Shown: positions 1-64,000, counted from the first letter of the stretch. The stretch is 64,000 bases of DNA from an uncultured Clostridia bacterium (GCA_947168565.1 CAMVMM010000001.1:3939-67938), one strand, 5' to 3'. Made by a program: numbers and translations. The notes: generated by a model not told the origin, from the letters alone.

Positions 1-3505
<3,505 letters not shown>

Positions 3506-3583
3506 AGCATGGACTCTTACGCATAAAAAGCTATGAGCTGAAGTCCTTTGATTGTCAAATAAATGCTGTAAATGATGTTTATC

Positions 3584-3623
3584 AAAAAAATGCCTTCGGC
3601 GCTCATTCGCTGAAGGCATTTTC
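3584..3623. terminator. Bidirectional intrinsic terminator between convergent ligA and the yraN-like gene
   Basis: The sequence is AAAAAA-ATGCCTTC-(14 nt loop)-GAAGGCAT-TTT, an 8-bp stem flanked by A and T runs. Confidence 0.6.
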
Positions 3624-4001
3624 ATAATGATTTATTCCGGAAAAGGGCAGATGCTTCGTCAGATCGACCTCGATAATATCGTATCTGAACACGGTTCTTT
3701 GAATATTATGCTTTGCTATATACGCTTTTGAAGCAAATATAATGTTTCTGCGTTTTTCACTCGTGACGCTGAACTGCGGCGCAACGCCGTTCATATTGGT
3801 TCGGGATTTCACCTCGATAAAGGCAAGTATCTCCCCTTTTCGGGCGATTATATCTATCTCCTTGCGGTGAAAAAGCCAGTTGCGCTCAATGATTCTGTAT
3901 CCATGCAGCCGAAGGTACAGCGCCGCGCGCCGCTCTCCCTTCGCCCCGCTCTTCTGGCTCCTGCTGCCCTTTTCAAGCGCGAGCTTGGTTCGCATTTCCA
4001 T
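3603..4001 (-). CDS. YraN family (UPF0102) endonuclease-like protein
   Basis: 132-aa ORF with the typical YraN core (GERRAALYLRLHGYRIIERNW...EIDIIARKGEILAFIEVKSR). It sits immediately after rnhB, as in many Firmicutes. Confidence 0.75.
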   Translation of the reverse strand: MEMRTKLALEKGSRSQKSGAKGERRAALYLRLHGYRIIERNWLFHRKEIDIIARKGEILAFIEVKSRTNMNGVAPQFSVTSEKRRNIIFASKAYIAKHNIQRTVFRYDIIEVDLTKHLPFSGINHYENAFSE

Positions 4002-4003
4002 AT

Positions 4004-4699
4004 CTACTGCTCCTTTTCACTCACAAAATTCTTTATAAAGCTTCGCCTGTGCAGCTCGCACGGCCCAAACAGCCTTAATGCGTCGATATGCTGCTTCGTG
4101 CCGTAGCCGACGTTTTTTTCAAAGCCGTAATTCGGATATTTCTCCGCCATTTCCATCATGTAGCTGTCCCTTTCCACCTTGGCAACTATGCTTGCGGCGG
4201 CGATGGAATAGCAAATCGCATCGCCGTGAACGAGCGGGATCTGTCTGATAGGAATATCAAGCTCCTTTACAGCATCCACAAACGCCGCGCCGCACGCGAA
4301 GCCGCATTCGGCATAGGCCTTGCTTGAAGCCATGCTCTCATAAGCCCTTTTGAAAGCGAGCTTCGTTGCCTGAAGGATGTTTATTTCGTCTATTGTTTTT
4401 TCATCCACAAACGCAACGCCCCAGCAAAGCGCGGCTTCGATTATTCTATCGTGCAGCATAAGCAGCTTTTTTTTGCTCAGCTTTTTGGAATCGTTCACGC
4501 CGGCTATCAGGCAATCGGGCGGCAGCATAACGCAGGCGGCGGTCACGGGGCCTGCAAGCGGGCCTCTGCCGACCTCGTCCATACCGGCAACGGCGATTCC
4601 GCGCTGCCAAAATGGGCGCTCGTTTTCGCTCATTATGTGCAGCCTCTCCGCCTCGGGCAGTTTAGGGTTGCGATCAGCCAGCTTACTCATGCCGCTCAT
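4004..4699 (-). CDS. rnhB: Ribonuclease HII
   Basis: Contains GMDEVGRGPLAGPV and DSKKLS motifs. The 281-aa ORF has an implausible Arg/Pro-rich N-terminal extension that overlaps rbgA. I place the start at the Met codon at 4699 (or 4690), next to the rbgA stop at 4683. Confidence 0.85.
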   Translation of the reverse strand: MSGMSKLADRNPKLPEAERLHIMSENERPFWQRGIAVAGMDEVGRGPLAGPVTAACVMLPPDCLIAGVNDSKKLSKKKLLMLHDRIIEAALCWGVAFVDEKTIDEINILQATKLAFKRAYESMASSKAYAECGFACGAAFVDAVKELDIPIRQIPLVHGDAICYSIAAASIVAKVERDSYMMEMAEKYPNYGFEKNVGYGTKQHIDALRLFGPCELHRRSFIKNFVSEKEQ

Positions 4700-5642
4700 C
4701 CCATTCTTCTGCATTCGTGGGCGAATCGGCTTCCCAATCGGCTTGCCCATCGGTATCCTCGCCGCCGGCGCTGCCCTCCTCGGTATCGAAGCTGTCCGTT
4801 GGGTTTTCAAGCGCAACGCAGGCAATTTTGCCGCCGCGATATTCGTCAAGCACTATTCTTGCGGCGCGCTCGGTATCGAGATTGCCGCCGGAAAGAACGA
4901 AGCCTCGGCTTCTGCACACGCCCTCAAGCAGCTCGTAGGGAATTTCGGCTTCCGCGTTCAGCTTTTTGTAGCGCGCGGTAAGCTCATTCGGGCAAAGCCT
5001 CATAAGATCGAAAAGCAGCAGCGAGGCTATCTCCTCCGTGTCAAGCACGTCGTCCCGAATGGAGCCGATATAGGCAAGGTGCTTTGCAAGCGTTTCGTTT
5101 TCAAGCTTGCCCCAAAGCAGACCGGGCGTGTCCAGCAGCTCAAGATAATCCGAAACCTTCACCCACTGTTTGCTGCGGGTAACGCCGGGCCTGTCCCCCA
5201 CCTGCGCCCTTGCCGCGCCCGCGATGCGGTTGATGAGGGTGGATTTGCCAACGTTCGGAACGCCTATCACCATGGCGCGAAGCACCTTGCGGATGCCCTT
5301 TTCCCTGTACCTTTTGATAACCGGGCTTCCGGCGGATTCTATGATGGAAACGGCGGTTTTTTTAGCCGACTGAGAGGTGGACACGAGCTCGGCCGCCGTT
5401 ATCCCCTGTGATTTGAAATGCGCGATCCAGGCTTTATTCGATTCACGCGAAGAAAGATCGCTCTTATTCATAAAAACGACCCGAATCTTATTTTTGAAAA
5501 GGCTTTCAAAATCGGGATTACGGCACGCGAGCGGGCAGCGGGCATCCACGATCTCTATCACTATATCCACAAGCTTCACGTTTTCCTCAAGCATCCGGCG
5601 CGCCTTCGCCATGTGCCCGGGGTACCAGTTTATAGTTTGCAT
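4683..5642 (-). CDS. rbgA: Ribosome biogenesis GTPase A (YlqF/RbgA)
   Basis: Starts MQTINWYPGHMAKA and has the circularly permuted GTPase order (NKSDL ... GVPNVGKSTLIN ... DTPG). Confidence 0.9.
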   Translation of the reverse strand: MQTINWYPGHMAKARRMLEENVKLVDIVIEIVDARCPLACRNPDFESLFKNKIRVVFMNKSDLSSRESNKAWIAHFKSQGITAAELVSTSQSAKKTAVSIIESAGSPVIKRYREKGIRKVLRAMVIGVPNVGKSTLINRIAGAARAQVGDRPGVTRSKQWVKVSDYLELLDTPGLLWGKLENETLAKHLAYIGSIRDDVLDTEEIASLLLFDLMRLCPNELTARYKKLNAEAEIPYELLEGVCRSRGFVLSGGNLDTERAARIVLDEYRGGKIACVALENPTDSFDTEEGSAGGEDTDGQADWEADSPTNAEEWDERHE

Positions 5643-5713
5643 AAGCTCCTCGAATTTTATAAAATGCCTCCCGATTTGGGGTCGGGAGGCGGCGGAGTAA
5701 ACTCCTTTGGCTC

Positions 5714-6067
5714 TTATTTGGTTACGATGCGCTCCTTGATCTTGGCGGCCTTACCGGTCCTCTCGCGGAGGTAGTAAAGCTTGGCGCGGCGAACAACGCC
5801 GTGACGCACAACTTCGATCCTGCCGATGCGGGGGCTGTGATAGGGGAAAGTCCTCTCCACGCCGATACCGTAGCTGATGCGGCGAACGGTGAAGCTCTTG
5901 CGGATGCCGCCGCCCTGCATCTTGATAACGATGCCCTCGAAGTTCTGGAGCCTCTCGCGGTTGCCTTCAACGACCTTGACATATACGCGAACGGTATCGC
6001 CGATCTCGAGCTTGGGGAGGTCTGTTCTAAGCTGCTCTTTTTCGAGCTCTCTGATGATGTCTGACAT
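5714..6067 (-). CDS. rplS: 50S ribosomal protein L19
   Basis: 117 aa, with clear L19 sequence ([27 protein letters not shown]...RRAKLYYLR). Confidence 0.97.
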
Positions 6068-6135
6068 TTTTAAACTCCTTTTATACAGATGTTCTTAACC
6101 GACCTGCGGCCATTGGACCATCCAAATGCCTAAAG

Positions 6136-6164
6136 ATTATAGCACAGTTCGGTGCCGAATGCAA
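6136..6164 (-). promoter_or_regulatory. Sigma70-type promoter for rplS (TTGCAT-17-TGCTATAAT)
   Basis: On the minus strand the -35 TTGCAT is at 6159-6164 and the extended -10 TGCTATAAT is at 6136-6144, with 17-nt spacing. A ~65-nt leader follows before the AAGGAG RBS. Confidence 0.5.
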
Positions 6165-6238
6165 GCAAAAACATAGAAAAATAAGCGAAATTTTGATATA
6201 TTAACATTCTTTCCGGCTTTTATAAACGGTTTTCAGCC

Positions 6239-6973
6239 TCAGATCTCGATGCCCTCCTGCCGCAAAAAGGCGATATCATTTTCGGAAAGCTCCGCGCATA
6301 AAAGAAGGTCGGGTCTGTTTTTTGCCGTGGTTAAAAGCGCCTGCTGTCTGCGCCATTTCGCTATCTCGGCATGGTTGCCGTTTAATAAAACGCTCGGCAC
6401 TTCCATTCCGCGAAAGCTTGCGGGGCGGGTATACTGCGGGTACTCAAGCAGACCGCTGCCGGAAAAGCTTTCGTCCTCCGCGGATTCGTCCGAACCGAGC
6501 ACGCCGGGAATGAACCTTGAAAGGCAGTCTATCAGCACCATTGCGGGCAGCTCGCCGCCGGTGAGCACGTAGTCCCCGATGGAGATCTCGTCGTCCATCA
6601 AAGTCATCACGCGTTCGTCTATGCCCTCGTAATGCCCGGCAAGAATAAGCAGCCTTTCTTCCTTTGCAAGCTCTTTTGCAAGCTCGGTTGAAAGGCGCTT
6701 TCCGCGAGGCCCCATATAGATGCAGCGCGGCTTTACCTCGCTTTTAGCGCTCACCGCCGCCACGCAGTCGAATATCGGCTGCGCCAGCATCACCATGCCC
6801 GCGCCGCCGCCGTATGGGTAATCATCGGTATTATGATGCTTATTCGCGGAAAAATCGCGGATATTATGCGCGTGGAATTCAAGCAGCCCCTTTTCCTCCG
6901 CCCTTCCGAGAATGCTGGAATGGATCGCGCTGCCAAACATTTCAGGGAAAATGGTTAGAATATCAATCCTCAA
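6239..6973 (-). CDS. trmD: tRNA (guanine37-N1)-methyltransferase TrmD
   Basis: The conserved N-terminus (L)RIDILTIFPEMF begins at a TTG at 6973 that overlaps the rimM stop. The upstream 23 codons of the listed ORF lie inside rimM. Also contains the GGGAGMV and GHYEGIDERV motifs. Confidence 0.9.
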   Translation of the reverse strand: MRIDILTIFPEMFGSAIHSSILGRAEEKGLLEFHAHNIRDFSANKHHNTDDYPYGGGAGMVMLAQPIFDCVAAVSAKSEVKPRCIYMGPRGKRLSTELAKELAKEERLLILAGHYEGIDERVMTLMDDEISIGDYVLTGGELPAMVLIDCLSRFIPGVLGSDESAEDESFSGSGLLEYPQYTRPASFRGMEVPSVLLNGNHAEIAKWRRQQALLTTAKNRPDLLLCAELSENDIAFLRQEGIEI

Positions 6974-7484
6974 AAAGCCCCACCTCCGCAAGCACCTCGG
7001 CGTTGAAAACAATGAGCTTTGCTTCAATATCCACTTTATCAAGCAGCTTCTTCAGCGCCGGAACGGAAAGCTTCTTTTTGCCGCGAACAACGTAAACGTC
7101 GTTTGCGTTCGTTTCGTACACGTCCTCCACCACGCCAAGCTCCTCGCCGTTGGAGGAAACAACGCGGCAGCCGATTATGTCGCGCACGAAATAGGTGCCC
7201 TCCGGCAGCTTCACGGCGTGAGCGCGGTCAACGCAAAGATAGGCGTTGCGCAGCGCCTCCGCCTGCTCAACGCTGTCCACGCCCTCAAGCTTGGCGATAG
7301 CGGCGTTATCCGCAGAGGCTCTTGCGCTCTCAACGTGAACGGGGGTATACTCCCCCTCCGACCTTTCGATGTAGGCCTCCTTAAGCTTTTTGAAGCGCGA
7401 GGGATCGTCCGTAAGCGAAAGAAGCTTTACCTCGCCCCGAACGCCGTGCGGGCGCAGTATCAATCCAATGCGAAAATAGTCCAT
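6963..7484 (-). CDS. rimM: 16S rRNA processing protein RimM
   Basis: 173 aa. Has the IGLILRPHGVRGEVKL N-terminus plus a PRC-barrel C-terminus, and lies between rpsP/KH and trmD. Confidence 0.9.
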   Translation of the reverse strand: MDYFRIGLILRPHGVRGEVKLLSLTDDPSRFKKLKEAYIERSEGEYTPVHVESARASADNAAIAKLEGVDSVEQAEALRNAYLCVDRAHAVKLPEGTYFVRDIIGCRVVSSNGEELGVVEDVYETNANDVYVVRGKKKLSVPALKKLLDKVDIEAKLIVFNAEVLAEVGLFED

Positions 7485-7496
7485 AGAATCTCCGTA

Positions 7497-8063
7497 TCAA
7501 AAAGTGTTGTTTGAGAATTGAAAGAGCCCGGGATCAAAGCATGGGTCGTTCAAAACCGCTTGAAGCTCCTGATCAAAGCCGCAATCAATATAAAAAATCC
7601 TCTCTCCTGCCCTTTTGAAGCCGCAAATAAACTCGGCATTATCTTTCTTTAATTCATCCATAGTGAGGGTATCAAGCAAACGCCTTTCTATGCGGCAGGA
7701 ATTAGCGAGAATGCTGCCGAAATTGGACTCGATATAGCGCTCCGTCATCGCAAGGCAAATAAAGCGGATGGCGCTTTGATATTCCGCATCAAAGTCATTT
7801 CTCCAATCAAAAGGAACGTAGCAGCCTTCAACTATCAGATTTTGAAGGTTCTCGACGGCGGTTTTGATGATCTCGCGGACGATCGGCCATAGATAAGGCG
7901 TTAGAGCGGCATCATCCTCGGGAGTGAGCTTGGTTTGACCGCTGCGGATGAGTCCCATTTTCAAATGGTCGATGGAAAAGCACGGAAACTTAAGCTTTTC
8001 AATAAGCATTTGGGATAAAACCGTTTTACCCGTATGGGATGCGCCCGTGATCAGGATTATCAT
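7497..8063 (-). CDS. P-loop NTPase/kinase, 2-phosphoglycerate-kinase/adenylate-kinase-like (hypothetical)
   Basis: The ATG at 8063 lies 7 nt after GGAGG. It has a Walker A motif (ILITGASHTGKTVLS) and a Walker-B-like LIVEGCY. The gene is visibly more A+T-rich than its neighbours. Confidence 0.6.
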   Translation of the reverse strand: MIILITGASHTGKTVLSQMLIEKLKFPCFSIDHLKMGLIRSGQTKLTPEDDAALTPYLWPIVREIIKTAVENLQNLIVEGCYVPFDWRNDFDAEYQSAIRFICLAMTERYIESNFGSILANSCRIERRLLDTLTMDELKKDNAEFICGFKRAGERIFYIDCGFDQELQAVLNDPCFDPGLFQFSNNTF

Positions 8064-8100
8064 TATGCCACCTCCGCAGCCAAAGAAAACCATCCAATCT

Positions 8101-8132
8101 AAAAAAGCGGGGCGTGAGCGAAAAGCCCCTGC
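8101..8132 (-). terminator. Intrinsic terminator-like hairpin inside the ribosomal operon (between the KH gene and the P-loop gene)
   Basis: The minus strand reads GC(A)GGGGC-TTTTCGCTCAC-GCCCCGC-TTTTTT, a 7-bp stem with one bulge followed by a U6 tract. Confidence 0.5.
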
Positions 8133-8152
8133 CTGCGCTTTTTACGAATTGA

Positions 8153-8488
8153 TTACATAATATCGACGCGATACTTGATATCGCCCTTCACGGTGGCGGC
8201 GCGAACAACGGTGCGGATAGCCTTGGCGATCCTGCCCTGCTTGCCGATCACCTTGCCCGTGTCATCCTTGGCAACGGTGAGCGCGATGGTAACGACGTTG
8301 CTTTCAGCGCCGGAAACGGCCTCATCGCTTGCGCCCTCGGCATCGTTTGCGGAAGCGTCTGCGCCATCCGGAGCATCGTTCGGCTTGATCTCGACCTTTA
8401 CCGCATCGGGTTCGTCTACAAGGTTTTTGGCTATGTATTCCACAAGCGCCATAACCTCGGGAGTGGTGATGACCTTATTCTCTTCCAT
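8153..8488 (-). CDS. KH-domain RNA-binding protein (YlqC family)
   Basis: The ATG at 8488 overlaps the rpsP stop (TGATG). The KH core is GKVIGKQGRIAKAIRTVV. The N-terminal 24 codons of the listed ORF lie inside rpsP. Confidence 0.8.
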   Translation of the reverse strand: MEENKVITTPEVMALVEYIAKNLVDEPDAVKVEIKPNDAPDGADASANDAEGASDEAVSGAESNVVTIALTVAKDDTGKVIGKQGRIAKAIRTVVRAATVKGDIKYRVDIM

Positions 8489-8730
8489 CAGTCGATAACG
8501 CCGTTCTTCTTGAACAGTCCGCGAACGGTCTCGGTGGGCTGAGCGCCGTTCTTGATCCACTGCCTGGCTTTTTCCGCATTCACAACCACCTCGGCGGGGT
8601 TGGTGAGGGGGTTGTAGTAACCGATCTCCTCAACGAAAGCGCCGTCGCGGGGCGCGCGGGAATCGGCAACGATGATGCGGTAGAAGGGAGCCTTCTTTGC
8701 GCCCATTCTGCGAAGCCTGATCTTAAGCAT
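8488..8730 (-). CDS. rpsP: 30S ribosomal protein S16
   Basis: 80 aa, starting [30 protein letters not shown]. Confidence 0.97.
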
Positions 8731-8797
8731 GATAGTTCCTCCTAAAAAATATGTTGTATGCTTTATTATTCCAAACGGCTGTGCCGAAATTGGTGAA

Positions 8798-10153
8798 TTA
8801 CTGTGGGAGCCCGCTCTTGCCGAACAATCCGCGAAGCAGACCCTTGCGCTTTTTGCCCTTGCCGCCCGTGAACTGCTTCATAAGCTGGCGGGACTGCTCA
8901 AACTGCTTTAAAAGCCTGTTTACGTCCTGAACGCTCGTGCCGCTGCCGGCGGCGATGCGCTTTTTACGGCTTGCGTTCAGAAGGTCCGGCCTTCTGCGCT
9001 CCTTGGGAGTCATGGAGGTGATGATCGCCTCCATCCTGCCGGTCGCCTTTTTGTCGATCTCAACGTCCTTGAGCTTGGAGGCGTCCACGCCCGGCATCAT
9101 GCCGAGTATCTCCTCCACGGAGCCCATTTTTTTCATCTGCTGAAACTGCTCCAGGAAGTCGTCCAGCGTGAAATCGTCGTTTTTGATCTTATTTGCAAGC
9201 TCAAGCGCCTGCTTTTCGTCGAACGCCTGCTCCGCCTTTTCGATAAGGGTGAGCACGTCGCCCATGCCCAGAATGCGGGACGCCATGCGGTCGGGGTAAA
9301 AAGGCTCGATGTCGGTAAGCTTTTCGCCTATGCCGGAAAACTTTATCGGCTTGCCGGTGACTTCACGAACGGAGAGCGCCGCGCCGCCGCGCGTGTCGCC
9401 GTCGAGCTTGGTGATGATAACGCCGGTGAGCCCGAGCTTTTCGTTGAAGGATTTGGCAACGTTTACCGCGTCCTGACCCGTCATTGCGTCCACAACGAGC
9501 AGGGTCTCCGCGGGCTTTGCGTATTCCTTGATGGCGGCGATCTCATCCATCATGGCTTCGTCGATATGCAGACGGCCTGCGGTATCGATTATCACAAGAT
9601 CCATGAGCCTGCTTTCGGCAAACTCTATGGCTTCCTTTACCGTTTTAACGGGATCCTGCGTGCCGCGCTCGAAAACGGGCACGTTTACCTTCTCGCCCAC
9701 GACCTGAAGCTGAGTGATAGCGGCGGGGCGGTAGATATCGCAGGCCACGAGAAGGGGCTTTTTCTGCTGGGTCTTGGCAAGATAGGCCGCAAGCTTGCCC
9801 GCCATGGTGGTTTTGCCCGCGCCCTGAAGACCCGCAAGCAGGAAGATCGAGGGCTTTTTGGGGCCGAACTCAAGCTTGGATACGGTGCCGCCCATCAGGC
9901 GGGTCAGCTCCTCGTTCACGATTTTGATAATCTGCTGCGAGGGCGTGAGGCTCTCAAGCACCTCCGTGCCGACCGCACGCTCGGAAACCGTGTTGATGAA
10001 GGATTTAACAACGGTGAAGTTTACGTCCGCCTCAAGCAGCGCAAGCTTCACCTCGCGCATAGCCTCTTTGACCTCTTTTTCGGTCAGCTTGCCGCGATTG
10101 CCGAGTTTTTTGAAAATATTTTGAAGCTTTGAAGAAAGTCCCTCAAATGCCAT
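8798..10153 (-). CDS. ffh: Signal recognition particle protein Ffh
   Basis: 451 aa. Has N/G domains ([20 protein letters not shown]) and a Met-rich M domain. Confidence 0.97.
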
Positions 10154-10514
10154 CGCTGCCCTCCGTTATATCCGAAAGCTCGGAAAGTAGAGAAAAAAGT
10201 TTATCAAGCCTCTGCACATTTTCCGCATCCCGCGCGATCGAGTCAAGCTCAAGGCGCATGGAGCGAGCTATGCCGGAAATCCGCCTGTCCTTTTCAATAA
10301 GATGAAGCCTTTGCTCCATTTCGATAAGCGTTTTTTCGCCGCGCGCTATCGCGTCCCTCACGCCCTGGCGGGAGATGCCGCGCTGCTCCGCTATCTCGCT
10401 GAGGGACAGATCCTCGTCGCAGCTCAGGCGCAGAGCCTCAAGCTGAGTTTCCGTAAGGAATGAGCCGTAATAATCGATAAGGAGGCTGAGATCCACACGA
10501 TCGAGCATAAGCAC
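10143..10514 (-). CDS. ylxM: YlxM (UPF0122) putative HTH protein
   Basis: 123 aa with a sigma-70 region-4-like HTH (LSLSEIAEQRGISRQGVRDAI). It overlaps the ffh start by 11 nt, which is the canonical ylxM-ffh pairing. Confidence 0.8.
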   Translation of the reverse strand: MLMLDRVDLSLLIDYYGSFLTETQLEALRLSCDEDLSLSEIAEQRGISRQGVRDAIARGEKTLIEMEQRLHLIEKDRRISGIARSMRLELDSIARDAENVQRLDKLFSLLSELSDITEGSDGI

Positions 10515-10633
10515 CTCCTTGATTGCTGTAAAGGCTTGAAGCTTTACAGGGTCCTATTATACATGATTTTATCTAAATGTCAATACCAAAGCAGGAAAAA
10601 TTCCTATATATTGCAAGCGCAAACAGTATTCGG

Positions 10634-11149
10634 TCAGCTCTGCCTGTCAAAAAGGCCCTGCAGCCTTGAAACAAGTTCTCGGTAATGCGGCGGATAGGCG
10701 TTCATGCCCCTTGCGAAGATCGTTTCGCCGTTTTCAAGCTCTATCTCAAGGCTGAAGCCGCCTCCGTCGCACACGTGGGGGTTGGTTTCATCAAAGCCGT
10801 TCCACGAGGCAACGCCGAGCGAGCCGAGCAGCTCCGCAAGCTCGTTATAGAGCTGCTCGCTGCCTCCGCGCCGCTTTGCAAGGCAGTTTTTGCGCGAATG
10901 CACGCCCTCGCCCGCGTCCCACCAGTTGCCGAAGTAGTTTGAAATGCGAACGCCGTTCTCGGTTTTCAAAAGCTCGTATTCGTTCTCCTCGGCGGTGCAG
11001 CCATGCTCATGAAGAATGAGCTTTTTGAAGCGAAGCGCGGTTTTAGACGGCTTTGCGGCAAGCCTTTTTCTGAAAACAAAGAACAGAACCGCCGCCAAAA
11101 CGAGCAGCGCGAAAGCTCCCAAAATGATATACAAAATCTGCTGCGGCAT
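10634..11149 (-). CDS. Hypothetical membrane-anchored protein
   Basis: The ATG at 11149 lies 5 nt after GGGAGG. It has one N-terminal TM helix (ILYIILGAFALLVLAAVLFFVF). I recognise no family. Confidence 0.5.
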   Translation of the reverse strand: MPQQILYIILGAFALLVLAAVLFFVFRKRLAAKPSKTALRFKKLILHEHGCTAEENEYELLKTENGVRISNYFGNWWDAGEGVHSRKNCLAKRRGGSEQLYNELAELLGSLGVASWNGFDETNPHVCDGGGFSLEIELENGETIFARGMNAYPPHYRELVSRLQGLFDRQS

Positions 11150-11224
11150 GGATGCCTCCCTTGTAAAAAGCTTTTGGGCCGAAGCACACGCCCGGCCCTT
11201 ATAGGAAACCAAATATGGAAAGAA

Positions 11225-12664
11225 TCAGAGCGAATCGCCGAAATCGCGGCGGAATTTCTCGGCAAGCCTTTCGGGCCAGTCGGAGTTCGCTTCGAGCGCG
11301 TCATAGAAGTTATGCGGTGCGTTCGTTTCAAAATGCAGGCCGCCGATCAGCTCTCGGTTATCATAAAGCCACAGAAGGCGGTCGATAAGATAATTCATCT
11401 GCGAAACCGTGTACACCCTGCGGGGAACTGCAAGGCGCACAAGCTCCATTGAGCCGTAGGGCTCCTCATCGGGATCGGCCCAAGGCTCGTCGATGCCGCC
11501 GCGCTCCATTCCACGTGCGCCGGAGGCAATATATATTGCGGATGCAAGCGCACCGGCGGGATAATCTCTGCGGTCGATATGCGGCACGAACTTCATAGCG
11601 TCTATATGGCAGCCAAGACCGCCCGGCGGAGTGACCACGGGGATGCCGGCGTCCTCAAGCTCGTTCACAAGGTATTCGATGAACTGCGGCCCCTGTGAGA
11701 TCGTGTCCTCGTCCATGGTGTCGTCCAGGCCGACCCTTATCGCTTCCATCTCCCGAACGCTCATGCCGCCGAAGGTGGGAAAGCCCTCGAAGGAGGCAAC
11801 GAAGGATTTAATATGCTCAAATTCCTTTTGATCGTTCAGTATGATGGCGCCGCCCCTGCCAAAGCCGAGCTTGCGGGCGGAGAAATAGATTATGTCCATA
11901 GCGTCGGACATGGTGCGCACTATCTCGCGGATGCTCTTATCGCGGTAGGCGTTTTCGCGCGTTTTTATAAAATGAAGATTATCCTGAAGCAGGCTTGCGT
12001 CAAGCACGGAGAGAACGCCGTACTTCCTGCACAGCTCGGAAACGGCAAGCATATTGTCGAGTGAGATCGGCTGGCCACCGATGAGGTTTGTGCCCGCCTC
12101 GATGCGCACGAACGCTATATTGCCGCCCTGCTGCTTGAGCACGCTTTCAAGCTTCACAAGGTCGAAATCGCCCTTGAACGGATTTGCGCTCTGCTTTTGA
12201 AGGCCCTCCTCCGCGATGCAGATCACAAAATCGCCGCCGCAATACTGTATTTTGCCAACCGAGGTGCCGAACTGGAAGTTCATCGGCACGATGCTGCCGG
12301 GCTTGGGCTGAACGTAGGCAAGCGCCAGCATGTGCTCGCAAGCCCTTCCCTGATGCACGGGCAGAAAATAATCCTTGTTGAAGATCTCTTTTATTTTGTC
12401 GGCAAGTCTGAAATAGGTTTTGCTGCCCGCATAGCAGTCATCCCCCGTCATCATGGCGCCGAGCTGATCGTTCGTCATGGCGTTCACGCCGCTGTCGGTC
12501 AGCATATCAAGGAAAATATCCTTGGATTCCATGCGATAGGTATTGAAGCCGGCTTTTCTGATGGCCTTTACGCGCTCCTCAACGGGAATTATCTCGGTTT
12601 TCTGCACTATGCAGACCTTGTGCATCTCAAGGGGAAGCGAATTTCTCCTGTAATAATCGACCAT
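11225..12664 (-). CDS. Beta-eliminating lyase family PLP enzyme (tryptophanase / tyrosine phenol-lyase-like)
   Basis: The N-terminal region resembles TnaA/TPL (KAGFNTYRMESKDIFLDMLTDSGVNAMTNDQLGAMMTGDDCYAGSKTYF). The putative PLP-Lys segment is FSARKLG. The start is ATG 12664 (or GTG 12670), downstream of GGAAGGAG. Confidence 0.75.
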   Translation of the reverse strand: MVDYYRRNSLPLEMHKVCIVQKTEIIPVEERVKAIRKAGFNTYRMESKDIFLDMLTDSGVNAMTNDQLGAMMTGDDCYAGSKTYFRLADKIKEIFNKDYFLPVHQGRACEHMLALAYVQPKPGSIVPMNFQFGTSVGKIQYCGGDFVICIAEEGLQKQSANPFKGDFDLVKLESVLKQQGGNIAFVRIEAGTNLIGGQPISLDNMLAVSELCRKYGVLSVLDASLLQDNLHFIKTRENAYRDKSIREIVRTMSDAMDIIYFSARKLGFGRGGAIILNDQKEFEHIKSFVASFEGFPTFGGMSVREMEAIRVGLDDTMDEDTISQGPQFIEYLVNELEDAGIPVVTPPGGLGCHIDAMKFVPHIDRRDYPAGALASAIYIASGARGMERGGIDEPWADPDEEPYGSMELVRLAVPRRVYTVSQMNYLIDRLLWLYDNRELIGGLHFETNAPHNFYDALEANSDWPERLAEKFRRDFGDSL

Positions 12665-12981
12665 GATCACTATATCTCCTTCCGGAATAAGCATTCACAC
12701 AATTGGTGAAGCGCATTTCCTTACGCTCAATACATATTATAAGTGTGTGAAGGGATTTGTCAAAGCTTTTGCTTACATTATCTACTACTGTTAATAAATT
12801 TGCCACATTTTTGTTATAAATTACGTTAAATAATTTAACAAGGGTAAAAAAGCGGCATCACGGTTTAATACTAACGTACATCTAAAACATTGAGATTGGA
12901 CGAGCAGATTTTTCGCTGTATCAATGAGGAAAATCGCAGCTTGACTCGGAGCGTCAATCAAGATTTGACGAAGCAGATACG

Positions 12982-13017
12982 GCGGAAAAGATACCGTCCA
13001 AATCAAGGTTTTAGGTG
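12982..13017. repeat. Intergenic motif copy 1 (GCGGAAAAGATACCGTCCAAATCAAGGTTTTAGGTG)
   Basis: 32 of 36 positions are identical to 18657-18692, and all four differences are transitions. A weaker relative lies at 53452-53479. Confidence 0.7.
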
Positions 13018-13055
13018 TATGATAGTATAAATCCGCGATACCGCAGCAGTGAGTA

Positions 13056-14072
13056 TTACTCGGAAATATAATGCCTGATCAGCTCGAACGTGTTCTTAAC
13101 GCCATCCACGTGCGATCTTTCATAGCCGTGCGAGGCATAGACGCCGGGGCCGATCAGCCCGTGACGCAGATCGTAGCCCGCATCGAGCGCCGCGTCCGCA
13201 TCGGAGCCGTAGAAGGGGTAAACGTCCAGCGCATAGTCAAGCTCATGCTTTTTGGCAATCGTCACCAGCCTGTCGGTCAATTCATAGTTGTAGGGGCCGT
13301 GGGAATCCTTAACGCAGATGGAAACCTGATGCTCCTTGCACTCAAGCCCTTCGCCAACGCAGCCCATATCCACGCTGATGATCTCCTCCGCATCCTCCGG
13401 AATGCCGCTGGAGCAGCCGTGGCCGACCTCCTCAAACACGGTCATGTAGACGTATACCTTGCGGGCGGGCTTTATATCGCCGCGGGAGATCGCGCGGGCA
13501 AGCTCAAGCAGGATCGCCGCGCTGAGCTTATCATCCAAAAAGCGGCTCTTGATATAGCCGGACGCGGTAACGGTGGTGCGCGGATCGAAGCACACGTAGT
13601 CGCCGGTGGCAACGCCGAGCGCCTTGGTATCCTCCGCGGAGAACACCTTTTCATCGAGCACAAGCTCCATGCCGTCCCAATCGCGCTTCTGCTCGCTGTA
13701 TTTGCCGTTTACGTGAACGGATGGATCGTTCATCTGAAAGCAGCCGTCATAGATCCTGCCGTCCCTCGTGTAGACCCTCGCATTCTCGGTTTCGGCGTTA
13801 TTTGCGTTCATGCCGCCGATCCTCGTGAGCTTCAGCCTGCCGTTGCTCTTAACGCCGGCAACCATGCAGCCGAGCGTGTCTATATGAGCGGAAAAAACTG
13901 TGGGCGAACCCTCTCCGCCAAGGCAGCAGAGCACGCAGCCCTTGCGCGTCATTTCGGGCATGAAGCCGAGCGATTTCAGCTCATCCATGATGTATTCAGC
14001 AGCCTTTTTGGTGAAGCCGCTCGGGCTGTCGATCGCCATAAGCTTTTTAAGAGTGTTGATAGTGTATTCCAT
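13056..14072 (-). CDS. M42 family metallo-aminopeptidase (FrvX/PepA-like)
   Basis: 338 aa with the M42 pattern (IDSPSGF..., SAHIDTLG, DDKLSAA, FEEVGHG, GPGVYASHGYERSH). Confidence 0.85.
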   Translation of the reverse strand: MEYTINTLKKLMAIDSPSGFTKKAAEYIMDELKSLGFMPEMTRKGCVLCCLGGEGSPTVFSAHIDTLGCMVAGVKSNGRLKLTRIGGMNANNAETENARVYTRDGRIYDGCFQMNDPSVHVNGKYSEQKRDWDGMELVLDEKVFSAEDTKALGVATGDYVCFDPRTTVTASGYIKSRFLDDKLSAAILLELARAISRGDIKPARKVYVYMTVFEEVGHGCSSGIPEDAEEIISVDMGCVGEGLECKEHQVSICVKDSHGPYNYELTDRLVTIAKKHELDYALDVYPFYGSDADAALDAGYDLRHGLIGPGVYASHGYERSHVDGVKNTFELIRHYISE

Positions 14073-14148
14073 TTTATATCTCCTTACAAAATAATATACG
14101 GTTTGATCCTTGTCCGAATTATTGAAAGAATAATCGGAGAGTGAACGA

Positions 14149-15927
<1,779 letters not shown>

Positions 15928-15940
15928 AGGTATTACCCGC

Positions 15941-16216
15941 TTATTTATTATCGGTTTCAGCGCCGGAGCTGCTTTCCGCGCTTTCGGCTCTTTCCATGCC
16001 TTCGGACTTTACAGAATTTGCCGACCTTTCCGAAGCTTCCGCACCTTCCGTATTCTCCGCTTCATGCATACGCTTGACAACGCCGAGCAGCACGAACGCA
16101 GCGGCGAACATCAGAATCGGTATGATAACGTGTATCTTCAAAACCCAGATAAGGCACAGCAGTATGAATGCGCCAAGGGTCAGCGCAATGGCGAGATAGC
16201 TTAAAAACTTTTTCAT
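15941..16216 (-). CDS. Small two-TM membrane protein with an acidic Ser/Glu-rich tail (hypothetical)
   Basis: 91 aa. It ends 13 nt upstream of the ABC exporter start on the same strand. I recognise no family. Confidence 0.45.
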   Translation of the reverse strand: MKKFLSYLAIALTLGAFILLCLIWVLKIHVIIPILMFAAAFVLLGVVKRMHEAENTEGAEASERSANSVKSEGMERAESAESSSGAETDNK

Positions 16217-16370
16217 AAGACCTCATAACCGGTTGCAATTATTTTGATCTAATTCTACCATAATCTCCGGAGCATTTCAATCAAAAACGGAAAAGAAAGG
16301 CTCGCTTTCACAAATATAAACCTGCATCTGCGTATTTAGTGCCATATTTCAAAATGAGAACGCTAAATCA

Positions 16371-16402
16371 AAATAAAACGCGCCCCGCACAGGCAGGGCG
16401 CG
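16371..16402 (-). terminator. Intrinsic terminator of gap
   Basis: On the minus strand: CGCGCCC-(10 nt loop)-GGGCGCG followed by TTTTATTT. Confidence 0.7.
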
Positions 16403-16428
16403 AAACACTAACCGTTTGATGCTCCTTA

Positions 16429-17460
16429 TCAGTCAAGCTCTGCGAAGTACTTGATGGTGCGCACCATCTGGGTGGTGTAGCTGTTTTCGTTGTCGTACCA
16501 GGAAACGACCTGCACCTGGGTATCGCCGTTGGGAAGGGGCAGAACCATGGTCTGGGTTGCATCGAAAAGGGAGCCGTAGTACATGCCGATAACGTCGGAG
16601 GAAACGATCTCGTCGGTGTTGTAGCCGAAGGACTCGTTTGCCTGCTCCTTCATAGCCTCGTTGATCTGATCAACGGTAACGCTGCCCTTAACAACGGCAT
16701 TGAGCATTGTGGAGGAGCCGGTGGGAGTGGGAACGCGCTGAGCGGCGCCGATGAGCTTGCCGGAGAGCTCGGGGATAACAAGACCGATCGCCTTCGCGGC
16801 ACCGGTGGAGTTGGGAACGATGTTCAGTGCGCAGGCACGGCTGCGGCGGAGGTCGCCCTTCTTCTGGGGGCCGTCGAGGGGCATCTGATCGCCGGTGTAG
16901 GCATGAATGGTGCACATGATGCCGCTCTGGATGGGAGCCAGATCATTGAGCGCCTTCGCCATGGGAGCAAGGCAGTTGGTGGTGCAGCTCGCGGCGGAGA
17001 TAATGTTGTCCTCGGGCTTGAGGGTCTTGTGGTTTACATTGTAAACGATGGTGGGCAGATCGTTGCCTGCGGGAGCGGAGATAACGACCTTGCGGGCGCC
17101 GGCGTCGATATGCGCCTTTGCCTTTTCCTTGCTGGTGTAGAAGCCGGTGCACTCAAGCACAACGTCAACGCCGAGCTTGCCCCAGGGCAGATCGGCAGCG
17201 TTGGGCATCTTGTAGATAACGATCTTTTTGCCATCCACAACGATGTAGTTATCCTCGCCCTCGCCCTCGTGGTAATCCACGGCGTGGTTACCGAAAGCGG
17301 CCCAGTTGCCCTGAGTGGAGTCGTACTTGAGAAGATGAGCAAGCATTTTAGCGGAGGTGAGATCGTTGATAGCCACGACCTCATAGCCCTCCGAAACGAA
17401 CATCTGACGGAAAGCCAAACGGCCGATACGACCGAAACCATTGATTGCAACTCTAACCAT
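16429..17460 (-). CDS. gap: Glyceraldehyde-3-phosphate dehydrogenase
   Basis: Starts [14 protein letters not shown] at ATG 17460, 9 nt after GGAGG. The active site is [12 protein letters not shown]. Confidence 0.95.
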
Positions 17461-17580
17461 GTGTAATTTCCTCCAAATATTGTGTTTGGTTGTTTTGTGA
17501 ACAGGCACACCTGTCCCTTTAAATTATTATAGCGTTATTTTATGAAAAATCAACCGTTTATTTTGGATATTTTTCATGTT

Positions 17581-18513
17581 TTATTCAAGATTGAGCTCCT
17601 CCGCAACTATATAGAGCGGACGGTTCTTGAGCTCGTCGTACATTCTGTTCATATAGGCGCCCTGAATGCCGAGGAACACGAAGCCGATGCCCATCAATAG
17701 CGCAAGACCGAAGAACATCCAGAGCAGGCCCGATACCTTTACGGAGAATATGGCAAGGATGATGAAGATAAAGAACGCGAGGAGGCTCACAGCGGAAAGC
17801 CCTGCGCCGAAGTAGCCGCAAAGCGTGAGCGGACGGTCGGAAAAGCCGATAATGCCGTCCATTGCAAGCTTGAGCATCTTTTTAAGGGTGTACTTGGTTT
17901 TTCCGGCGTAGCGCTCGTTGCGCACGAATTCTATCGGCACCGATTCAAAGCCCATCCATGCGCTCATTCCGCGCAAAAAGCGGTTATGCTCGCGCATTTT
18001 AAGGAACACGTCCGCAACTCGGCGGTCGATCAATCGGAAGTCGCCCGTGTCGAGCGGGATCTCTGCGGCGCTCATCGCCTTCAGAACTCTGTAATAGCAG
18101 GCGGCGGTAAACTTTTTAAAGAAGGTCTCGCCCTGGCGCTTCACGCGCTTGCCGTAGGCTATATCGGCGCCGTTTTCCCACGCCTTGACCATATCCTCTA
18201 TCACCTCCGGCGGATCCTGAAGGTCAACGTCGATGATGATGAGCGCATCGCCCTGCGCCGCGTCCATGCCGCAGGTTACGGCGAGCTGATGCCCGAAGTT
18301 GCGGCTGAAGGAGCGCACCTTGACGTAGGGGTGCTCCTTGGCTATCCTGCGAAGGATCTTCATTGAACCGTCGCGGCTGCCATCGTTTACGTAGATTATT
18401 TCATAGTCGTAGCCGATGTTGCGCATTACCTCGTCCATGCGGCGAAAAGAGGTTTCAAGCACCTCCTCCTCGTTGTAGACGGGAACTATAAGCGAAAGCA
18501 TTGCGTTTTGCAT
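17581..18513 (-). CDS. Polyprenyl-phosphate glycosyltransferase, GT2 (GtrB/ArnC/DPM1-like)
   Basis: Has a GT-A N-domain (IVPVYNEE, YVNDGSRDGS, IIIDVDLQDPP) and two C-terminal TM helices. Confidence 0.88.
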   Translation of the reverse strand: MQNAMLSLIVPVYNEEEVLETSFRRMDEVMRNIGYDYEIIYVNDGSRDGSMKILRRIAKEHPYVKVRSFSRNFGHQLAVTCGMDAAQGDALIIIDVDLQDPPEVIEDMVKAWENGADIAYGKRVKRQGETFFKKFTAACYYRVLKAMSAAEIPLDTGDFRLIDRRVADVFLKMREHNRFLRGMSAWMGFESVPIEFVRNERYAGKTKYTLKKMLKLAMDGIIGFSDRPLTLCGYFGAGLSAVSLLAFFIFIILAIFSVKVSGLLWMFFGLALLMGIGFVFLGIQGAYMNRMYDELKNRPLYIVAEELNLE

Positions 18514-18555
18514 AAAAACTCCTTTTTTGTTTATGCGGTCTAGCCGCTTTTCTTA

Positions 18556-18584
18556 ATTATAGTCCATTTTTATTATTATTTCAA
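18556..18584 (-). promoter_or_regulatory. Sigma70-type promoter TTGAAA-17-TATAAT for the GT2 gene
   Basis: On the minus strand the -35 is at 18579-18584 and the -10 at 18556-18561. Confidence 0.6.
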
Positions 18585-18656
18585 GCATTCCTTTCATCGA
18601 CTTTTGAGATTATACTATCCTGCATCCGATTCGCCGCGAGGGGGCGGGCAGAGGCT

Positions 18657-18692
18657 GCGGAAAAGATGCCGTCCGAATCAAGGCTTCAGGTG
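18657..18692. repeat. Intergenic motif copy 2 (GCGGAAAAGATGCCGTCCGAATCAAGGCTTCAGGTG)
   Basis: 32 of 36 positions are identical to 12982-13017. It shares the blocks GTCCGAATCA and CAGGTGCGGG with 53452-53479. Confidence 0.7.
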
Positions 18693-18744
18693 CGGGACGG
18701 TATTACCGCTGGGTTTACGAAAAAACACACAAAAAGCGGGATAT

Positions 18745-18775
18745 ATAAAAAGACGGGCATAGTGCTGCCCGCCTC
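18745..18775 (-). terminator. Intrinsic terminator after rfbB
   Basis: The minus strand reads GGCGGGCA-GCACTA-TGCCCGTC followed by TTTTTATATAT. Confidence 0.6.
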
Positions 18776-18799
18776 TTCTGTGCTCGAAATCATGATGGC

Positions 18800-19819
18800 T
18801 CAGCGTTTACCGTACATTTTTTCATAGTAGTTACGGTAATCGCCGCTGACTATCTCCTCCCACCAATCGCGGTTGTCAAGATACCATTGAATGGTTTTCT
18901 TGATACCGTCCGCAAATTTGGTTTTGGGAAGCCAGCCAAGCTCATCGTGTATCTTGGTGGGGTCTATCGCATAGCGCATATCGTGCCCCTTGCGGTCGGT
19001 AACGTGGGTTATCAGGGATTCGGGCTTATCAAGCTCCTTGCAGATGAGCTTTACGATGTCTATATTGCGCATCTCGTTGTGACCGCCGACGTTGTATACC
19101 TCGCCCACCTTGCCCTTGTGGATGATGAGGTCGATCGCGCTGCAGTGATCCTCCACGTACAGCCAATCGCGGACGTTTATACCCTCGCCGTACACGGGCA
19201 GCGCCTTATCATTCAGGCAATTTGCGATCATGAGCGGGATAAGTTTCTCCGGAAAATGGTAGGGGCCGTAGTTGTTTGAGCAGCGGCTGATGGTGACCGG
19301 AAGCCCGTAGGTGCGGTAATATGCCATCACGAGCAGGTCGGCGGCAGCCTTGGACGCGCTGTAAGGGCTGGAGGTATGAAGCGGCGTTTCCTCGGTGAAG
19401 AAGAGCTCGGGCTTATCCAGCGGCAGATCTCCGTAGACCTCATCCGTTGAAACCTGATGGTAGCGCTTGATCCCGTATTTGCGGCAGGCGTCCATCAGGG
19501 TTGCCGTGCCGAAAATATTGGTTTGAAGAAATACGCCGGGATCCTCGATGCTTCTGTCCACGTGGCTTTCCGCAGCGAAATTCACGACTATATCCGGATG
19601 CTCCTCTTCAAACAGAGCGAACACGCCCTCCCTGTCGCAGATATCCAGCTTGACGAAGCGGAAATTCTTGTTGTCCATCACCGGCTTGAGGGTGCTGAGA
19701 TTGCCGGCATAGGTCAGCTTGTCAAGGCAAACGATCCTGTAATCGGGATGCTGCTTGAGCATATAGAATATGAAATTGCTTCCGATAAATCCGGCGCCGC
19801 CGGTAACAAAGATATTCAT
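18800..19819 (-). CDS. rfbB: dTDP-glucose 4,6-dehydratase
   Basis: 339 aa. Motifs are GGAGFIGSNF, the YSASKAA catalytic triad region and the typical RmlB C-terminus. Confidence 0.95.
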   Translation of the reverse strand: MNIFVTGGAGFIGSNFIFYMLKQHPDYRIVCLDKLTYAGNLSTLKPVMDNKNFRFVKLDICDREGVFALFEEEHPDIVVNFAAESHVDRSIEDPGVFLQTNIFGTATLMDACRKYGIKRYHQVSTDEVYGDLPLDKPELFFTEETPLHTSSPYSASKAAADLLVMAYYRTYGLPVTISRCSNNYGPYHFPEKLIPLMIANCLNDKALPVYGEGINVRDWLYVEDHCSAIDLIIHKGKVGEVYNVGGHNEMRNIDIVKLICKELDKPESLITHVTDRKGHDMRYAIDPTKIHDELGWLPKTKFADGIKKTIQWYLDNRDWWEEIVSGDYRNYYEKMYGKR

Positions 19820-19829
19820 GCGTTTCTCC

Positions 19830-20714
19830 TCACTTTCTCATTCTGCCGTCCGCAACGGCCAAAAGATGCTTGCCGTAATTGGATTTGCCGTAAACCTTAG
19901 CCGCGTTGATAAGCTGCTCCTTGGTTATCATTTTATACCTGTAGGCAACCTCCTCGGGCGCAGCAACTATTATACCCTGCATATTCTGGATCATCTGGAT
20001 AAAGTTTGACGCCTGCATCAGGCTGTCCATCGTGCCGGTATCGAGCCAGGAAAAGCCGCGTCCCATTATATCGCAATCCAGCAGCCCTTTTTCAAGATAC
20101 ATGCAGTTCAGCGTGGTGATCTCAAGCTCTCCCCTTGCGGAGGGCTTCACCCGGTGGGCAAGCCCGCTGACTCCGGCAGGATAGAAATACAGGCCCGTGA
20201 CGGCATAATTGCTCTTGGGCGCAGAGGGCTTCTCCTCGATAGAGAGCACCTTGTATTCCTTATCAAACTCCACAACGCCGAAGCGCTCGGGATCGTCCAC
20301 GTAAAAGCCGAACACGCTCGCGCGCCCGTTTTCCGCGCGGGTCACGGCATGCTTGAGCATATTGCCAAGACCGTTGCCGTAAAAAATATTGTCGCCAAGT
20401 ATCATGGCGCAGGGCTCGCCTGCGATGAACTCCTCGCCGATGATAAAGGCCTGTGCAAGCCCGTCCGGACTCGGCTGAACGGCGTAGCTGAGGCTTATGC
20501 CAAACTGGCTGCCGTCGCCAAGCAGCGCCTTGAAGCGCGGCGTGTCCTCGGGAGTGGAGATGATAAGAATATCCCTGATGTCCGCAAGCATGAGCGTTGT
20601 CAGCGGATAGTAGATCATCGGCTTGTCGTAAACAGGCAAAAGCTGCTTGCTTGTGACCATGGTGAGCGGATAGAGCCGGGTTCCGGCTCCGCCGGCAAGA
20701 ATAATACCTTTCAT
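19830..20714 (-). CDS. rfbA: Glucose-1-phosphate thymidylyltransferase
   Basis: 294 aa. Starts [18 protein letters not shown], with [17 protein letters not shown]. Confidence 0.95.
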
Positions 20715-20743
20715 GATATACCTCCAAATAAATAGTTAAACCA

Positions 20744-21871
20744 TCAGTCTTTTATACCGATCAAGCTGCAGAATGAGTTGAACTTATTATTAACAAACAG
20801 TTCGATGCGCGGATAAACCTTATCAAACGCTTTGAAAAACGGTTTTTCAATGAAGGCTTTTCTAAGATAATCAATAAGAGCGCAAACTATAAAAACAGCA
20901 ATCACACTTCCTATTGCATGAGGGATGGCATATGCGGTGGGATACACTTGAGCGTTTTTAAGCAGCGACCCCCAAAGCCAGCTTCTCATGTGGTCTCCGC
21001 TCGTGTGGATAAGAAAAACTCCGAACGTAAGCGAAGCCACGGTGTTGACGGCCTTGATGCTTTTAAGCTTGATATTCTTAAAGAACATGAAAACGAAAAC
21101 GCTCACAACAACCGGGAAGAATGAATTCGAGTCGTACGCAAAATAGTAAGGCGATACTCCGCGCTTCAAAGCATATACGGCAAGCGTTACCAGATAAAAC
21201 AGAATGACAGAACAAGCGGCAAGCGCGCCGGTGATCTTCAAGCTTGAAAACCATTTCTTAGGATAAAGCCTTATATACGCGGCGATAAGGTGAAGCACGA
21301 TAAACCAAACGGTATAGTTGAAGGTAACTCTTTTAAACGTGCCGAGAGCAACAAACAAAAACCCGCACAGAAGCAGCACTGTAAAATGAGCTTTTTCGGT
21401 TAAATTCCTAATGAAAGTATTCACGAAAGGAATGAACAGGTAATAAACGAGAAAGCCCGCGGTAAAGCCGGTGCTGACTTTTGAAACCGGTATCAAAGAA
21501 AGCAAAACGGATTTCAAGGAAAAAGACTGAACGCCGGCAGCCGCAAAAACAGCCATTATCGCCAGGCGATAAAACATAACCTCAAAAAGCAGCAGAAAAA
21601 ACTTCCTTGCGCTGATCTTCGCAGTGCACATAAAGTAAGCGCTCAGCAAAACAAAGCAGTTAATGATCGTTTTTCCAAAAAGACCAAACAGAAGGAAAAA
21701 GCCTCCCTTAAAGGAAACGGGGGAAGCGCCGATCAACTGAAGAACTCCGGAATTTACAACGTAATGATGAGCAATAATGAGTAAAGTTGCAAGAATGCGC
21801 AAAAGCTCCAAATTGGAGCTGCGTTCGCCTTTTTTAACGTTTAAGCCGTTTGCGGTCAAAGCTGTGCTCAT
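20744..21871 (-). CDS. Acyltransferase family 3 (AT3) integral membrane O-acyltransferase
   Basis: About 10 predicted TM segments and an N-terminal RILATLLIIAHH motif. The ATG at 21871 overlaps the aminotransferase stop (ATGA). Confidence 0.8.
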   Translation of the reverse strand: MSTALTANGLNVKKGERSSNLELLRILATLLIIAHHYVVNSGVLQLIGASPVSFKGGFFLLFGLFGKTIINCFVLLSAYFMCTAKISARKFFLLLFEVMFYRLAIMAVFAAAGVQSFSLKSVLLSLIPVSKVSTGFTAGFLVYYLFIPFVNTFIRNLTEKAHFTVLLLCGFLFVALGTFKRVTFNYTVWFIVLHLIAAYIRLYPKKWFSSLKITGALAACSVILFYLVTLAVYALKRGVSPYYFAYDSNSFFPVVVSVFVFMFFKNIKLKSIKAVNTVASLTFGVFLIHTSGDHMRSWLWGSLLKNAQVYPTAYAIPHAIGSVIAVFIVCALIDYLRKAFIEKPFFKAFDKVYPRIELFVNNKFNSFCSLIGIKD

Positions 21872-23010
21872 GCCGTAACCTCCCCGTTGATACCTGTTAT
21901 GACCGCGCATATCCTGTCCACATCGGATCTTGTCATATCGGCATAAAGCGGCAGCGTTAAAACACGGCTGCTTACGTCGAGCGCGACGGGCGTAAGACTT
22001 GTATCGTATTTTCCGTTGAATGCGGGGAATGCGCTCGTGAGAGGGTAAAAATACTTTCGCGCCATTATCCCGTGCTCTGCCAGTGCTTCAAGGACGGCAT
22101 CCCTGCCCGCGCCGAAAACCTTTTCATCGAAAACGACCGGATAGTAGGCGTAATTGCTTTTCACGTCGGGCTGAACGGGGTTGAGCCTTATGCCCTTTAT
22201 GCCGCCAAGCCTTTCGTTATAGTACTCCACTACCGCTTTTCGCTTTTCTATCTCCTCATCCACATGGCGCAGATTGCAGAGCCCCATCGCGGCGCAGAAT
22301 TCGTTCATTTTAGCGTTGGCGCCGCAATACTCCGCCTCATCCTTGGCCTTTATGCCGAAATTGCGCAGCGCAGGCAGGATCTCGCACAGCCGATCATCCG
22401 AAAAGCAGACGCAGCCGCCTTCGATGGTGTTGAAAACCTTGGTTGCATGAAAACTGAACATGGAGGCGTCGCCGAATGAGCCGACTCCGCGCCCCTTATA
22501 GGCTTCTCCGAAGGTGTGTGCGGCATCATAGATCACGGCAAGCCCGTGCTTTTTCGCAATGCGGTCTATCCGCTCAACGTCGCAGATGTTGCCGTAAACG
22601 TGCACGGGGATGATCGCGCTCGTGCGCTCGGTTATCAGCGATTCTATCCTGGATGCGTCGATGGTGTAGGTATTCGGGTCTATATCGCAAAATACGGGCG
22701 TAAGACCGTTTCTCACTATCGCGGTGGTGGTGGAGGCAAAGGTGAAGGGGGTCGTGATGACCTCGCCCGTCAGCCCCATAGCCTGAATCAGCAGCTCGAG
22801 CGCCATGTGGCCGTTCGTAAAAAGCTCCACGTGGGATACTCCGAGAAAGCTCTCAAGCTCACTTTGAAGCTGCCTGTGCTTAACGCCGGAATTTGTGAGC
22901 CAGCGGGTCTGCCAAAGCTCCCTTATCTCCTCGCAATACTCCTCGAAAGAGGGCATGGACGAACGGGTAACGTTGATGGGGTCAAACGCTTTTTTATTAA
23001 GATCTGACAT
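21868..23010 (-). CDS. DegT/DnrJ/EryC1/StrS family sugar aminotransferase (dTDP-4-keto-6-deoxyhexose aminotransferase-like)
   Basis: PLP-enzyme pattern (FASTTTAI, HVYG, ASMFSFHATKVFNTIEGG with the Lys). The start is probably the ATG at 23010. Confidence 0.88.
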   Translation of the reverse strand: MSDLNKKAFDPINVTRSSMPSFEEYCEEIRELWQTRWLTNSGVKHRQLQSELESFLGVSHVELFTNGHMALELLIQAMGLTGEVITTPFTFASTTTAIVRNGLTPVFCDIDPNTYTIDASRIESLITERTSAIIPVHVYGNICDVERIDRIAKKHGLAVIYDAAHTFGEAYKGRGVGSFGDASMFSFHATKVFNTIEGGCVCFSDDRLCEILPALRNFGIKAKDEAEYCGANAKMNEFCAAMGLCNLRHVDEEIEKRKAVVEYYNERLGGIKGIRLNPVQPDVKSNYAYYPVVFDEKVFGAGRDAVLEALAEHGIMARKYFYPLTSAFPAFNGKYDTSLTPVALDVSSRVLTLPLYADMTRSDVDRICAVITGINGEVTA

Positions 23011-23082
23011 GGTAACTCTCTTTCCGATGATGCCCTGCATCATCCCGAACTGAATGACCTATTCTTGAGATCAAACTGCGCG

Positions 23083-24546
23083 TCAACGCTTTTTGAATTC
23101 CTTTTTGAACGACTTTATCATCTCGATCATGTAGGTATAGCTCTCGAGCTTGAGCAGCTTGGAGGCCGAGATATAGAATGCCGCCCCCAGAATGATGCTG
23201 CAAACGATCCTGAGGATGCTTGGCATCGGGATGAAATGCAGGCAATATACAACACCCGCCATGACTGCCGCAAGCAGCAGGTTCGGTATTATATCTTTAA
23301 TCTGCTCGCCATAGGTATAGTTCAGCAGCTTCCTGTTTGGCCAGGAGTTGATGATCTGGAAAACAATGTTGGTCACAAGTCCGCTCAAGGCAAGCACTAA
23401 AACGCTGATGCGGATGGTGGCAAACAGTATTATCAAACCGACTGTTTTTTTAGCTATCTCCAGCTTGAGAAACAGATCGCTTCGGCCGGAAGCCTTGATC
23501 GCGCTGAGGTTTGAAGTGTGGATCGGTGTGAAAACGAGGGAAGCGCAGAAAATATACAGATACGGCACGGCAGGCAGCCATTTGTCCGTATAAAGCACGC
23601 GAATAACGTCCTCTCCGCAAACGGCCAAGCCAAAGAGCAGCGGAGCCAATATATAAGTGCTTGTTTTCATCGAGCGGCGCATCATCTGCTTCAAGCGCTC
23701 ACTTCTGTCCTGCACGCTTGAAAGCGCAGGAAACAGCACGCTGTTCAACGCCGAATCGACGTTGGCCACAACAAGCTTCGGCAATGCTCGTCCTCTGTTG
23801 TAAAACGCAAGATCGGAGGTCGTGTATATTTTTCCGATAAGAAGCTGCCTGAGCTCATTATACACGGTATTGATGAGCGAAGAAACAAGCATCTTCCAGC
23901 CGTATGAAAACAGCCCTTTCAGGCGGAAAAAGGAGAACATCAGCTTGGGGCGCCATTTGACGGTGAACCAAAGGAAAATCGTGTCGATAAAAGCATTTAC
24001 GAGATGCTGCGTAATAAGCGCCCAAACGCCGAAGCCGTAATAAGCCATAACGATGCTTACGATCGTGGAAACGATGGTTCCGGTCAGCGTGGCGAAAAAG
24101 AACTTTTTAAACAGCATGTGCTTGGAAACATACGCATGCTGAATGTTTTTAATGCCTGAGATCAGCAGCGTGATGCCCACAACGCGAACGACCGGCGTCA
24201 GCTCCGGCTGCTTATAAAACGAGGCGATGAGCGGTGCGGCAAAAAACAGAAGCGCATACAGCACCAGACAGAAGAATATATTGAAATAGAATACGGTTGA
24301 AAAATCAAGGTCGTCCGAATTCTTTTTTTGAATGAGAGCGCCGCCGAGACCGCTGTCTATAAACACGTTCAATATGGTGATAAACACGGTTACAAGCGCA
24401 ACGGAGCCGTAGACATTGGGCTCAAGCAGCCTTGCAAGGATGATGGTGAGCGCAAGCTGTACGAAGCGCACGGCCAGTCTCTCACTGAATCTCCAAAACA
24501 TATTGCGGACAATATTTGTGCCGCTGGTGGCATTTTTGTTTTTCAC
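23083..24546 (-). CDS. Wzx-like polysaccharide flippase (MOP superfamily)
   Basis: 487-aa multi-TM protein with a typical Wzx N-terminus (NMFWRFSERLAVRFVQLALTIILARLL). GTG start, 8 nt after GGAGAA. Confidence 0.85.
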   Translation of the reverse strand: MKNKNATSGTNIVRNMFWRFSERLAVRFVQLALTIILARLLEPNVYGSVALVTVFITILNVFIDSGLGGALIQKKNSDDLDFSTVFYFNIFFCLVLYALLFFAAPLIASFYKQPELTPVVRVVGITLLISGIKNIQHAYVSKHMLFKKFFFATLTGTIVSTIVSIVMAYYGFGVWALITQHLVNAFIDTIFLWFTVKWRPKLMFSFFRLKGLFSYGWKMLVSSLINTVYNELRQLLIGKIYTTSDLAFYNRGRALPKLVVANVDSALNSVLFPALSSVQDRSERLKQMMRRSMKTSTYILAPLLFGLAVCGEDVIRVLYTDKWLPAVPYLYIFCASLVFTPIHTSNLSAIKASGRSDLFLKLEIAKKTVGLIILFATIRISVLVLALSGLVTNIVFQIINSWPNRKLLNYTYGEQIKDIIPNLLLAAVMAGVVYCLHFIPMPSILRIVCSIILGAAFYISASKLLKLESYTYMIEMIKSFKKEFKKR

Positions 24547-25070
24547 TTTATATTTTCTCCGGGCAAAGTACTTTCTGTTGCAGGGGCCGATAATATAATG
24601 GAACCGATTATTACCGGCATTCGATCATCAAAAAGCAACGATCGACCAAATTATGCGAGCAGCCAAGCACAAAACGGAATCCTCCCGCAAAGGCTTGCTC
24701 AGCGTGGATGAGGGCATCCAATGTGGACAGCGCGCACCCTTTCACGGCCCGGAAAACCCCTTCCTCATAGAAACGACGCACGTATTCACACAATATAATT
24801 AAGTGCTATTATAACACAAACGCAATTTCGGCGCAACACTCTAACGCCGGACAAATCGGTTCTTTTAAAAAATATTTTTGATGCTTTTTCAGATACGGCA
24901 AATGCTTCAAGCATGATACTCGGCAATAAGCAATAGAGTAATTTGATTAAAACGCAACGATTTCGGAAGTGCCGCATTATTCATGCGCAAGAACCGCCTA
25001 GGTGCAATAAACACGCTTCGGCGGTTCCTTTAATAATTATAATAGAAAGTACGTTATGCGAATCAAGCTG

Positions 25071-27992
25071 TTAGTTGTTCAGCCTTCCCTCCATGAGCAT
25101 TTTAATGCTTTCGCAGAACACGGAAAGCACCCTTTCGGCGGTTGAGTCTTCGTATTTTGCATCGTTAAAGCTAAGCACCAGCCGCTGCTCGCCGTCGGGC
25201 TTGGTGAGTATCTGAACGTTCATCAGTCCGCAGGCGGCGCCCTTATTTACAAGGGGGATCGTTTCACACGGAACGCCCTTTATGCCGTCGAAGCTGCGCA
25301 TGGTGCCGAGCGTGCGGATGCGGAAGGGGTTGTTCGATTCGATCGTCGTTGTTTCGGAAACGTAGGGATACTTCTGGCAGGCAACGCCGAAGCGGATCTG
25401 CTCGTTCACCTCGCCGATAAGCTCCGAAACGCTTGAGATACGATCAAACGAAACCGCCACGGGGAACTCCTTGGTGATCGGGAAAACGGTGTCCTTATAC
25501 AGCACGTCGTCCCTGCCGCTGTATGCCCATGAAGCCATGATGTCGGTTTTTTTCTCCACGTCACGCAGCGTGCAGAGCGCGGCCGCCACGCAAAGCGCGT
25601 TCAGGCTGAGCCCGTGCGTATCAAGAAATTCGTTTAATTTGGCGGTAGACACGGGAAAATCATGGGAGATGGATTTTGAACGCATAAAGAGCGAATCGTG
25701 ATCCGGCGTAAAGCACCTGCACCACTGCTTGCCGCCGTAGCGCGAAAGCATCTTGTTTTTAGCGTCATAGTATTCATCGCCAAGCGTCCATTTATTCGTA
25801 TCCCTTGCGAAAAGATAGGCGTAATCCGGCGGCAGCTCCTCGCCGTTGTACGCAAGAGAGATGCTGCGGAACAGCGCGTGCATCGAAACGCCGTCCGTGA
25901 AAATATGATTAACGTCTAAAAAGACGCACACGTTCTCCTCCGTTTCAAAGAAACGAACCCGGTAAAGCGGCTTATTCATCAGGCTGCCGTAGGGAGCGAT
26001 AATATCCTGCTTAATCGTCTCAAGCTCCGATTCGCTCACCCTCTCAACGGAAAGCTCGGGCCTGATCGAGGGATCGTAATGCTGCACGAAGCCGAAATCC
26101 TCATCGATCCTGATCACCGAGCGGAAAACCGGATGATGCTCGATGACCCTCTCAAACGCATTGAGCAGCCTTTGAACGTCCACCTTATCCTTGGGCATGC
26201 GCCACATCACGAAAACGTTGCTGAACGTGGATTCGGGGTTCACAAGCTGATTATCCATAAGGAAAAGCTGCATCGGTATGAGCGGCTGATCGTGCTCAAG
26301 CGCCTTTTCATTCCTCACCTCAACGGATGCGGAAGCAAGCGCCTTTTTCTCGGCTACAGCCTGCGCTATGCGGCGCGGAGTTCTGAACTCGTAGAGCATA
26401 GGAACTGTGAGCAGCGGCTCGCCGGCAGACTCCACGACCTGCATGGAGCGGAGCGAATCGCCGCCGAGATCGTAAAAATCATCATTTACGCTGATTTTCT
26501 GCATTCCCAGCGCCTTTTCAAAGCTTGAAACCACAGCCCGCTCCAAATCATTTGCAGGCGCTTCGTATTCGCTCCTGAAGCTGTTGAAGTCCGGCTCCGG
26601 AAGCTGTTTGCGGTCGAGCTTGCCGTTTGGCAGCAGCGGCACGGAATCTATATGGATGAAGAATGAAGGAATCATGTAGTATGGCAAAAACTCCTTCATT
26701 TTTTCACGGGTCTGCTCCGGATCCACCTGTATATCCGCGGTGTAGTAAAGGCTCAAAAACGAACGCTCGGGCTTCACAAAGCCGCGTGCCGCCGCCCAGT
26801 CGACGCCGAGCACGCGCTTTGCAACGTGTTCCACCTCTCCAAGCTCCACGCGGTTGCCGTTTATCTTTATCATGTCGTTGTTTCTGCCAAGCACGTAAAG
26901 ATAGCCGTCCGGCATGACCCTGCCAAGATCGCCCGAATGAAAAACACCGTTTTTAAGCGCCTTTTCGGTTTGCTCGGGAAGGTTGAGATAGCCGCGGAAG
27001 AAGGGCGTTTCAAAGCAGATCTCACCCGTCTCCCCCTCCTTTACCTCGTTTTCGTTTTCATCAAGCAGCGCAGCTCCCACCAAGCTGTTCGGCCTTCCGA
27101 CGGGGCACTGGGGGTAGGCTTTATCCATCACGAACTCTGCGGCGGAGAAAAAGCTTTCGCTCATTGCATAAGCGTTTACAAGGCGCACGCCCTTGAGAAA
27201 CACGCCGTTTGCAGGCTCGCTTCCCGTGTAGACCATTTTTACGCAGGCGGGCACCTCCTCGTTCAGCGCACGGATCATGGAAGGCGAAAGGAAGGTGGCG
27301 TTTATCTGGTTCTCCTCCAAAAACCTGCGCAAAAGCGTGGGGTTTTTCACCGTTGCATAAGGAACTATAAACAGGTGATGCCCCGAGGTAAGCACGGAGA
27401 TCATATTTTTATAGAAGGCAACGAAATTGAGCGGCGCGATAAATGCAAACCGTATCACGGAATCCGGATCGGACTTTTTCTGGGATTTCAGCGCGATGTG
27501 CATCTTGAAATTGCCGTATTCGTGAAGCACTCCCTTGGGATTGCCCGTTGTGCCGGAGGTATACACGGCGAGCGCCGCATCGTGAATATCCGTTTTTTCA
27601 TAACCGGAAAGAGGCTCGGTGCGGGCGATCTCGTTCATGGCGTCCATATCTATCACAACCTTGCACCCGCAGTCCCTGCGGATATAGGCTATTCTTTCGG
27701 CGGCATAGGTATCCTCCACCACGGTAACAGCCGCGCCCGCCTTCCACACTCCGAGCATTGCTATGGGAACCAGATACCCCCTTGGGAGTATCACCATCAC
27801 GAAATCCTCCCTGCCAACGCCTTTTTTCTTGAGCCAAGCGTAGACCCTGCCCGAATACTCGTCCGCCTCACGGCGGGTTATGCCGCGCGGATGCAGCTCG
27901 TCCGATATAAAAAGCCTGTCCGGAGCATACTCCAAAACCTCGTTCCATTCGTCCAGAAAATAAGGAATATTGTTTAAAATGCCGATATCCAT
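25071..27992 (-). CDS. NRPS-like tridomain enzyme: adenylation - thiolation (carrier) - condensation
   Basis: A-domain cores are YTSGTTGNPKG, NAYAMSES, FHSGDLGR...GRNNDMIKINGNRVELGEVE and LPNGKLDRK. The T domain has DLGGDSLRS. The C domain has VNHIFTDG. The ATG at 27992 lies 7 nt after GAAGGAGAA. Confidence 0.9.
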   Translation of the reverse strand: MDIGILNNIPYFLDEWNEVLEYAPDRLFISDELHPRGITRREADEYSGRVYAWLKKKGVGREDFVMVILPRGYLVPIAMLGVWKAGAAVTVVEDTYAAERIAYIRRDCGCKVVIDMDAMNEIARTEPLSGYEKTDIHDAALAVYTSGTTGNPKGVLHEYGNFKMHIALKSQKKSDPDSVIRFAFIAPLNFVAFYKNMISVLTSGHHLFIVPYATVKNPTLLRRFLEENQINATFLSPSMIRALNEEVPACVKMVYTGSEPANGVFLKGVRLVNAYAMSESFFSAAEFVMDKAYPQCPVGRPNSLVGAALLDENENEVKEGETGEICFETPFFRGYLNLPEQTEKALKNGVFHSGDLGRVMPDGYLYVLGRNNDMIKINGNRVELGEVEHVAKRVLGVDWAAARGFVKPERSFLSLYYTADIQVDPEQTREKMKEFLPYYMIPSFFIHIDSVPLLPNGKLDRKQLPEPDFNSFRSEYEAPANDLERAVVSSFEKALGMQKISVNDDFYDLGGDSLRSMQVVESAGEPLLTVPMLYEFRTPRRIAQAVAEKKALASASVEVRNEKALEHDQPLIPMQLFLMDNQLVNPESTFSNVFVMWRMPKDKVDVQRLLNAFERVIEHHPVFRSVIRIDEDFGFVQHYDPSIRPELSVERVSESELETIKQDIIAPYGSLMNKPLYRVRFFETEENVCVFLDVNHIFTDGVSMHALFRSISLAYNGEELPPDYAYLFARDTNKWTLGDEYYDAKNKMLSRYGGKQWCRCFTPDHDSLFMRSKSISHDFPVSTAKLNEFLDTHGLSLNALCVAAALCTLRDVEKKTDIMASWAYSGRDDVLYKDTVFPITKEFPVAVSFDRISSVSELIGEVNEQIRFGVACQKYPYVSETTTIESNNPFRIRTLGTMRSFDGIKGVPCETIPLVNKGAACGLMNVQILTKPDGEQRLVLSFNDAKYEDSTAERVLSVFCESIKMLMEGRLNN

Positions 27993-28008
27993 TTCAGTAT
28001 TCTCCTTC

Positions 28009-29007
28009 TCAGCAAAGCCTGTTTTTACAGTCCCCCGTTTCAAAAATATCGTCTATATTGCTGATGGTGGTGTCGCAGAGCGCGTCTATGGATTCCTGTG
28101 TGAAGTATGCCATGTGCGGCGAGATTATCACGTTCGGAAAGCCGAGCAGCACCTGCATCACGTTGTCCTCAAGTATATCCTCGGTCATATCCACGGTGAA
28201 GGTGTTCGCTTCCTTTTCGTACACGTCGAGCGCGGCCGCCCTGATCTTTCGGCTTGCAAGCCCCCTGATAAGCGCGTCCGTATCTATAAGCCCTCCCCTT
28301 GCGGTGTTCACGATAACCACGCCGTCCTTCATGCGCGAAATGGACTCATCGTTTATCATGTGGTGGGTCTGCGGTGTAAGCGAACAGTGAAGCTGAATCA
28401 CGTCGCTCCTCTCATACAATTCGTCAAGGCTCACGTACTCCACTCCATCAAGCAGCTTGGGATGGGGCGTGTTCACAAGCACCTTCATGCCCATGGCCCT
28501 GCAAACGTTTATAACGCAGATACCGATGCGTCCTTCGCCCACGATGCCGACCGTTTTTCCGAAAAACTCGTAGCCGGACATATTGGAAACGGAGAAATTA
28601 TGCTCCCTTGAGTGGTTATACGCCTTGTGAACCTTCCTCACGGCGCAGAGCATGAGAGCAATGGAATACTCCGCTATGGAATAGGGGGAATAATCCGGCA
28701 CGTACACAACGGGGATCTTTCCGCGGGCGTATTCTATATCCACGTTGTTGTGACCCGCGCAGCGCATCGCTATAAGCTTTACGCCGGCCTCGATCAGCTC
28801 GTCTATAGCCTCCGCGCTCACGTCGTCGAACGGACAGGCGACCGCAACGTCGCACCCGTAGGCGAAAACCGCGGTATTCTTATCGAGCTTGTTTTTCATA
28901 AACCTGAAGCTGAACCGATCCTTGTAGCGCTCGTATTCAGCCTGATCGTACTCCATAAGGCTGTAAATGATGATTTTCAGCTTTTTTTGCGACTTTGCTT
29001 CAGACAT
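28009..29007 (-). CDS. D-isomer-specific 2-hydroxyacid dehydrogenase (D-lactate dehydrogenase-like)
   Basis: 332 aa. NAD fold GIVGEGRIG, with catalytic-type Arg (NTARGGLID), Glu (LDVYEKE) and His (ISPHMAYFT). Confidence 0.88.
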   Translation of the reverse strand: MSEAKSQKKLKIIIYSLMEYDQAEYERYKDRFSFRFMKNKLDKNTAVFAYGCDVAVACPFDDVSAEAIDELIEAGVKLIAMRCAGHNNVDIEYARGKIPVVYVPDYSPYSIAEYSIALMLCAVRKVHKAYNHSREHNFSVSNMSGYEFFGKTVGIVGEGRIGICVINVCRAMGMKVLVNTPHPKLLDGVEYVSLDELYERSDVIQLHCSLTPQTHHMINDESISRMKDGVVIVNTARGGLIDTDALIRGLASRKIRAAALDVYEKEANTFTVDMTEDILEDNVMQVLLGFPNVIISPHMAYFTQESIDALCDTTISNIDDIFETGDCKNRLC

Positions 29008-29040
29008 TTAAATGACCTCCAAGCATAAAATATCCATTTA

Positions 29041-29070
29041 ATTATACATGAAAATATATGTTAAAGTCAA
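29041..29070 (-). promoter_or_regulatory. Sigma70-type promoter TTGACT-18-TATAAT ahead of the dehydrogenase / A-T-C genes
   Basis: On the minus strand the -35 is at 29065-29070 and the -10 at 29041-29046. The GGAGG RBS and ATG at 29007 follow. Confidence 0.6.
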
Positions 29071-29175
29071 TATATGAAAACAAAAATAGCTGCTCGCCGC
29101 AGTTTCGGGCGGTGCGGCGCTAATTGCCCATTGGCGGAACGGCGGAGCTCCATGCCGAAATGACGGGGATAATTG

Positions 29176-29205
29176 AAAACAGCAAGTCTTGCAACTTGCT
29201 GTTTT
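29176..29205. terminator. Bidirectional terminator immediately 3' of tRNA-Ala
   Basis: AAAA-AACAGCAAGT-(6 nt)-ACTTGCTGTT-TTT, a perfect 10-bp stem. Confidence 0.7.
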
Positions 29206-29207
29206 CA

Positions 29208-29283
29208 TGGTGGAGCATAGCGGACTCGAACCGCTGACATCCACACTGCCAGTGTGGCACTCTACCAGCTGAGCTAATGCCCC
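29208..29283 (-). tRNA. tRNA-Ala (anticodon GGC), CCA encoded
   Basis: Hand-folded 76-nt cloverleaf. It has the G3:U70 identity pair, anticodon loop CTGGCAG and T loop TTCGAGT. Confidence 0.95.
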
Positions 29284-29295
29284 GTAACGGAATGT

Positions 29296-29323
29296 ATTAT
29301 ACAACAAATGATCGCGTTTGTAA
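29296..29323 (-). promoter_or_regulatory. Promoter TTACAA-16-TATAAT for tRNA-Ala
   Basis: The -10 at 29296-29301 lies 12 nt upstream of the tRNA 5' end. Confidence 0.5.
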
Positions 29324-29456
29324 AGGGCAATTTGATATATTGTGATGAAATGCGAATAATAGATTATTTGGGCGGAGCGGTGCTTACGAGCACGGCCGCG
29401 CACGCCGGAGGGCGAACGCAGCCGCGAATGATTCTTCAAAGCCATTTTTTCAAGGC

Positions 29457-30653
29457 TTATTTGATAAGATCGAGCTGAGCCTTAAGGTCTGCTATGATGT
29501 CCTCCGCATCCTCAAGACCAACGCTCAGGCGAAGCATGCTCACGCCGATGCCCGCCTCATCAAGCGCCTCGGGAGTGTAGGTGCTGTGGGTCATGGTGGC
29601 GGGATGCTCGATAAGGGTCTCCGCGTCGCCAAGGCTGACGGCGATGGTGCAGAGCTTGAGATTATTCACAAATTCTGCGCTCCTCTCGCGGTCGGTGTTC
29701 AGCTCAAAGGTCACGATGCCGCCGAAGCCGCCGTGCATCTGCTTCTTTGCAAGCTCATGCTGGGGGTGGCTCTCAAGGCCGGGATAGATAACGCGGGCAA
29801 CCGCGGGATGGGATTCAAGGAAGCGGGCGACCTTCATCGCGTTTTCACAATGCTTCTTAACGCGGATATCCAGCGTTTTAAGACCGCGGTCGATAAGGTA
29901 TGCCTCGAAGGGTCCGAGAACCGCGCCGGTCATATCCTTAAGGCCGAAAAGCGTGCATTCGGTGATGAAATCGGCGGGGCCCGCCGCCATGCCCGCGATA
30001 ACGTCGCCATGGCCGTTGAGATATTTGGTGGCGCTGTGGATCACAACGTCCGCACCGAGGTCGAGGGGCCTCTGAAGGTACGGAGTGGCAAAGGTGTTGT
30101 CCACTATGACCTTGGCTTCGGGGCAGGTTTCGTGCGCAAGCTTCGAAACGGCCTCGATATCAACGAGCTTGAGGTTGGGGTTGGTGGGCGTTTCAAAATA
30201 AAAGACCTTTGTGTTCGGCCTGATATTCGCCCGCACCTGCTCGATGTCTGAAAAGTCAACGAGGGTCACTTCAACGCCGTAGCGGGTCAGGCCGTGGGTG
30301 AAGAAGGAGAAGGTGCAGCCATAGAGCGCATCGTCCGCAAGCAGATGATCGCCGGCGTGAAGCGCGGTCCAAAGCACGGTGGTAACGGCGCCCATGCCGC
30401 TTGCCATTGCCATACCGGCTTCGGCATTTTCAAGCGCGGCGAGCTTTTGCCCTATCTTGGTGGTGTTCGGATTGCCGAGCCTCGTGTAGATGTAGCCGGA
30501 CTCCTCGAGCGCGAAGCGACTTGCGCCCTGAGCGGTGGTTTCAAATTCAAAGGTGGACGTTTGGAAGATCGGGGTAGCAAGGGGCGCGATGCCGGGTATT
30601 TCAAGCTTGCCGACGTGGATCTGCTTTGTTGCAAAGCCGCTGTTCTTTTCCAT
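29457..30653 (-). CDS. Cys/Met-metabolism PLP enzyme, methionine gamma-lyase / O-acetylhomoserine sulfhydrylase family
   Basis: 398 aa. Motifs are TKQIHVG, YTRLGNPNT and HSATKYLNGHGDVIAG (PLP Lys). Confidence 0.85.
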   Translation of the reverse strand: MEKNSGFATKQIHVGKLEIPGIAPLATPIFQTSTFEFETTAQGASRFALEESGYIYTRLGNPNTTKIGQKLAALENAEAGMAMASGMGAVTTVLWTALHAGDHLLADDALYGCTFSFFTHGLTRYGVEVTLVDFSDIEQVRANIRPNTKVFYFETPTNPNLKLVDIEAVSKLAHETCPEAKVIVDNTFATPYLQRPLDLGADVVIHSATKYLNGHGDVIAGMAAGPADFITECTLFGLKDMTGAVLGPFEAYLIDRGLKTLDIRVKKHCENAMKVARFLESHPAVARVIYPGLESHPQHELAKKQMHGGFGGIVTFELNTDRERSAEFVNNLKLCTIAVSLGDAETLIEHPATMTHSTYTPEALDEAGIGVSMLRLSVGLEDAEDIIADLKAQLDLIK

Positions 30654-30963
30654 TATGATTCCTCCGTACTTTTAATAGTAAAGTAGATTTCGCCTTTTTT
30701 GCCTCAAATGCGGCATTTTACCAAAGGCATTTCATATAGCTCTATTATACAGGATTTTTGCGTGAATTTCAGCTTTTTAATAAATATATTGCGGCGCTCA
30801 GGGGCAAGCGCGTTCATGATTGCGACAGGAGGCGGGCGAAAATGTCATAAAGAATTAACAAAAACCGGTGGAATATACGGCCGTGATGTGGTATAGTACG
30901 CTTTGAAGCCGACTGCATATATATATTGCGAAGCTTCAAGGCTAAAGAAAGGACTGTATTTTT

Positions 30964-31875
30964 ATGAAGAAACGAATCATCAGCATGGTGCTTGCGCTGC
31001 TTTTCTGCCTTGGCGCCGTGTCCACCGCATTTGCGATGGAGGAGGGCGATTGGCGCGTTGTGTTCGGCGCCGATCTAACGGCGGAGGAGCGGGGCGAGGT
31101 GCTCAAGCTTTTCGGCCTCAGCGACGCGATCGAGCAGGATCAGGCCAGGGTGCTCACCGTTTCCATTTCCGAGGAACGATTCTATCTCAACGGAAAGGTG
31201 CCTTCCGACAAGATCGGTCAGCGCTCCATCTCAAGCATCTTTATCCGCGCGCTCACTCCCGGCAGCGGCATCAAGGTCAGCACGCATAATATCAGCTACT
31301 GCACGGCCGAAATGTACGAAAGCGTGCTTGCGACCGTGGGCATCACGGATGCGGAGATAGTTGTCGCCGCGCCGCGCTCCGTCAGCGGCACCGCCGCCCT
31401 CACCGGCATCTATAAGGCATACGAAAGCATGACCGGCAGCCTTATCAGCGACTATATCAAGCAGGCGGGCTTTGAGGAGCTGCTCACCACCTGGGATCTT
31501 GCCGAGGTCATCGGCTCCGACGAGGCAACCGAGGTCATAATCGAGCTGAAAAAGATCCTTGACGTTACCCAGACCATGGGCGACGACGAGGTTAAGGAAT
31601 GCATCCGCACCATTGCGAACGACAACGACGTGCTTCTGACCGAGGAGCAGGTGGATCAGATACTCAGGCTCGGCAGAACCCTCGAGGGGCTGGACGTGGA
31701 GCAGATCCGCCAGCGTGCGCTGGGTCTTGCAAAGGCCGTTACCGGCTGGCAGAAATTCACCGGCGGCGTGAAGCGCGTGATCGAGGATATCGGAAACTTC
31801 CTTCGTGAGGTCGCAACCTTCCTGAGCAACGTGTTTGTGGACGTTTTCATGCCCAAGGCAAAGCCCGCAAACTGA
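30964..31875 (+). CDS. Secreted protein, DUF1002-like (hypothetical)
   Basis: Has a signal peptide (MKKRIISMVLALLFCLGAVSTAFA). The sequence resembles the Firmicute DUF1002 family as I remember it, and that family call is tentative. Confidence 0.55.
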   Translation: MKKRIISMVLALLFCLGAVSTAFAMEEGDWRVVFGADLTAEERGEVLKLFGLSDAIEQDQARVLTVSISEERFYLNGKVPSDKIGQRSISSIFIRALTPGSGIKVSTHNISYCTAEMYESVLATVGITDAEIVVAAPRSVSGTAALTGIYKAYESMTGSLISDYIKQAGFEELLTTWDLAEVIGSDEATEVIIELKKILDVTQTMGDDEVKECIRTIANDNDVLLTEEQVDQILRLGRTLEGLDVEQIRQRALGLAKAVTGWQKFTGGVKRVIEDIGNFLREVATFLSNVFVDVFMPKAKPAN

Positions 31876-31926
31876 TGCCCGAACCTATTGCCGCATGAAG
31901 CGGCGAATATGACTCTGCTTTACTGT

Positions 31927-31959
31927 GCGGACGGCTCATGCGGCTGTCCGCATTGGTTT
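31927..31959 (+). terminator. Possible terminator after the DUF1002-like gene
   Basis: GCGGACGGCT-(5 nt)-GGCTGTCCGC, a ~10-bp stem with two G-U pairs. The T-tract is weak. Confidence 0.4.
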
Positions 31960-32083
31960 ATCTGCTTTAGGCGCTGAATGGTATGATCGGCCTCGGGACG
32001 CACTTAAACGCTCATATAATCGCTCCTTTGCAGGCCGCAGGCAAATATACCGTGTTTTATATGTCATGATCGTATTATGCTTA

Positions 32084-32112
32084 TTGAGTTTTCGCTCAAA
32101 TTGCCTTATAAT
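32084..32112 (+). promoter_or_regulatory. Promoter TTGAGT-17-TATAAT ahead of nfnA
   Basis: The -35 is at 32084-32089 and the -10 at 32107-32112. Confidence 0.55.
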
Positions 32113-32153
32113 GTTAAAACTTGTATAACTCAAGATCAAAGGAGCGGAATCAA

Positions 32154-33014
32154 GTGTACACAATAGCTGAAAAACGTTCACTGAACCCAACTGTGACCGA
32201 AATGCAGATCCATGCCCCGCTTATTGCGAATAAAGCGAAGCCGGGGCAGTTTATCATCCTTCGCGTGGATGAAGACGGCGAGCGCATACCGCTTACGGTT
32301 GCCGGAGTGGATAAGGAAAAAGGCACCGTGAAGATCATCTTCCAGATCGTCGGTGCTACGACCGAAAAGCTTAACCATAAGAACGCGGGCGAGGCTATAC
32401 AGGATTTTGTGGGCCCGCTCGGCGTTCCCACCCATACGGAGGGCATAAGGAGGGTTTGCATAGTCGGCGGCGGCGTCGGCTGCGCGATCGCCATGCCCGT
32501 TGCGCAGGAGTTTCACCGCCTCGGCGCCCACGTCACAAGCATAATCGGCTTTCGCAGCAGGGATCTGCTCATTCTTGAGGATGAGTTCAGAGCCTGCTCG
32601 GATAAGCTCGTTGTGATGACGGACGACGGCTCCTATGCGCGAAGCGGAAACGTGACCGTGCCGCTCAAGGAAATGCTTGAAGCGGGCGAAAAATTCGACC
32701 TTATCATCACTATAGGGCCGCTTGTTATGATGAAATACGTGACCCTCACGGCAAAGCCCTACGGTATTCCCGTTACCGTTTCAATGAATCCCATTATGAT
32801 AGACGGCACCGGAATGTGCGGCTGCTGCAGGCTTACGCTTCACAGAAACGGCGAGTGCATCACCAAATTTGCCTGCGTTGACGGCCCGGATTTCAACGGC
32901 TACGAGGTGGATTTCGACGAGGCGATGAGCCGCGGCAGAATGTATTTTGATTTTGAGCGCCGTGCCCACGAGCACGCGTGCAATCTGTTTAAAAAGGCCG
33001 AAGCGGCGGAATAA
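32154..33014 (+). CDS. nfnA: Ferredoxin-NADP+ oxidoreductase subunit alpha (NfnA / sulfide-dehydrogenase-like FAD/NAD and 2Fe-2S protein)
   Basis: The GTG at 32154 lies 8 nt after AAAGGAG. It has a PyrK-like fold (GQFIILRVDEDGERIPLTVA, GGGVGCA) and a C-terminal Cys cluster (GTGMCGCCR...C). Confidence 0.75.
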   Translation: MYTIAEKRSLNPTVTEMQIHAPLIANKAKPGQFIILRVDEDGERIPLTVAGVDKEKGTVKIIFQIVGATTEKLNHKNAGEAIQDFVGPLGVPTHTEGIRRVCIVGGGVGCAIAMPVAQEFHRLGAHVTSIIGFRSRDLLILEDEFRACSDKLVVMTDDGSYARSGNVTVPLKEMLEAGEKFDLIITIGPLVMMKYVTLTAKPYGIPVTVSMNPIMIDGTGMCGCCRLTLHRNGECITKFACVDGPDFNGYEVDFDEAMSRGRMYFDFERRAHEHACNLFKKAEAAE

Positions 33015-33025
33015 GGAGTCGGAAA

Positions 33026-34435
33026 ATGGCAGTAGTTCAGAAAAAGCATGGGATGCCCACCCAGAAGCCCGAGGTCAGGGCGCATAATTTCAGCGAGGTT
33101 GCGCTCGGCTATACCGCCGAGATAGCGGTCGAGGAGGCGAAGCGCTGCCTCAACTGCAAGAATCGCCCCTGCGTTGAGGGCTGCCCCGTGAATATAAATA
33201 TTCCCGATTTCATTTCAAAAATGAAGGAGGGCGATTTTGAGGGCGCGTACAGCGTGATAAGCCAAAGCTCCTCCCTGCCCGCGGTTTGCGGAAGGGTATG
33301 CCCGCAGGAAACGCAGTGCGAAAGCAAATGTACGCTCGGCATCAGATTTGAGCCCGTTGCCATCGGCAGGCTTGAAAGATTCGCCGCCGATCACCACAAC
33401 GAGCATTCGCTTGAAAAGCCGCAGCCTCCCGAGCAGAACGGCCATCGCGTTGCTATAGTCGGCTCCGGTCCCTCCGGGCTTACCTGCGCGGGCGATCTTG
33501 CCAAGAAGGGCTATAAGGTCACTGTTTTTGAGGCGCTTCACACTGCGGGCGGCGTGCTCGTGTACGGCATACCGGAGTTTCGCTTGCCCAAGGCGATAGT
33601 TGCAAAAGAGGTGGAAACGCTCAAGGCGCTGGGCGTGGATATAGAAACAAACGTGGTGATAGGAAAAACGCTCACCGTGGACGAGCTTTTCGAGCAGGGC
33701 TACGAGGCGGTGTTCATCGGCTCCGGAGCGGGCCTTCCGAACTTCATGGGCATACCCGGCGAGAGCCTGAAGGGCGTTTATTCCGCCAATGAATTCCTTA
33801 CAAGAAGCAATCTTATGAGGGCGTATCTGAGCGATCCCGTCACCCCCGTCATGAAGGGCGGCAAGGTTGCGGTCGTCGGCGGCGGAAACGTGGCGATGGA
33901 CGCGGCGAGAACGGCGCTTCGCCTTGGCGCGGAGAAGGTGTATATAGTTTACCGCCGCTCCATGGAGGAGCTTCCCGCGCGCCGCGAGGAGGTGGAGCAC
34001 GCCGAGGAGGAGGGCATCGACTTCAGGCTGCTTAATAACCCCGTGGAGATTCTGGGCTATGAGAACCCGAGCGACCCGCGCGATCCGAAAAACGGCTTTG
34101 TGCGCAGCATGCGCTGCATCCGCATGGAGCTTGGCGAGCCGGACGCAAACGGCAGAAGAAGCCCCATCCCGATTCCCGGAAGCGAGTTCGAGCTTGAGGT
34201 GGACGCCGTGATAATCTCCATCGGCACCAGCCCCAATCCCCTCATCAAGGACACGACCGCAGGACTTGAGGTCAATAAAAAGGGCGGCATAATTGTGAAT
34301 GAGCAGGGGCTCACCTCCCGCAAGGGGCTCTATGCGGGCGGCGACGCGGTAACGGGCGCTGCCACGGTCATATCCGCGATGGGCGCGGGCAAGACCGCCG
34401 CAAGGGCGATAGATGAAGCGCTGACGAACGGATAA
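33026..34435 (+). CDS. nfnB: NADPH-dependent glutamate synthase small-chain-like protein (NfnB/GltD type)
   Basis: 469 aa. It has two N-terminal Fe-S Cys motifs and two Rossmann motifs (VAIVGSGPSGL, VAVVGGGNVAMD). Confidence 0.8.
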   Translation: MAVVQKKHGMPTQKPEVRAHNFSEVALGYTAEIAVEEAKRCLNCKNRPCVEGCPVNINIPDFISKMKEGDFEGAYSVISQSSSLPAVCGRVCPQETQCESKCTLGIRFEPVAIGRLERFAADHHNEHSLEKPQPPEQNGHRVAIVGSGPSGLTCAGDLAKKGYKVTVFEALHTAGGVLVYGIPEFRLPKAIVAKEVETLKALGVDIETNVVIGKTLTVDELFEQGYEAVFIGSGAGLPNFMGIPGESLKGVYSANEFLTRSNLMRAYLSDPVTPVMKGGKVAVVGGGNVAMDAARTALRLGAEKVYIVYRRSMEELPARREEVEHAEEEGIDFRLLNNPVEILGYENPSDPRDPKNGFVRSMRCIRMELGEPDANGRRSPIPIPGSEFELEVDAVIISIGTSPNPLIKDTTAGLEVNKKGGIIVNEQGLTSRKGLYAGGDAVTGAATVISAMGAGKTAARAIDEALTNG

Positions 34436-34458
34436 GCTGTTATCCGGTCATGATATAT

Positions 34459-34489
34459 CAAAAGCGGCCCTTCTGCGGCCGCTTTTTTT
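34459..34489 (+). terminator. Intrinsic terminator after nfnB
   Basis: AAAGCGGCC-(7 nt)-GGCCGCTTT followed by TTTT. Confidence 0.75.
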
Positions 34490-34511
34490 GCGCAAAATGC
34501 CGCCGTCGATA

Positions 34512-34540
34512 TTGAAAAATCATTAAAAATGCACTATAAT
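34512..34540 (+). promoter_or_regulatory. Promoter TTGAAA-17-TATAAT ahead of plsX
   Basis: The -35 is at 34512-34517 and the -10 at 34535-34540. Confidence 0.6.
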
Positions 34541-34626
34541 AAAACTTGTTTGTTTTGAACAGGGCGGGGTTTCTCCGCCAACCCGATCGAAAGGAAGCCT
34601 TTATAGGTCAAAACAGGTTTAACTCA

Positions 34627-35643
34627 ATGAAGTTTGCGATAGACGTTTTCGGCGGCGACAACTCCCCCACCGCCGTTATCAAGGGCTGCGTGGACGCGCT
34701 GCAGCTTTACAACGATTTTTCCCTCATCCTCTGCGGAGATGAAAGCATAATTAAAAACGAGCTTTCACAGTATGAATACGACGCCTCCCGCGTGGAGATA
34801 GTTCACGCTCCGGACGTGATCGGCTGCGACGAGCAGCCCACGGTGGCGATAAAGCGCAAAAAGGAAAGCTCGCTTGTGAAGGCGCTGTATCTCACGCAGT
34901 ATGGGACGGCGGACTGCTTTATTTCCGCGGGCAGCACCGGAGCCGTGCTTGCGGGCGCAACGCTCATAGTTAAGCGCGTTCCGGGCATAAAGCGCCCCGC
35001 GCTTGCCCCGATAATGCCGACCCTCAAAGGGCCTGTCATGCTCATCGACTGCGGCGCGAACGTGGACTGCAAGCCGGAATACCTATTGCAGTTTGCCGTT
35101 ATGGGCACCGCCTATATGAGGGACGTTGTGGGCATAGAAAACCCACGAGTGGGCCTTATAAACAACGGAGCCGAGGAGGGCAAGGGCAACGAGCTTACTA
35201 AGGCCGTGTATCAGCTTTTGAAGGCGATGAGCGGCATCAATTTCGTTGGCAACTGCGAAGCAAGGGACGTTATGAGCGGCAATTTCGACGTGCTCGTGTG
35301 CGACGGCTTCGTTGGAAACGCGGTGCTGAAGGCAACTGAGGGCGCCGCCGAGGCCGTGATGAAGATGATAAAAAGCGAGCTTATGAGCAGAAAGCGCTCC
35401 AAATTCGGCGCTATGTTTTGCAGAAAATCCTTCCGCGCGCTCAAGAAAAAAATGGACTATACCGAATACGGCGGAGCGCCTATGCTGGGCATAAACGGCG
35501 GCATAATCAAGGCGCACGGCAGCAGCGACGCGAAGGCGTTCTGCTCCGCTGTCGGCCAGGCAAGAAGGCTGGTGCTTGGACGTATAACCGAGAGCATCGC
35601 AAGGGCGGTGGAAGCAATGCCGGCGGACGAGGGCGAGAATTAA
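34627..35643 (+). CDS. plsX: Phosphate acyltransferase PlsX
   Basis: Canonical N-terminus MKFAIDVFGGDNSP at ATG 34627, with GSTGA and NGGIIKAHGSS motifs. Confidence 0.92.
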   Translation: MKFAIDVFGGDNSPTAVIKGCVDALQLYNDFSLILCGDESIIKNELSQYEYDASRVEIVHAPDVIGCDEQPTVAIKRKKESSLVKALYLTQYGTADCFISAGSTGAVLAGATLIVKRVPGIKRPALAPIMPTLKGPVMLIDCGANVDCKPEYLLQFAVMGTAYMRDVVGIENPRVGLINNGAEEGKGNELTKAVYQLLKAMSGINFVGNCEARDVMSGNFDVLVCDGFVGNAVLKATEGAAEAVMKMIKSELMSRKRSKFGAMFCRKSFRALKKKMDYTEYGGAPMLGINGGIIKAHGSSDAKAFCSAVGQARRLVLGRITESIARAVEAMPADEGEN

Positions 35644-35736
35644 GCCCCCTCATCCCCAGCTTCCGGTTTTCGCGCGGCAACATATTTTAAACATAAATTT
35701 GCCGCGAATTTGAGCTTAAAATCCCGCGCGTTCCAA

Positions 35737-35765
35737 TTGACAGAACGCGCCTTATAATGTAGAAT
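35737..35765 (+). promoter_or_regulatory. Promoter TTGACA-17-TAGAAT ahead of acpP
   Basis: The -35 is at 35737-35742 and the -10 at 35760-35765. Confidence 0.55.
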
Positions 35766-35821
35766 ATGCTATTGGAAAGTGCCGCAGGCCAATGGCACGA
35801 ATCTGAAAGGAGATTACTTTT

Positions 35822-36058
35822 ATGCTTAAAGAGAATATGTTTGAAGAAGTCCGCAAGGCTATTGCCGAGCAGCTCAACATTTCCGAGGATCGCATCACCG
35901 AGGATTCCAGGCTGATCGACGACCTCAAGGCCGACTCGCTCGACGTTGTGGAGCTTGTGATGGGTCTTGAGGAGCGCTACGGCATCGAGATCCCGGACGA
36001 GGATCTGCCCGGCATCAAAACCGTTGGCGACATCATCAGCTACATCGAATCCAAATAA
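35822..36058 (+). CDS. acpP: Acyl carrier protein
   Basis: 78 aa with the LKADSLDVVELVM phosphopantetheine-Ser motif. Confidence 0.95.
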   Translation: MLKENMFEEVRKAIAEQLNISEDRITEDSRLIDDLKADSLDVVELVMGLEERYGIEIPDEDLPGIKTVGDIISYIESK

Positions 36059-36130
36059 TCCTTCCCGCCTGCCCACATAGGCAAATCAGCTTATGTGGGC
36101 ATTTATGTATTTTTATAAAAAGGGCTTTTT

Positions 36131-36865
36131 ATGAACGAAAAACGCCTCAAGGAGCTAAGTGAGCTTATGTTAAAGCTCAGCTACAGCTTCACCGACCCCA
36201 CGCTTTTAAACACCGCCCTCACCCATTCATCCTACGTGAAGGGCGAGAATCGGGCAAGCACCCACAACGAACGCATGGAGTTTTTGGGCGATGCTGTACT
36301 TGAGCTTTGCGTGAGCGAATATCTGTATAAAAACTATCCCCATATGAACGAGGGCATGATGACCCGCACCCGCTCCCGCGCCGTTTACGAGCCGGCGCTC
36401 TATGAGGCGGCAAAGGCGCTTGAGCTTGGCAGGTTCATCCGGCTCAGCCATGGCGAGGAGCACACAGGCGGCAGGGATAAGCCCTCCGTTTTATCCGATG
36501 CGCTTGAGGCCGTGATCGGCGCCATGTATCTTGACGGCGGGCTGGACTGCGCAAAGCGCTTCGTGCTCACCTTTGCCGAAGCAAGCGTGAAGGCCGCCGT
36601 GCTGAGCGTTTCCGCAAAGGATTATAAAACGCTGCTTCAGGAATATGTGCAGCATCATCACAGCGGGGAGCTGGAATACACCGTGATAGGCATAAACGGG
36701 CCGGATCACAAGCGCGTTTTCACGATGCAGGTCAGCATCGGCGGCATCGTGTACGGCTTTGGCAGCGGCAGCACAAAGCAGGAGGCGGGGCAAAACGCCG
36801 CGAAGGCAACGCTTGAGCTGCTGAATCTGCCCGATGGCGATCCGCGCCCTTCGGATGAGATTTAA
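36131..36865 (+). CDS. rnc: Ribonuclease III
   Basis: Has the signature NERMEFLGDAVLE and a C-terminal dsRBD (GPDHKRVFTMQV...GSGSTKQEAGQNAA). Confidence 0.95.
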   Translation: MNEKRLKELSELMLKLSYSFTDPTLLNTALTHSSYVKGENRASTHNERMEFLGDAVLELCVSEYLYKNYPHMNEGMMTRTRSRAVYEPALYEAAKALELGRFIRLSHGEEHTGGRDKPSVLSDALEAVIGAMYLDGGLDCAKRFVLTFAEASVKAAVLSVSAKDYKTLLQEYVQHHHSGELEYTVIGINGPDHKRVFTMQVSIGGIVYGFGSGSTKQEAGQNAAKATLELLNLPDGDPRPSDEI

Positions 36866-36880
36866 ATTCAATACGTACCT

Positions 36881-39800
36881 ATGCAGTTAACCAAATTAGA
36901 AATAATCGGATTCAAATCCTTTGCCAGAAAAACCGAGCTGCTTTTTCAGCAGGGTGTGACCGGCATTCTTGGGCCGAACGGCTGCGGCAAAAGCAATATT
37001 GCCGACGCCTTTCGCTTTGTTTTGGGCGAGCAGAGCGCCCGTGCGCTTCGCGGCAAAAAGGTTGAGGACTTTATCTTCGGCGGCACCGAAAAGCGCAAAC
37101 CGCTCTCGTATTGCGAGGTTTCCATGTATTTCGACAATACGGACGGCTCCCTTGCCTCCCCCTACTCCGAGGTTGCGGTTTCAAGGCGCGCCTTCCGCTC
37201 CGGCGAGAGCGAGTATTACATAAATAAATCACCGTGCAGGCTGAAGGATATTCAGGAGCTCTTCCGCGATACCGGCATCGGCAAGGACGGCTATTCCATC
37301 ATAGGCCAGGGCCGCGTGAGCGAGATCCTCTCCGACAGGTCAAACGAGCGCAGGATCGTGTTTGAAGAGGCGGCGGGCGTTATGCGCTACCGCACAAGGA
37401 AGGAGGAGGCGGAAAGAAAGCTTGCGAACACAAGCAAGAATCTTGTTCGCCTTGAGGATATCCTGCTTGAGCTTGAGCAGCGCGTGGAGCCGCTTCGTGA
37501 GCAGAGCGAAAAGGCGCTTGAGTTTGTGAAGCTGCGCGAGGAGCTGCGGGATATGGAGCTTGGTCTGTTTTTGAATCAATACGACAGATCGAACGAGCGC
37601 ATCAAGCTGCTTGAAGAAAGCACCGCTCAGCTTAACGACGAGCTTGCATCGGCATCCGCCGAGGAGGAGGCGCTCAATTCATCCTGCACCGCAGAGGAGG
37701 CCGCCGAAAGAAGGCTTTCCGAAGCAATTAGCGAGGTGTCGCAGCAGCTCATAACGCTTTCGGGAACCGTTGAATCGGAGCTTGGAAACGAAAAGCTGCT
37801 GAACGAGCGCATCGCGGCGCTTGAAAAGGAGATAGCGCAGTATTCCGATGAAATTTCCGAGATAGAGCGCCAAATCACCGTGAACGGCGAGCGAATGGAC
37901 GTGCTTGATAAAAACGTGTCCGGCATGGCGGTGGACTCCGCTTCGCTCGATGAGCGGCTTTTCAAGGCGACCGCCGACTTCAACGCGCTCGACGAAAAAA
38001 TACGCGAAAAGGACGCCGCGCTTGAGGCAAAAAAGCAGGCGATGATGGACGCGATGAACCGCCTTGCGGATACGCGCAGCAGCGTTTCCCGCCTTGAGGC
38101 AATGCGCGAATCGCTTCTAAAAAGGCTTGAGGAGCTTGCCTTTGAGCGCGAAAAGGCGGTTTCGGAGGGCGAAAAGCTTGCAGGCGAGCTTGAAGCGCAT
38201 AAAAAAAGCATCGCCGAATTGACCGAAAAACGGAAGGAGATTTTATCCGGCAGAAGCATGGAATCGGAAAGCGCCGGCAAGCTCGAGGAGAGGCTGCGCC
38301 AAGCCTCGCTTGAGCTGCGCAAATGCGAGGATTCCTCCGCCGCGATGGCGTCAAGGTGCAAGGTGCTGGATGAAATGAAGCGCGCCCACGAGGGCTATTA
38401 CGCAAGCGTTAAAAAGCTTTTGAACGACGCGCAGAGGGACACGAGGCTTGCAGGCCGCATCCACGGCGTGGTGGCAGAGCTTATCTCCGTGCCCGAAAAA
38501 TACGAGCGTGCCATCGAAATGGCGCTTGGCTCGGCGCTTCAAAATATCATAGTGCCGACAGAGCAGGACGCAAAGGCGGTCATCGAGCATCTGCGCAGCC
38601 GCGAATACGGCAGGGCGACGCTTCTGCCCGTCACCGCTATGCGCTCAAGGCTGCTTTCAAGCGAGGAGCGCGGCTATATCGGTGTTGACGGCTGCTACGG
38701 CGTTGCTTCCGACCTTATAGGCTATTCCCCGGAGTTTCGCGGCGTTATAGAAAACCTGCTCGGGCGCACCGTTATCGTGCGCGATATGGATACGGGCATA
38801 CTTATAAACAAGCGCGCGCATTCCGCCTTCCGCATCGCAACGCTTGAGGGCGATATTCTGAACCCGGGCGGCAGCATGACCGGCGGCAGCGTTCAAAAGC
38901 GCGAATTCAGCCTGCTTGGCCGCGAAAGGGAGCTTGATGAGCTTACCGAAAGGCTGAAGCGCTCCGTGGCAAGGTCAAACGAAATAAAGACCGATATCAA
39001 AAAGCTTGAGGAGGAGCTGAGCGCACGCAGAAGCGCCGTTTCCGAATTCGACGCAAGGCTTCATGACGCCGAGCTTGCCCTTGCCTCGCTGCGCGAAAAA
39101 GAGGATATTTCCAAAAGATACATCCAAAAAAACGAGGCCTCGCTTCAGGCGCTGGACGAGGAAAGGGTCAGGATCGACGATTCGGTTCTTGATATAGATA
39201 AAAAGCGCGGCGAAGCGGAGCGAACGGAGCACAGCATAGCCGATGACAACAGCGTTACAAGCGACGACATAAGGCTTGGGCAGCAGGAGCTTGCGGAGCT
39301 TCGCACGAGGCTGCAAAGGTCGAACAACGCCGTTGCGGAGCTGCAGGTGCTTATCATGGCGGCCACAAAGGAAAAGGATGCCGCAAACGCCGAGCTTGCC
39401 CGTCTTGAGTCGGAAAACGCCGCCCTTTTTCAGCGCAGAGTGCAGCGGCATTCCTCCATCGAGAATTCAAATAGGTCCATCGCGGAGCTTAAAACGGAGC
39501 TTTCCGAGGTTTCCTCGGTCGTTAGCGAGGATAAGGAAAAGGCGGATAAGCTTACGGACGAGCTGCGCAGGCTTGAAGCGGAGCGCGCGCAGCATTTGAA
39601 CCTGCTTGACGATGCCCGCACAAGGCGGGAGAGCGCGCTTGCCTCGATAGATGAATTGAAAGAAAGGCTTCATAAAAACGAGCTGAATCTCAATAAGCTG
39701 ACCATCGATTTGCAGAATATGGTGGATCGCATCTGGGAGGAATACGAGCTTACCTACGAAAACGCGCAGGATTATCGCAAAACCATCTCCACAACTCAGA

Positions 39801-40438
39801 TGCACTCCCGCTGCGACGAGCTAAAGCGCGCGATCAGGGCGCTTGGCGAGGTCAACACCGCCTCCATCGAGGATTATAAGAGCGTTAAGGAGCGCTACGA
39901 GGACCTTTCCGCGCAGTGCGGCGACCTTAGAAAGGCCGAGGCCGACCTGAACGAGCTTATCGGCGAGCTTACCGCCACCATGGAGCGGGAATTTGTGGAG
40001 CAGTTTGCAATGATCCAGGAAAACTTCAGCGAAACCTTCCGCGAGCTTTTCGGCGGCGGCCGTGCGGAGCTGGTGCTTTCCGACAAAAGTGACGTGCTCA
40101 ATTCAAATATAGACATCATCGCCCAGCCGCCGGGAAAGAAGCTGCAGCTTCTGACCCTGCTTTCAGGCGGAGAGCAGGCGCTCACGGCAATCGCTCTGCT
40201 TTTTGCGATACTGAAGCTCAAGCCCGCCGCTTTCTGCATTCTGGACGAGATAGACACCTCGCTTGATGAGGCGAACGTGGACTGCTTTGCGAAGTATTTA
40301 AGCTCTTACGCACGCGGCACGCAGTTCATAATCATCACGCACCGCAAGGGCGCTATGGCCGTTTGCGATGCGCTTTACGGCGTTTCAATGGAGGAAAAGG
40401 GCGTTTCCTCGCTCGTTTCCGCCAAATTCAACTTATAA
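36881..40438 (+). CDS. smc: Chromosome segregation protein SMC
   Basis: 1185 aa. Walker A (GPNGCGKSN), long coiled coils, a hinge, then LSGGEQALTAIALLFA and Walker B (FCILDEID). Confidence 0.95.
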   Translation: MQLTKLEIIGFKSFARKTELLFQQGVTGILGPNGCGKSNIADAFRFVLGEQSARALRGKKVEDFIFGGTEKRKPLSYCEVSMYFDNTDGSLASPYSEVAVSRRAFRSGESEYYINKSPCRLKDIQELFRDTGIGKDGYSIIGQGRVSEILSDRSNERRIVFEEAAGVMRYRTRKEEAERKLANTSKNLVRLEDILLELEQRVEPLREQSEKALEFVKLREELRDMELGLFLNQYDRSNERIKLLEESTAQLNDELASASAEEEALNSSCTAEEAAERRLSEAISEVSQQLITLSGTVESELGNEKLLNERIAALEKEIAQYSDEISEIERQITVNGERMDVLDKNVSGMAVDSASLDERLFKATADFNALDEKIREKDAALEAKKQAMMDAMNRLADTRSSVSRLEAMRESLLKRLEELAFEREKAVSEGEKLAGELEAHKKSIAELTEKRKEILSGRSMESESAGKLEERLRQASLELRKCEDSSAAMASRCKVLDEMKRAHEGYYASVKKLLNDAQRDTRLAGRIHGVVAELISVPEKYERAIEMALGSALQNIIVPTEQDAKAVIEHLRSREYGRATLLPVTAMRSRLLSSEERGYIGVDGCYGVASDLIGYSPEFRGVIENLLGRTVIVRDMDTGILINKRAHSAFRIATLEGDILNPGGSMTGGSVQKREFSLLGRERELDELTERLKRSVARSNEIKTDIKKLEEELSARRSAVSEFDARLHDAELALASLREKEDISKRYIQKNEASLQALDEERVRIDDSVLDIDKKRGEAERTEHSIADDNSVTSDDIRLGQQELAELRTRLQRSNNAVAELQVLIMAATKEKDAANAELARLESENAALFQRRVQRHSSIENSNRSIAELKTELSEVSSVVSEDKEKADKLTDELRRLEAERAQHLNLLDDARTRRESALASIDELKERLHKNELNLNKLTIDLQNMVDRIWEEYELTYENAQDYRKTISTTQMHSRCDELKRAIRALGEVNTASIEDYKSVKERYEDLSAQCGDLRKAEADLNELIGELTATMEREFVEQFAMIQENFSETFRELFGGGRAELVLSDKSDVLNSNIDIIAQPPGKKLQLLTLLSGGEQALTAIALLFAILKLKPAAFCILDEIDTSLDEANVDCFAKYLSSYARGTQFIIITHRKGAMAVCDALYGVSMEEKGVSSLVSAKFNL

Positions 40439-40465
40439 CGATAATCATTTAAGGAGAATAAACCT

Positions 40466-41845
40466 ATGTGGGATTTCTTTAAACGCAAAAAGAAAAAAAA
40501 AGAACAGGAGCTTGAGGCCGCGCAGGAGGCGCTGAACCTTCAGACGCAGGCCGCAGAAGCCGATGCACAGCAGCTTGCGGACGAGGTCGATGCAAAGATT
40601 GAGCACGCTGCGGACGAGCTGAACGAGTCCGCGCACAAAGCTGCGCAGGAAGCAGGCGCTGCGATCGCCGAGGCGAAAAGCGCCGCAGAGGGCGGGATCG
40701 CGGGCATTGAAGCCGAGCTGCCCTCGAAAGAAAAAATCGAGTACACTGCTGAAGCTGCGGAAGCCGCAAATGCCGCGCTCGATACCGCTGCCGATAAAAC
40801 GGCGGAAGCCCTCTCTCCCGCCGCCGATCCCGCTTCGGAAACCTTTAGCTTTAATGAAGCCGAAGCCGAAAGCTTTCCCGAGGCCGCTTCCGAGATTATT
40901 GAGCAGGCTCACAAGCCCGAAGCCGAGCAGGAGCCCAAGGCAAAGAAAAAGGGGCTTTTTTCCAAGCTCAAGGACGGCCTAAAAAAAACGAGGGACAGTA
41001 TTTTCGGCAGTCTTTTTGTGGAGAGCGATGAAAAGATAGACGATGAGTTTTACGATGAGCTTGAGGAGGCCATGATCATATCCGATATGGGTATGGCAAC
41101 CACCGAAAAGCTGCTTTCAAATCTCCGCTCAAGGCTTAAATCGGAAGGCATCAGAAAGCGCAGCGAGGCGCGAGAGGTGATGATAGAGCTGCTTGCGGAG
41201 AATATGCGAAATACGGACGGATTCATCCCCGATACCAAGCCCGCCGTGATCCTGATAGTCGGCGTAAACGGCGTTGGCAAAACCACCTCCATCGGCAAGC
41301 TTGCCTCCATGTATAAGCAGGACGGCCGCAAGGTGCTGCTTGCCGCAGGCGATACCTTCCGCGCGGCGGCTGCCGAGCAGCTTACGATATGGGCCGAGCG
41401 CGCAGACGTGCCTATAATCAAGCATGCCGAGGGCGCGGACCCCGCCGCCGTGGTGTTTGACGCGATCGCCGCATACAAGGCGCGAAAGTGCGACCTGCTC
41501 ATCTGCGATACCGCCGGAAGGCTTCACAATAAAAAGAACCTTATGAGCGAGCTTGCCAAGATCCGCCGCGTTATCGAGCGCGAGCTGCCCGACGTGGCGG
41601 TCGAGGTGCTGCTCGTTCTGGATGCCACCACAGGTCAGAACGCCATTGCGCAGGCGAAGGTTTTCGGTGAAAACACGGGGCTTACCGGCATAATCCTCAC
41701 CAAGCTGGACGGCACCGCCAAGGGCGGCGTGGTCGTGGCGGTGAACGACGAGCTGCATCTTCCCGTGCGCTTCGTGGGCGTTGGCGAGGGCATAGACGAC
41801 CTACAGCCCTTCGATGCGGATGCGTTTGCAAAAGCGCTGATCTGA
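40466..41845 (+). CDS. ftsY: Signal recognition particle receptor FtsY
   Basis: Has an acidic Ala/Glu-rich N-terminal A domain followed by an NG domain (GVNGVGKTT, DTAGR, TKLDGTAKGG). Confidence 0.95.
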   Translation: MWDFFKRKKKKKEQELEAAQEALNLQTQAAEADAQQLADEVDAKIEHAADELNESAHKAAQEAGAAIAEAKSAAEGGIAGIEAELPSKEKIEYTAEAAEAANAALDTAADKTAEALSPAADPASETFSFNEAEAESFPEAASEIIEQAHKPEAEQEPKAKKKGLFSKLKDGLKKTRDSIFGSLFVESDEKIDDEFYDELEEAMIISDMGMATTEKLLSNLRSRLKSEGIRKRSEAREVMIELLAENMRNTDGFIPDTKPAVILIVGVNGVGKTTSIGKLASMYKQDGRKVLLAAGDTFRAAAAEQLTIWAERADVPIIKHAEGADPAAVVFDAIAAYKARKCDLLICDTAGRLHNKKNLMSELAKIRRVIERELPDVAVEVLLVLDATTGQNAIAQAKVFGENTGLTGIILTKLDGTAKGGVVVAVNDELHLPVRFVGVGEGIDDLQPFDADAFAKALI

Positions 41846-41876
41846 CGTATATCCGACTAAGCAGCATATCACACAA

Positions 41877-41917
41877 GAAAACACGCTTCGGAAAAATGCC
41901 GGAGCGTGTTTTTTTCT
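41877..41917 (+). terminator. Intrinsic terminator after ftsY
   Basis: ACACGCTTCGG-(7 nt)-CCGGAGCGTGT followed by TTTTTTT. Confidence 0.75.
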
Positions 41918-41960
41918 GAAATTGCTACGCATAAAACAAATCGGCTTAATCAAACCGCAG

Positions 41961-41994
41961 CAAACACAAAAAGGGGTATACAAAAGCACACCCC
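41961..41994 (-). terminator. Intrinsic terminator after rpmF
   Basis: On the minus strand: GGGGTGT-(loop)-ATACCCC followed by TTTTTGTGTTTG. One pair is G-U only in the minus-strand RNA. Confidence 0.6.
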
Positions 41995-42035
41995 GTTAAG
42001 TCGAGTATAATACTGCATCAAAAGGCGAAAGGCGA

Positions 42036-42221
42036 TTACGCTTCCTCTTCCATCTTGATGATCTGTTCGCCGTCGTACTGACCGCAATGCCTGCAAACCC
42101 TGTGAGCCAGCTTGAACTTGTGGCACTGGGGGCACTCAACGATAGCGGGAACGGTGAGCTTCCAATTAGCCCTGCGCTTATCGCGCCTTGCTTTTGAAGT
42201 TTTTCTCTTAGGTACTGCCAT
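42036..42221 (-). CDS. rpmF: 50S ribosomal protein L32
   Basis: 61 aa, starting MAVPKRKTSKARRDKRRA, with CxxC...CxxC. Confidence 0.95.
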   Translation of the reverse strand: MAVPKRKTSKARRDKRRANWKLTVPAIVECPQCHKFKLAHRVCRHCGQYDGEQIIKMEEEA

Positions 42222-42224
42222 TTT

Positions 42225-42758
42225 CTACACCTCCTCCTCATGATTGAGCAGCTGTGCAAGCTGCGCAAGGGGCGACACGGGCTTGGCCGGATCGTCCGCA
42301 TGCCGCTTTGAGCACGAACACTGCGTGATATTTAAATCGCATCCGCATTCAGGGCAAAGCCCCTTGCAGTCGGGCCTGCAAAGCCTATAAACCGGAGCGT
42401 TGAGAACTATCAGATCGAGCACCATTTTGTCAATATCCAGCACCTCGCCGGAAAACGCATAGCACTCGAGCTCCTCCGCCTCCTCCTCGGACGCCTTGAT
42501 GAAGCGCTCCGAAAACTCAACGGAAAAGCGCTGCTTGAATTCGGAATTGCACTTCGTGCAGTTCATAAGAAGCTCGGAGCTGAGCACACCCTGAGTGTTG
42601 AACCCCTCGCCGTCGAAGGCATAGGATATGTCAACGCTGAGCGGCATCGTGAAGATGAGCTTATGGCCGCCAAGCTCGACGGGCGCATAATCCTCCTCGA
42701 AATGCCTGCTTGCGGTTTTCCCGGCAAGCTTTAACTCCAAAGCCACATTGATCTTCAC
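42225..42758 (-). CDS. YceD/DUF177 family protein (23S rRNA accumulation protein)
   Basis: It sits directly upstream of rpmF, the conserved pairing. It has a C-terminal Cys cluster (CRPDCKGLCPECG). The likely start is the GTG at 42758, 5 nt after GGAGAG. Confidence 0.8.
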   Translation of the reverse strand: MKINVALELKLAGKTASRHFEEDYAPVELGGHKLIFTMPLSVDISYAFDGEGFNTQGVLSSELLMNCTKCNSEFKQRFSVEFSERFIKASEEEAEELECYAFSGEVLDIDKMVLDLIVLNAPVYRLCRPDCKGLCPECGCDLNITQCSCSKRHADDPAKPVSPLAQLAQLLNHEEEV

Positions 42759-42871
42759 AAAAGCTCTCCAAATCAAACATTGCGCAACGCAACCTTTGAT
42801 ATTTTATATGTCAAAGGCTGCGTTGTCAAGAGTTTTTTATTTAAAAGTGAAAATATAATGCTGATTTGGCA

Positions 42872-44071
42872 TTATTTCGCCAGGCGCTCCGCGTCGCGGG
42901 CGATCATAAGCTCCTCATCGGTGGGGATAACGAACACCTTCACCTTGCTTTCGGGCTTGCTGATGGTGACCTCCTCGCCGCGCGGGCAGCTTGCGTTATA
43001 CTCATAGTCCACATCCACGCCAAGGTAATCCAGGCCCTCAAGGATGCGGGCGCGCATTCCCCTGTCGTTTTCGCCAACACCGGCGGTGAACACGATGGCG
43101 TCCACACCGTTGAGCGCGGCGGCGTATGCTCCGATATATTTTCTGACGCGATAGGCGAACACGTCCAGCGCCAGAGCAGCCCTCTTGCTGCCGTTTGCCG
43201 CGGCCGCGCCGAGATCGCGGAAATCGCTTGAAACGCCGCTTATGCCGAGCATGCCGCTCTTTTTATTCATATAGGTGTCTATCTCCTCGCGGGTCATGCC
43301 GACCTTCTTCATGAGGTAAACCACGATAGCGGGGTCGATATCGCCGCTTCTGGTGCCCATGGGCAGGCCCTCAAGGGGAGTGAGACCCATGCTGGTGTCG
43401 ATGCACTTGCCGCCCTTGATCGCAGCAACGGAGGAGCCGTTGCCGAGGTGGCAGGTGATGATCTTGGTTTCCTCGGCGGGCTTGCCGAGCATCTCGATAG
43501 CGCGAAGGGCAACGTAGTTATGGGAGGTGCCGTGGAAGCCGTAGCGGCGCACCATGTGCTCGGTATAGGCTTCGTAAGGAAGCGCGTAGATGAACGCCTC
43601 GGGCGGCATGGTCTGGTGGAAGGCGGTGTCGAACACGCCGACCATGGGAGTGTTGGGCATGATGGCGCGGCAGGCGCGGATGCCCATAAGGTTCGCGGGG
43701 TTGTGCAGGGGCGCAAGGTCGTTCAGGCTTTCGATGGTTTCAAGAACCTCGTCGTTCAGAAGAACGGACTTTGCGAACTTCTCGCCGCCGTGCACCACGC
43801 GGTGACCGACCGCGTCGATCTCGCTCATATCGGAGATCACGCCGTGCTCCTTATCCACAAGCGCGTCGAGCACGAGCTTGATAGCGTCGGTATGATCCTT
43901 CATATCCTTCACAAGCTCAAACCCCTCTTTGCCGGCGGGCTTGTAGGTGAGCTTGGAATCGCTGATACCGATGCGCTCGCAAAGACCCTTTGCAAGGACC
44001 TTGTTTTCGGCGGTGTCGATAAGCTGATACTTCAGCGAGGAGCTTCCTGCGTTGATAACGAGAATCTTCAT
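42872..44071 (-). CDS. ackA: Acetate kinase
   Basis: 399 aa. Starts [17 protein letters not shown], with HRVVHGG and the GFHGTSH motif region. Confidence 0.97.
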
Positions 44072-44234
44072 GGTATTTCTCCTTAAAATATAAGAAATTT
44101 GCGTTTCCGGAGCGAAGCGCCCCGCCCGCCGCAGCTAAAAAACAGTTGACGGCTGAATGCTTTTGTATTATAACATAGTTTGGCGGCAAAAATAAAGCCG
44201 TGAATGAATATAAAATCCGAAACGGAGCTGTAAA

Positions 44235-45437
44235 ATGCAATCAGTCGGTATAATAGCCGAATACAATCCCTTCCACAACGCCCACGCCTATCATATTTCG
44301 CGCGCGCTTAAATTAAGCGGGGCCGAAAACGCGATAGTGTGCATGAGCGCAAGCTTTGTGCAGCGCGGCGAGCCCGCCTGCCTGGATAAATTCACTCGCG
44401 CCCGCCACGCGCTTTCGGGCGGCGCGGATATGGTGATAGAGCTGCCCGATCTGCTCTGCTGCGCCTGTGCGGAGCGCTTTGCGTACGGCGGGGTGCGCCT
44501 GCTTGCCGCCACCGGGCTTATAGACTCGCTTGCCTTCGGGAGCGAATGCGGCGATATCGAAGCGCTTAAAGCGGCGGCCTCCGTGAACTTGGATAAAACC
44601 GAAATAAAGCGTGCGCTTTCGCGCGGCGTTTCGTATCCCGAGGCGGCGGCTGCCGCTTTTTCGGAGCAGGGCTTAACCTTCGATCCTTCCGCGCCAAACG
44701 ATATTCTTGCGATAGAATACATTCGCCAAATCAGCAGGCTCTCCCCCACGATCCGTCCGATCGCAATCAGGCGCGAGGGCGCGGGGTACAACGAAAACGC
44801 GCTTGAAAAGGAGTTTGCCTCCGCATCGGCGCTTCGGCTTGCCGCAGCGGATATGGAAAAAGGCGGAGCGGCGCTTGAAAAGCATGTGCCGATGCAGGTA
44901 TTTTCCGATATGGTGCGCCTTTATGAAGCAGGCCGCTTTCCCGCCGGCCCGGAGCGGCTCTCCCCCGCCGTGCTCTACGCGCTTCGCGCCCTGGGTGCGC
45001 CCGGAATAGGGGCGCTTGCGGACGTTTCCGAGGGGCTTGAAAACCCGATAAGCCGTGCCGCGCTTACGTCCTCGACCGTGGACGAGCTGCTTTCAAGGGT
45101 CAAAACAAGGCGCTACACGCTTGCGCGGCTAAAACGCATACTGATCTATGCGCTGATCGGAACGACTGCGGAGCTTCAAGGGCGGGCTTTCACCGAGCCG
45201 GATGCGCTGTATATCCGCGTTCTCGGCGTAAAAAAATGCAAGCTGCACCTGCTTTCCGAGCTTTCAAAAAGGGCCGCGCTGCCCGTTGTGATCTCCGCTT
45301 CGGACGCAGAAAAGCTGCCTGAATGCGCCAAAGCTGTGCTTGAGCATTCGCGCAGAGCGTCGCTCATCCGTGCGCTTGCCTGTCCAAGGGACAAGGCCTG
45401 CACGGATGATTTTTCACACGCGCTTGTGACGGTTTGA
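44235..45437 (+). CDS. tmcAL: tRNA(Met) cytidine acetate ligase TmcAL (YlbM-type nucleotidyltransferase)
   Basis: The N-terminus GIIAEYNPFHNAHAYHI is typical of this family. Confidence 0.8.
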   Translation: MQSVGIIAEYNPFHNAHAYHISRALKLSGAENAIVCMSASFVQRGEPACLDKFTRARHALSGGADMVIELPDLLCCACAERFAYGGVRLLAATGLIDSLAFGSECGDIEALKAAASVNLDKTEIKRALSRGVSYPEAAAAAFSEQGLTFDPSAPNDILAIEYIRQISRLSPTIRPIAIRREGAGYNENALEKEFASASALRLAAADMEKGGAALEKHVPMQVFSDMVRLYEAGRFPAGPERLSPAVLYALRALGAPGIGALADVSEGLENPISRAALTSSTVDELLSRVKTRRYTLARLKRILIYALIGTTAELQGRAFTEPDALYIRVLGVKKCKLHLLSELSKRAALPVVISASDAEKLPECAKAVLEHSRRASLIRALACPRDKACTDDFSHALVTV

Positions 45438-45484
45438 TTCTCGCTGATAACAATAATTCTCACTTTCGCCTCATAGCTTTTAGC

Positions 45485-46582
45485 ATGAGGCGTTTTTATA
45501 TCATAATCTGCACGGGCTTGCTGCTCCTCTTTGCCCTTTGCGGCGATGCTTCCATGCGCGGCGCAGTGAAGGGGCTTGAGCTTTTCGCGCACGGAGTTTT
45601 CCCCGCGCTGTTTCCCTTTACGGTTTGCATAGGCTGCTTAAAAAGGCTCGGAGCATTCGCCCCAACAGGCCGCGCGGGTTTTCTTGCTCTTTTGAAGCTT
45701 CAGGCATTGGGCGCGATCGCGGGAAACCCGACGGGGGCTCTGCTGCTTGGCGCGGAGGGCTCACACGGCGAAGCGATTCAAAATCGAGAAGAAGGAAGCG
45801 TGTATGCGGCGCTTTTCAACCTTGCAAGCCCCGTGTTTATTCTTGGCGCGGTCGGCTCGCGCATCTTCGGTTTTTCAAATCGGTTTACGGCAATTTACAT
45901 CATGCTGTGCCACTATTTTTCGGCGGCGCTGCTGTTTTGCGTTTTTTATTCGATCGGGCGGATCGGGCGCGGCAGGGGCAATAAAAAAACGGCGGAGCGC
46001 AGGCCGCCGGTTTTAAAAAAAGCCTCCGCAAAAGCGCAAACGGCAAGCCTTTTCACAGCCTTCCCCGAGGCCGCTGCCGAGGCCGCCTCCACCATGCTCA
46101 AGCTCTGCGGCATCATCGTGTTTTTCGTTTCGATCGGAGAGATCATGGGCAACTCTCCGCTCACTTCAAGCCTTCCGCTGCATCCGGTTTCACGCGCCGC
46201 GCTCATGGGCATGCTTGAGATAACAAACGGGCTTGCGCTTTTATCCGCCGCAGGCGCCGCGCCAAGGCTCTGCGTTTCGCTCGCCTGCTATATCATTTCT
46301 TTCGGCGGTCTCTGCATTTTTATGCAGGCAAGGTCGGTTTGCGAAATAGATGCGCCTGCATACCTGAGCGCAAAAGCGGCGCACGCCATGCTTGCTTTTC
46401 TGATAAGCTATATATGCTTTCCGCTGTTCTGCTCCTTCGATGCGCTGCCCGCGGGGGTCGATATTTCCGGGCAGTTTGCGCAAAGAACGCTTTCTGTGCT
46501 TCAGATAGCGCTCTTATGCGTGCTTTCATCCATCACCGTGTCGCTTGCGGCAATTCTGGCTGCGAGAAAAACGAGGGCTTAG
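45485..46582 (+). CDS. ylbJ: Sporulation integral membrane protein YlbJ-like (nucleoside-recognition-domain membrane protein)
   Basis: Multi-TM protein with N-terminal GLELFAHGVFPALFPFTV. It is adjacent to tmcAL (ylbM), as in Bacillus. Confidence 0.65.
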   Translation: MRRFYIIICTGLLLLFALCGDASMRGAVKGLELFAHGVFPALFPFTVCIGCLKRLGAFAPTGRAGFLALLKLQALGAIAGNPTGALLLGAEGSHGEAIQNREEGSVYAALFNLASPVFILGAVGSRIFGFSNRFTAIYIMLCHYFSAALLFCVFYSIGRIGRGRGNKKTAERRPPVLKKASAKAQTASLFTAFPEAAAEAASTMLKLCGIIVFFVSIGEIMGNSPLTSSLPLHPVSRAALMGMLEITNGLALLSAAGAAPRLCVSLACYIISFGGLCIFMQARSVCEIDAPAYLSAKAAHAMLAFLISYICFPLFCSFDALPAGVDISGQFAQRTLSVLQIALLCVLSSITVSLAAILAARKTRA

Positions 46583-46700
46583 CGGAGAGGCGAATGCGAT
46601 CGAATGCAGATGCGCGGGCCGTCATTACGCAAAGCGGCCGACCCGTGCAAGAGCCTTGCACGAGCAGGCCGCCCATAAGTGCCGACTGATTCTTCGCCGT

Positions 46701-46979
46701 TCATTGATCGGCCCCAAAGCCGCGGCGCTTTCTTCTGCGCTTGTCGGGATTATCCCAAAGCGCGATTATGCTCAGCACCGATGAAACGAGCGCGAGAAAC
46801 GCAAGTATTGCTATCATCCACCTTGAGAGAGGGCTTGTCATAAACTCCATGGCGCTGTTTACGCGATCTATAACGAAAAGCACAAGCACAAGCACGGCAA
46901 ACAGCATGGTGAGATGCGCAAGGATCACTCTGACCACCCTGATCTTATTTGAAAAATCGAAAAGTCCGCCTTTTTTCAT
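46701..46979 (-). CDS. Small membrane protein (hypothetical)
   Basis: 92 aa with two TM helices and a basic tail (KRRRKRRG). It lies 17 nt downstream of the preceding gene on the same strand. Confidence 0.4.
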   Translation of the reverse strand: MKKGGLFDFSNKIRVVRVILAHLTMLFAVLVLVLFVIDRVNSAMEFMTSPLSRWMIAILAFLALVSSVLSIIALWDNPDKRRRKRRGFGADQ

Positions 46980-46996
46980 AGTCTTTACCTCAATCC

Positions 46997-48157
46997 TTAT
47001 CGAAGCGGCTCGGCAACGTAAACTATATCGCAGCTCTGGCGGCCGCCCGCGCAGGGGTGGCTGATGATGCCGCCGTGAAACGCCATCATCGCGGTCATAC
47101 CGCCGTCAAGATTATACGCTTCGGTGCAGCCGAGCTCATACATAAGCTTGGAAAGATCGCCCATCTTAAGGCCGTAGGAATAATCCGGCTCCTGCCTGCC
47201 GTCCACAACCACAAGGCAGTAATGCCCCGGCTCGTAGTAGCCTATCGCACAGCGGGGATTCCAGGTTTCAACGCTTGTGTTGAACGAGGTCATAGGCTGA
47301 CCGTTTTCAAGGAGCCTGGGGCCAAAGCTCCATGCGTGATAGGGGCGCTTTGCGTAAATGGACTGAAGATCGATCTGCCCCTTGAGATAGGTTTCCATGG
47401 TGCCGTCCTGATACAGCACGCAAACGTCCTGATCGGGGTGAAGCCTGTCCCTTAGCAGCTCGCCGTTTCTTATAGCAAGGCCGCTTGAGTGAAACAGGAA
47501 GTAGTCGCCGGAGGTGGCAACTATGCCGCCGTTTTGATTGCAAAGATCCTCCACCCTGTCCTTATTATTGGAGGATTGGGAGATCGCGCAGCGCAGGCTC
47601 GTGATGTCCTGTATGTAGATATCCGCCACGAAATAATGCACCGGCACATACTCCACCTTCACCGCATGCTCGCTTATCTCTATGCACACGTTGCTGCTGC
47701 GGTAAACGGTGTCGGTATATATTACCTCGCCGCTTGTGAATTTTTCGGCATATTTGCCCCTTAAAAGACCGTTTGTCTGCACGGGAGTGGGCTGAGCGGT
47801 GGGTGCGTCCGTCGGAGTGGCTGTGGGCGCGTCCGTAGGCAAATCCGAGGGTGCGGCGGATGCTTCTCCGCCGGGAGTGGCGGAGGGATCATCTGCCGGC
47901 GCTGTGGGCGCGGCGGGTGTCGCGCTCACCTGCTCCGTTTCGGAGGGCCGGAGGGATTCGGCGGGAGCGGAGGCAGGAGGCGTGGGCGCAAGGCCCAGCG
48001 TTGGAAGCGGCGTATTGTCCAAAAAGCTGATGCCGCTGGGCACGAGCTTTTTCGGCTTGGCATGATGGAACCATGCAAAGCCCAGGAGCAGCACCGCAAA
48101 GCACAGGATGTCCGCGGTTACAACGATAAGAATCTTTTTTGCGTTAAAATTTTTCAT
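46997..48157 (-). CDS. Membrane-anchored phosphodiester glycosidase family protein (DUF2233-like)
   Basis: It has an N-terminal TM helix, a Pro/Thr/Ala-rich linker, and a C-terminal domain ending AYNLDGGMTAMMAFHG, which is typical of the family as I recall it. Confidence 0.65.
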   Translation of the reverse strand: MKNFNAKKILIVVTADILCFAVLLLGFAWFHHAKPKKLVPSGISFLDNTPLPTLGLAPTPPASAPAESLRPSETEQVSATPAAPTAPADDPSATPGGEASAAPSDLPTDAPTATPTDAPTAQPTPVQTNGLLRGKYAEKFTSGEVIYTDTVYRSSNVCIEISEHAVKVEYVPVHYFVADIYIQDITSLRCAISQSSNNKDRVEDLCNQNGGIVATSGDYFLFHSSGLAIRNGELLRDRLHPDQDVCVLYQDGTMETYLKGQIDLQSIYAKRPYHAWSFGPRLLENGQPMTSFNTSVETWNPRCAIGYYEPGHYCLVVVDGRQEPDYSYGLKMGDLSKLMYELGCTEAYNLDGGMTAMMAFHGGIISHPCAGGRQSCDIVYVAEPLR

Positions 48158-48178
48158 GAAGCAGCTTTGAGCAGGGGC

Positions 48179-49252
48179 TCAATTCCTTTCTTTAAACACG
48201 AATTTGCGCTGAATTATATAATTCGCGGGGTAGATGATGAGCTGCGCAAGTATCTGGGCCACGGAAAGCGGGATGCCCGCGCCGGTAAGCAGCCTGAGCA
48301 GCAGGTAGTTTACGGCAAGCATAACGAGCACAAGCGCGAAATAGCGCGCAAGGCTGCCTTTAGCCTTTGAAGCGAACACAAGCTCACGGTTCAGAAAATA
48401 GTTTACGGTGGAGCTCACGGCTCTTGCGATGATGAGCGCGGGAAGCTTCGGCTCAAGCGTTTTTCCAAACAGAGTGAACCCAACGCCGCCCGTGAGCCTG
48501 CCGAAAACGCCCGTCAGAACCAGCAGCAGCACGTAGTCGAGCAGCCAGCAGAAAAGGCTGGAGCCGATGAAGGCGAAGATGGATTTATAGATCCTCCACG
48601 AATCGCGCACGGGGTGAAAATGCGAGGATTCGTTTTCGTTCAGATACACCGTTTCGATCTCAATTTCAATTATATCGATCTTTTTGCGGGTGCAGGTCAA
48701 AAGTTGGTTTATCTCAAATTCGTACCTTTCGCCCGGGATCGCAAGCATTTCGTCTATCATTGAAACGCCGAAGGCGCGCAGCCCCGTCTGCGTATCGTGA
48801 ACGCGCACGCCCGTAGTTACGGCGAACACGAACCTTGTGATGGCGTTGCCCATACGGCTGCGAAGCGGCACCTTGCCGGTGAATTTGCGCCCGCCGATGA
48901 TGAGCGCCTTCGGATGGGCGCGGAACGCCTCGCAAACGCGCAGCACGTCGGGTATAAGATGCTGCCCGTCCGCATCCACTGTCACTATGCCGTCCGCTTC
49001 ATCAAACCTGCCGCAGTTTTTCACGTATTCAAAGGCGGTTTTCATCGCCCTGCCCTTGCCTCGGTTCACCTCGTGATGAAGCACGGTAACGCCGCTTTCG
49101 CCCTCAAGAGAAGCAAAAACGGGGGCGCACTTATCCGAGCTGCCGTCGTTCACAACAACTATCGGGAACCCCGTTTGGGTTTGAAGATCGGAAACCGTCC
49201 TCAAAAGCTTTTCGTCCGGCTCATAGGCCGGGATAACAACTATCATAGTCAC
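48179..49252 (-). CDS. GT2 glycosyltransferase fused to a C-terminal GtrA-like membrane domain
   Basis: The N-terminus has IVVIPAYEPDE, VVNDGS and TVDADGQH. The C-terminal ~120 aa have four TM helices with a GtrA-like pattern (RYFALVLV...YPANYIIQRKFVF). Confidence 0.8.
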   Translation of the reverse strand: MTMIVVIPAYEPDEKLLRTVSDLQTQTGFPIVVVNDGSSDKCAPVFASLEGESGVTVLHHEVNRGKGRAMKTAFEYVKNCGRFDEADGIVTVDADGQHLIPDVLRVCEAFRAHPKALIIGGRKFTGKVPLRSRMGNAITRFVFAVTTGVRVHDTQTGLRAFGVSMIDEMLAIPGERYEFEINQLLTCTRKKIDIIEIEIETVYLNENESSHFHPVRDSWRIYKSIFAFIGSSLFCWLLDYVLLLVLTGVFGRLTGGVGFTLFGKTLEPKLPALIIARAVSSTVNYFLNRELVFASKAKGSLARYFALVLVMLAVNYLLLRLLTGAGIPLSVAQILAQLIIYPANYIIQRKFVFKERN

Positions 49253-49539
49253 TCCGAATTAAAATATGATCGGCAAGCGAATCCGGCAGATTCTCTCGAA
49301 TACATTATAACACAAATCGCGGCCGTTACAAGGGCAAGGGATCAAAATAATTTGTTGAGGGTCGGCTCAATATTCATTTAATAATAGTAAATTATTATAA
49401 TTGGCGGTGAAAACAGGCAAAAGGCATAAACGATCGTCTGAAAAAGCGATCGCTTGTCACAAAAATTTAATAAAGGCGGCAGTTTAATAAAAGCGGCGCC
49501 AATGAAAAGCGAAAAAGGAATAAGTCCAAAAAAGAAAAA

Positions 49540-49806
49540 GTTGCGCACCCACCCTTCGACACACAACCCCCGCACGCGCTCGAAACGCTCACTCGGGCCA
49601 GGCATACCCGCGGCACACCCTCAGTTCCGCTTAATGCTGCTTCCGTCAGGACCTGACATGGTTCACGGCAGAAGATTGCACGGGACCCGACCTTCATCGT
49701 GAGCGCAGCCGAGCCGGCTGCGCAAGTGTGAGCCTTGGGGCGGGAATCCAACCCTGCTGCAGCGGATTGCAGGTATAGGGCACCGCTAACTCCCCGTCTG
49801 GCGCAA
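49540..49806 (-). ncRNA. ffs: Signal recognition particle RNA, long (Bacillus/Clostridium) form with Alu domain
   Basis: The minus strand contains GTCAGGTCCTGACGGAAGCAGC (domain IV) and a 5' region GGGGAGTTAGCGGTGCCCTATACCTGCAATCCGC that closely resembles B. subtilis scRNA. The 5' GTTGCGC pairs with the 3' GCGCAAC, and a T-tract follows. Confidence 0.9.
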
Positions 49807-49812
49807 CGAATG

Positions 49813-49841
49813 TATTATAAAGCATGAGCGCAAAGTTTTCA
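49813..49841 (-). promoter_or_regulatory. Consensus sigma70 promoter TTGAAA-17-TATAAT of ffs
   Basis: The -10 at 49813-49818 lies 7 nt upstream of the predicted SRP RNA 5' end. The -35 is at 49836-49841. Confidence 0.7.
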
Positions 49842-49956
49842 AGCATTTTTTTGCTTTGGGTCGAATATTTATGATAATATATATTGTATTATCTCCAAAT
49901 CCGTGTTATAATTGTTAATTACAGAGGCAACCTTGCCGAAAATTGGAGGTAATTAT

Positions 49957-50592
49957 ATGCTGATGAATCCCGTATCGGTTCCCGCGAAGGGCAACCGCCG
50001 CATAAAGCTCAATATTTATCCCGGGCATTATGCAACGAGCCACGCCCATGTTGATAATTATATCAGCATGACCGAGGTGCGCACGAACGCCGCCATGGCC
50101 GCGGAGACCGCCGACGTGCTTGCAAAGCAGTTTCGATATACCCAGATAGACACCGTGATCTGCCTTGAATACACGCAGAATATCGGAGCCTTCCTTGCCA
50201 AGGAGCTCTCCTCCCCCGGCAGGGACATCAACTGCGGCGCTGAGATACACGTTATCACCCCGAGCATCAACTCAAACAACCAGCTTACCTTTTCAAACGA
50301 CCTTCAAAATTTTGTGACCAACTGCAACGTGCTGATCCTTATCTCCACCGCCTCAACCGGACGCAGCCTTGCAAGGGCCGCCGAATGCGTTACCTATTAC
50401 GGCGGTAGGATCGTTGGCATCGGCTCCATCTTCTCCGCGATAGACGAGCTTGGCGGCATCCCCGTGCACACCGTTTTCAAGCGCAGCGACCTTGGCAGCT
50501 ACAACTACTACGCAAGCGATAGCTGCCCGCTATGCAAGGCGGGAAGAAAGCTGGACGGCTTTATTACCACAAGCGGCTATACGAAGCTTTGA
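49957..50592 (+). CDS. Phosphoribosyltransferase-fold protein (PyrE-like, probably non-canonical)
   Basis: The ATG at 49957 follows GGAGG. It has a PyrE-like N-terminal segment (YPGHYATSHAHVDNYI). The PRPP-loop-like VLILISTASTGRS lacks the acidic pair. The C-terminus has CPLCK. Confidence 0.5.
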   Translation: MLMNPVSVPAKGNRRIKLNIYPGHYATSHAHVDNYISMTEVRTNAAMAAETADVLAKQFRYTQIDTVICLEYTQNIGAFLAKELSSPGRDINCGAEIHVITPSINSNNQLTFSNDLQNFVTNCNVLILISTASTGRSLARAAECVTYYGGRIVGIGSIFSAIDELGGIPVHTVFKRSDLGSYNYYASDSCPLCKAGRKLDGFITTSGYTKL

Positions 50593-50629
50593 TTCTGCGC
50601 CGCGTTCCGCGGATTCAATTCTATCACAG

Positions 50630-50675
50630 CAAAAAGCTCCCTTCTGCGCACCTGCAAAAGGGAGCTGCTTATTAT
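50630..50675. terminator. Bidirectional terminator between convergent genes
   Basis: AAAAAGCTCCCTT-(14 nt)-AAGGGAGCT, a 9-bp stem with A/T-rich flanks on both sides. Confidence 0.6.
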
Positions 50676-50681
50676 TTGGTT

Positions 50682-52772
50682 TTACTCAAGGCTCATCGCA
50701 ACTCGAAGTATCGCTATGGCGTCCGAAAGCGTTATTGAGCCGTCCGCGTTCATGTCGGCATAAATAAACTCCCAATCGGGCAGCTCCGAAAGCCCCATCG
50801 CGGCGCGAAGCGCAAGAATGGCGTCCGCAACCGTCACGCTGCCGCTGTGATCCACGTCCCCGCTGCCGCCGGCGCGGATTCGCACGTTATCTATAAGCAC
50901 TCTGCCCATTTTGCGCAGATCGTTTCCGTGGAAGCGCCATGAGAACTGATACACTCCACTCTCCTCGACCACGTGGCTGAAGCTCAGCCATTCGCCGATA
51001 TTGCCTCTGTTCGGGAAGGTTGAAAGGCGATCCCAGATCCCCTCAATGAACGCAAAGCCCGCCCGCGTTTCCTCATCCTCAAAATCAAGATAGTAGTCGA
51101 ATGAGATGGACTGACCCGCGTTGAGGTAAATATATTCCGTTTTGATCTGACCCTGGAAGAAGCGCTTGTTTTCGGTGTCCGATGCGGCGCAGTATCTGCC
51201 GTCAAGCGTTATCGGATAATAGGTATCGGGCCCAAAGGTGTAGAATCTGATATCTCCCGAGGATACGTTGAGCGCGGCTGAAAGCTCCTCGTCGAAGGGA
51301 GCTTCTATGGTAACGTTATCCAAATATGCCTGAAACAGAAAGTGATGCTGAGAGGCATTCCCGCATACGCTCTCCCATCTAAACCGGTATTCCCCCGCCT
51401 CCTCTGCAAGGAAAGTAAAATGGACCCAGCCGTCGGGTTGAGCGCCGCCGTTTGTTTGAACATATCTTTGATCGTTCACATAGAAATCCATGCCGTAGCC
51501 ATTGTCGTGGCTTCCTATCGTTCTGTAATCAAAGCTGAACGATTCGTTTCGATCGAGCTGAAGGGTGATGCCGAGCGAACCGCTCCCGCTTGAATAGTAT
51601 TGGGCGCCGCACATCGCGTATGCTTTTCCGAAAAGCTGCTCCGTGTAGAAGGGTCTTGTGCCGCTCGATTCAAAATGCAGCTCCCCGCCGGGCACGTTCA
51701 GCGCCTCGTCGATCGTTACCGTCTGAATCGCACCGGGCCTGTCAATACCTATCTCGTCGATAAACACGCAGGGCATCTGTGCGGACTCGGAAAAAACGCA
51801 TCTGAGAAACACCCATTCAAAGCTGTATTTTTTAGAAGCAGGCGCAGTGAAAGTGTAGGAATGCCACTGCTCATCGTTATCATAGGTGGAAGCCATGAAC
51901 AGGGCCTTGTCGTTTGCATAGAATCCGAATTTATGCGCGGTGGTCGCTCCGTGCGCCTTGTAATCAAAAGTCAGAGTTTGACCGGCTTCAAGATAAACGG
52001 GCAGGCTGCGCAGCACCGAGCAGCTGAAGTTTTCATAAAAGCTGTTTGACATAACGGCGGTTCGGCCGTCCTGCTGTTCAACGGTGAAATCGGTGTGTCC
52101 GAACGTTATGAACTCAAGGGAACCGCCGGGCACGTTGAGCGCCTCGCCAAGAGCGGGATCGGCCGGGGATGCAGCGTATTCGAAATTATCAAGGTGAAAG
52201 AAACCGTTTTCGCCAAGACGCACATTGAGCTCAAAGGAGTACTCCCCCGTACTCTCCGCTACGTATGCGGCCCTTGTCCACCCGTCCGCACGGATCTTTT
52301 CGTCGATCCAGCCCGAGGGTTGACCGTTCACGAGCAGCTCGGCGGCATCACCGATCCAATAATAATACTGGTTGAACTCGAAAAACAGCGCCGAATCCTG
52401 CGCCATACTGATCGTAAAGGTAAGCGTGGCGTAGCATGGCCCGTAAGCGCCCGCAGTAAGCCTGTCGCCAAAATCAACGGGCACGAAGGGGCCGTTACCG
52501 CCGGTGGTGAAATGGATGCTTCCGCCGGGCACGTTGAGCGCATCATCGAGGGTTTGATCAAGCGCTTCAGCTCCGCGCATAGGCTCCCGTCCATACGCGG
52601 GATAGGCTTCGGGCAGCTCGATCAAGCCTGCGTCCGCAGCCGCATCAAGCGACTCATCCGCGGGAGCGGCGGGCTCGGCAAGCACACCGAAAAGACCCGG
52701 AATCATTTGAAAACACAGTAAAAGAATAAGAAAAGATGAAATAAACAGGCGAGCTTTTGATCTCATGATCAA
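50682..52772 (-). CDS. Secreted protein with four tandem ~145-aa beta-sandwich-like modules and a C-terminal type-I dockerin
   Basis: It has a signal peptide. Each module opens with ALNVPGG(S/E)xxF (the fourth reads ALNVSSGDIRF). The C-terminal duplicated Ca-binding dockerin segments are GDVDHSGSVTVADAILALR and ADMNADGSITLSDAIAILR. Confidence 0.8.
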   Translation of the reverse strand: MIMRSKARLFISSFLILLLCFQMIPGLFGVLAEPAAPADESLDAAADAGLIELPEAYPAYGREPMRGAEALDQTLDDALNVPGGSIHFTTGGNGPFVPVDFGDRLTAGAYGPCYATLTFTISMAQDSALFFEFNQYYYWIGDAAELLVNGQPSGWIDEKIRADGWTRAAYVAESTGEYSFELNVRLGENGFFHLDNFEYAASPADPALGEALNVPGGSLEFITFGHTDFTVEQQDGRTAVMSNSFYENFSCSVLRSLPVYLEAGQTLTFDYKAHGATTAHKFGFYANDKALFMASTYDNDEQWHSYTFTAPASKKYSFEWVFLRCVFSESAQMPCVFIDEIGIDRPGAIQTVTIDEALNVPGGELHFESSGTRPFYTEQLFGKAYAMCGAQYYSSGSGSLGITLQLDRNESFSFDYRTIGSHDNGYGMDFYVNDQRYVQTNGGAQPDGWVHFTFLAEEAGEYRFRWESVCGNASQHHFLFQAYLDNVTIEAPFDEELSAALNVSSGDIRFYTFGPDTYYPITLDGRYCAASDTENKRFFQGQIKTEYIYLNAGQSISFDYYLDFEDEETRAGFAFIEGIWDRLSTFPNRGNIGEWLSFSHVVEESGVYQFSWRFHGNDLRKMGRVLIDNVRIRAGGSGDVDHSGSVTVADAILALRAAMGLSELPDWEFIYADMNADGSITLSDAIAILRVAMSLE

Positions 52773-52863
52773 TCTCCGTTCTCTTTATTTGATAAACAAT
52801 TAGAAAATGTCTATCTTGATGTGTATTATATCATATTATGTTTTTGAATTCAACATCAGATTA

Positions 52864-53024
52864 GGGCGTGTTCACACTATCCGAAAAGCGTTGGTTCCGA
52901 GATGCTTTTTCACCAGGCGAGGCGCGTTCCCGCAGTAATACAGGGCCGTATTTCAAGGGAACGCAACAAAGCATGGCGGAAAAGCAGCCGGAACCGGCCT
53001 TTGAGCGGTAGTGTGAACACGCCC
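52864..53024. mobile_element. 161-bp long imperfect palindrome with perfect 16-bp terminal inverted repeats (MITE-like element or structured RNA)
   Basis: GGGCGTGTTCACACTA (52864-52879) is the exact reverse complement of 53009-53024. Further internal arm pairing exists (GGTTCCG/CGGAACC, GCGTTCCC/GGGAACGC). It has no coding capacity. Confidence 0.5.
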
Positions 53025-53096
53025 AAGTATATCTATGAAGATTCGAATACCGTAAACGAGCCGATGCGAACGCGATGCCGAACATTCCTGTTTTGC

Positions 53097-53178
53097 GGCT
53101 TTGGATCCTTACTATTCCAAACAATCAAAAAACAGCCACCAAGGTGACTGTTTTTGATTGGCTGCCGAACAAGGATTC
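53097..53178. repeat. Direct repeat copy A: orphan tRNA-Gln 3' end (20 nt) plus its terminator and downstream flank
   Basis: It differs from 53282-53362 by 4 substitutions and 1 indel over 82 nt. It contains TGGCTGCCGAACAAGGATTC but no tRNA body. Confidence 0.8.
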
Positions 53179-53281
53179 CTTTTTCGCGCATCGAGTCTCG
53201 CCGCTCGCTCACACCGCTCGCGCTCGCTCTGCGCCGAAAAAGCCGGCCCTGCGAAAGGCTTCACAGGAGCCTTTCGCTGCG

Positions 53282-53362
53282 GGCTTCGAATCCTTACTAT
53301 TCCAAATAATCAAAAAACAGCCACAAAGGTGACTGTTTTGATTGGCTGCCGAACAAGGATTC
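53282..53362. repeat. Direct repeat copy B (overlaps the 3' end and terminator of the intact tRNA-Gln)
   Basis: See copy A. Positions 53343-53362 are the acceptor/T-arm 3' part of the intact tRNA-Gln. Confidence 0.8.
53311..53340 (-). terminator. Intrinsic terminator after tRNA-Gln
   Basis: On the minus strand: ACAGTCAC-CTTT-GTGGCTGT followed by TTTTTT. The T-G pair is a wobble only in the minus-strand RNA. Confidence 0.7.
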
Positions 53363-53416
53363 GAACCTTGAATGAACGAGTCAGAGTCGTTAGTGTTACC
53401 GTTACACCATTCGGCA
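53343..53416 (-). tRNA. tRNA-Gln (anticodon CUG), CCA encoded
   Basis: Hand-folded 74-nt cloverleaf. It has U1:A72, anticodon loop CTCTGAC and T loop TTCGAAT. Confidence 0.92.
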
Positions 53417-53422
53417 ATGTCC

Positions 53423-53610
53423 ATCCCGTCGTGCCGTCCGTCCCGATAATAATGCCCGTCCGAATCAGACAGGTGCGGGTGCAAAGCTAATGCTTTCGGT
53501 ACCCCGGAAAATAAGCGCCTCGAGAGGCGGGGGTGCCTTTCACGTTTCGACTCATGCCCCTAATTAATAAGTGAGGGTTTATGATCGGGCCGTAACGCAC
53601 ACCACAGGAT
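53423..53610 (-). ncRNA. Candidate structured RNA in the tRNA-Val/tRNA-Gln spacer (6S-RNA-like rod; identity unverified)
   Basis: The 5' AUCCUG pairs with the 3' CGGGAU, and the G-U pair exists only in the minus-strand reading. A 22-nt imperfect closing helix follows (17 of 22 paired: 53579-53600 with 53431-53452). There is an A/U-rich internal region and an apical GCCUC-UC-GAGGC hairpin (53517-53528). The length of ~188 nt fits 6S RNA. Confidence 0.4.
53452..53479. repeat. Intergenic motif copy 3 (ATGCCCGTCCGAATCAGACAGGTGCGGG), inside the spacer RNA candidate
   Basis: It shares ATGCC, GTCCGAATCA and CAGGTGCGGG with copy 2, in the same order and on the same strand. Confidence 0.55.
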
Positions 53611-53616
53611 AGATTA

Positions 53617-53693
53617 TGGTGGGGCTAGTTGGGATCGAACCAACGACCTCTACGATGTCAACGTAGCGCTCTAACCAGCTGGGCTATAACCCC
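53617..53693 (-). tRNA. tRNA-Val (anticodon GAC), CCA encoded
   Basis: Hand-folded 77-nt cloverleaf with anticodon loop TTGACAT and T loop TTCGATC. Confidence 0.95.
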
Positions 53694-53705
53694 TTGCCTT
53701 AGACT

Positions 53706-53733
53706 ATTATACACAAAATTTTTATTTTTGCAA
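53706..53733 (-). promoter_or_regulatory. Promoter TTGCAA-16-TATAAT of the tRNA-Val / spacer / tRNA-Gln unit
   Basis: The -10 at 53706-53711 lies 12 nt upstream of the tRNA-Val 5' end. Confidence 0.6.
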
Positions 53734-53849
53734 CCCCTTTTGGTAATTTTTTTTTGAAAAATATTGTGGTATAATAGACGGGCGGTTTTGCCAAGCCCCG
53801 ATTTTTCGTTTAATTTAAAGGCAAAATCAGTTATTTGGCGAGGTGTGTT

Positions 53850-54458
53850 ATGGCTTTTTTTTCAACCGGTGAGGACAGGTCAAAGCTGTCCGTTCTATAC
53901 ATTCTGCATCTTGCGGGCATTCCGCTCTCGCGCGAGCAGATAGCCACGGTCATGTTTGAGCAGGGCTTTGAAAACTATATCGAGCTTTCTCAGCAGTTTA
54001 TCGAGCTTGAAAACAGCGCCTGCATCGCCAGCATCCCCACGTACAGCATTCAAACCATAGTTTTGACCCGTCGCGGCGAGGAGATAATCAATCTTTTTGA
54101 AAAGAATCTGCCGAAATCGCTTCGGGATTCGATCCAAAGCTTCCTTTCCGCGCATTTGGACGGTTTTCGCCGCGAAAACACCGCGCAGATGGAATCCGAA
54201 TATCATTCCGAGGGGCGATTCACAACACGGCTTTCGCTCGTTGAAAACGGCGAGCCCTTCTTTGAAATAAAGATAAAGCTTCCCTCCGCAAGATATACGC
54301 GCATAGCCGAGCGCAGGTGGAACGAAATAAACAAGGATTTATATCTCAATACGCTCCTTGCGCTCACAAACGAAGAGGCCGATCCCTCCCCTGCCGAAGA
54401 AGGCGGCGAAGCTCAGGGCGGCGGCGAAGCGAATGGCGGCGGCGAAGCGAAGGCATAG
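53850..54458 (+). CDS. DUF4364-like putative transcriptional regulator (hypothetical)
   Basis: The ATG at 53850 follows GAGGTG. The N-terminal winged-helix-like segment (KLSVLYILHLAGIPLSREQI) resembles the clostridial DUF4364 family. The C-terminal tail has GGEAQGGGEANGGGEAKA repeats. Confidence 0.5.
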   Translation: MAFFSTGEDRSKLSVLYILHLAGIPLSREQIATVMFEQGFENYIELSQQFIELENSACIASIPTYSIQTIVLTRRGEEIINLFEKNLPKSLRDSIQSFLSAHLDGFRRENTAQMESEYHSEGRFTTRLSLVENGEPFFEIKIKLPSARYTRIAERRWNEINKDLYLNTLLALTNEEADPSPAEEGGEAQGGGEANGGGEAKA

Positions 54459-54498
54459 GGTTTGAAAATCAAAAAATTCATTGAAAAGAGGTCGATCC

Positions 54499-55410
54499 AT
54501 GAAAAAAACCGTTCGAAACACCGATCCCAAGGTTCCGTTCAATCCGTATGATCCGAATTTCAATTTAAAGGAGGATTCCATAACCTTTCTGCTTATCGTG
54601 GTCAGCACCTTTCTGCAAAGCCTTGTGATAAGCGCCTTCTACACGCCGAATCACTTCCTTTCCGGCGGCGTTACGGGTATAGCAATGCTTATTCAATACG
54701 TCACTGGCATACCCCGCTATATTCCGCTGCTGCTTTTGAACCTGCCGCTGGTGGTGATTGGGTTAAAATATGTGAACACCAAATTCATAGTTTTCAGCGC
54801 AACGGCAACGCTGCTCTATTCGCTGTTTTTCTCCATTCCCTTCGTTGCGGATTTCCGCATCGAGCTTGGCGAAAACTCGGAGATGCTTTCAGCGGTCGTG
54901 GGCGCCGCGCTGATGGGCATAATCGGCGTTCCCGTGGTCAAAAGAGGCGCAACGCTGGGCGGCATGGACGTGCTGAGCGTTATCCTCAGCAGAAGGTTTT
55001 CCATTCAGATAGGCACGCTTAATATAGCGTACAATCTCGTGATAATGACCGTGCTGGGCTTCTTCTTCGGCGTTCGTCCTGCGCTGTTCAGCATGCTTGC
55101 CACCTTCATTTCAAACACCGCCTTCAATTACGGCATGCAGGGCTTCAACCGCAATATGACCGTGTTCATAATAAGCGAAAAGTGGGACGAGATCGCGCCG
55201 CATGTGATGGCGGATATGAACAGGGGCGTCACCTTCCTGCACGGCGAGGGCGCATACACCGGAAAGCCCCGCGAGGTGGTGTACTGCATAGTTAAAACCA
55301 CGGAGCTTGCCAAGCTTAAATCCATAGTTCGCAAGCACGACACAAAGGCGCTTTTCTCCATTGTTGAAACCAAGGAGGTAGTGGGCCGTGGCTTCGCCGC
55401 AATGAACTGA
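54499..55410 (+). CDS. YitT family membrane protein (DUF2179 C-terminal domain)
   Basis: It has multi-TM repeats containing GGVTG and a soluble C-terminal DUF2179-like domain (GVTFLHGEGAYTGK...VVGRGF). Confidence 0.8.
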   Translation: MKKTVRNTDPKVPFNPYDPNFNLKEDSITFLLIVVSTFLQSLVISAFYTPNHFLSGGVTGIAMLIQYVTGIPRYIPLLLLNLPLVVIGLKYVNTKFIVFSATATLLYSLFFSIPFVADFRIELGENSEMLSAVVGAALMGIIGVPVVKRGATLGGMDVLSVILSRRFSIQIGTLNIAYNLVIMTVLGFFFGVRPALFSMLATFISNTAFNYGMQGFNRNMTVFIISEKWDEIAPHVMADMNRGVTFLHGEGAYTGKPREVVYCIVKTTELAKLKSIVRKHDTKALFSIVETKEVVGRGFAAMN

Positions 55411-55483
55411 AACGGCTTCAATTCGATGATTCTACACACGAAAAAACTGCAGGGGCGCTCCCGCGGTTTTTTTATGAAAGCTC

Positions 55484-56260
55484 TTAGCCCACTACCCTGC
55501 CGACGATGCGAAGATCGGAATCCTCACTGAGCGGGATGGGCTTGTATTTGGGATTGAGGGACACGAGGGACACGCCGTTATCGGTGTTAAGCATCTTGCA
55601 GTAGGCCTCGCCATTGAGAATAAATATGCCTATATCGCCGCTCACAAGCTCCTGCTGCTGGCGCACATAGACTATTTGCCCATCCTCAAACATGGGCAGC
55701 ATGGAATCGCCGCTGATCTTCACGGCGAAATTGGCGGCGCTTGCGGCATAGCTGTCTGCGTCTATCATGGTGTAGCTTGAGCCGTCAAGAAACACGCCCG
55801 TGCCGGCGGAAGCGGGCAGATCGTACAGCGGGATCTGGCGAACGGGGAGAGCTTTATGCTCCCGAAGCGAAAAATGCGGGTTTTGCTCAAGCATTGAAAT
55901 GTATTCCCCCGCGCGCTCCCTGCCGAGCTTATTGAGGGCCGCGAGCGGATCGACGGCGCTTTTGATGCCGCGAAACGTGTGCAGCACGTCCGAAATGCCG
56001 AGGATATTGCAGATGCTTATGAACTGCTGCGCGTCCGGCAGGCTGGAGCCCGTTTCCCATTTGCTGACGGCGCGGTCGGTTATCGGCTCCCTGCCGAAAA
56101 GGCGCTCCCCCTCCCTGCTGATTTTTTCCGCCATCTCCTTTTGGGTGATGCGCTTTTGCTTGCGAAGCTCCGCAAGCTTTTCTCCGAATTTGGCGTTCTG
56201 CTGCCCTTCGGAAATGCCCTTGCTGCGTTTGCCGCTTTTTTTCTTTATTTCGGTTATCAT
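55484..56260 (-). CDS. XRE-family HTH repressor fused to an S24 (LexA/CI-type) self-cleaving peptidase domain
   Basis: HTH (LAELRKQKRITQKEMAEKI), a candidate Ala-Gly cleavage site (PASAGTG), catalytic Ser (ISGDSMLP) and Lys (AYCKML). Confidence 0.85.
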   Translation of the reverse strand: MITEIKKKSGKRSKGISEGQQNAKFGEKLAELRKQKRITQKEMAEKISREGERLFGREPITDRAVSKWETGSSLPDAQQFISICNILGISDVLHTFRGIKSAVDPLAALNKLGRERAGEYISMLEQNPHFSLREHKALPVRQIPLYDLPASAGTGVFLDGSSYTMIDADSYAASAANFAVKISGDSMLPMFEDGQIVYVRQQQELVSGDIGIFILNGEAYCKMLNTDNGVSLVSLNPKYKPIPLSEDSDLRIVGRVVG

Positions 56261-56311
56261 TTTAGCCTCCGTATTGACTGAATGCAGCCAAGTTATTCTC
56301 TTTACGCTTCA

Positions 56312-56340
56312 ATTATAATACACCTTTCGGAGAATTGCAA
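56312..56340 (-). promoter_or_regulatory. Promoter TTGCAA-17-TATAAT of the XRE-S24 repressor gene
   Basis: The -35 at 56335-56340 is overlapped by the left arm of the GGAGAATT/AATTCTCC inverted repeat. Confidence 0.5.
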
Positions 56341-56363
56341 GCATTTTCCAAAAATAATTCTCC
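56329..56363. promoter_or_regulatory. Candidate operator: perfect 8-bp inverted repeat GGAGAATT-N19-AATTCTCC
   Basis: The arms are at 56329-56336 and 56356-56363. Related GAGAAT(A/T)A half-sites occur at 56291-56300, 56371-56379 and 56430-56443. Confidence 0.45.
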
Positions 56364-56381
56364 CTATATTAGAATTCGCTA

Positions 56382-56410
56382 TTTACATCCACCGTTAAGA
56401 GTGATATAAT
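56382..56410 (+). promoter_or_regulatory. Promoter TTTACA-17-(TG)ATATAAT of dinB
   Basis: The -35 is at 56382-56387 and the -10 at 56405-56410, with an upstream TG. Confidence 0.5.
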
Positions 56411-56469
56411 AAGGTTAAAGAACGAATAAGAGAATAATTCGAGATAAGCTGTATCCGGAGGGTGGAAAA

Positions 56470-57726
56470 ATGAGCGGTTTTGATCTTGGCGAGCGAATGG
56501 GCAGAAGCATACTGCACGTGGATATTAATAATTTTTACGCAAGCGTGGAGATAAGGGACGATCCCTCGCTCGCCCCATACCCCGTTGCCGTGTGCGGCGA
56601 TAGGGAGGCAAGGCACGGGATAATCCTTGCAAAAAACTATCATGCGAAGGCGTATGGGGTCAGGACGGCGGAGCCCATCGGTGAGGCGCTGATAAAATGC
56701 CCCCAGCTTGTGCTGGTCCCCTGCCATTTTGAAAAATATGAGCAGATCACGATAGAAAGCCGCGCTCTTTTGAGCACCTACGGCGACCGCGTGGAGCCCT
56801 TTGGAATGGATGAGGCGTGGCTGGATATAAGCGCTTATGCAAAAACAGCGGGAGCCGCCATGGAGATCGCGGACGAGATACGCGTGAAATACAAAAAGCA
56901 TTTCGGGCTCACCGCCTCGGTTGGGGTCAGCTTCAACAAATGCTTTGCAAAGCTCGGCTCCGATCTGAAAAAGCCGGACGCCACAAGCGTTATCACGCCG
57001 CAGAATTTCAAAGCCGTTGTTTGGCCGCTTCCGGTGGAGGATCTGCTTTTCGTTGGCCCAAAAACAAAGGCGAGGCTGAACGCGAGGGGTATATACACCA
57101 TAGGCGATTTTGCTCATGCGGATGAAGCCCGGGTGCGCTGCTGGCTTGGAAAAACGGGGGTGGAGCTCATGCATAGCGCAAACGGGCTGGAGCACTCCGC
57201 CGTGGCAAAAATCGGCGCCGCGCCGCCCATGAAAAGCATTGGAAACAGCTTCACCCCGCCAAGGGACGTGAAAACAAACGAGGAGGCGCTTGCACTGCTT
57301 CAATCGCTCGGCGAATCGGTTGCCTGCCGTATGCGAAAGCACGGAGTGCTGGGCACCACGGTGGTACTGAGCGTGCGCGATACCTCGCTCGTGACCTTTG
57401 AGCGCCAGGCCGCGCTTGAATACGCAAGCTGCATCTCAAGGGAGCTTCGGGATAAGGCATTTCAGCTTTTAAAGCAGAGCTATAACTGGGCAAAGCCCAT
57501 CCGCAGCCTCGGCCTCCGCTGCACGGGGCTTATTCCGGATATGATGCCCTATCAAACCTGCCTTTTTGAAAACGCGCCGATGCGGGATAAGCATCTTACG
57601 GTTGAAAAGGCGGTGGATTCCATCCGCAGGCGCTACGGCAAAACGAGCATCCTTCAGGGGCGCGTGTTTTCACAGCAGAGCTTTGAGGGGGCGCTGCATA
57701 CGGACGGAATACTTGCTTTCAAATAG
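56470..57726 (+). CDS. dinB: DNA polymerase IV (Y-family translesion polymerase)
   Basis: Motifs ILHVDINNFYASVE, MDEAWLDIS and SVGVSFNKCFAKLGSDLKKPD. The ATG lies 8 nt after GGAGG. Confidence 0.92.
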   Translation: MSGFDLGERMGRSILHVDINNFYASVEIRDDPSLAPYPVAVCGDREARHGIILAKNYHAKAYGVRTAEPIGEALIKCPQLVLVPCHFEKYEQITIESRALLSTYGDRVEPFGMDEAWLDISAYAKTAGAAMEIADEIRVKYKKHFGLTASVGVSFNKCFAKLGSDLKKPDATSVITPQNFKAVVWPLPVEDLLFVGPKTKARLNARGIYTIGDFAHADEARVRCWLGKTGVELMHSANGLEHSAVAKIGAAPPMKSIGNSFTPPRDVKTNEEALALLQSLGESVACRMRKHGVLGTTVVLSVRDTSLVTFERQAALEYASCISRELRDKAFQLLKQSYNWAKPIRSLGLRCTGLIPDMMPYQTCLFENAPMRDKHLTVEKAVDSIRRRYGKTSILQGRVFSQQSFEGALHTDGILAFK

Positions 57727-57740
57727 ACGGCGGCAGCGCT

Positions 57741-58262
57741 CTATTCGTCACGATTGGCTTTATTATCAGCGCATGAGCATTTGCCCTGCGAGTCATCACA
57801 GGCGCGCCTTTCCTCAAAAAAGCGGCTCAAAAGCGCGGCGCACTCCTCCTCCAGCATGCCGCCAACGAACGGAACGGCAGGCTCGGCGGCTTTAGCAAGC
57901 TCGCATCTTGAAACCGTGCAGCCCGCCGCGGGATCGAACGCGCCGAAGCACAGCGCGCCTATCCGGAAATTGATTATAGCGCCCATGCACATGGCGCAGG
58001 GCTCAAGCGTTGCGTAGATCTCGCAGTCCGTCAGCCGCCGCTTTCCAAGCCTTTTCGCCGCCGCCCTGAGAGCAAGAAGCTCCGCGTGCGCGGAAGAATC
58101 GCAAAGCGTTTCAACGAGATTATGCGCCGAAGCCACGATCTCGCCGTTTTGCACCACCACAGCGCCCACCGGCACCTCTCCGAGCGCGAATGCCCGCTCC
58201 GCCTCGGCAAGGGCAAGGCGCATAAACCTTTTTTCAAGCGTTATTCTGTCCTTCATAAGCAT
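57741..58262 (-). CDS. tadA: tRNA-specific adenosine deaminase TadA
   Basis: CDA zinc motifs HAELLALR and LEPCAMCMGAI. 173 aa. Confidence 0.9.
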   Translation of the reverse strand: MLMKDRITLEKRFMRLALAEAERAFALGEVPVGAVVVQNGEIVASAHNLVETLCDSSAHAELLALRAAAKRLGKRRLTDCEIYATLEPCAMCMGAIINFRIGALCFGAFDPAAGCTVSRCELAKAAEPAVPFVGGMLEEECAALLSRFFEERRACDDSQGKCSCADNKANRDE

Positions 58263-58395
58263 GATTCTACCATAACGGCGCGCTCATATCAATAAACCGA
58301 TCAAAAAAGAGCAGCCGGCAACAGCAAGAGCCGCCCCCCATCGGGAAGCGGCTCCATTTTTAAGCATGGTAAATTCAAATCAGCCTAAAGGCGGA

Positions 58396-61300
58396 TCAGA
58401 ACTCCTCGATAAGCCCCGTGGCATAGCGCAGAATAAGCACCGCGTCGCTCATGGTAACGCTGCCGTCGAAATTCACGTCGCCCATAGCAAGGCCCTCGCC
58501 GGTGAGGGTTCCAAGGCCGAGACCGTGGCGCATTGCGAGCATCGCGTCCGCCACCTGCACGGTGCCGTTGAGGTCGCAGTCGCCAAGCAGATGCTGCGGC
58601 TGGCTGATGGGAGTCAGGCGAACGTCGTCCAGCCACGCGGTGTCGTCGTTGCTGTTTACGGAAACGTCCTTATCGTAGCTCCACTTGAAGGTGTAGGTGC
58701 CGGTGGAGGGCACGGTGTACTCAAAGTTTGTCCAGCCGACGCTGCCGTGGATATTGGAAACCTCGGTGTTGTTTGCAAAGAACTTGAGCTTATCGTAATT
58801 GCCCTCGCTGCTTACGGACCAGGTGAAGAGGAGCTTGTCGCCCGCTTCAAGCGCCATGGCCTCGGTGGTGATTACCGAGCTTGAGCTTGCAACGCCCTGA
58901 TTGGTGCTCTTGACGCAGGCTCTGCCGTCCTTAAACTCAACCACCCAGGGATAGGTGCCGCTGGTGTTGAAGCCGATATTGCTGCCGGAAGCGTTTGCGG
59001 CTTCGCTGACGGTGGGATAATCCCTTACGACGATGGTGGCGGTGGCGGTGAACACCTGATTGGTATTCTTATCGGTCGCCCTTGCGGTCACGGTGGTGGT
59101 GCCCTCGCTTACGCCGGTGACGGTGGCGCGCAGAAGGCCGCCGGAAACGGTGGCGATGTTCGTGTTTGCGCTGGTCCAGACCACCTCGAAATTATTGGCG
59201 CTGGCAGGCTCGCGCACTATGCCGAGATCGCCGGTGTAGCCCTCGTAAATCTCAAGATCGGCGGTGCTGAGGCTGATGCCCTGAAGGTCCACGGGCTCAA
59301 GGGAGCCGCCCTCGCCCTCGGTCACGGTGACTGTAACGCTGTTGCCCGCATAGTCGCCAAGCTTGACGTAAACGGTCTGGCGGCTGCCGACGTTGAAATC
59401 AAGCATGCTCAGAGCGCCGCGCTGATGCTCCTCAACGATCGCGGATTCGATAAGCTGCGTGCAGGATGCGTTTGCATAAACGCCCACGAAAGCGAGATAG
59501 TGATTGTCGGAAGCGTACACAACGAGCCGGCCGTTCTGCATATTCCAGTACTCAAGCTGCGGAGCGTCAAGGTCGATGGTCACGGGAACCTCCCACGAAG
59601 CGTTTTCATTGGCCTGAACGTCGAACTCGTCCCAGCTCTGCATAAAGCCGGTCATGCGCAGGATAACGCTTGTGCCGTTGGGAAGGCCGCCGCCGTTCCA
59701 CGGATCGATAAGGGTGTCCTCCATCACGCCGACGGGCTCATAGCTGGAGAACCAGCTGTTTTCAACGCCCTTTGTCATGAACGGAATATCCTTAACGTAA
59801 TACTGCTCCCCGCTGCCCGCGTCCACTATTTCATAGCGGAAGGTTTCCACATTGCGCAGAAGATGCGTGCGCACGTCGTCGATCGCGTCAAGAACGCCGT
59901 CGTTATTCGGGCTGATGGAGGCGCGGTCGAAATAGAAATCGGTGGTTTCGCCGAAGGGGTTCACGCCGAGAAGCCTGCTTCCCGCCTTTGCGTAGTTCAC
60001 GCCCCATTCGGCGGGAAGGGTGTTGGTGTGGAGATACTGATCGTAGTAATACTCACGATCGAATACCGCCGCCTTCTCCCAATCGCCGTAGAAGCCGAGG
60101 AACGGTATGGAAAGATCGACCTCGCCGTCGAGCACCACGAAGCCCTCGATGTATGCGCCGTTCGGGAAGCGCTCGTTCAGATAGGAAGCGTAAGGGGTCA
60201 CGTTTACGGTCACGTTTACGGTGGTTCTGCCATGCGCGGGAACGGTGACGCTGTTCGGCTTGGTGACGGTTACGTTATTGGTGATGTTGAGCGCGGAGCC
60301 CTTCATGGTGTAAAGCTGCCTGCCGCCGATGGATCTTGACTCGGTATCCTCGGTGAGCACGTAGTGATTTACGGTGTAGGTGAGGGGGGTGTTTCCGAAG
60401 TTCACAACGTCGAAGGAGAGATTGAAGATGCCGGTGCGCTCGTCGTCATCGCCAAGCTCAAGCTTGGGACGGACCTGACCGGAAACCTCAAGATACGCCT
60501 TTGTGGTAACAGCTGCGGTGAGGTTCGCCTGACCCGCGCCCTGAGCGCGCACGGTGAACGGGGTGCCGCCGGATTTGGAGGGCACTGCGGTGCTGAGCAG
60601 GAGCGTGTTTACCATATCCTTTTTCTGAGCTTCGTTCAGATTTGGGAAATTTGCATTCACGTACTGGTTCACAAGCACCATTGCGCCCGCGATATGCGGA
60701 GTTGCCATGCTGGTGCCGCTCTTGGTGCCGTAATTGCCGCCGGAGAACGAAGAATCGGTGGCGGCGTTTATGTTGTCGCCGGGAGCCATGATCTCGGGCT
60801 TGATGCGAAGGTCGGAGGTCGTGCCCCTGCTGCTGAAGCCGGTGACGCCCGCCGCTGCGGAATCGGTGCTTGCCGCAACGCTGAGCGAGCCGGGATGGGT
60901 GCCGGGAATTGAGGTAACGCCGTTATCTATGTTGAGGGTGGGCGTGTAGCTGCCGTAGAGGTTGCCGGAGCCCGCCGTGCCGCTGTTTCCTGAGGCAACG
61001 GCGCAGTTCACACCGTGCTGCGAAAGCAGTGCGTATACGTTGTCCATGTCCTCGTCGCCCTCGGTGAAGCCGCAGTCGGCGCCGAGGCTCATGTTGAGCG
61101 CGTCAACCTCAAGATAGGCGCAGTCCTCAAGCGCCGCAAGGATCGTGCTCCACTCCGCGCCGCCGCGCCGGAAAACCTGCATGGACACGATCTGCGCGTT
61201 ATAGGCAACGCCGCGAGCGGTGTTGTCGTTTCCGGCGCAGATGGAGCTGACGTGCGTGCCGTGGTCGCTGTTCGCGTCGGTGTGGCTCACGTCCAGATTG

Positions 61301-62049
61301 CCGGAATTATAGTTGAAGGTGTAGGGGATCTTCGCGCTGTAATAGAGCTGAGCGCCGGTAAGGGTGCCGGTGAAGCTCTCCTCCGCGCAAAGGTCATACT
61401 GATCGAGCACCGCCTGGATGCCCGCCGCATCGAAATGCGGGGATTCGGGAGCGGCGGCGAAGTTCTGATGGTTCTTTTTGATGCCCGTGTCGATAACGGC
61501 GATGGTCTGACCCTGGCCGGTGTAGCCAAGCGCCCACATATCGTCCGCGTTGATCCAGCCCACGGAGGTGGAAAGCCTGGAGGGATCGCCCTCCGCTTTT
61601 ATTTCCTCCGGAAGCTCGAACACGTTGCTGCGATAGCAGGCGGCAACGCCGTCGATGGACCTAATCTCGTCGATAAGGCGGTATTCCCCGTGGAAGGAGA
61701 AGCCGTTGAAGAGCATGGTGTAATGATAATCCACCTTGAAGGCTCCGTCCTTCATCAGCTTGGAGGCGATGACGGAGATCACCTTGTTTTGCTTTTCGAT
61801 AAGCTCACGGCTTGCTGCGGCGGACTTTGCGTCGCGCACGCCCATGCGCTCAAGCACGGGACGATCGGCAAGCTTAACGATGATGGGAACTATCTCATTG
61901 GGATCGGTCGATTTGGGACTTTGAAGCTCTCGGGCTTCGGGCTTTTCTTCCGAAACGGCTTCGCTCGTGCCTGCCTTGAATGCAAGCACGGAAAACGACA
62001 TTGCCGCGATGAGAAGAAGCGCAAGAATTCGTTTAAGGGTGTTGTTCAT
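58396..62049 (-). CDS. Secreted subtilisin-like (S8) serine peptidase with Ig-like (Big_2), beta-sandwich and C-terminal dockerin domains
   Basis: The ATG at 62049 lies 5 nt after GGAGG, and a signal peptide follows. The catalytic triad contexts are AVIDTGI, HGTHVSS and GTSMATPHIAG. A Big_2-like segment (VWTSANTNIATVS...GTTTVTARA) is present. The dockerin segments are GDCDLNGTVQVADAMLAMR and GDVNFDGSVTMSDAVLILR. Confidence 0.9.
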   Translation of the reverse strand: MNNTLKRILALLLIAAMSFSVLAFKAGTSEAVSEEKPEARELQSPKSTDPNEIVPIIVKLADRPVLERMGVRDAKSAAASRELIEKQNKVISVIASKLMKDGAFKVDYHYTMLFNGFSFHGEYRLIDEIRSIDGVAACYRSNVFELPEEIKAEGDPSRLSTSVGWINADDMWALGYTGQGQTIAVIDTGIKKNHQNFAAAPESPHFDAAGIQAVLDQYDLCAEESFTGTLTGAQLYYSAKIPYTFNYNSGNLDVSHTDANSDHGTHVSSICAGNDNTARGVAYNAQIVSMQVFRRGGAEWSTILAALEDCAYLEVDALNMSLGADCGFTEGDEDMDNVYALLSQHGVNCAVASGNSGTAGSGNLYGSYTPTLNIDNGVTSIPGTHPGSLSVAASTDSAAAGVTGFSSRGTTSDLRIKPEIMAPGDNINAATDSSFSGGNYGTKSGTSMATPHIAGAMVLVNQYVNANFPNLNEAQKKDMVNTLLLSTAVPSKSGGTPFTVRAQGAGQANLTAAVTTKAYLEVSGQVRPKLELGDDDERTGIFNLSFDVVNFGNTPLTYTVNHYVLTEDTESRSIGGRQLYTMKGSALNITNNVTVTKPNSVTVPAHGRTTVNVTVNVTPYASYLNERFPNGAYIEGFVVLDGEVDLSIPFLGFYGDWEKAAVFDREYYYDQYLHTNTLPAEWGVNYAKAGSRLLGVNPFGETTDFYFDRASISPNNDGVLDAIDDVRTHLLRNVETFRYEIVDAGSGEQYYVKDIPFMTKGVENSWFSSYEPVGVMEDTLIDPWNGGGLPNGTSVILRMTGFMQSWDEFDVQANENASWEVPVTIDLDAPQLEYWNMQNGRLVVYASDNHYLAFVGVYANASCTQLIESAIVEEHQRGALSMLDFNVGSRQTVYVKLGDYAGNSVTVTVTEGEGGSLEPVDLQGISLSTADLEIYEGYTGDLGIVREPASANNFEVVWTSANTNIATVSGGLLRATVTGVSEGTTTVTARATDKNTNQVFTATATIVVRDYPTVSEAANASGSNIGFNTSGTYPWVVEFKDGRACVKSTNQGVASSSSVITTEAMALEAGDKLLFTWSVSSEGNYDKLKFFANNTEVSNIHGSVGWTNFEYTVPSTGTYTFKWSYDKDVSVNSNDDTAWLDDVRLTPISQPQHLLGDCDLNGTVQVADAMLAMRHGLGLGTLTGEGLAMGDVNFDGSVTMSDAVLILRYATGLIEEF

Positions 62050-62216
62050 GTTTTCCTCCGTTTTTTTATTATCTCCATCCGCAAGCGGATCGAAACCATG
62101 TATTAGCGGCATATTTGATATGCTTCTAAATCCTTTTTCAAGATTATATCATATTTTCGATCACATTACAACAAGCTAAGCATAACTGATCGTGTATATA
62201 AAATTTGGGAGGCAGT

Positions 62217-63683
62217 ATGAACATGAACGACAGAACCGACGGAACGGATTTTTTCTCGCGGGCAAGGGGCTCGATCGCATTCAGAATTGCGGCGGCGCTT
62301 CTGCTTATCGCAGTGTGCGCGATACTGTTTTTTTCGTGCAGGGATGATTCGGCAGCGGATAGATCGCCCGGCTTTTCCCCGCAGCCTGCGGCAAGCCCGA
62401 CCGAGAGCGGGAGCAGCGCCGAAGCGGGGCTGTTTGGGAAAAAAGCCTTTGCGGACGGCACATATATAGGCGGCATTGATGTGAGCGGAATGACGGCGGA
62501 CGAGGCGCGGAGCGTGCTTGATGAAAAAGCCGAGCTTATGAAAGGCGAATACTCCTTTCGCTTCACGCATGAAAAAGGCGGCTATCTGCTCGACCGTTTC
62601 GATCTGAACCTTAAAGCAAACACTGCGGAGATCATCGAGCTTGCTATGAAAAACGGCGGCGGCGAATATGAGCTTGAGCTGAAGCCGCTGAATGACAGCA
62701 GGCTGAGGGCCGCAATAGCGGGTATAGCCGAAAAGGTGAACAGAGCGCCCGTTGAGCCGGAGCTGATGAGCGCTGCGGCGGCGCGGGAAACGGGTCTTGA
62801 TGAGCTTGAGCGAAACGCAAGATTTGTTGTTACCGCGCCCGTGGACGGTTTTTCCGTGGACGAAGCGCGCGCAGCGGAGCTTGTGTTAGAAGGGAAAACT
62901 GAAGCTGCACTTCCGGTAAAAAGCATTCCGGCGGAGGGAAAAGCTCCCTCGCTGCCAGTCAGAAGGGCGTTTTTCTCCACCTCGTTCAACAGCTATTCGC
63001 TCTCCCTGCCCGGGCGGGTACACAATATAAAAAAAGCGGCGGCGCTGATAAACGGCCGTGCGCTTGAAAGCGGCGAGGAGCTTTCATGCAACGCCGCATT
63101 GGGCGAGCGCACGAAGGAAAACGGCTGGCAGACGGCAACGGCTTTTGCAAGCGGAGGCAGGGAAACCGAGCAGCAGTACGGCGGCGGCATCTGCCAGGTG
63201 AGCACAACGCTTTACAACTGCGCGCTTATGGCGGGTCTTGAGGTGCCGGAGCGCATAGGGCATTCAAGAAAGGTGGCGTATATCGACGGCGGCAGGGACG
63301 CTTCTTTGAGCTGGGGCAGCGCCGATCTTGTGATAAAAAACAGCACGGATGAAAGGATCTATATCTTTATGTGGACGGATGACGAAAAAAACTGCCTAAT
63401 GTGCGAGATATACGGCGAGGCTTTTCCCGCTGAGTATGATAAAATCGAAATAATCACGGAGCTTGTGGAGGTAAATGAGCCGACCGAGCCGGAATTCACC
63501 GCCGACCCCACGCTCAAGGAGGGCGAATGCGTTCGGATAAGAAACGCAATACGCGGAAGGGTGTATCAAACGTATTTGGAATATAAAAAGAACGGAGACA
63601 TCGTGAACAGAAAAAAGGAGGCTGTAACGGCCTATCCCATGATACCCGCGCTGTACGCGACGGCGGGCGATAAGCGGGGGTGA
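62217..63683 (+). CDS. VanW family protein (membrane-anchored)
   Basis: It has an N-terminal TM helix and the VanW core (YGGGICQVSTTLYNCALMAGL). The start is ATG 62217 or 62223, after GGGAGG. Confidence 0.8.
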   Translation: MNMNDRTDGTDFFSRARGSIAFRIAAALLLIAVCAILFFSCRDDSAADRSPGFSPQPAASPTESGSSAEAGLFGKKAFADGTYIGGIDVSGMTADEARSVLDEKAELMKGEYSFRFTHEKGGYLLDRFDLNLKANTAEIIELAMKNGGGEYELELKPLNDSRLRAAIAGIAEKVNRAPVEPELMSAAAARETGLDELERNARFVVTAPVDGFSVDEARAAELVLEGKTEAALPVKSIPAEGKAPSLPVRRAFFSTSFNSYSLSLPGRVHNIKKAAALINGRALESGEELSCNAALGERTKENGWQTATAFASGGRETEQQYGGGICQVSTTLYNCALMAGLEVPERIGHSRKVAYIDGGRDASLSWGSADLVIKNSTDERIYIFMWTDDEKNCLMCEIYGEAFPAEYDKIEIITELVEVNEPTEPEFTADPTLKEGECVRIRNAIRGRVYQTYLEYKKNGDIVNRKKEAVTAYPMIPALYATAGDKRG

Positions 63684-63812
63684 GCCGAATATATGCGAAA
63701 GCCGAAAAAATCCGCTTCGCCGTATTGCCTTTTTAGCGCTTGTAAACTATAATAAACGGATAAAAGGCGGGAAAGCGCCGTTTTTCCGCCGCCTATCAAG
63801 GAGATGCACCGA

Positions 63813-64000
63813 ATGCCAGCTGAAAATGCCAAGCCCGCGGATCGCGGCAGCGGCAAACCGAATCTGACTCCCGCAAGCGCAAACACACCTCTTCCGATGA
63901 CGCCGGATGAGCTTTTTTCCCAATGCGGAAAGCGCACGCCGGATTTTGTGATAGTGACCGGGGACGCATATATAGACCATCCCTCCTTCGGCACGGCAAT
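63813..64000 (+). CDS. YgiQ family radical SAM protein, N-terminal fragment (continues beyond the window)
   Basis: My own translation from ATG 63813 (9 nt after AAGGAG) ends in PDFVIVTGDAYIDHPSFGTA. That is the conserved YgiQ/UPF0313 N-terminal motif. This ORF is not in the supplied track. Confidence 0.7.
   Translation, partial: MPAENAKPADRGSGKPNLTPASANTPLPMTPDELFSQCGKRTPDFVIVTGDAYIDHPSFGTA

Follow-up and report, generated by a model that had tools for sequence, protein, structure and literature searches.

Do the genes for a D-2-hydroxyacid dehydrogenase (DH) and a free-standing adenylation-thiolation-condensation (A-T-C) protein, which adjoin an amino-sugar cassette in an uncultured Clostridia bacterium, serve to decorate that sugar? 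The initial annotation of the window, i.e., the whole 64-kb stretch of DNA analysed here, held that they do: the dehydrogenase supplies a D-2-hydroxy acid, the A domain loads it on the T domain, and the terminal C domain acylates the amine of the sugar. In our analysis this interpretation is borne out in part, namely for the supply and loading of the acid, while the acylation of the sugar amine finds no support in the genomic neighborhoods of related genes.

Profile matches from Pfam and NCBIfam confirmed the coordinates and domains of eight genes, all located on the minus strand (Table 1). The genes had been described as a single string. They are indeed co-directional, but they are organized in three transcription units rather than in one operon.

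Table 1. Genes and transcription signals of the locus; positions are counted from the first letter of the window.
Feature	Position	Strand	Evidence and remarks
tRNA-Ala(GGC)	29208-29283	-	Rfam; upstream boundary of the DH/A-T-C unit
tRNA-Ala terminator hairpin	29174-29207	-	between tRNA-Ala and the DH/A-T-C promoter-like site
DH/A-T-C promoter-like site TTGACT-18-TATAAT	29041-29070	-	11 of 12 matches; closely follows the tRNA-Ala terminator hairpin
DH, D-isomer 2-hydroxyacid dehydrogenase, 332 aa	28009-29007	-	PF02826 and PF00389
A-T-C, single-module NRPS-like protein, 973 aa	25071-27992	-	PF00501, PF00550, PF00668
Hairpin GGAACCGCC...GGCGGUUC	24989-25028	-	40 nt past the A-T-C stop; region -24.4 kcal/mol, z = -2.05
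wzx operon promoter-like site TTGCGC-17-TATAAT, extended -10 TG	24808-24836	-	1 match in the window
Wzx-type MOP flippase, 487 aa	23083-24546	-	PF13440 at 1e-101; GTG start
DegT/DesI-like dTDP-4-keto-6-deoxyhexose aminotransferase	21868-23043	-	PF01041 at 9e-104
AT3 membrane acyltransferase, 375 aa	20744-21871	-	PF01757; ATGA overlap with DegT
RfbA, glucose-1-phosphate thymidylyltransferase	19830-20714	-	TIGR01207, 455 bits (cut-off 361)
RfbB, dTDP-glucose 4,6-dehydratase	18800-19819	-	TIGR01181, 499 bits (cut-off 365)
Intrinsic terminator after rfbB	18745-18785	-	-24.9 kcal/mol, z = -3.36, then U run
GT2 promoter-like site TTGAAA-17-TATAAT	18556-18584	-	11 of 12 matches
GT2, polyprenyl-phosphate glycosyltransferase, GtrB/ArnC/PgfS type	17581-18513	-	PF00535

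The first unit comprises the DH and A-T-C genes, and the promoter annotated in front of them is present. An open reading frame at 29038-29445 is spurious, since it overlaps the tRNA-Ala gene. No convincing att-like direct repeats surround the DH/A-T-C genes beside this tRNA, and tRNA was the sole Rfam match between positions 17000 and 31000. A GAPDH-based comparison of synteny in relatives gave no information on whether DH/A-T-C and the cassette vary independently here, as the 89% identical relative has a wholly different neighborhood. GC and GC3 contents do not separate the transcription units; the sole outlier is AT3, with a GC3 of 0.50 against 0.64-0.73 in the neighboring genes.

Between the A-T-C gene and wzx lies a gap of 524 bp, which had been considered as a possible functional boundary. 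The size holds, and the gap contains both a hairpin and a second promoter-like site. The hairpin possibly acts as a weak terminator, but its U tract is short and not a good one, so that read-through from the A-T-C gene into wzx may occur. For the promoter pattern TTGCGC-17-(TGn)TATAAT only 0.04 chance matches are expected in the 64-kb window. The leader of approximately 260 nt between this site and wzx matches no Rfam family and is unlike the upstream region of the orthologous cassette L175, the one comparable region. The second unit extends over wzx, degT, AT3, rfbA, and rfbB; within it the ATGA overlap is real, and the predicted terminator 3' of rfbB is strong. The GtrB-like GT2 downstream constitutes the third unit.

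DH and A-T-C are a translationally coupled pair. The A-T-C gene has a GAAGGAG ribosome-binding site, and its ATG is separated from the DH stop codon by 16 nt, not by 14 nt as reported before. DH itself combines the catalytic and NAD-binding domains of its family with the Arg/Glu/His catalytic set, and its translation displays GxGxxG (GEGRIG), NTARG, DVYEKE, and SPHMAY. In sequence it is closest to fermentative D-lactate dehydrogenases (D-LDHs) and VanH, although the VanH and D-LDH models of NCBIfam match below their cut-offs and it attains no other equivalog cut-off either. Among solved structures, the best matches are likewise D-LDHs, with 5z21 (1e-85) ahead of 3wx0 and 4cuj. Two other lineages have the same pair, again with a spacing of 14-16 nt, once as a 76% identical DH beside a 66% identical A-T-C protein and once as a 63% identical DH beside a 44% identical one.

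The A-T-C protein carries PF00501 at residues 40-353 (1e-48), PF00550 at 503-563, and PF00668 at 583-894 (6e-26). Its A domain contains the core motif YTSGTTGNPKG, invariant in 53 homologues, and each of 120 homologues compared has the A10 lysine at position 517. Across the same 53 homologues, the carrier Ser513 within LGGDS and the catalytic His696, Asp700, and Gly701 of the C domain are invariant. The C-domain motif reads NHIFTDG, i.e., the first histidine of HHxxxDG is Asn in the window protein and His in most homologues. An AlphaFold2 model (mean pLDDT 87.8) found its best Foldseek matches in A-T-C constructs of LgrA and in the cross-module structure 5u89 of DhbF, and the A-domain fold also matches EntF and PheA. 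The protein is thus predicted to fold as a genuine A-T-C module.

What the module may activate is indicated by the binding pocket. The specificity code is VAKFYGAFSK, where Val takes the place of Asp235. Both MAFFT and phmmer align Val191 with Asp235 of a GrsA fragment, and the alignment recovers the known Phe code DAWTIAAICK. Throughout the family, position 235 is Val in 108 of 120 members and Asp in none. A domains that activate keto acids typically have Asp235 replaced by an aliphatic residue (PMC10949194), as is the case here. Since Asp235 is missing, the substrate is probably not an alpha-amino acid. For the same reason D-alanine is an unlikely substrate, and we rejected a Dlt-like D-alanylation role because of the missing Asp235 together with the missing Dlt partners. 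The Lys at pocket position 239 suggests that the substrate may be small or acidic. The proposed supply of the A domain by DH is thus supported by inference, since the pair recurs in two other lineages, position 235 is Val, and Ser513 and His696 are invariant across the family.

The third component of the question is the sugar cassette. RfbA and RfbB exceed their curated equivalog cut-offs, as expected for the pathway to dTDP-4-keto-6-deoxyglucose. DegT belongs to its Pfam family and scores below the equivalog cut-offs that would fix the stereochemistry of the product as that of glucose or of galactose (DesI, TIGR04427, 316 against 650 bits; WecE, 186 against 375 bits). Wzx likewise stays below the cut-off of NF058658, 'O-glycosylation flippase' (283 against 720 bits). 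AT3 has nine TM-like segments. Wzx-DegT-AT3-RfbA-RfbB is a conserved cassette: DegT orthologues of 56-68% identity occur in six loci, AT3 follows DegT directly in all six, and Wzx orthologues of 52-55% identity were found in L171, L172, L175, and L176. GT2, with three C-terminal TM-like segments and sub-threshold equivalog scores (PgfS, 253 bits with a cut-off of 500; ArnC, 150 bits with a cut-off of 529), has no orthologue in these six loci.

All six sampled orthologous cassettes include one to four genes of ATP-grasp ligases in the same gene string, often accompanied by an amino-acid permease or a GNAT gene. In L175, a fusion of 2-dehydropantoate reductase with a PaaK-like adenylating enzyme is located directly upstream of DegT. 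None of the six carries an A-T-C gene. Conversely, tblastn searches of the 64-kb window with examples from related loci detected no ATP-grasp or CapK-like gene and, as the initial annotation had observed, no soluble acyltransferase of the GNAT, LbH, or formyltransferase type. DH/A-T-C is the only acyl-activating system beside the cassette, on the same strand.

The A-T-C family was then considered on its own. It is very large: a protein search returned more than 3,000 matches, although generic NRPS adenylation-domain proteins are counted among them, and rumen and gut Firmicutes have many full-length relatives, which are annotated only as "AMP-binding protein". A profile search of contigs with the full-length alignment keyed on generic A-domain motifs and returned mostly unrelated NRPSs, L004-L008 being the only family members among the matches listed. 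None of the 90 loci that contain members of this family has a homologue of Wzx, DegT, AT3, RfbA, RfbB, or GT2, and 13 further probes for glycan-locus proteins found no match there either. The co-occurrence of DH, DegT, RfbAB, and Wzx expected across genomes was accordingly not found (0 of 90). Neither do the nearest homologues with usable context, P0002 (66%), P0005 (61%), and P0007 (58%), have sugar genes nearby. Within the 90 loci, a DH homologue is limited to the two closest DH-linked lineages, and the commonest partner is a MatE homologue (36 loci).

Recurrent neighbors were counted in 37 loci whose A-T-C relatives share at least 33% identity. A STAS protein of approximately 98 aa lies directly upstream in 13 of them and a carboxylesterase directly downstream in 13; eleven encode MatE fused to HATPase_c_2, i.e., a MATE exporter with an RsbW-like kinase, and eleven a dCache-HAMP-SpoIIE phosphatase (PP2C sensor phosphatase). 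The pairing with a MATE exporter suggests that the products of these relatives are probably secreted small molecules.

With a probability of roughly 0.55, we favor the reading that two functionally separate systems are neighbors here, together with the separately transcribed GT2, and that DH/A-T-C is an independent module for the acylation of small molecules. From the domains, motifs, fold, transcription signals, and co-occurrence counts presented above we infer which acid and which acceptor are used and that the two systems are independent. DH/A-T-C would be a self-contained two-gene NRPS-like module, in which DH would reduce a 2-oxo acid to the D-2-hydroxy acid, the A domain would adenylate the latter, and Ser513 of the T domain would bind it as a thioester. 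By means of His696, the terminal C domain would then pass the 2-hydroxyacyl group on to a soluble metabolite, whose amine or hydroxyl would serve as the free nucleophile, so that an N- or O-(2-hydroxyacyl) conjugate would be released. The wzx-degT-AT3-rfbA-rfbB unit, in turn, would make dTDP-4-amino-4,6-dideoxyhexose for a lipid-linked surface glycan flipped by Wzx, which AT3 may acylate like other AT3 enzymes do.

In the model of the initial annotation, the glycan locus has recruited DH/A-T-C, and the C domain uses a D-2-hydroxyacyl group to N-acylate 4-amino-4,6-dideoxyhexose in its dTDP- or lipid-linked form, before the sugar is transferred and flipped by Wzx. This we regard as unlikely, although several observations speak for it. 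The pair immediately adjoins wzx in the same orientation, but this adjacency carries little weight because the window was chosen for it. Read-through past the weak U tract could connect the two units, yet DH/A-T-C has its own promoter, and the gap contains a hairpin and a second promoter. The ATP-dependent carboxylate-amine ligases present in 6 of 6 orthologous cassettes are lacking in the window, and DH/A-T-C would fill their slot; however, other surface glycans are known to contain sugars with a free amine, and an N-acyl cap is therefore not obligatory. An A domain without Asp235 fits a hydroxyacyl donor, and the L175 fusion, which joins a 2-oxoacid reductase to an adenylate-forming enzyme, demonstrates the logic of reductase plus acid activation within this cassette family. 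Conservation between the window protein and its nearest relative is 0.72 for the A domain and 0.61 for the C domain (P0002/P0003: 0.67 and 0.70), i.e., the branch of the window's C domain is longer than that of its A domain, which would fit a change of acceptor. C domains that accept a free amine do exist, VibH being one of them. OaaC is a further example (PMC13310621). Against all this, sugar genes occur in 0 of 90 family loci, and the contexts of L001/L002 and L088, the two further loci with a DH-linked pair, are unrelated. With these counts, a sugar-decorating role of the A-T-C protein is possible but unproven. Our literature search revealed no A-T-C or ATP-grasp enzyme that acylates a 4-amino-4,6-dideoxy sugar. 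The related and more specific scenario, in which DH/A-T-C has displaced the ATP-grasp ligases of the orthologous cassette and brings thiotemplate chemistry to a surface polysaccharide with a D-2-hydroxyacyl amide as product, appears doubtful.

A very improbable alternative is that the A-T-C protein acts as a loading module in trans, with its C domain joining the 2-hydroxyacyl group to an aminoacyl residue bound to the carrier of another NRPS or carrier protein from elsewhere in the genome. Canonical C domains do use carrier-bound acceptors, and consecutive A-T-C-like genes, two or more in number, exist at L007, L109, and L119-L168. As to an occurrence within multimodular NRPS clusters, this applies to the distant relatives, which are parts of NRPSs of 2000-4000 aa and share the STAS and MatE partners, but not to the closest clade, whose members are mostly lone A-T-C proteins. 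Moreover, we found no other NRPS, carrier-protein, thioesterase (TE), or R domain in the 64-kb window, and thus neither a release domain nor a further module of an assembly line.

Similarly improbable, finally, is a Dlt-like acylation of another envelope acceptor unrelated to the sugar cassette, for example of a teichoic-acid-like polymer, a lipid, or a precursor of peptidoglycan. In favor of it, DltA models match weakly (133 and 120 bits), many 995-aa homologues have at their C terminus the basic amphipathic tail FFxxVKSIFRRKR, which could bind membranes, and a transporter of the MOP superfamily (MatE) is the commonest partner of the family. On the other side, the DltA scores are far below the cut-offs of 476 and 560, this tail is missing from the window protein, we saw no partner resembling DltB, DltD, or an MBOAT protein, and the esterase, STAS, and PP2C partners do not suggest the envelope.

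To our knowledge, no member of the A-T-C family has a known product or acceptor. Leads towards the product are the activation of a non-amino acid (Val235), the dedicated dehydrogenase of some members, and a signal-regulated MATE exporter as the usual partner. The cassettes combining Wzx-DegT-AT3-RfbAB with ATP-grasp ligases, on the other hand, suggest that gut anaerobes have a class of acylated amino-sugar glycans, of which we found no characterization in the literature. If DH/A-T-C were coupled to the cassette, it would, if true, be the first example of a C domain that decorates a glycan. If not, the locus advises caution, as little can be concluded about a shared function from adjacency within a variable region.

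How does the locus compare with known systems? Precedents for the recruitment to a glycan are the carrier-protein or AMP-ligase-dependent N-acylation of perosamine in Vibrio cholerae O1 and the Dlt systems, where adenylation and carrier chemistry decorates a surface polymer. Unlike the A-T-C protein, these have no C domain, and Dlt relies on an MBOAT protein (DltB) and DltD, homologues of which are absent from the window. The pathways to dTDP-4-amino-4,6-dideoxyhexoses consist of RmlA/RmlB with WecE, VioA, or DesI, and the N-acyl cap is added by WecD or VioB. The window shares RfbA, RfbB, a DegT-family aminotransferase, and Wzx with these pathways, but has no GNAT or LbH N-acetyltransferase and links AT3 to DegT by the ATGA overlap, while its orthologous cassettes carry ATP-grasp ligases instead.

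Depsipeptide synthetases with A domains that activate keto or hydroxy acids, such as those of cereulide and valinomycin, resemble the A-T-C protein in the aliphatic replacement of Asp235 and in the dedicated 2-oxoacid reductase alongside; fungal depsipeptide synthetases are fed by D-2-hydroxyacid dehydrogenases. In contrast to them, the A-T-C protein is a single module that ends in a C domain, without in-cis ketoreductase, multimodular line, TE, or terminal cyclizing domain. Similar in logic is VibE/VibB/VibH of vibriobactin, an NRPS condensation system that accepts a free amine: there, too, a non-amino-acid carboxylate is bound to a carrier and then transferred by a C domain to a small free nucleophile.

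Among solved structures, the C domain matches classical C, E, and Cy domains (BacC, LgrA, TycA, TycB, TycC, GrsA, DhbF, BmdB), with no OaaC-like chain at E ≤ 0.01. The fatty-acid-amide pathway of gut Clostridia employs stand-alone C, T, and A proteins together with a PPTase, an SCP2-like protein, and a hydrolase (PMC10871352). None of the latter three is encoded near the A-T-C gene, and the partner set of the family differs. Furthermore, A, T, and C are fused here in one 973-aa protein, and the acid is probably a 2-hydroxy acid provided by a dedicated dehydrogenase. Nevertheless, both systems belong to the same phylogenetic setting, the gut Clostridia, and in both a non-amino-acid carboxylate on a carrier would be passed by a C domain to a nucleophile that is not carrier-bound (PMC13310621, PMC10871352).

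All eight genes of the initial annotation are present between 17581 and 29070, on the minus strand and at the coordinates assigned to them there (see the table). The ATGA overlap of the DegT-type aminotransferase gene and the AT3 acyltransferase gene is genuine; the gap between the D-isomer 2-hydroxyacid dehydrogenase (DH) gene and that of the adenylation/thiolation/condensation (A-T-C) protein is 16 nt, not 14, with GAAGGAG immediately after the DH stop codon. Housekeeping genes (ffh, trmD, gap, metC, plsX, rnc, smc, ftsY, ackA) flank the region. A 135-aa ORF at 29038-29445 is almost certainly not a gene, as it overlaps a tRNA-Ala gene and its terminator.

Genes of the minus-strand string, in window numbering
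Feature	Position	Strand	Remark
GT2 (GtrB/ArnC-like glycosyltransferase)	17581-18513	-	family-level assignment only
RfbB	18800-19819	-	above NCBI equivalog cut-off
RfbA	19830-20714	-	above NCBI equivalog cut-off
AT3	20744-21871	-	
DegT	21868-23043	-	family-level assignment only
Wzx	23083-24546	-	family-level assignment only
973-aa A-T-C protein	25071-27992	-	AMP-binding, PP-binding, Condensation domains
DH	28009-29007	-	family-level assignment only

The description of these genes as a single string holds for their orientation, but not for their expression as one unit, since promoter-like sites, a hairpin and a terminator lie between them. Upstream of DH, the TTGACT-18-TATAAT site comes after tRNA-Ala(GGC) and a hairpin of 14 bp with perfect pairing. 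In the 524-bp gap between A-T-C and wzx, a GC-rich hairpin of 9 bp, its U tract poor, lies 40 nt past the A-T-C stop codon; farther on is TTGCGC-17-TATAAT with an extended -10 element, the sole such site in the window vs. 0.04 expected by chance. A strong terminator follows rfbB, and the GT2 gene has its own TTGAAA-17-TATAAT site. Being consensus matches and not proof, these features argue for three transcription units, i.e., DH/A-T-C, the wzx-degT-AT3-rfbA-rfbB cassette, and GT2. The wzx leader (24547-24807) spans about 260 nt from the promoter-like site to the GTG start and includes a terminator-like hairpin (24688-24674); it has no match in Rfam, is not conserved in the related cassette locus L175, and folds no better than shuffled sequence (z = +1.8).

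Within the cassette, AT3 shows a GC3 of 0.50, compared to 0.64-0.73 in every neighboring gene, despite its overlap with DegT, and may be a recent replacement. Elsewhere on the minus strand lies a second glycosylation pair. One member (48179-49252) is a GT2 with a fused GtrA/DPMS transmembrane domain, the other (46997-48157) a phosphodiester glycosidase of the NAGPA type. Two dockerin-type proteins, a 696-aa secreted repeat protein with a dockerin-like C-terminus and no Pfam match (50682-52772) and a 1238-aa S8 protease with Fn3, Big_2 and dockerin domains (58396-62112), suggest that the source organism builds a cellulosome; the dockerins of the window indicate a Ruminococcus-like representative of the Clostridia.

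The A-T-C protein forms one genuine NRPS module. Across 53 homologues there is no variation in core motif A3, in the carrier serine Ser513 (GGDS), or in the C-domain catalytic His-x3-Asp-Gly (His696, Asp700, Gly701). Its AlphaFold model has high confidence (mean pLDDT 87.8), with A-T-C parts of LgrA and a cross-module fragment of DhbF as top structural matches; by sequence, C and E domains of known structure are only distant kin of the C domain (E about 1e-8). The A-domain pocket was read by MAFFT and phmmer alignment to a GrsA-PheA fragment, for which the published code DAWTIAAICK is recovered. Both programs agree on Val191 as position 235 and Lys195 as position 239 (code VAKFYGAFSK). Of 120 family members, 108 have Val at position 235, and none has Asp. 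[quoted passage not shown] A subfamily of about 995 aa (P0024, P0027, P0033, P0058, P0096, P0113, P0116) shares a basic amphipathic tail, TIGELxxxLxxKxxFFxxVKSIFRRKR (alignment columns 1001-1035), which may be a membrane anchor and is absent from the window's protein.

DH is nearest to fermentative D-lactate dehydrogenases (5z21, 1e-85) and carries the Arg/Glu/His catalytic set. Its position directly upstream of A-T-C, at 14-16 nt, is repeated in two other lineages: a 76% identical DH stands beside the closest A-T-C homologue (66% identical; L001/L002), and a 63% identical DH beside a 44% identical A-T-C (L088). The pair is thus real. No DH adjoins two other close homologues, P0005 (61%) and P0007 (58%). 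Their pocket codes differ very little from that of the window protein, so that the acid may be a common metabolite.

Coupling of the pair to sugar genes was examined in 90 loci with family members, collected by exact-protein look-ups, a genome scan, and a metagenome scan for which the C domain alone served as seed. Homologues of Wzx, DegT, AT3, RfbA, RfbB and GT2 (tblastn with the window proteins) occur in none of them, and neither do thirteen further glycan-locus proteins. Co-conservation of the A-T-C/DH pair with sugar genes, as initially proposed, is hereby refuted on that proposal's own terms. De novo clustering revealed other recurrent neighbors: immediately upstream of A-T-C a STAS protein of about 98 aa, immediately downstream a carboxylesterase, and in addition a MatE transporter of 600 aa, with an RsbW-like HATPase_c_2 domain at its C-terminus, and a dCache-HAMP-SpoIIE phosphatase. 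At L099 (4195-12948) their order is phosphatase, MatE-kinase, STAS, A-T-C, esterase; the window lacks all of these partners. Remoter relatives on human-gut contigs are multimodular NRPSs of 2000-4000 aa, with the same kinds of STAS and MatE genes on their flanks. Judged by these neighborhoods, the family belongs among secondary-metabolite NRPS systems with an exporter as usual partner.

Phosphatase, MatE-RsbW-like fusion and STAS, often joined by the carboxylesterase, look like a partner-switching set, which is also present at L093, L100, L101 and L115 and at the human-gut loci L129, L122 and L149. An exporter-kinase fusion adjoining an NRPS suggests phosphorylation control of either export or synthesis; we know of no description of such a set with an NRPS. 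Family-like A-T-C genes in MAGs from the rumen that bear the names Methanobrevibacter, Spirochaetia and Riflebacteria (L023, L008, L007) suggest horizontal spread in the rumen community, or metagenome binning errors.

The reverse search, seeded with the window's AT3, yielded six distinct cassette loci (L169, L171, L172, L173, L175, L176). Wzx-DegT-AT3(-RfbA-RfbB) is a conserved cassette of Clostridia and Synergistaceae MAGs, with identities to the window of 52-55% (Wzx), 56-68% (DegT), 46-51% (AT3), 55-81% (RfbA) and 71-87% (RfbB); DegT and AT3 are adjacent throughout. A-T-C is found in none of the six. In each of the six, the gene string includes ATP-dependent carboxylate ligases, with one to four ATP-grasp genes (ATP-grasp_4/LAL_C2, Dala_Dala_lig_C, or the "sugar-transfer-associated" ATPgrasp_ST), often accompanied by a GNAT or an amino-acid permease (the latter in three loci). 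Such gene content suggests that these gut anaerobes have glycans with aminoacylated amino sugars. Directly upstream of DegT-AT3-RfbA-RfbB, L175 encodes a 732-aa fusion (5665-7863) of a 2-dehydropantoate-2-reductase-family oxidoreductase (TIGR00745, 153 bits vs. cut-off 141) and a PaaK/CapK-like adenylate-forming domain. It looks like a hydroxy-acid-making and an acid-activating enzyme inside a sugar locus, the same logic that the initial annotation had proposed for DH and A-T-C. ATP-grasp, GNAT and CapK-like genes are absent from the entire window. An acyl ligase thus seems to be a normal part of the cassette family, and DH/A-T-C is the sole candidate beside the window's cassette.

We favor the reading that DH/A-T-C is independent of the sugar cassette, at a probability of about 0.55. 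That the C domain acylates the cassette's sugar amine, as first proposed, we consider unlikely. The empty ligase slot and the precedent of the L175 fusion speak for it, as does, weakly, a C domain further than the A domain from the homologue P0002 (A 0.72, C 0.61; P0002 vs. P0003: A 0.67, C 0.70). However, comparative genomics lends it no support in either direction of search, the closest DH-linked pairs stand in unrelated contexts, and the gap contains a hairpin and separate promoter-like sites. Adjacency counts little, since the window was selected for it. The remaining, smaller probability is shared by two further readings, in which A-T-C would work with another NRPS in trans or would act on another envelope acceptor.

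For the first steps of an independent DH/A-T-C system, motifs and co-conservation support the earlier view that DH supplies the A domain. We infer that DH would reduce a 2-oxo acid to a D-2-hydroxy acid, which the A domain would adenylate and attach to Ser513 in thioester linkage. Both the D-LDH-like DH and the pocket, crowded and with one lysine at position 239, are compatible with D-lactate or a small acidic analogue. A free amine or hydroxyl would then attack, with His696 as catalyst, and a 2-hydroxyacyl conjugate would be released. Independently, the cassette would provide dTDP-4-amino-4,6-dideoxyhexose for a Wzx-dependent glycan, to which AT3 would add an acyl group.

Our literature search found no paper in which an A-T-C or ATP-grasp enzyme acylates a 4-amino-4,6-dideoxy sugar, and no description of the class of acylated amino-sugar glycans that the cassette relatives suggest. 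In its working, DH/A-T-C is nearest to C domains that accept free amines, namely VibH and that of the OaaC fatty-acid-amide pathway of gut Clostridia. For the latter, acceptance of free amines has been described (PMC13310621, PMC10871352). Membership in that pathway is rejected because A-T-C is a single fused protein and has a different set of partners, and because the solved structures searched with the C domain gave no OaaC-like match; Dlt membership is likewise rejected, as scores are far below cut-offs and Asp235 is absent. There is also a resemblance to keto/hydroxy-acid-activating depsipeptide modules. DH/A-T-C follows an enzymatic logic that is already known, in an orphan and fused variant, and adjoins a sugar cassette.
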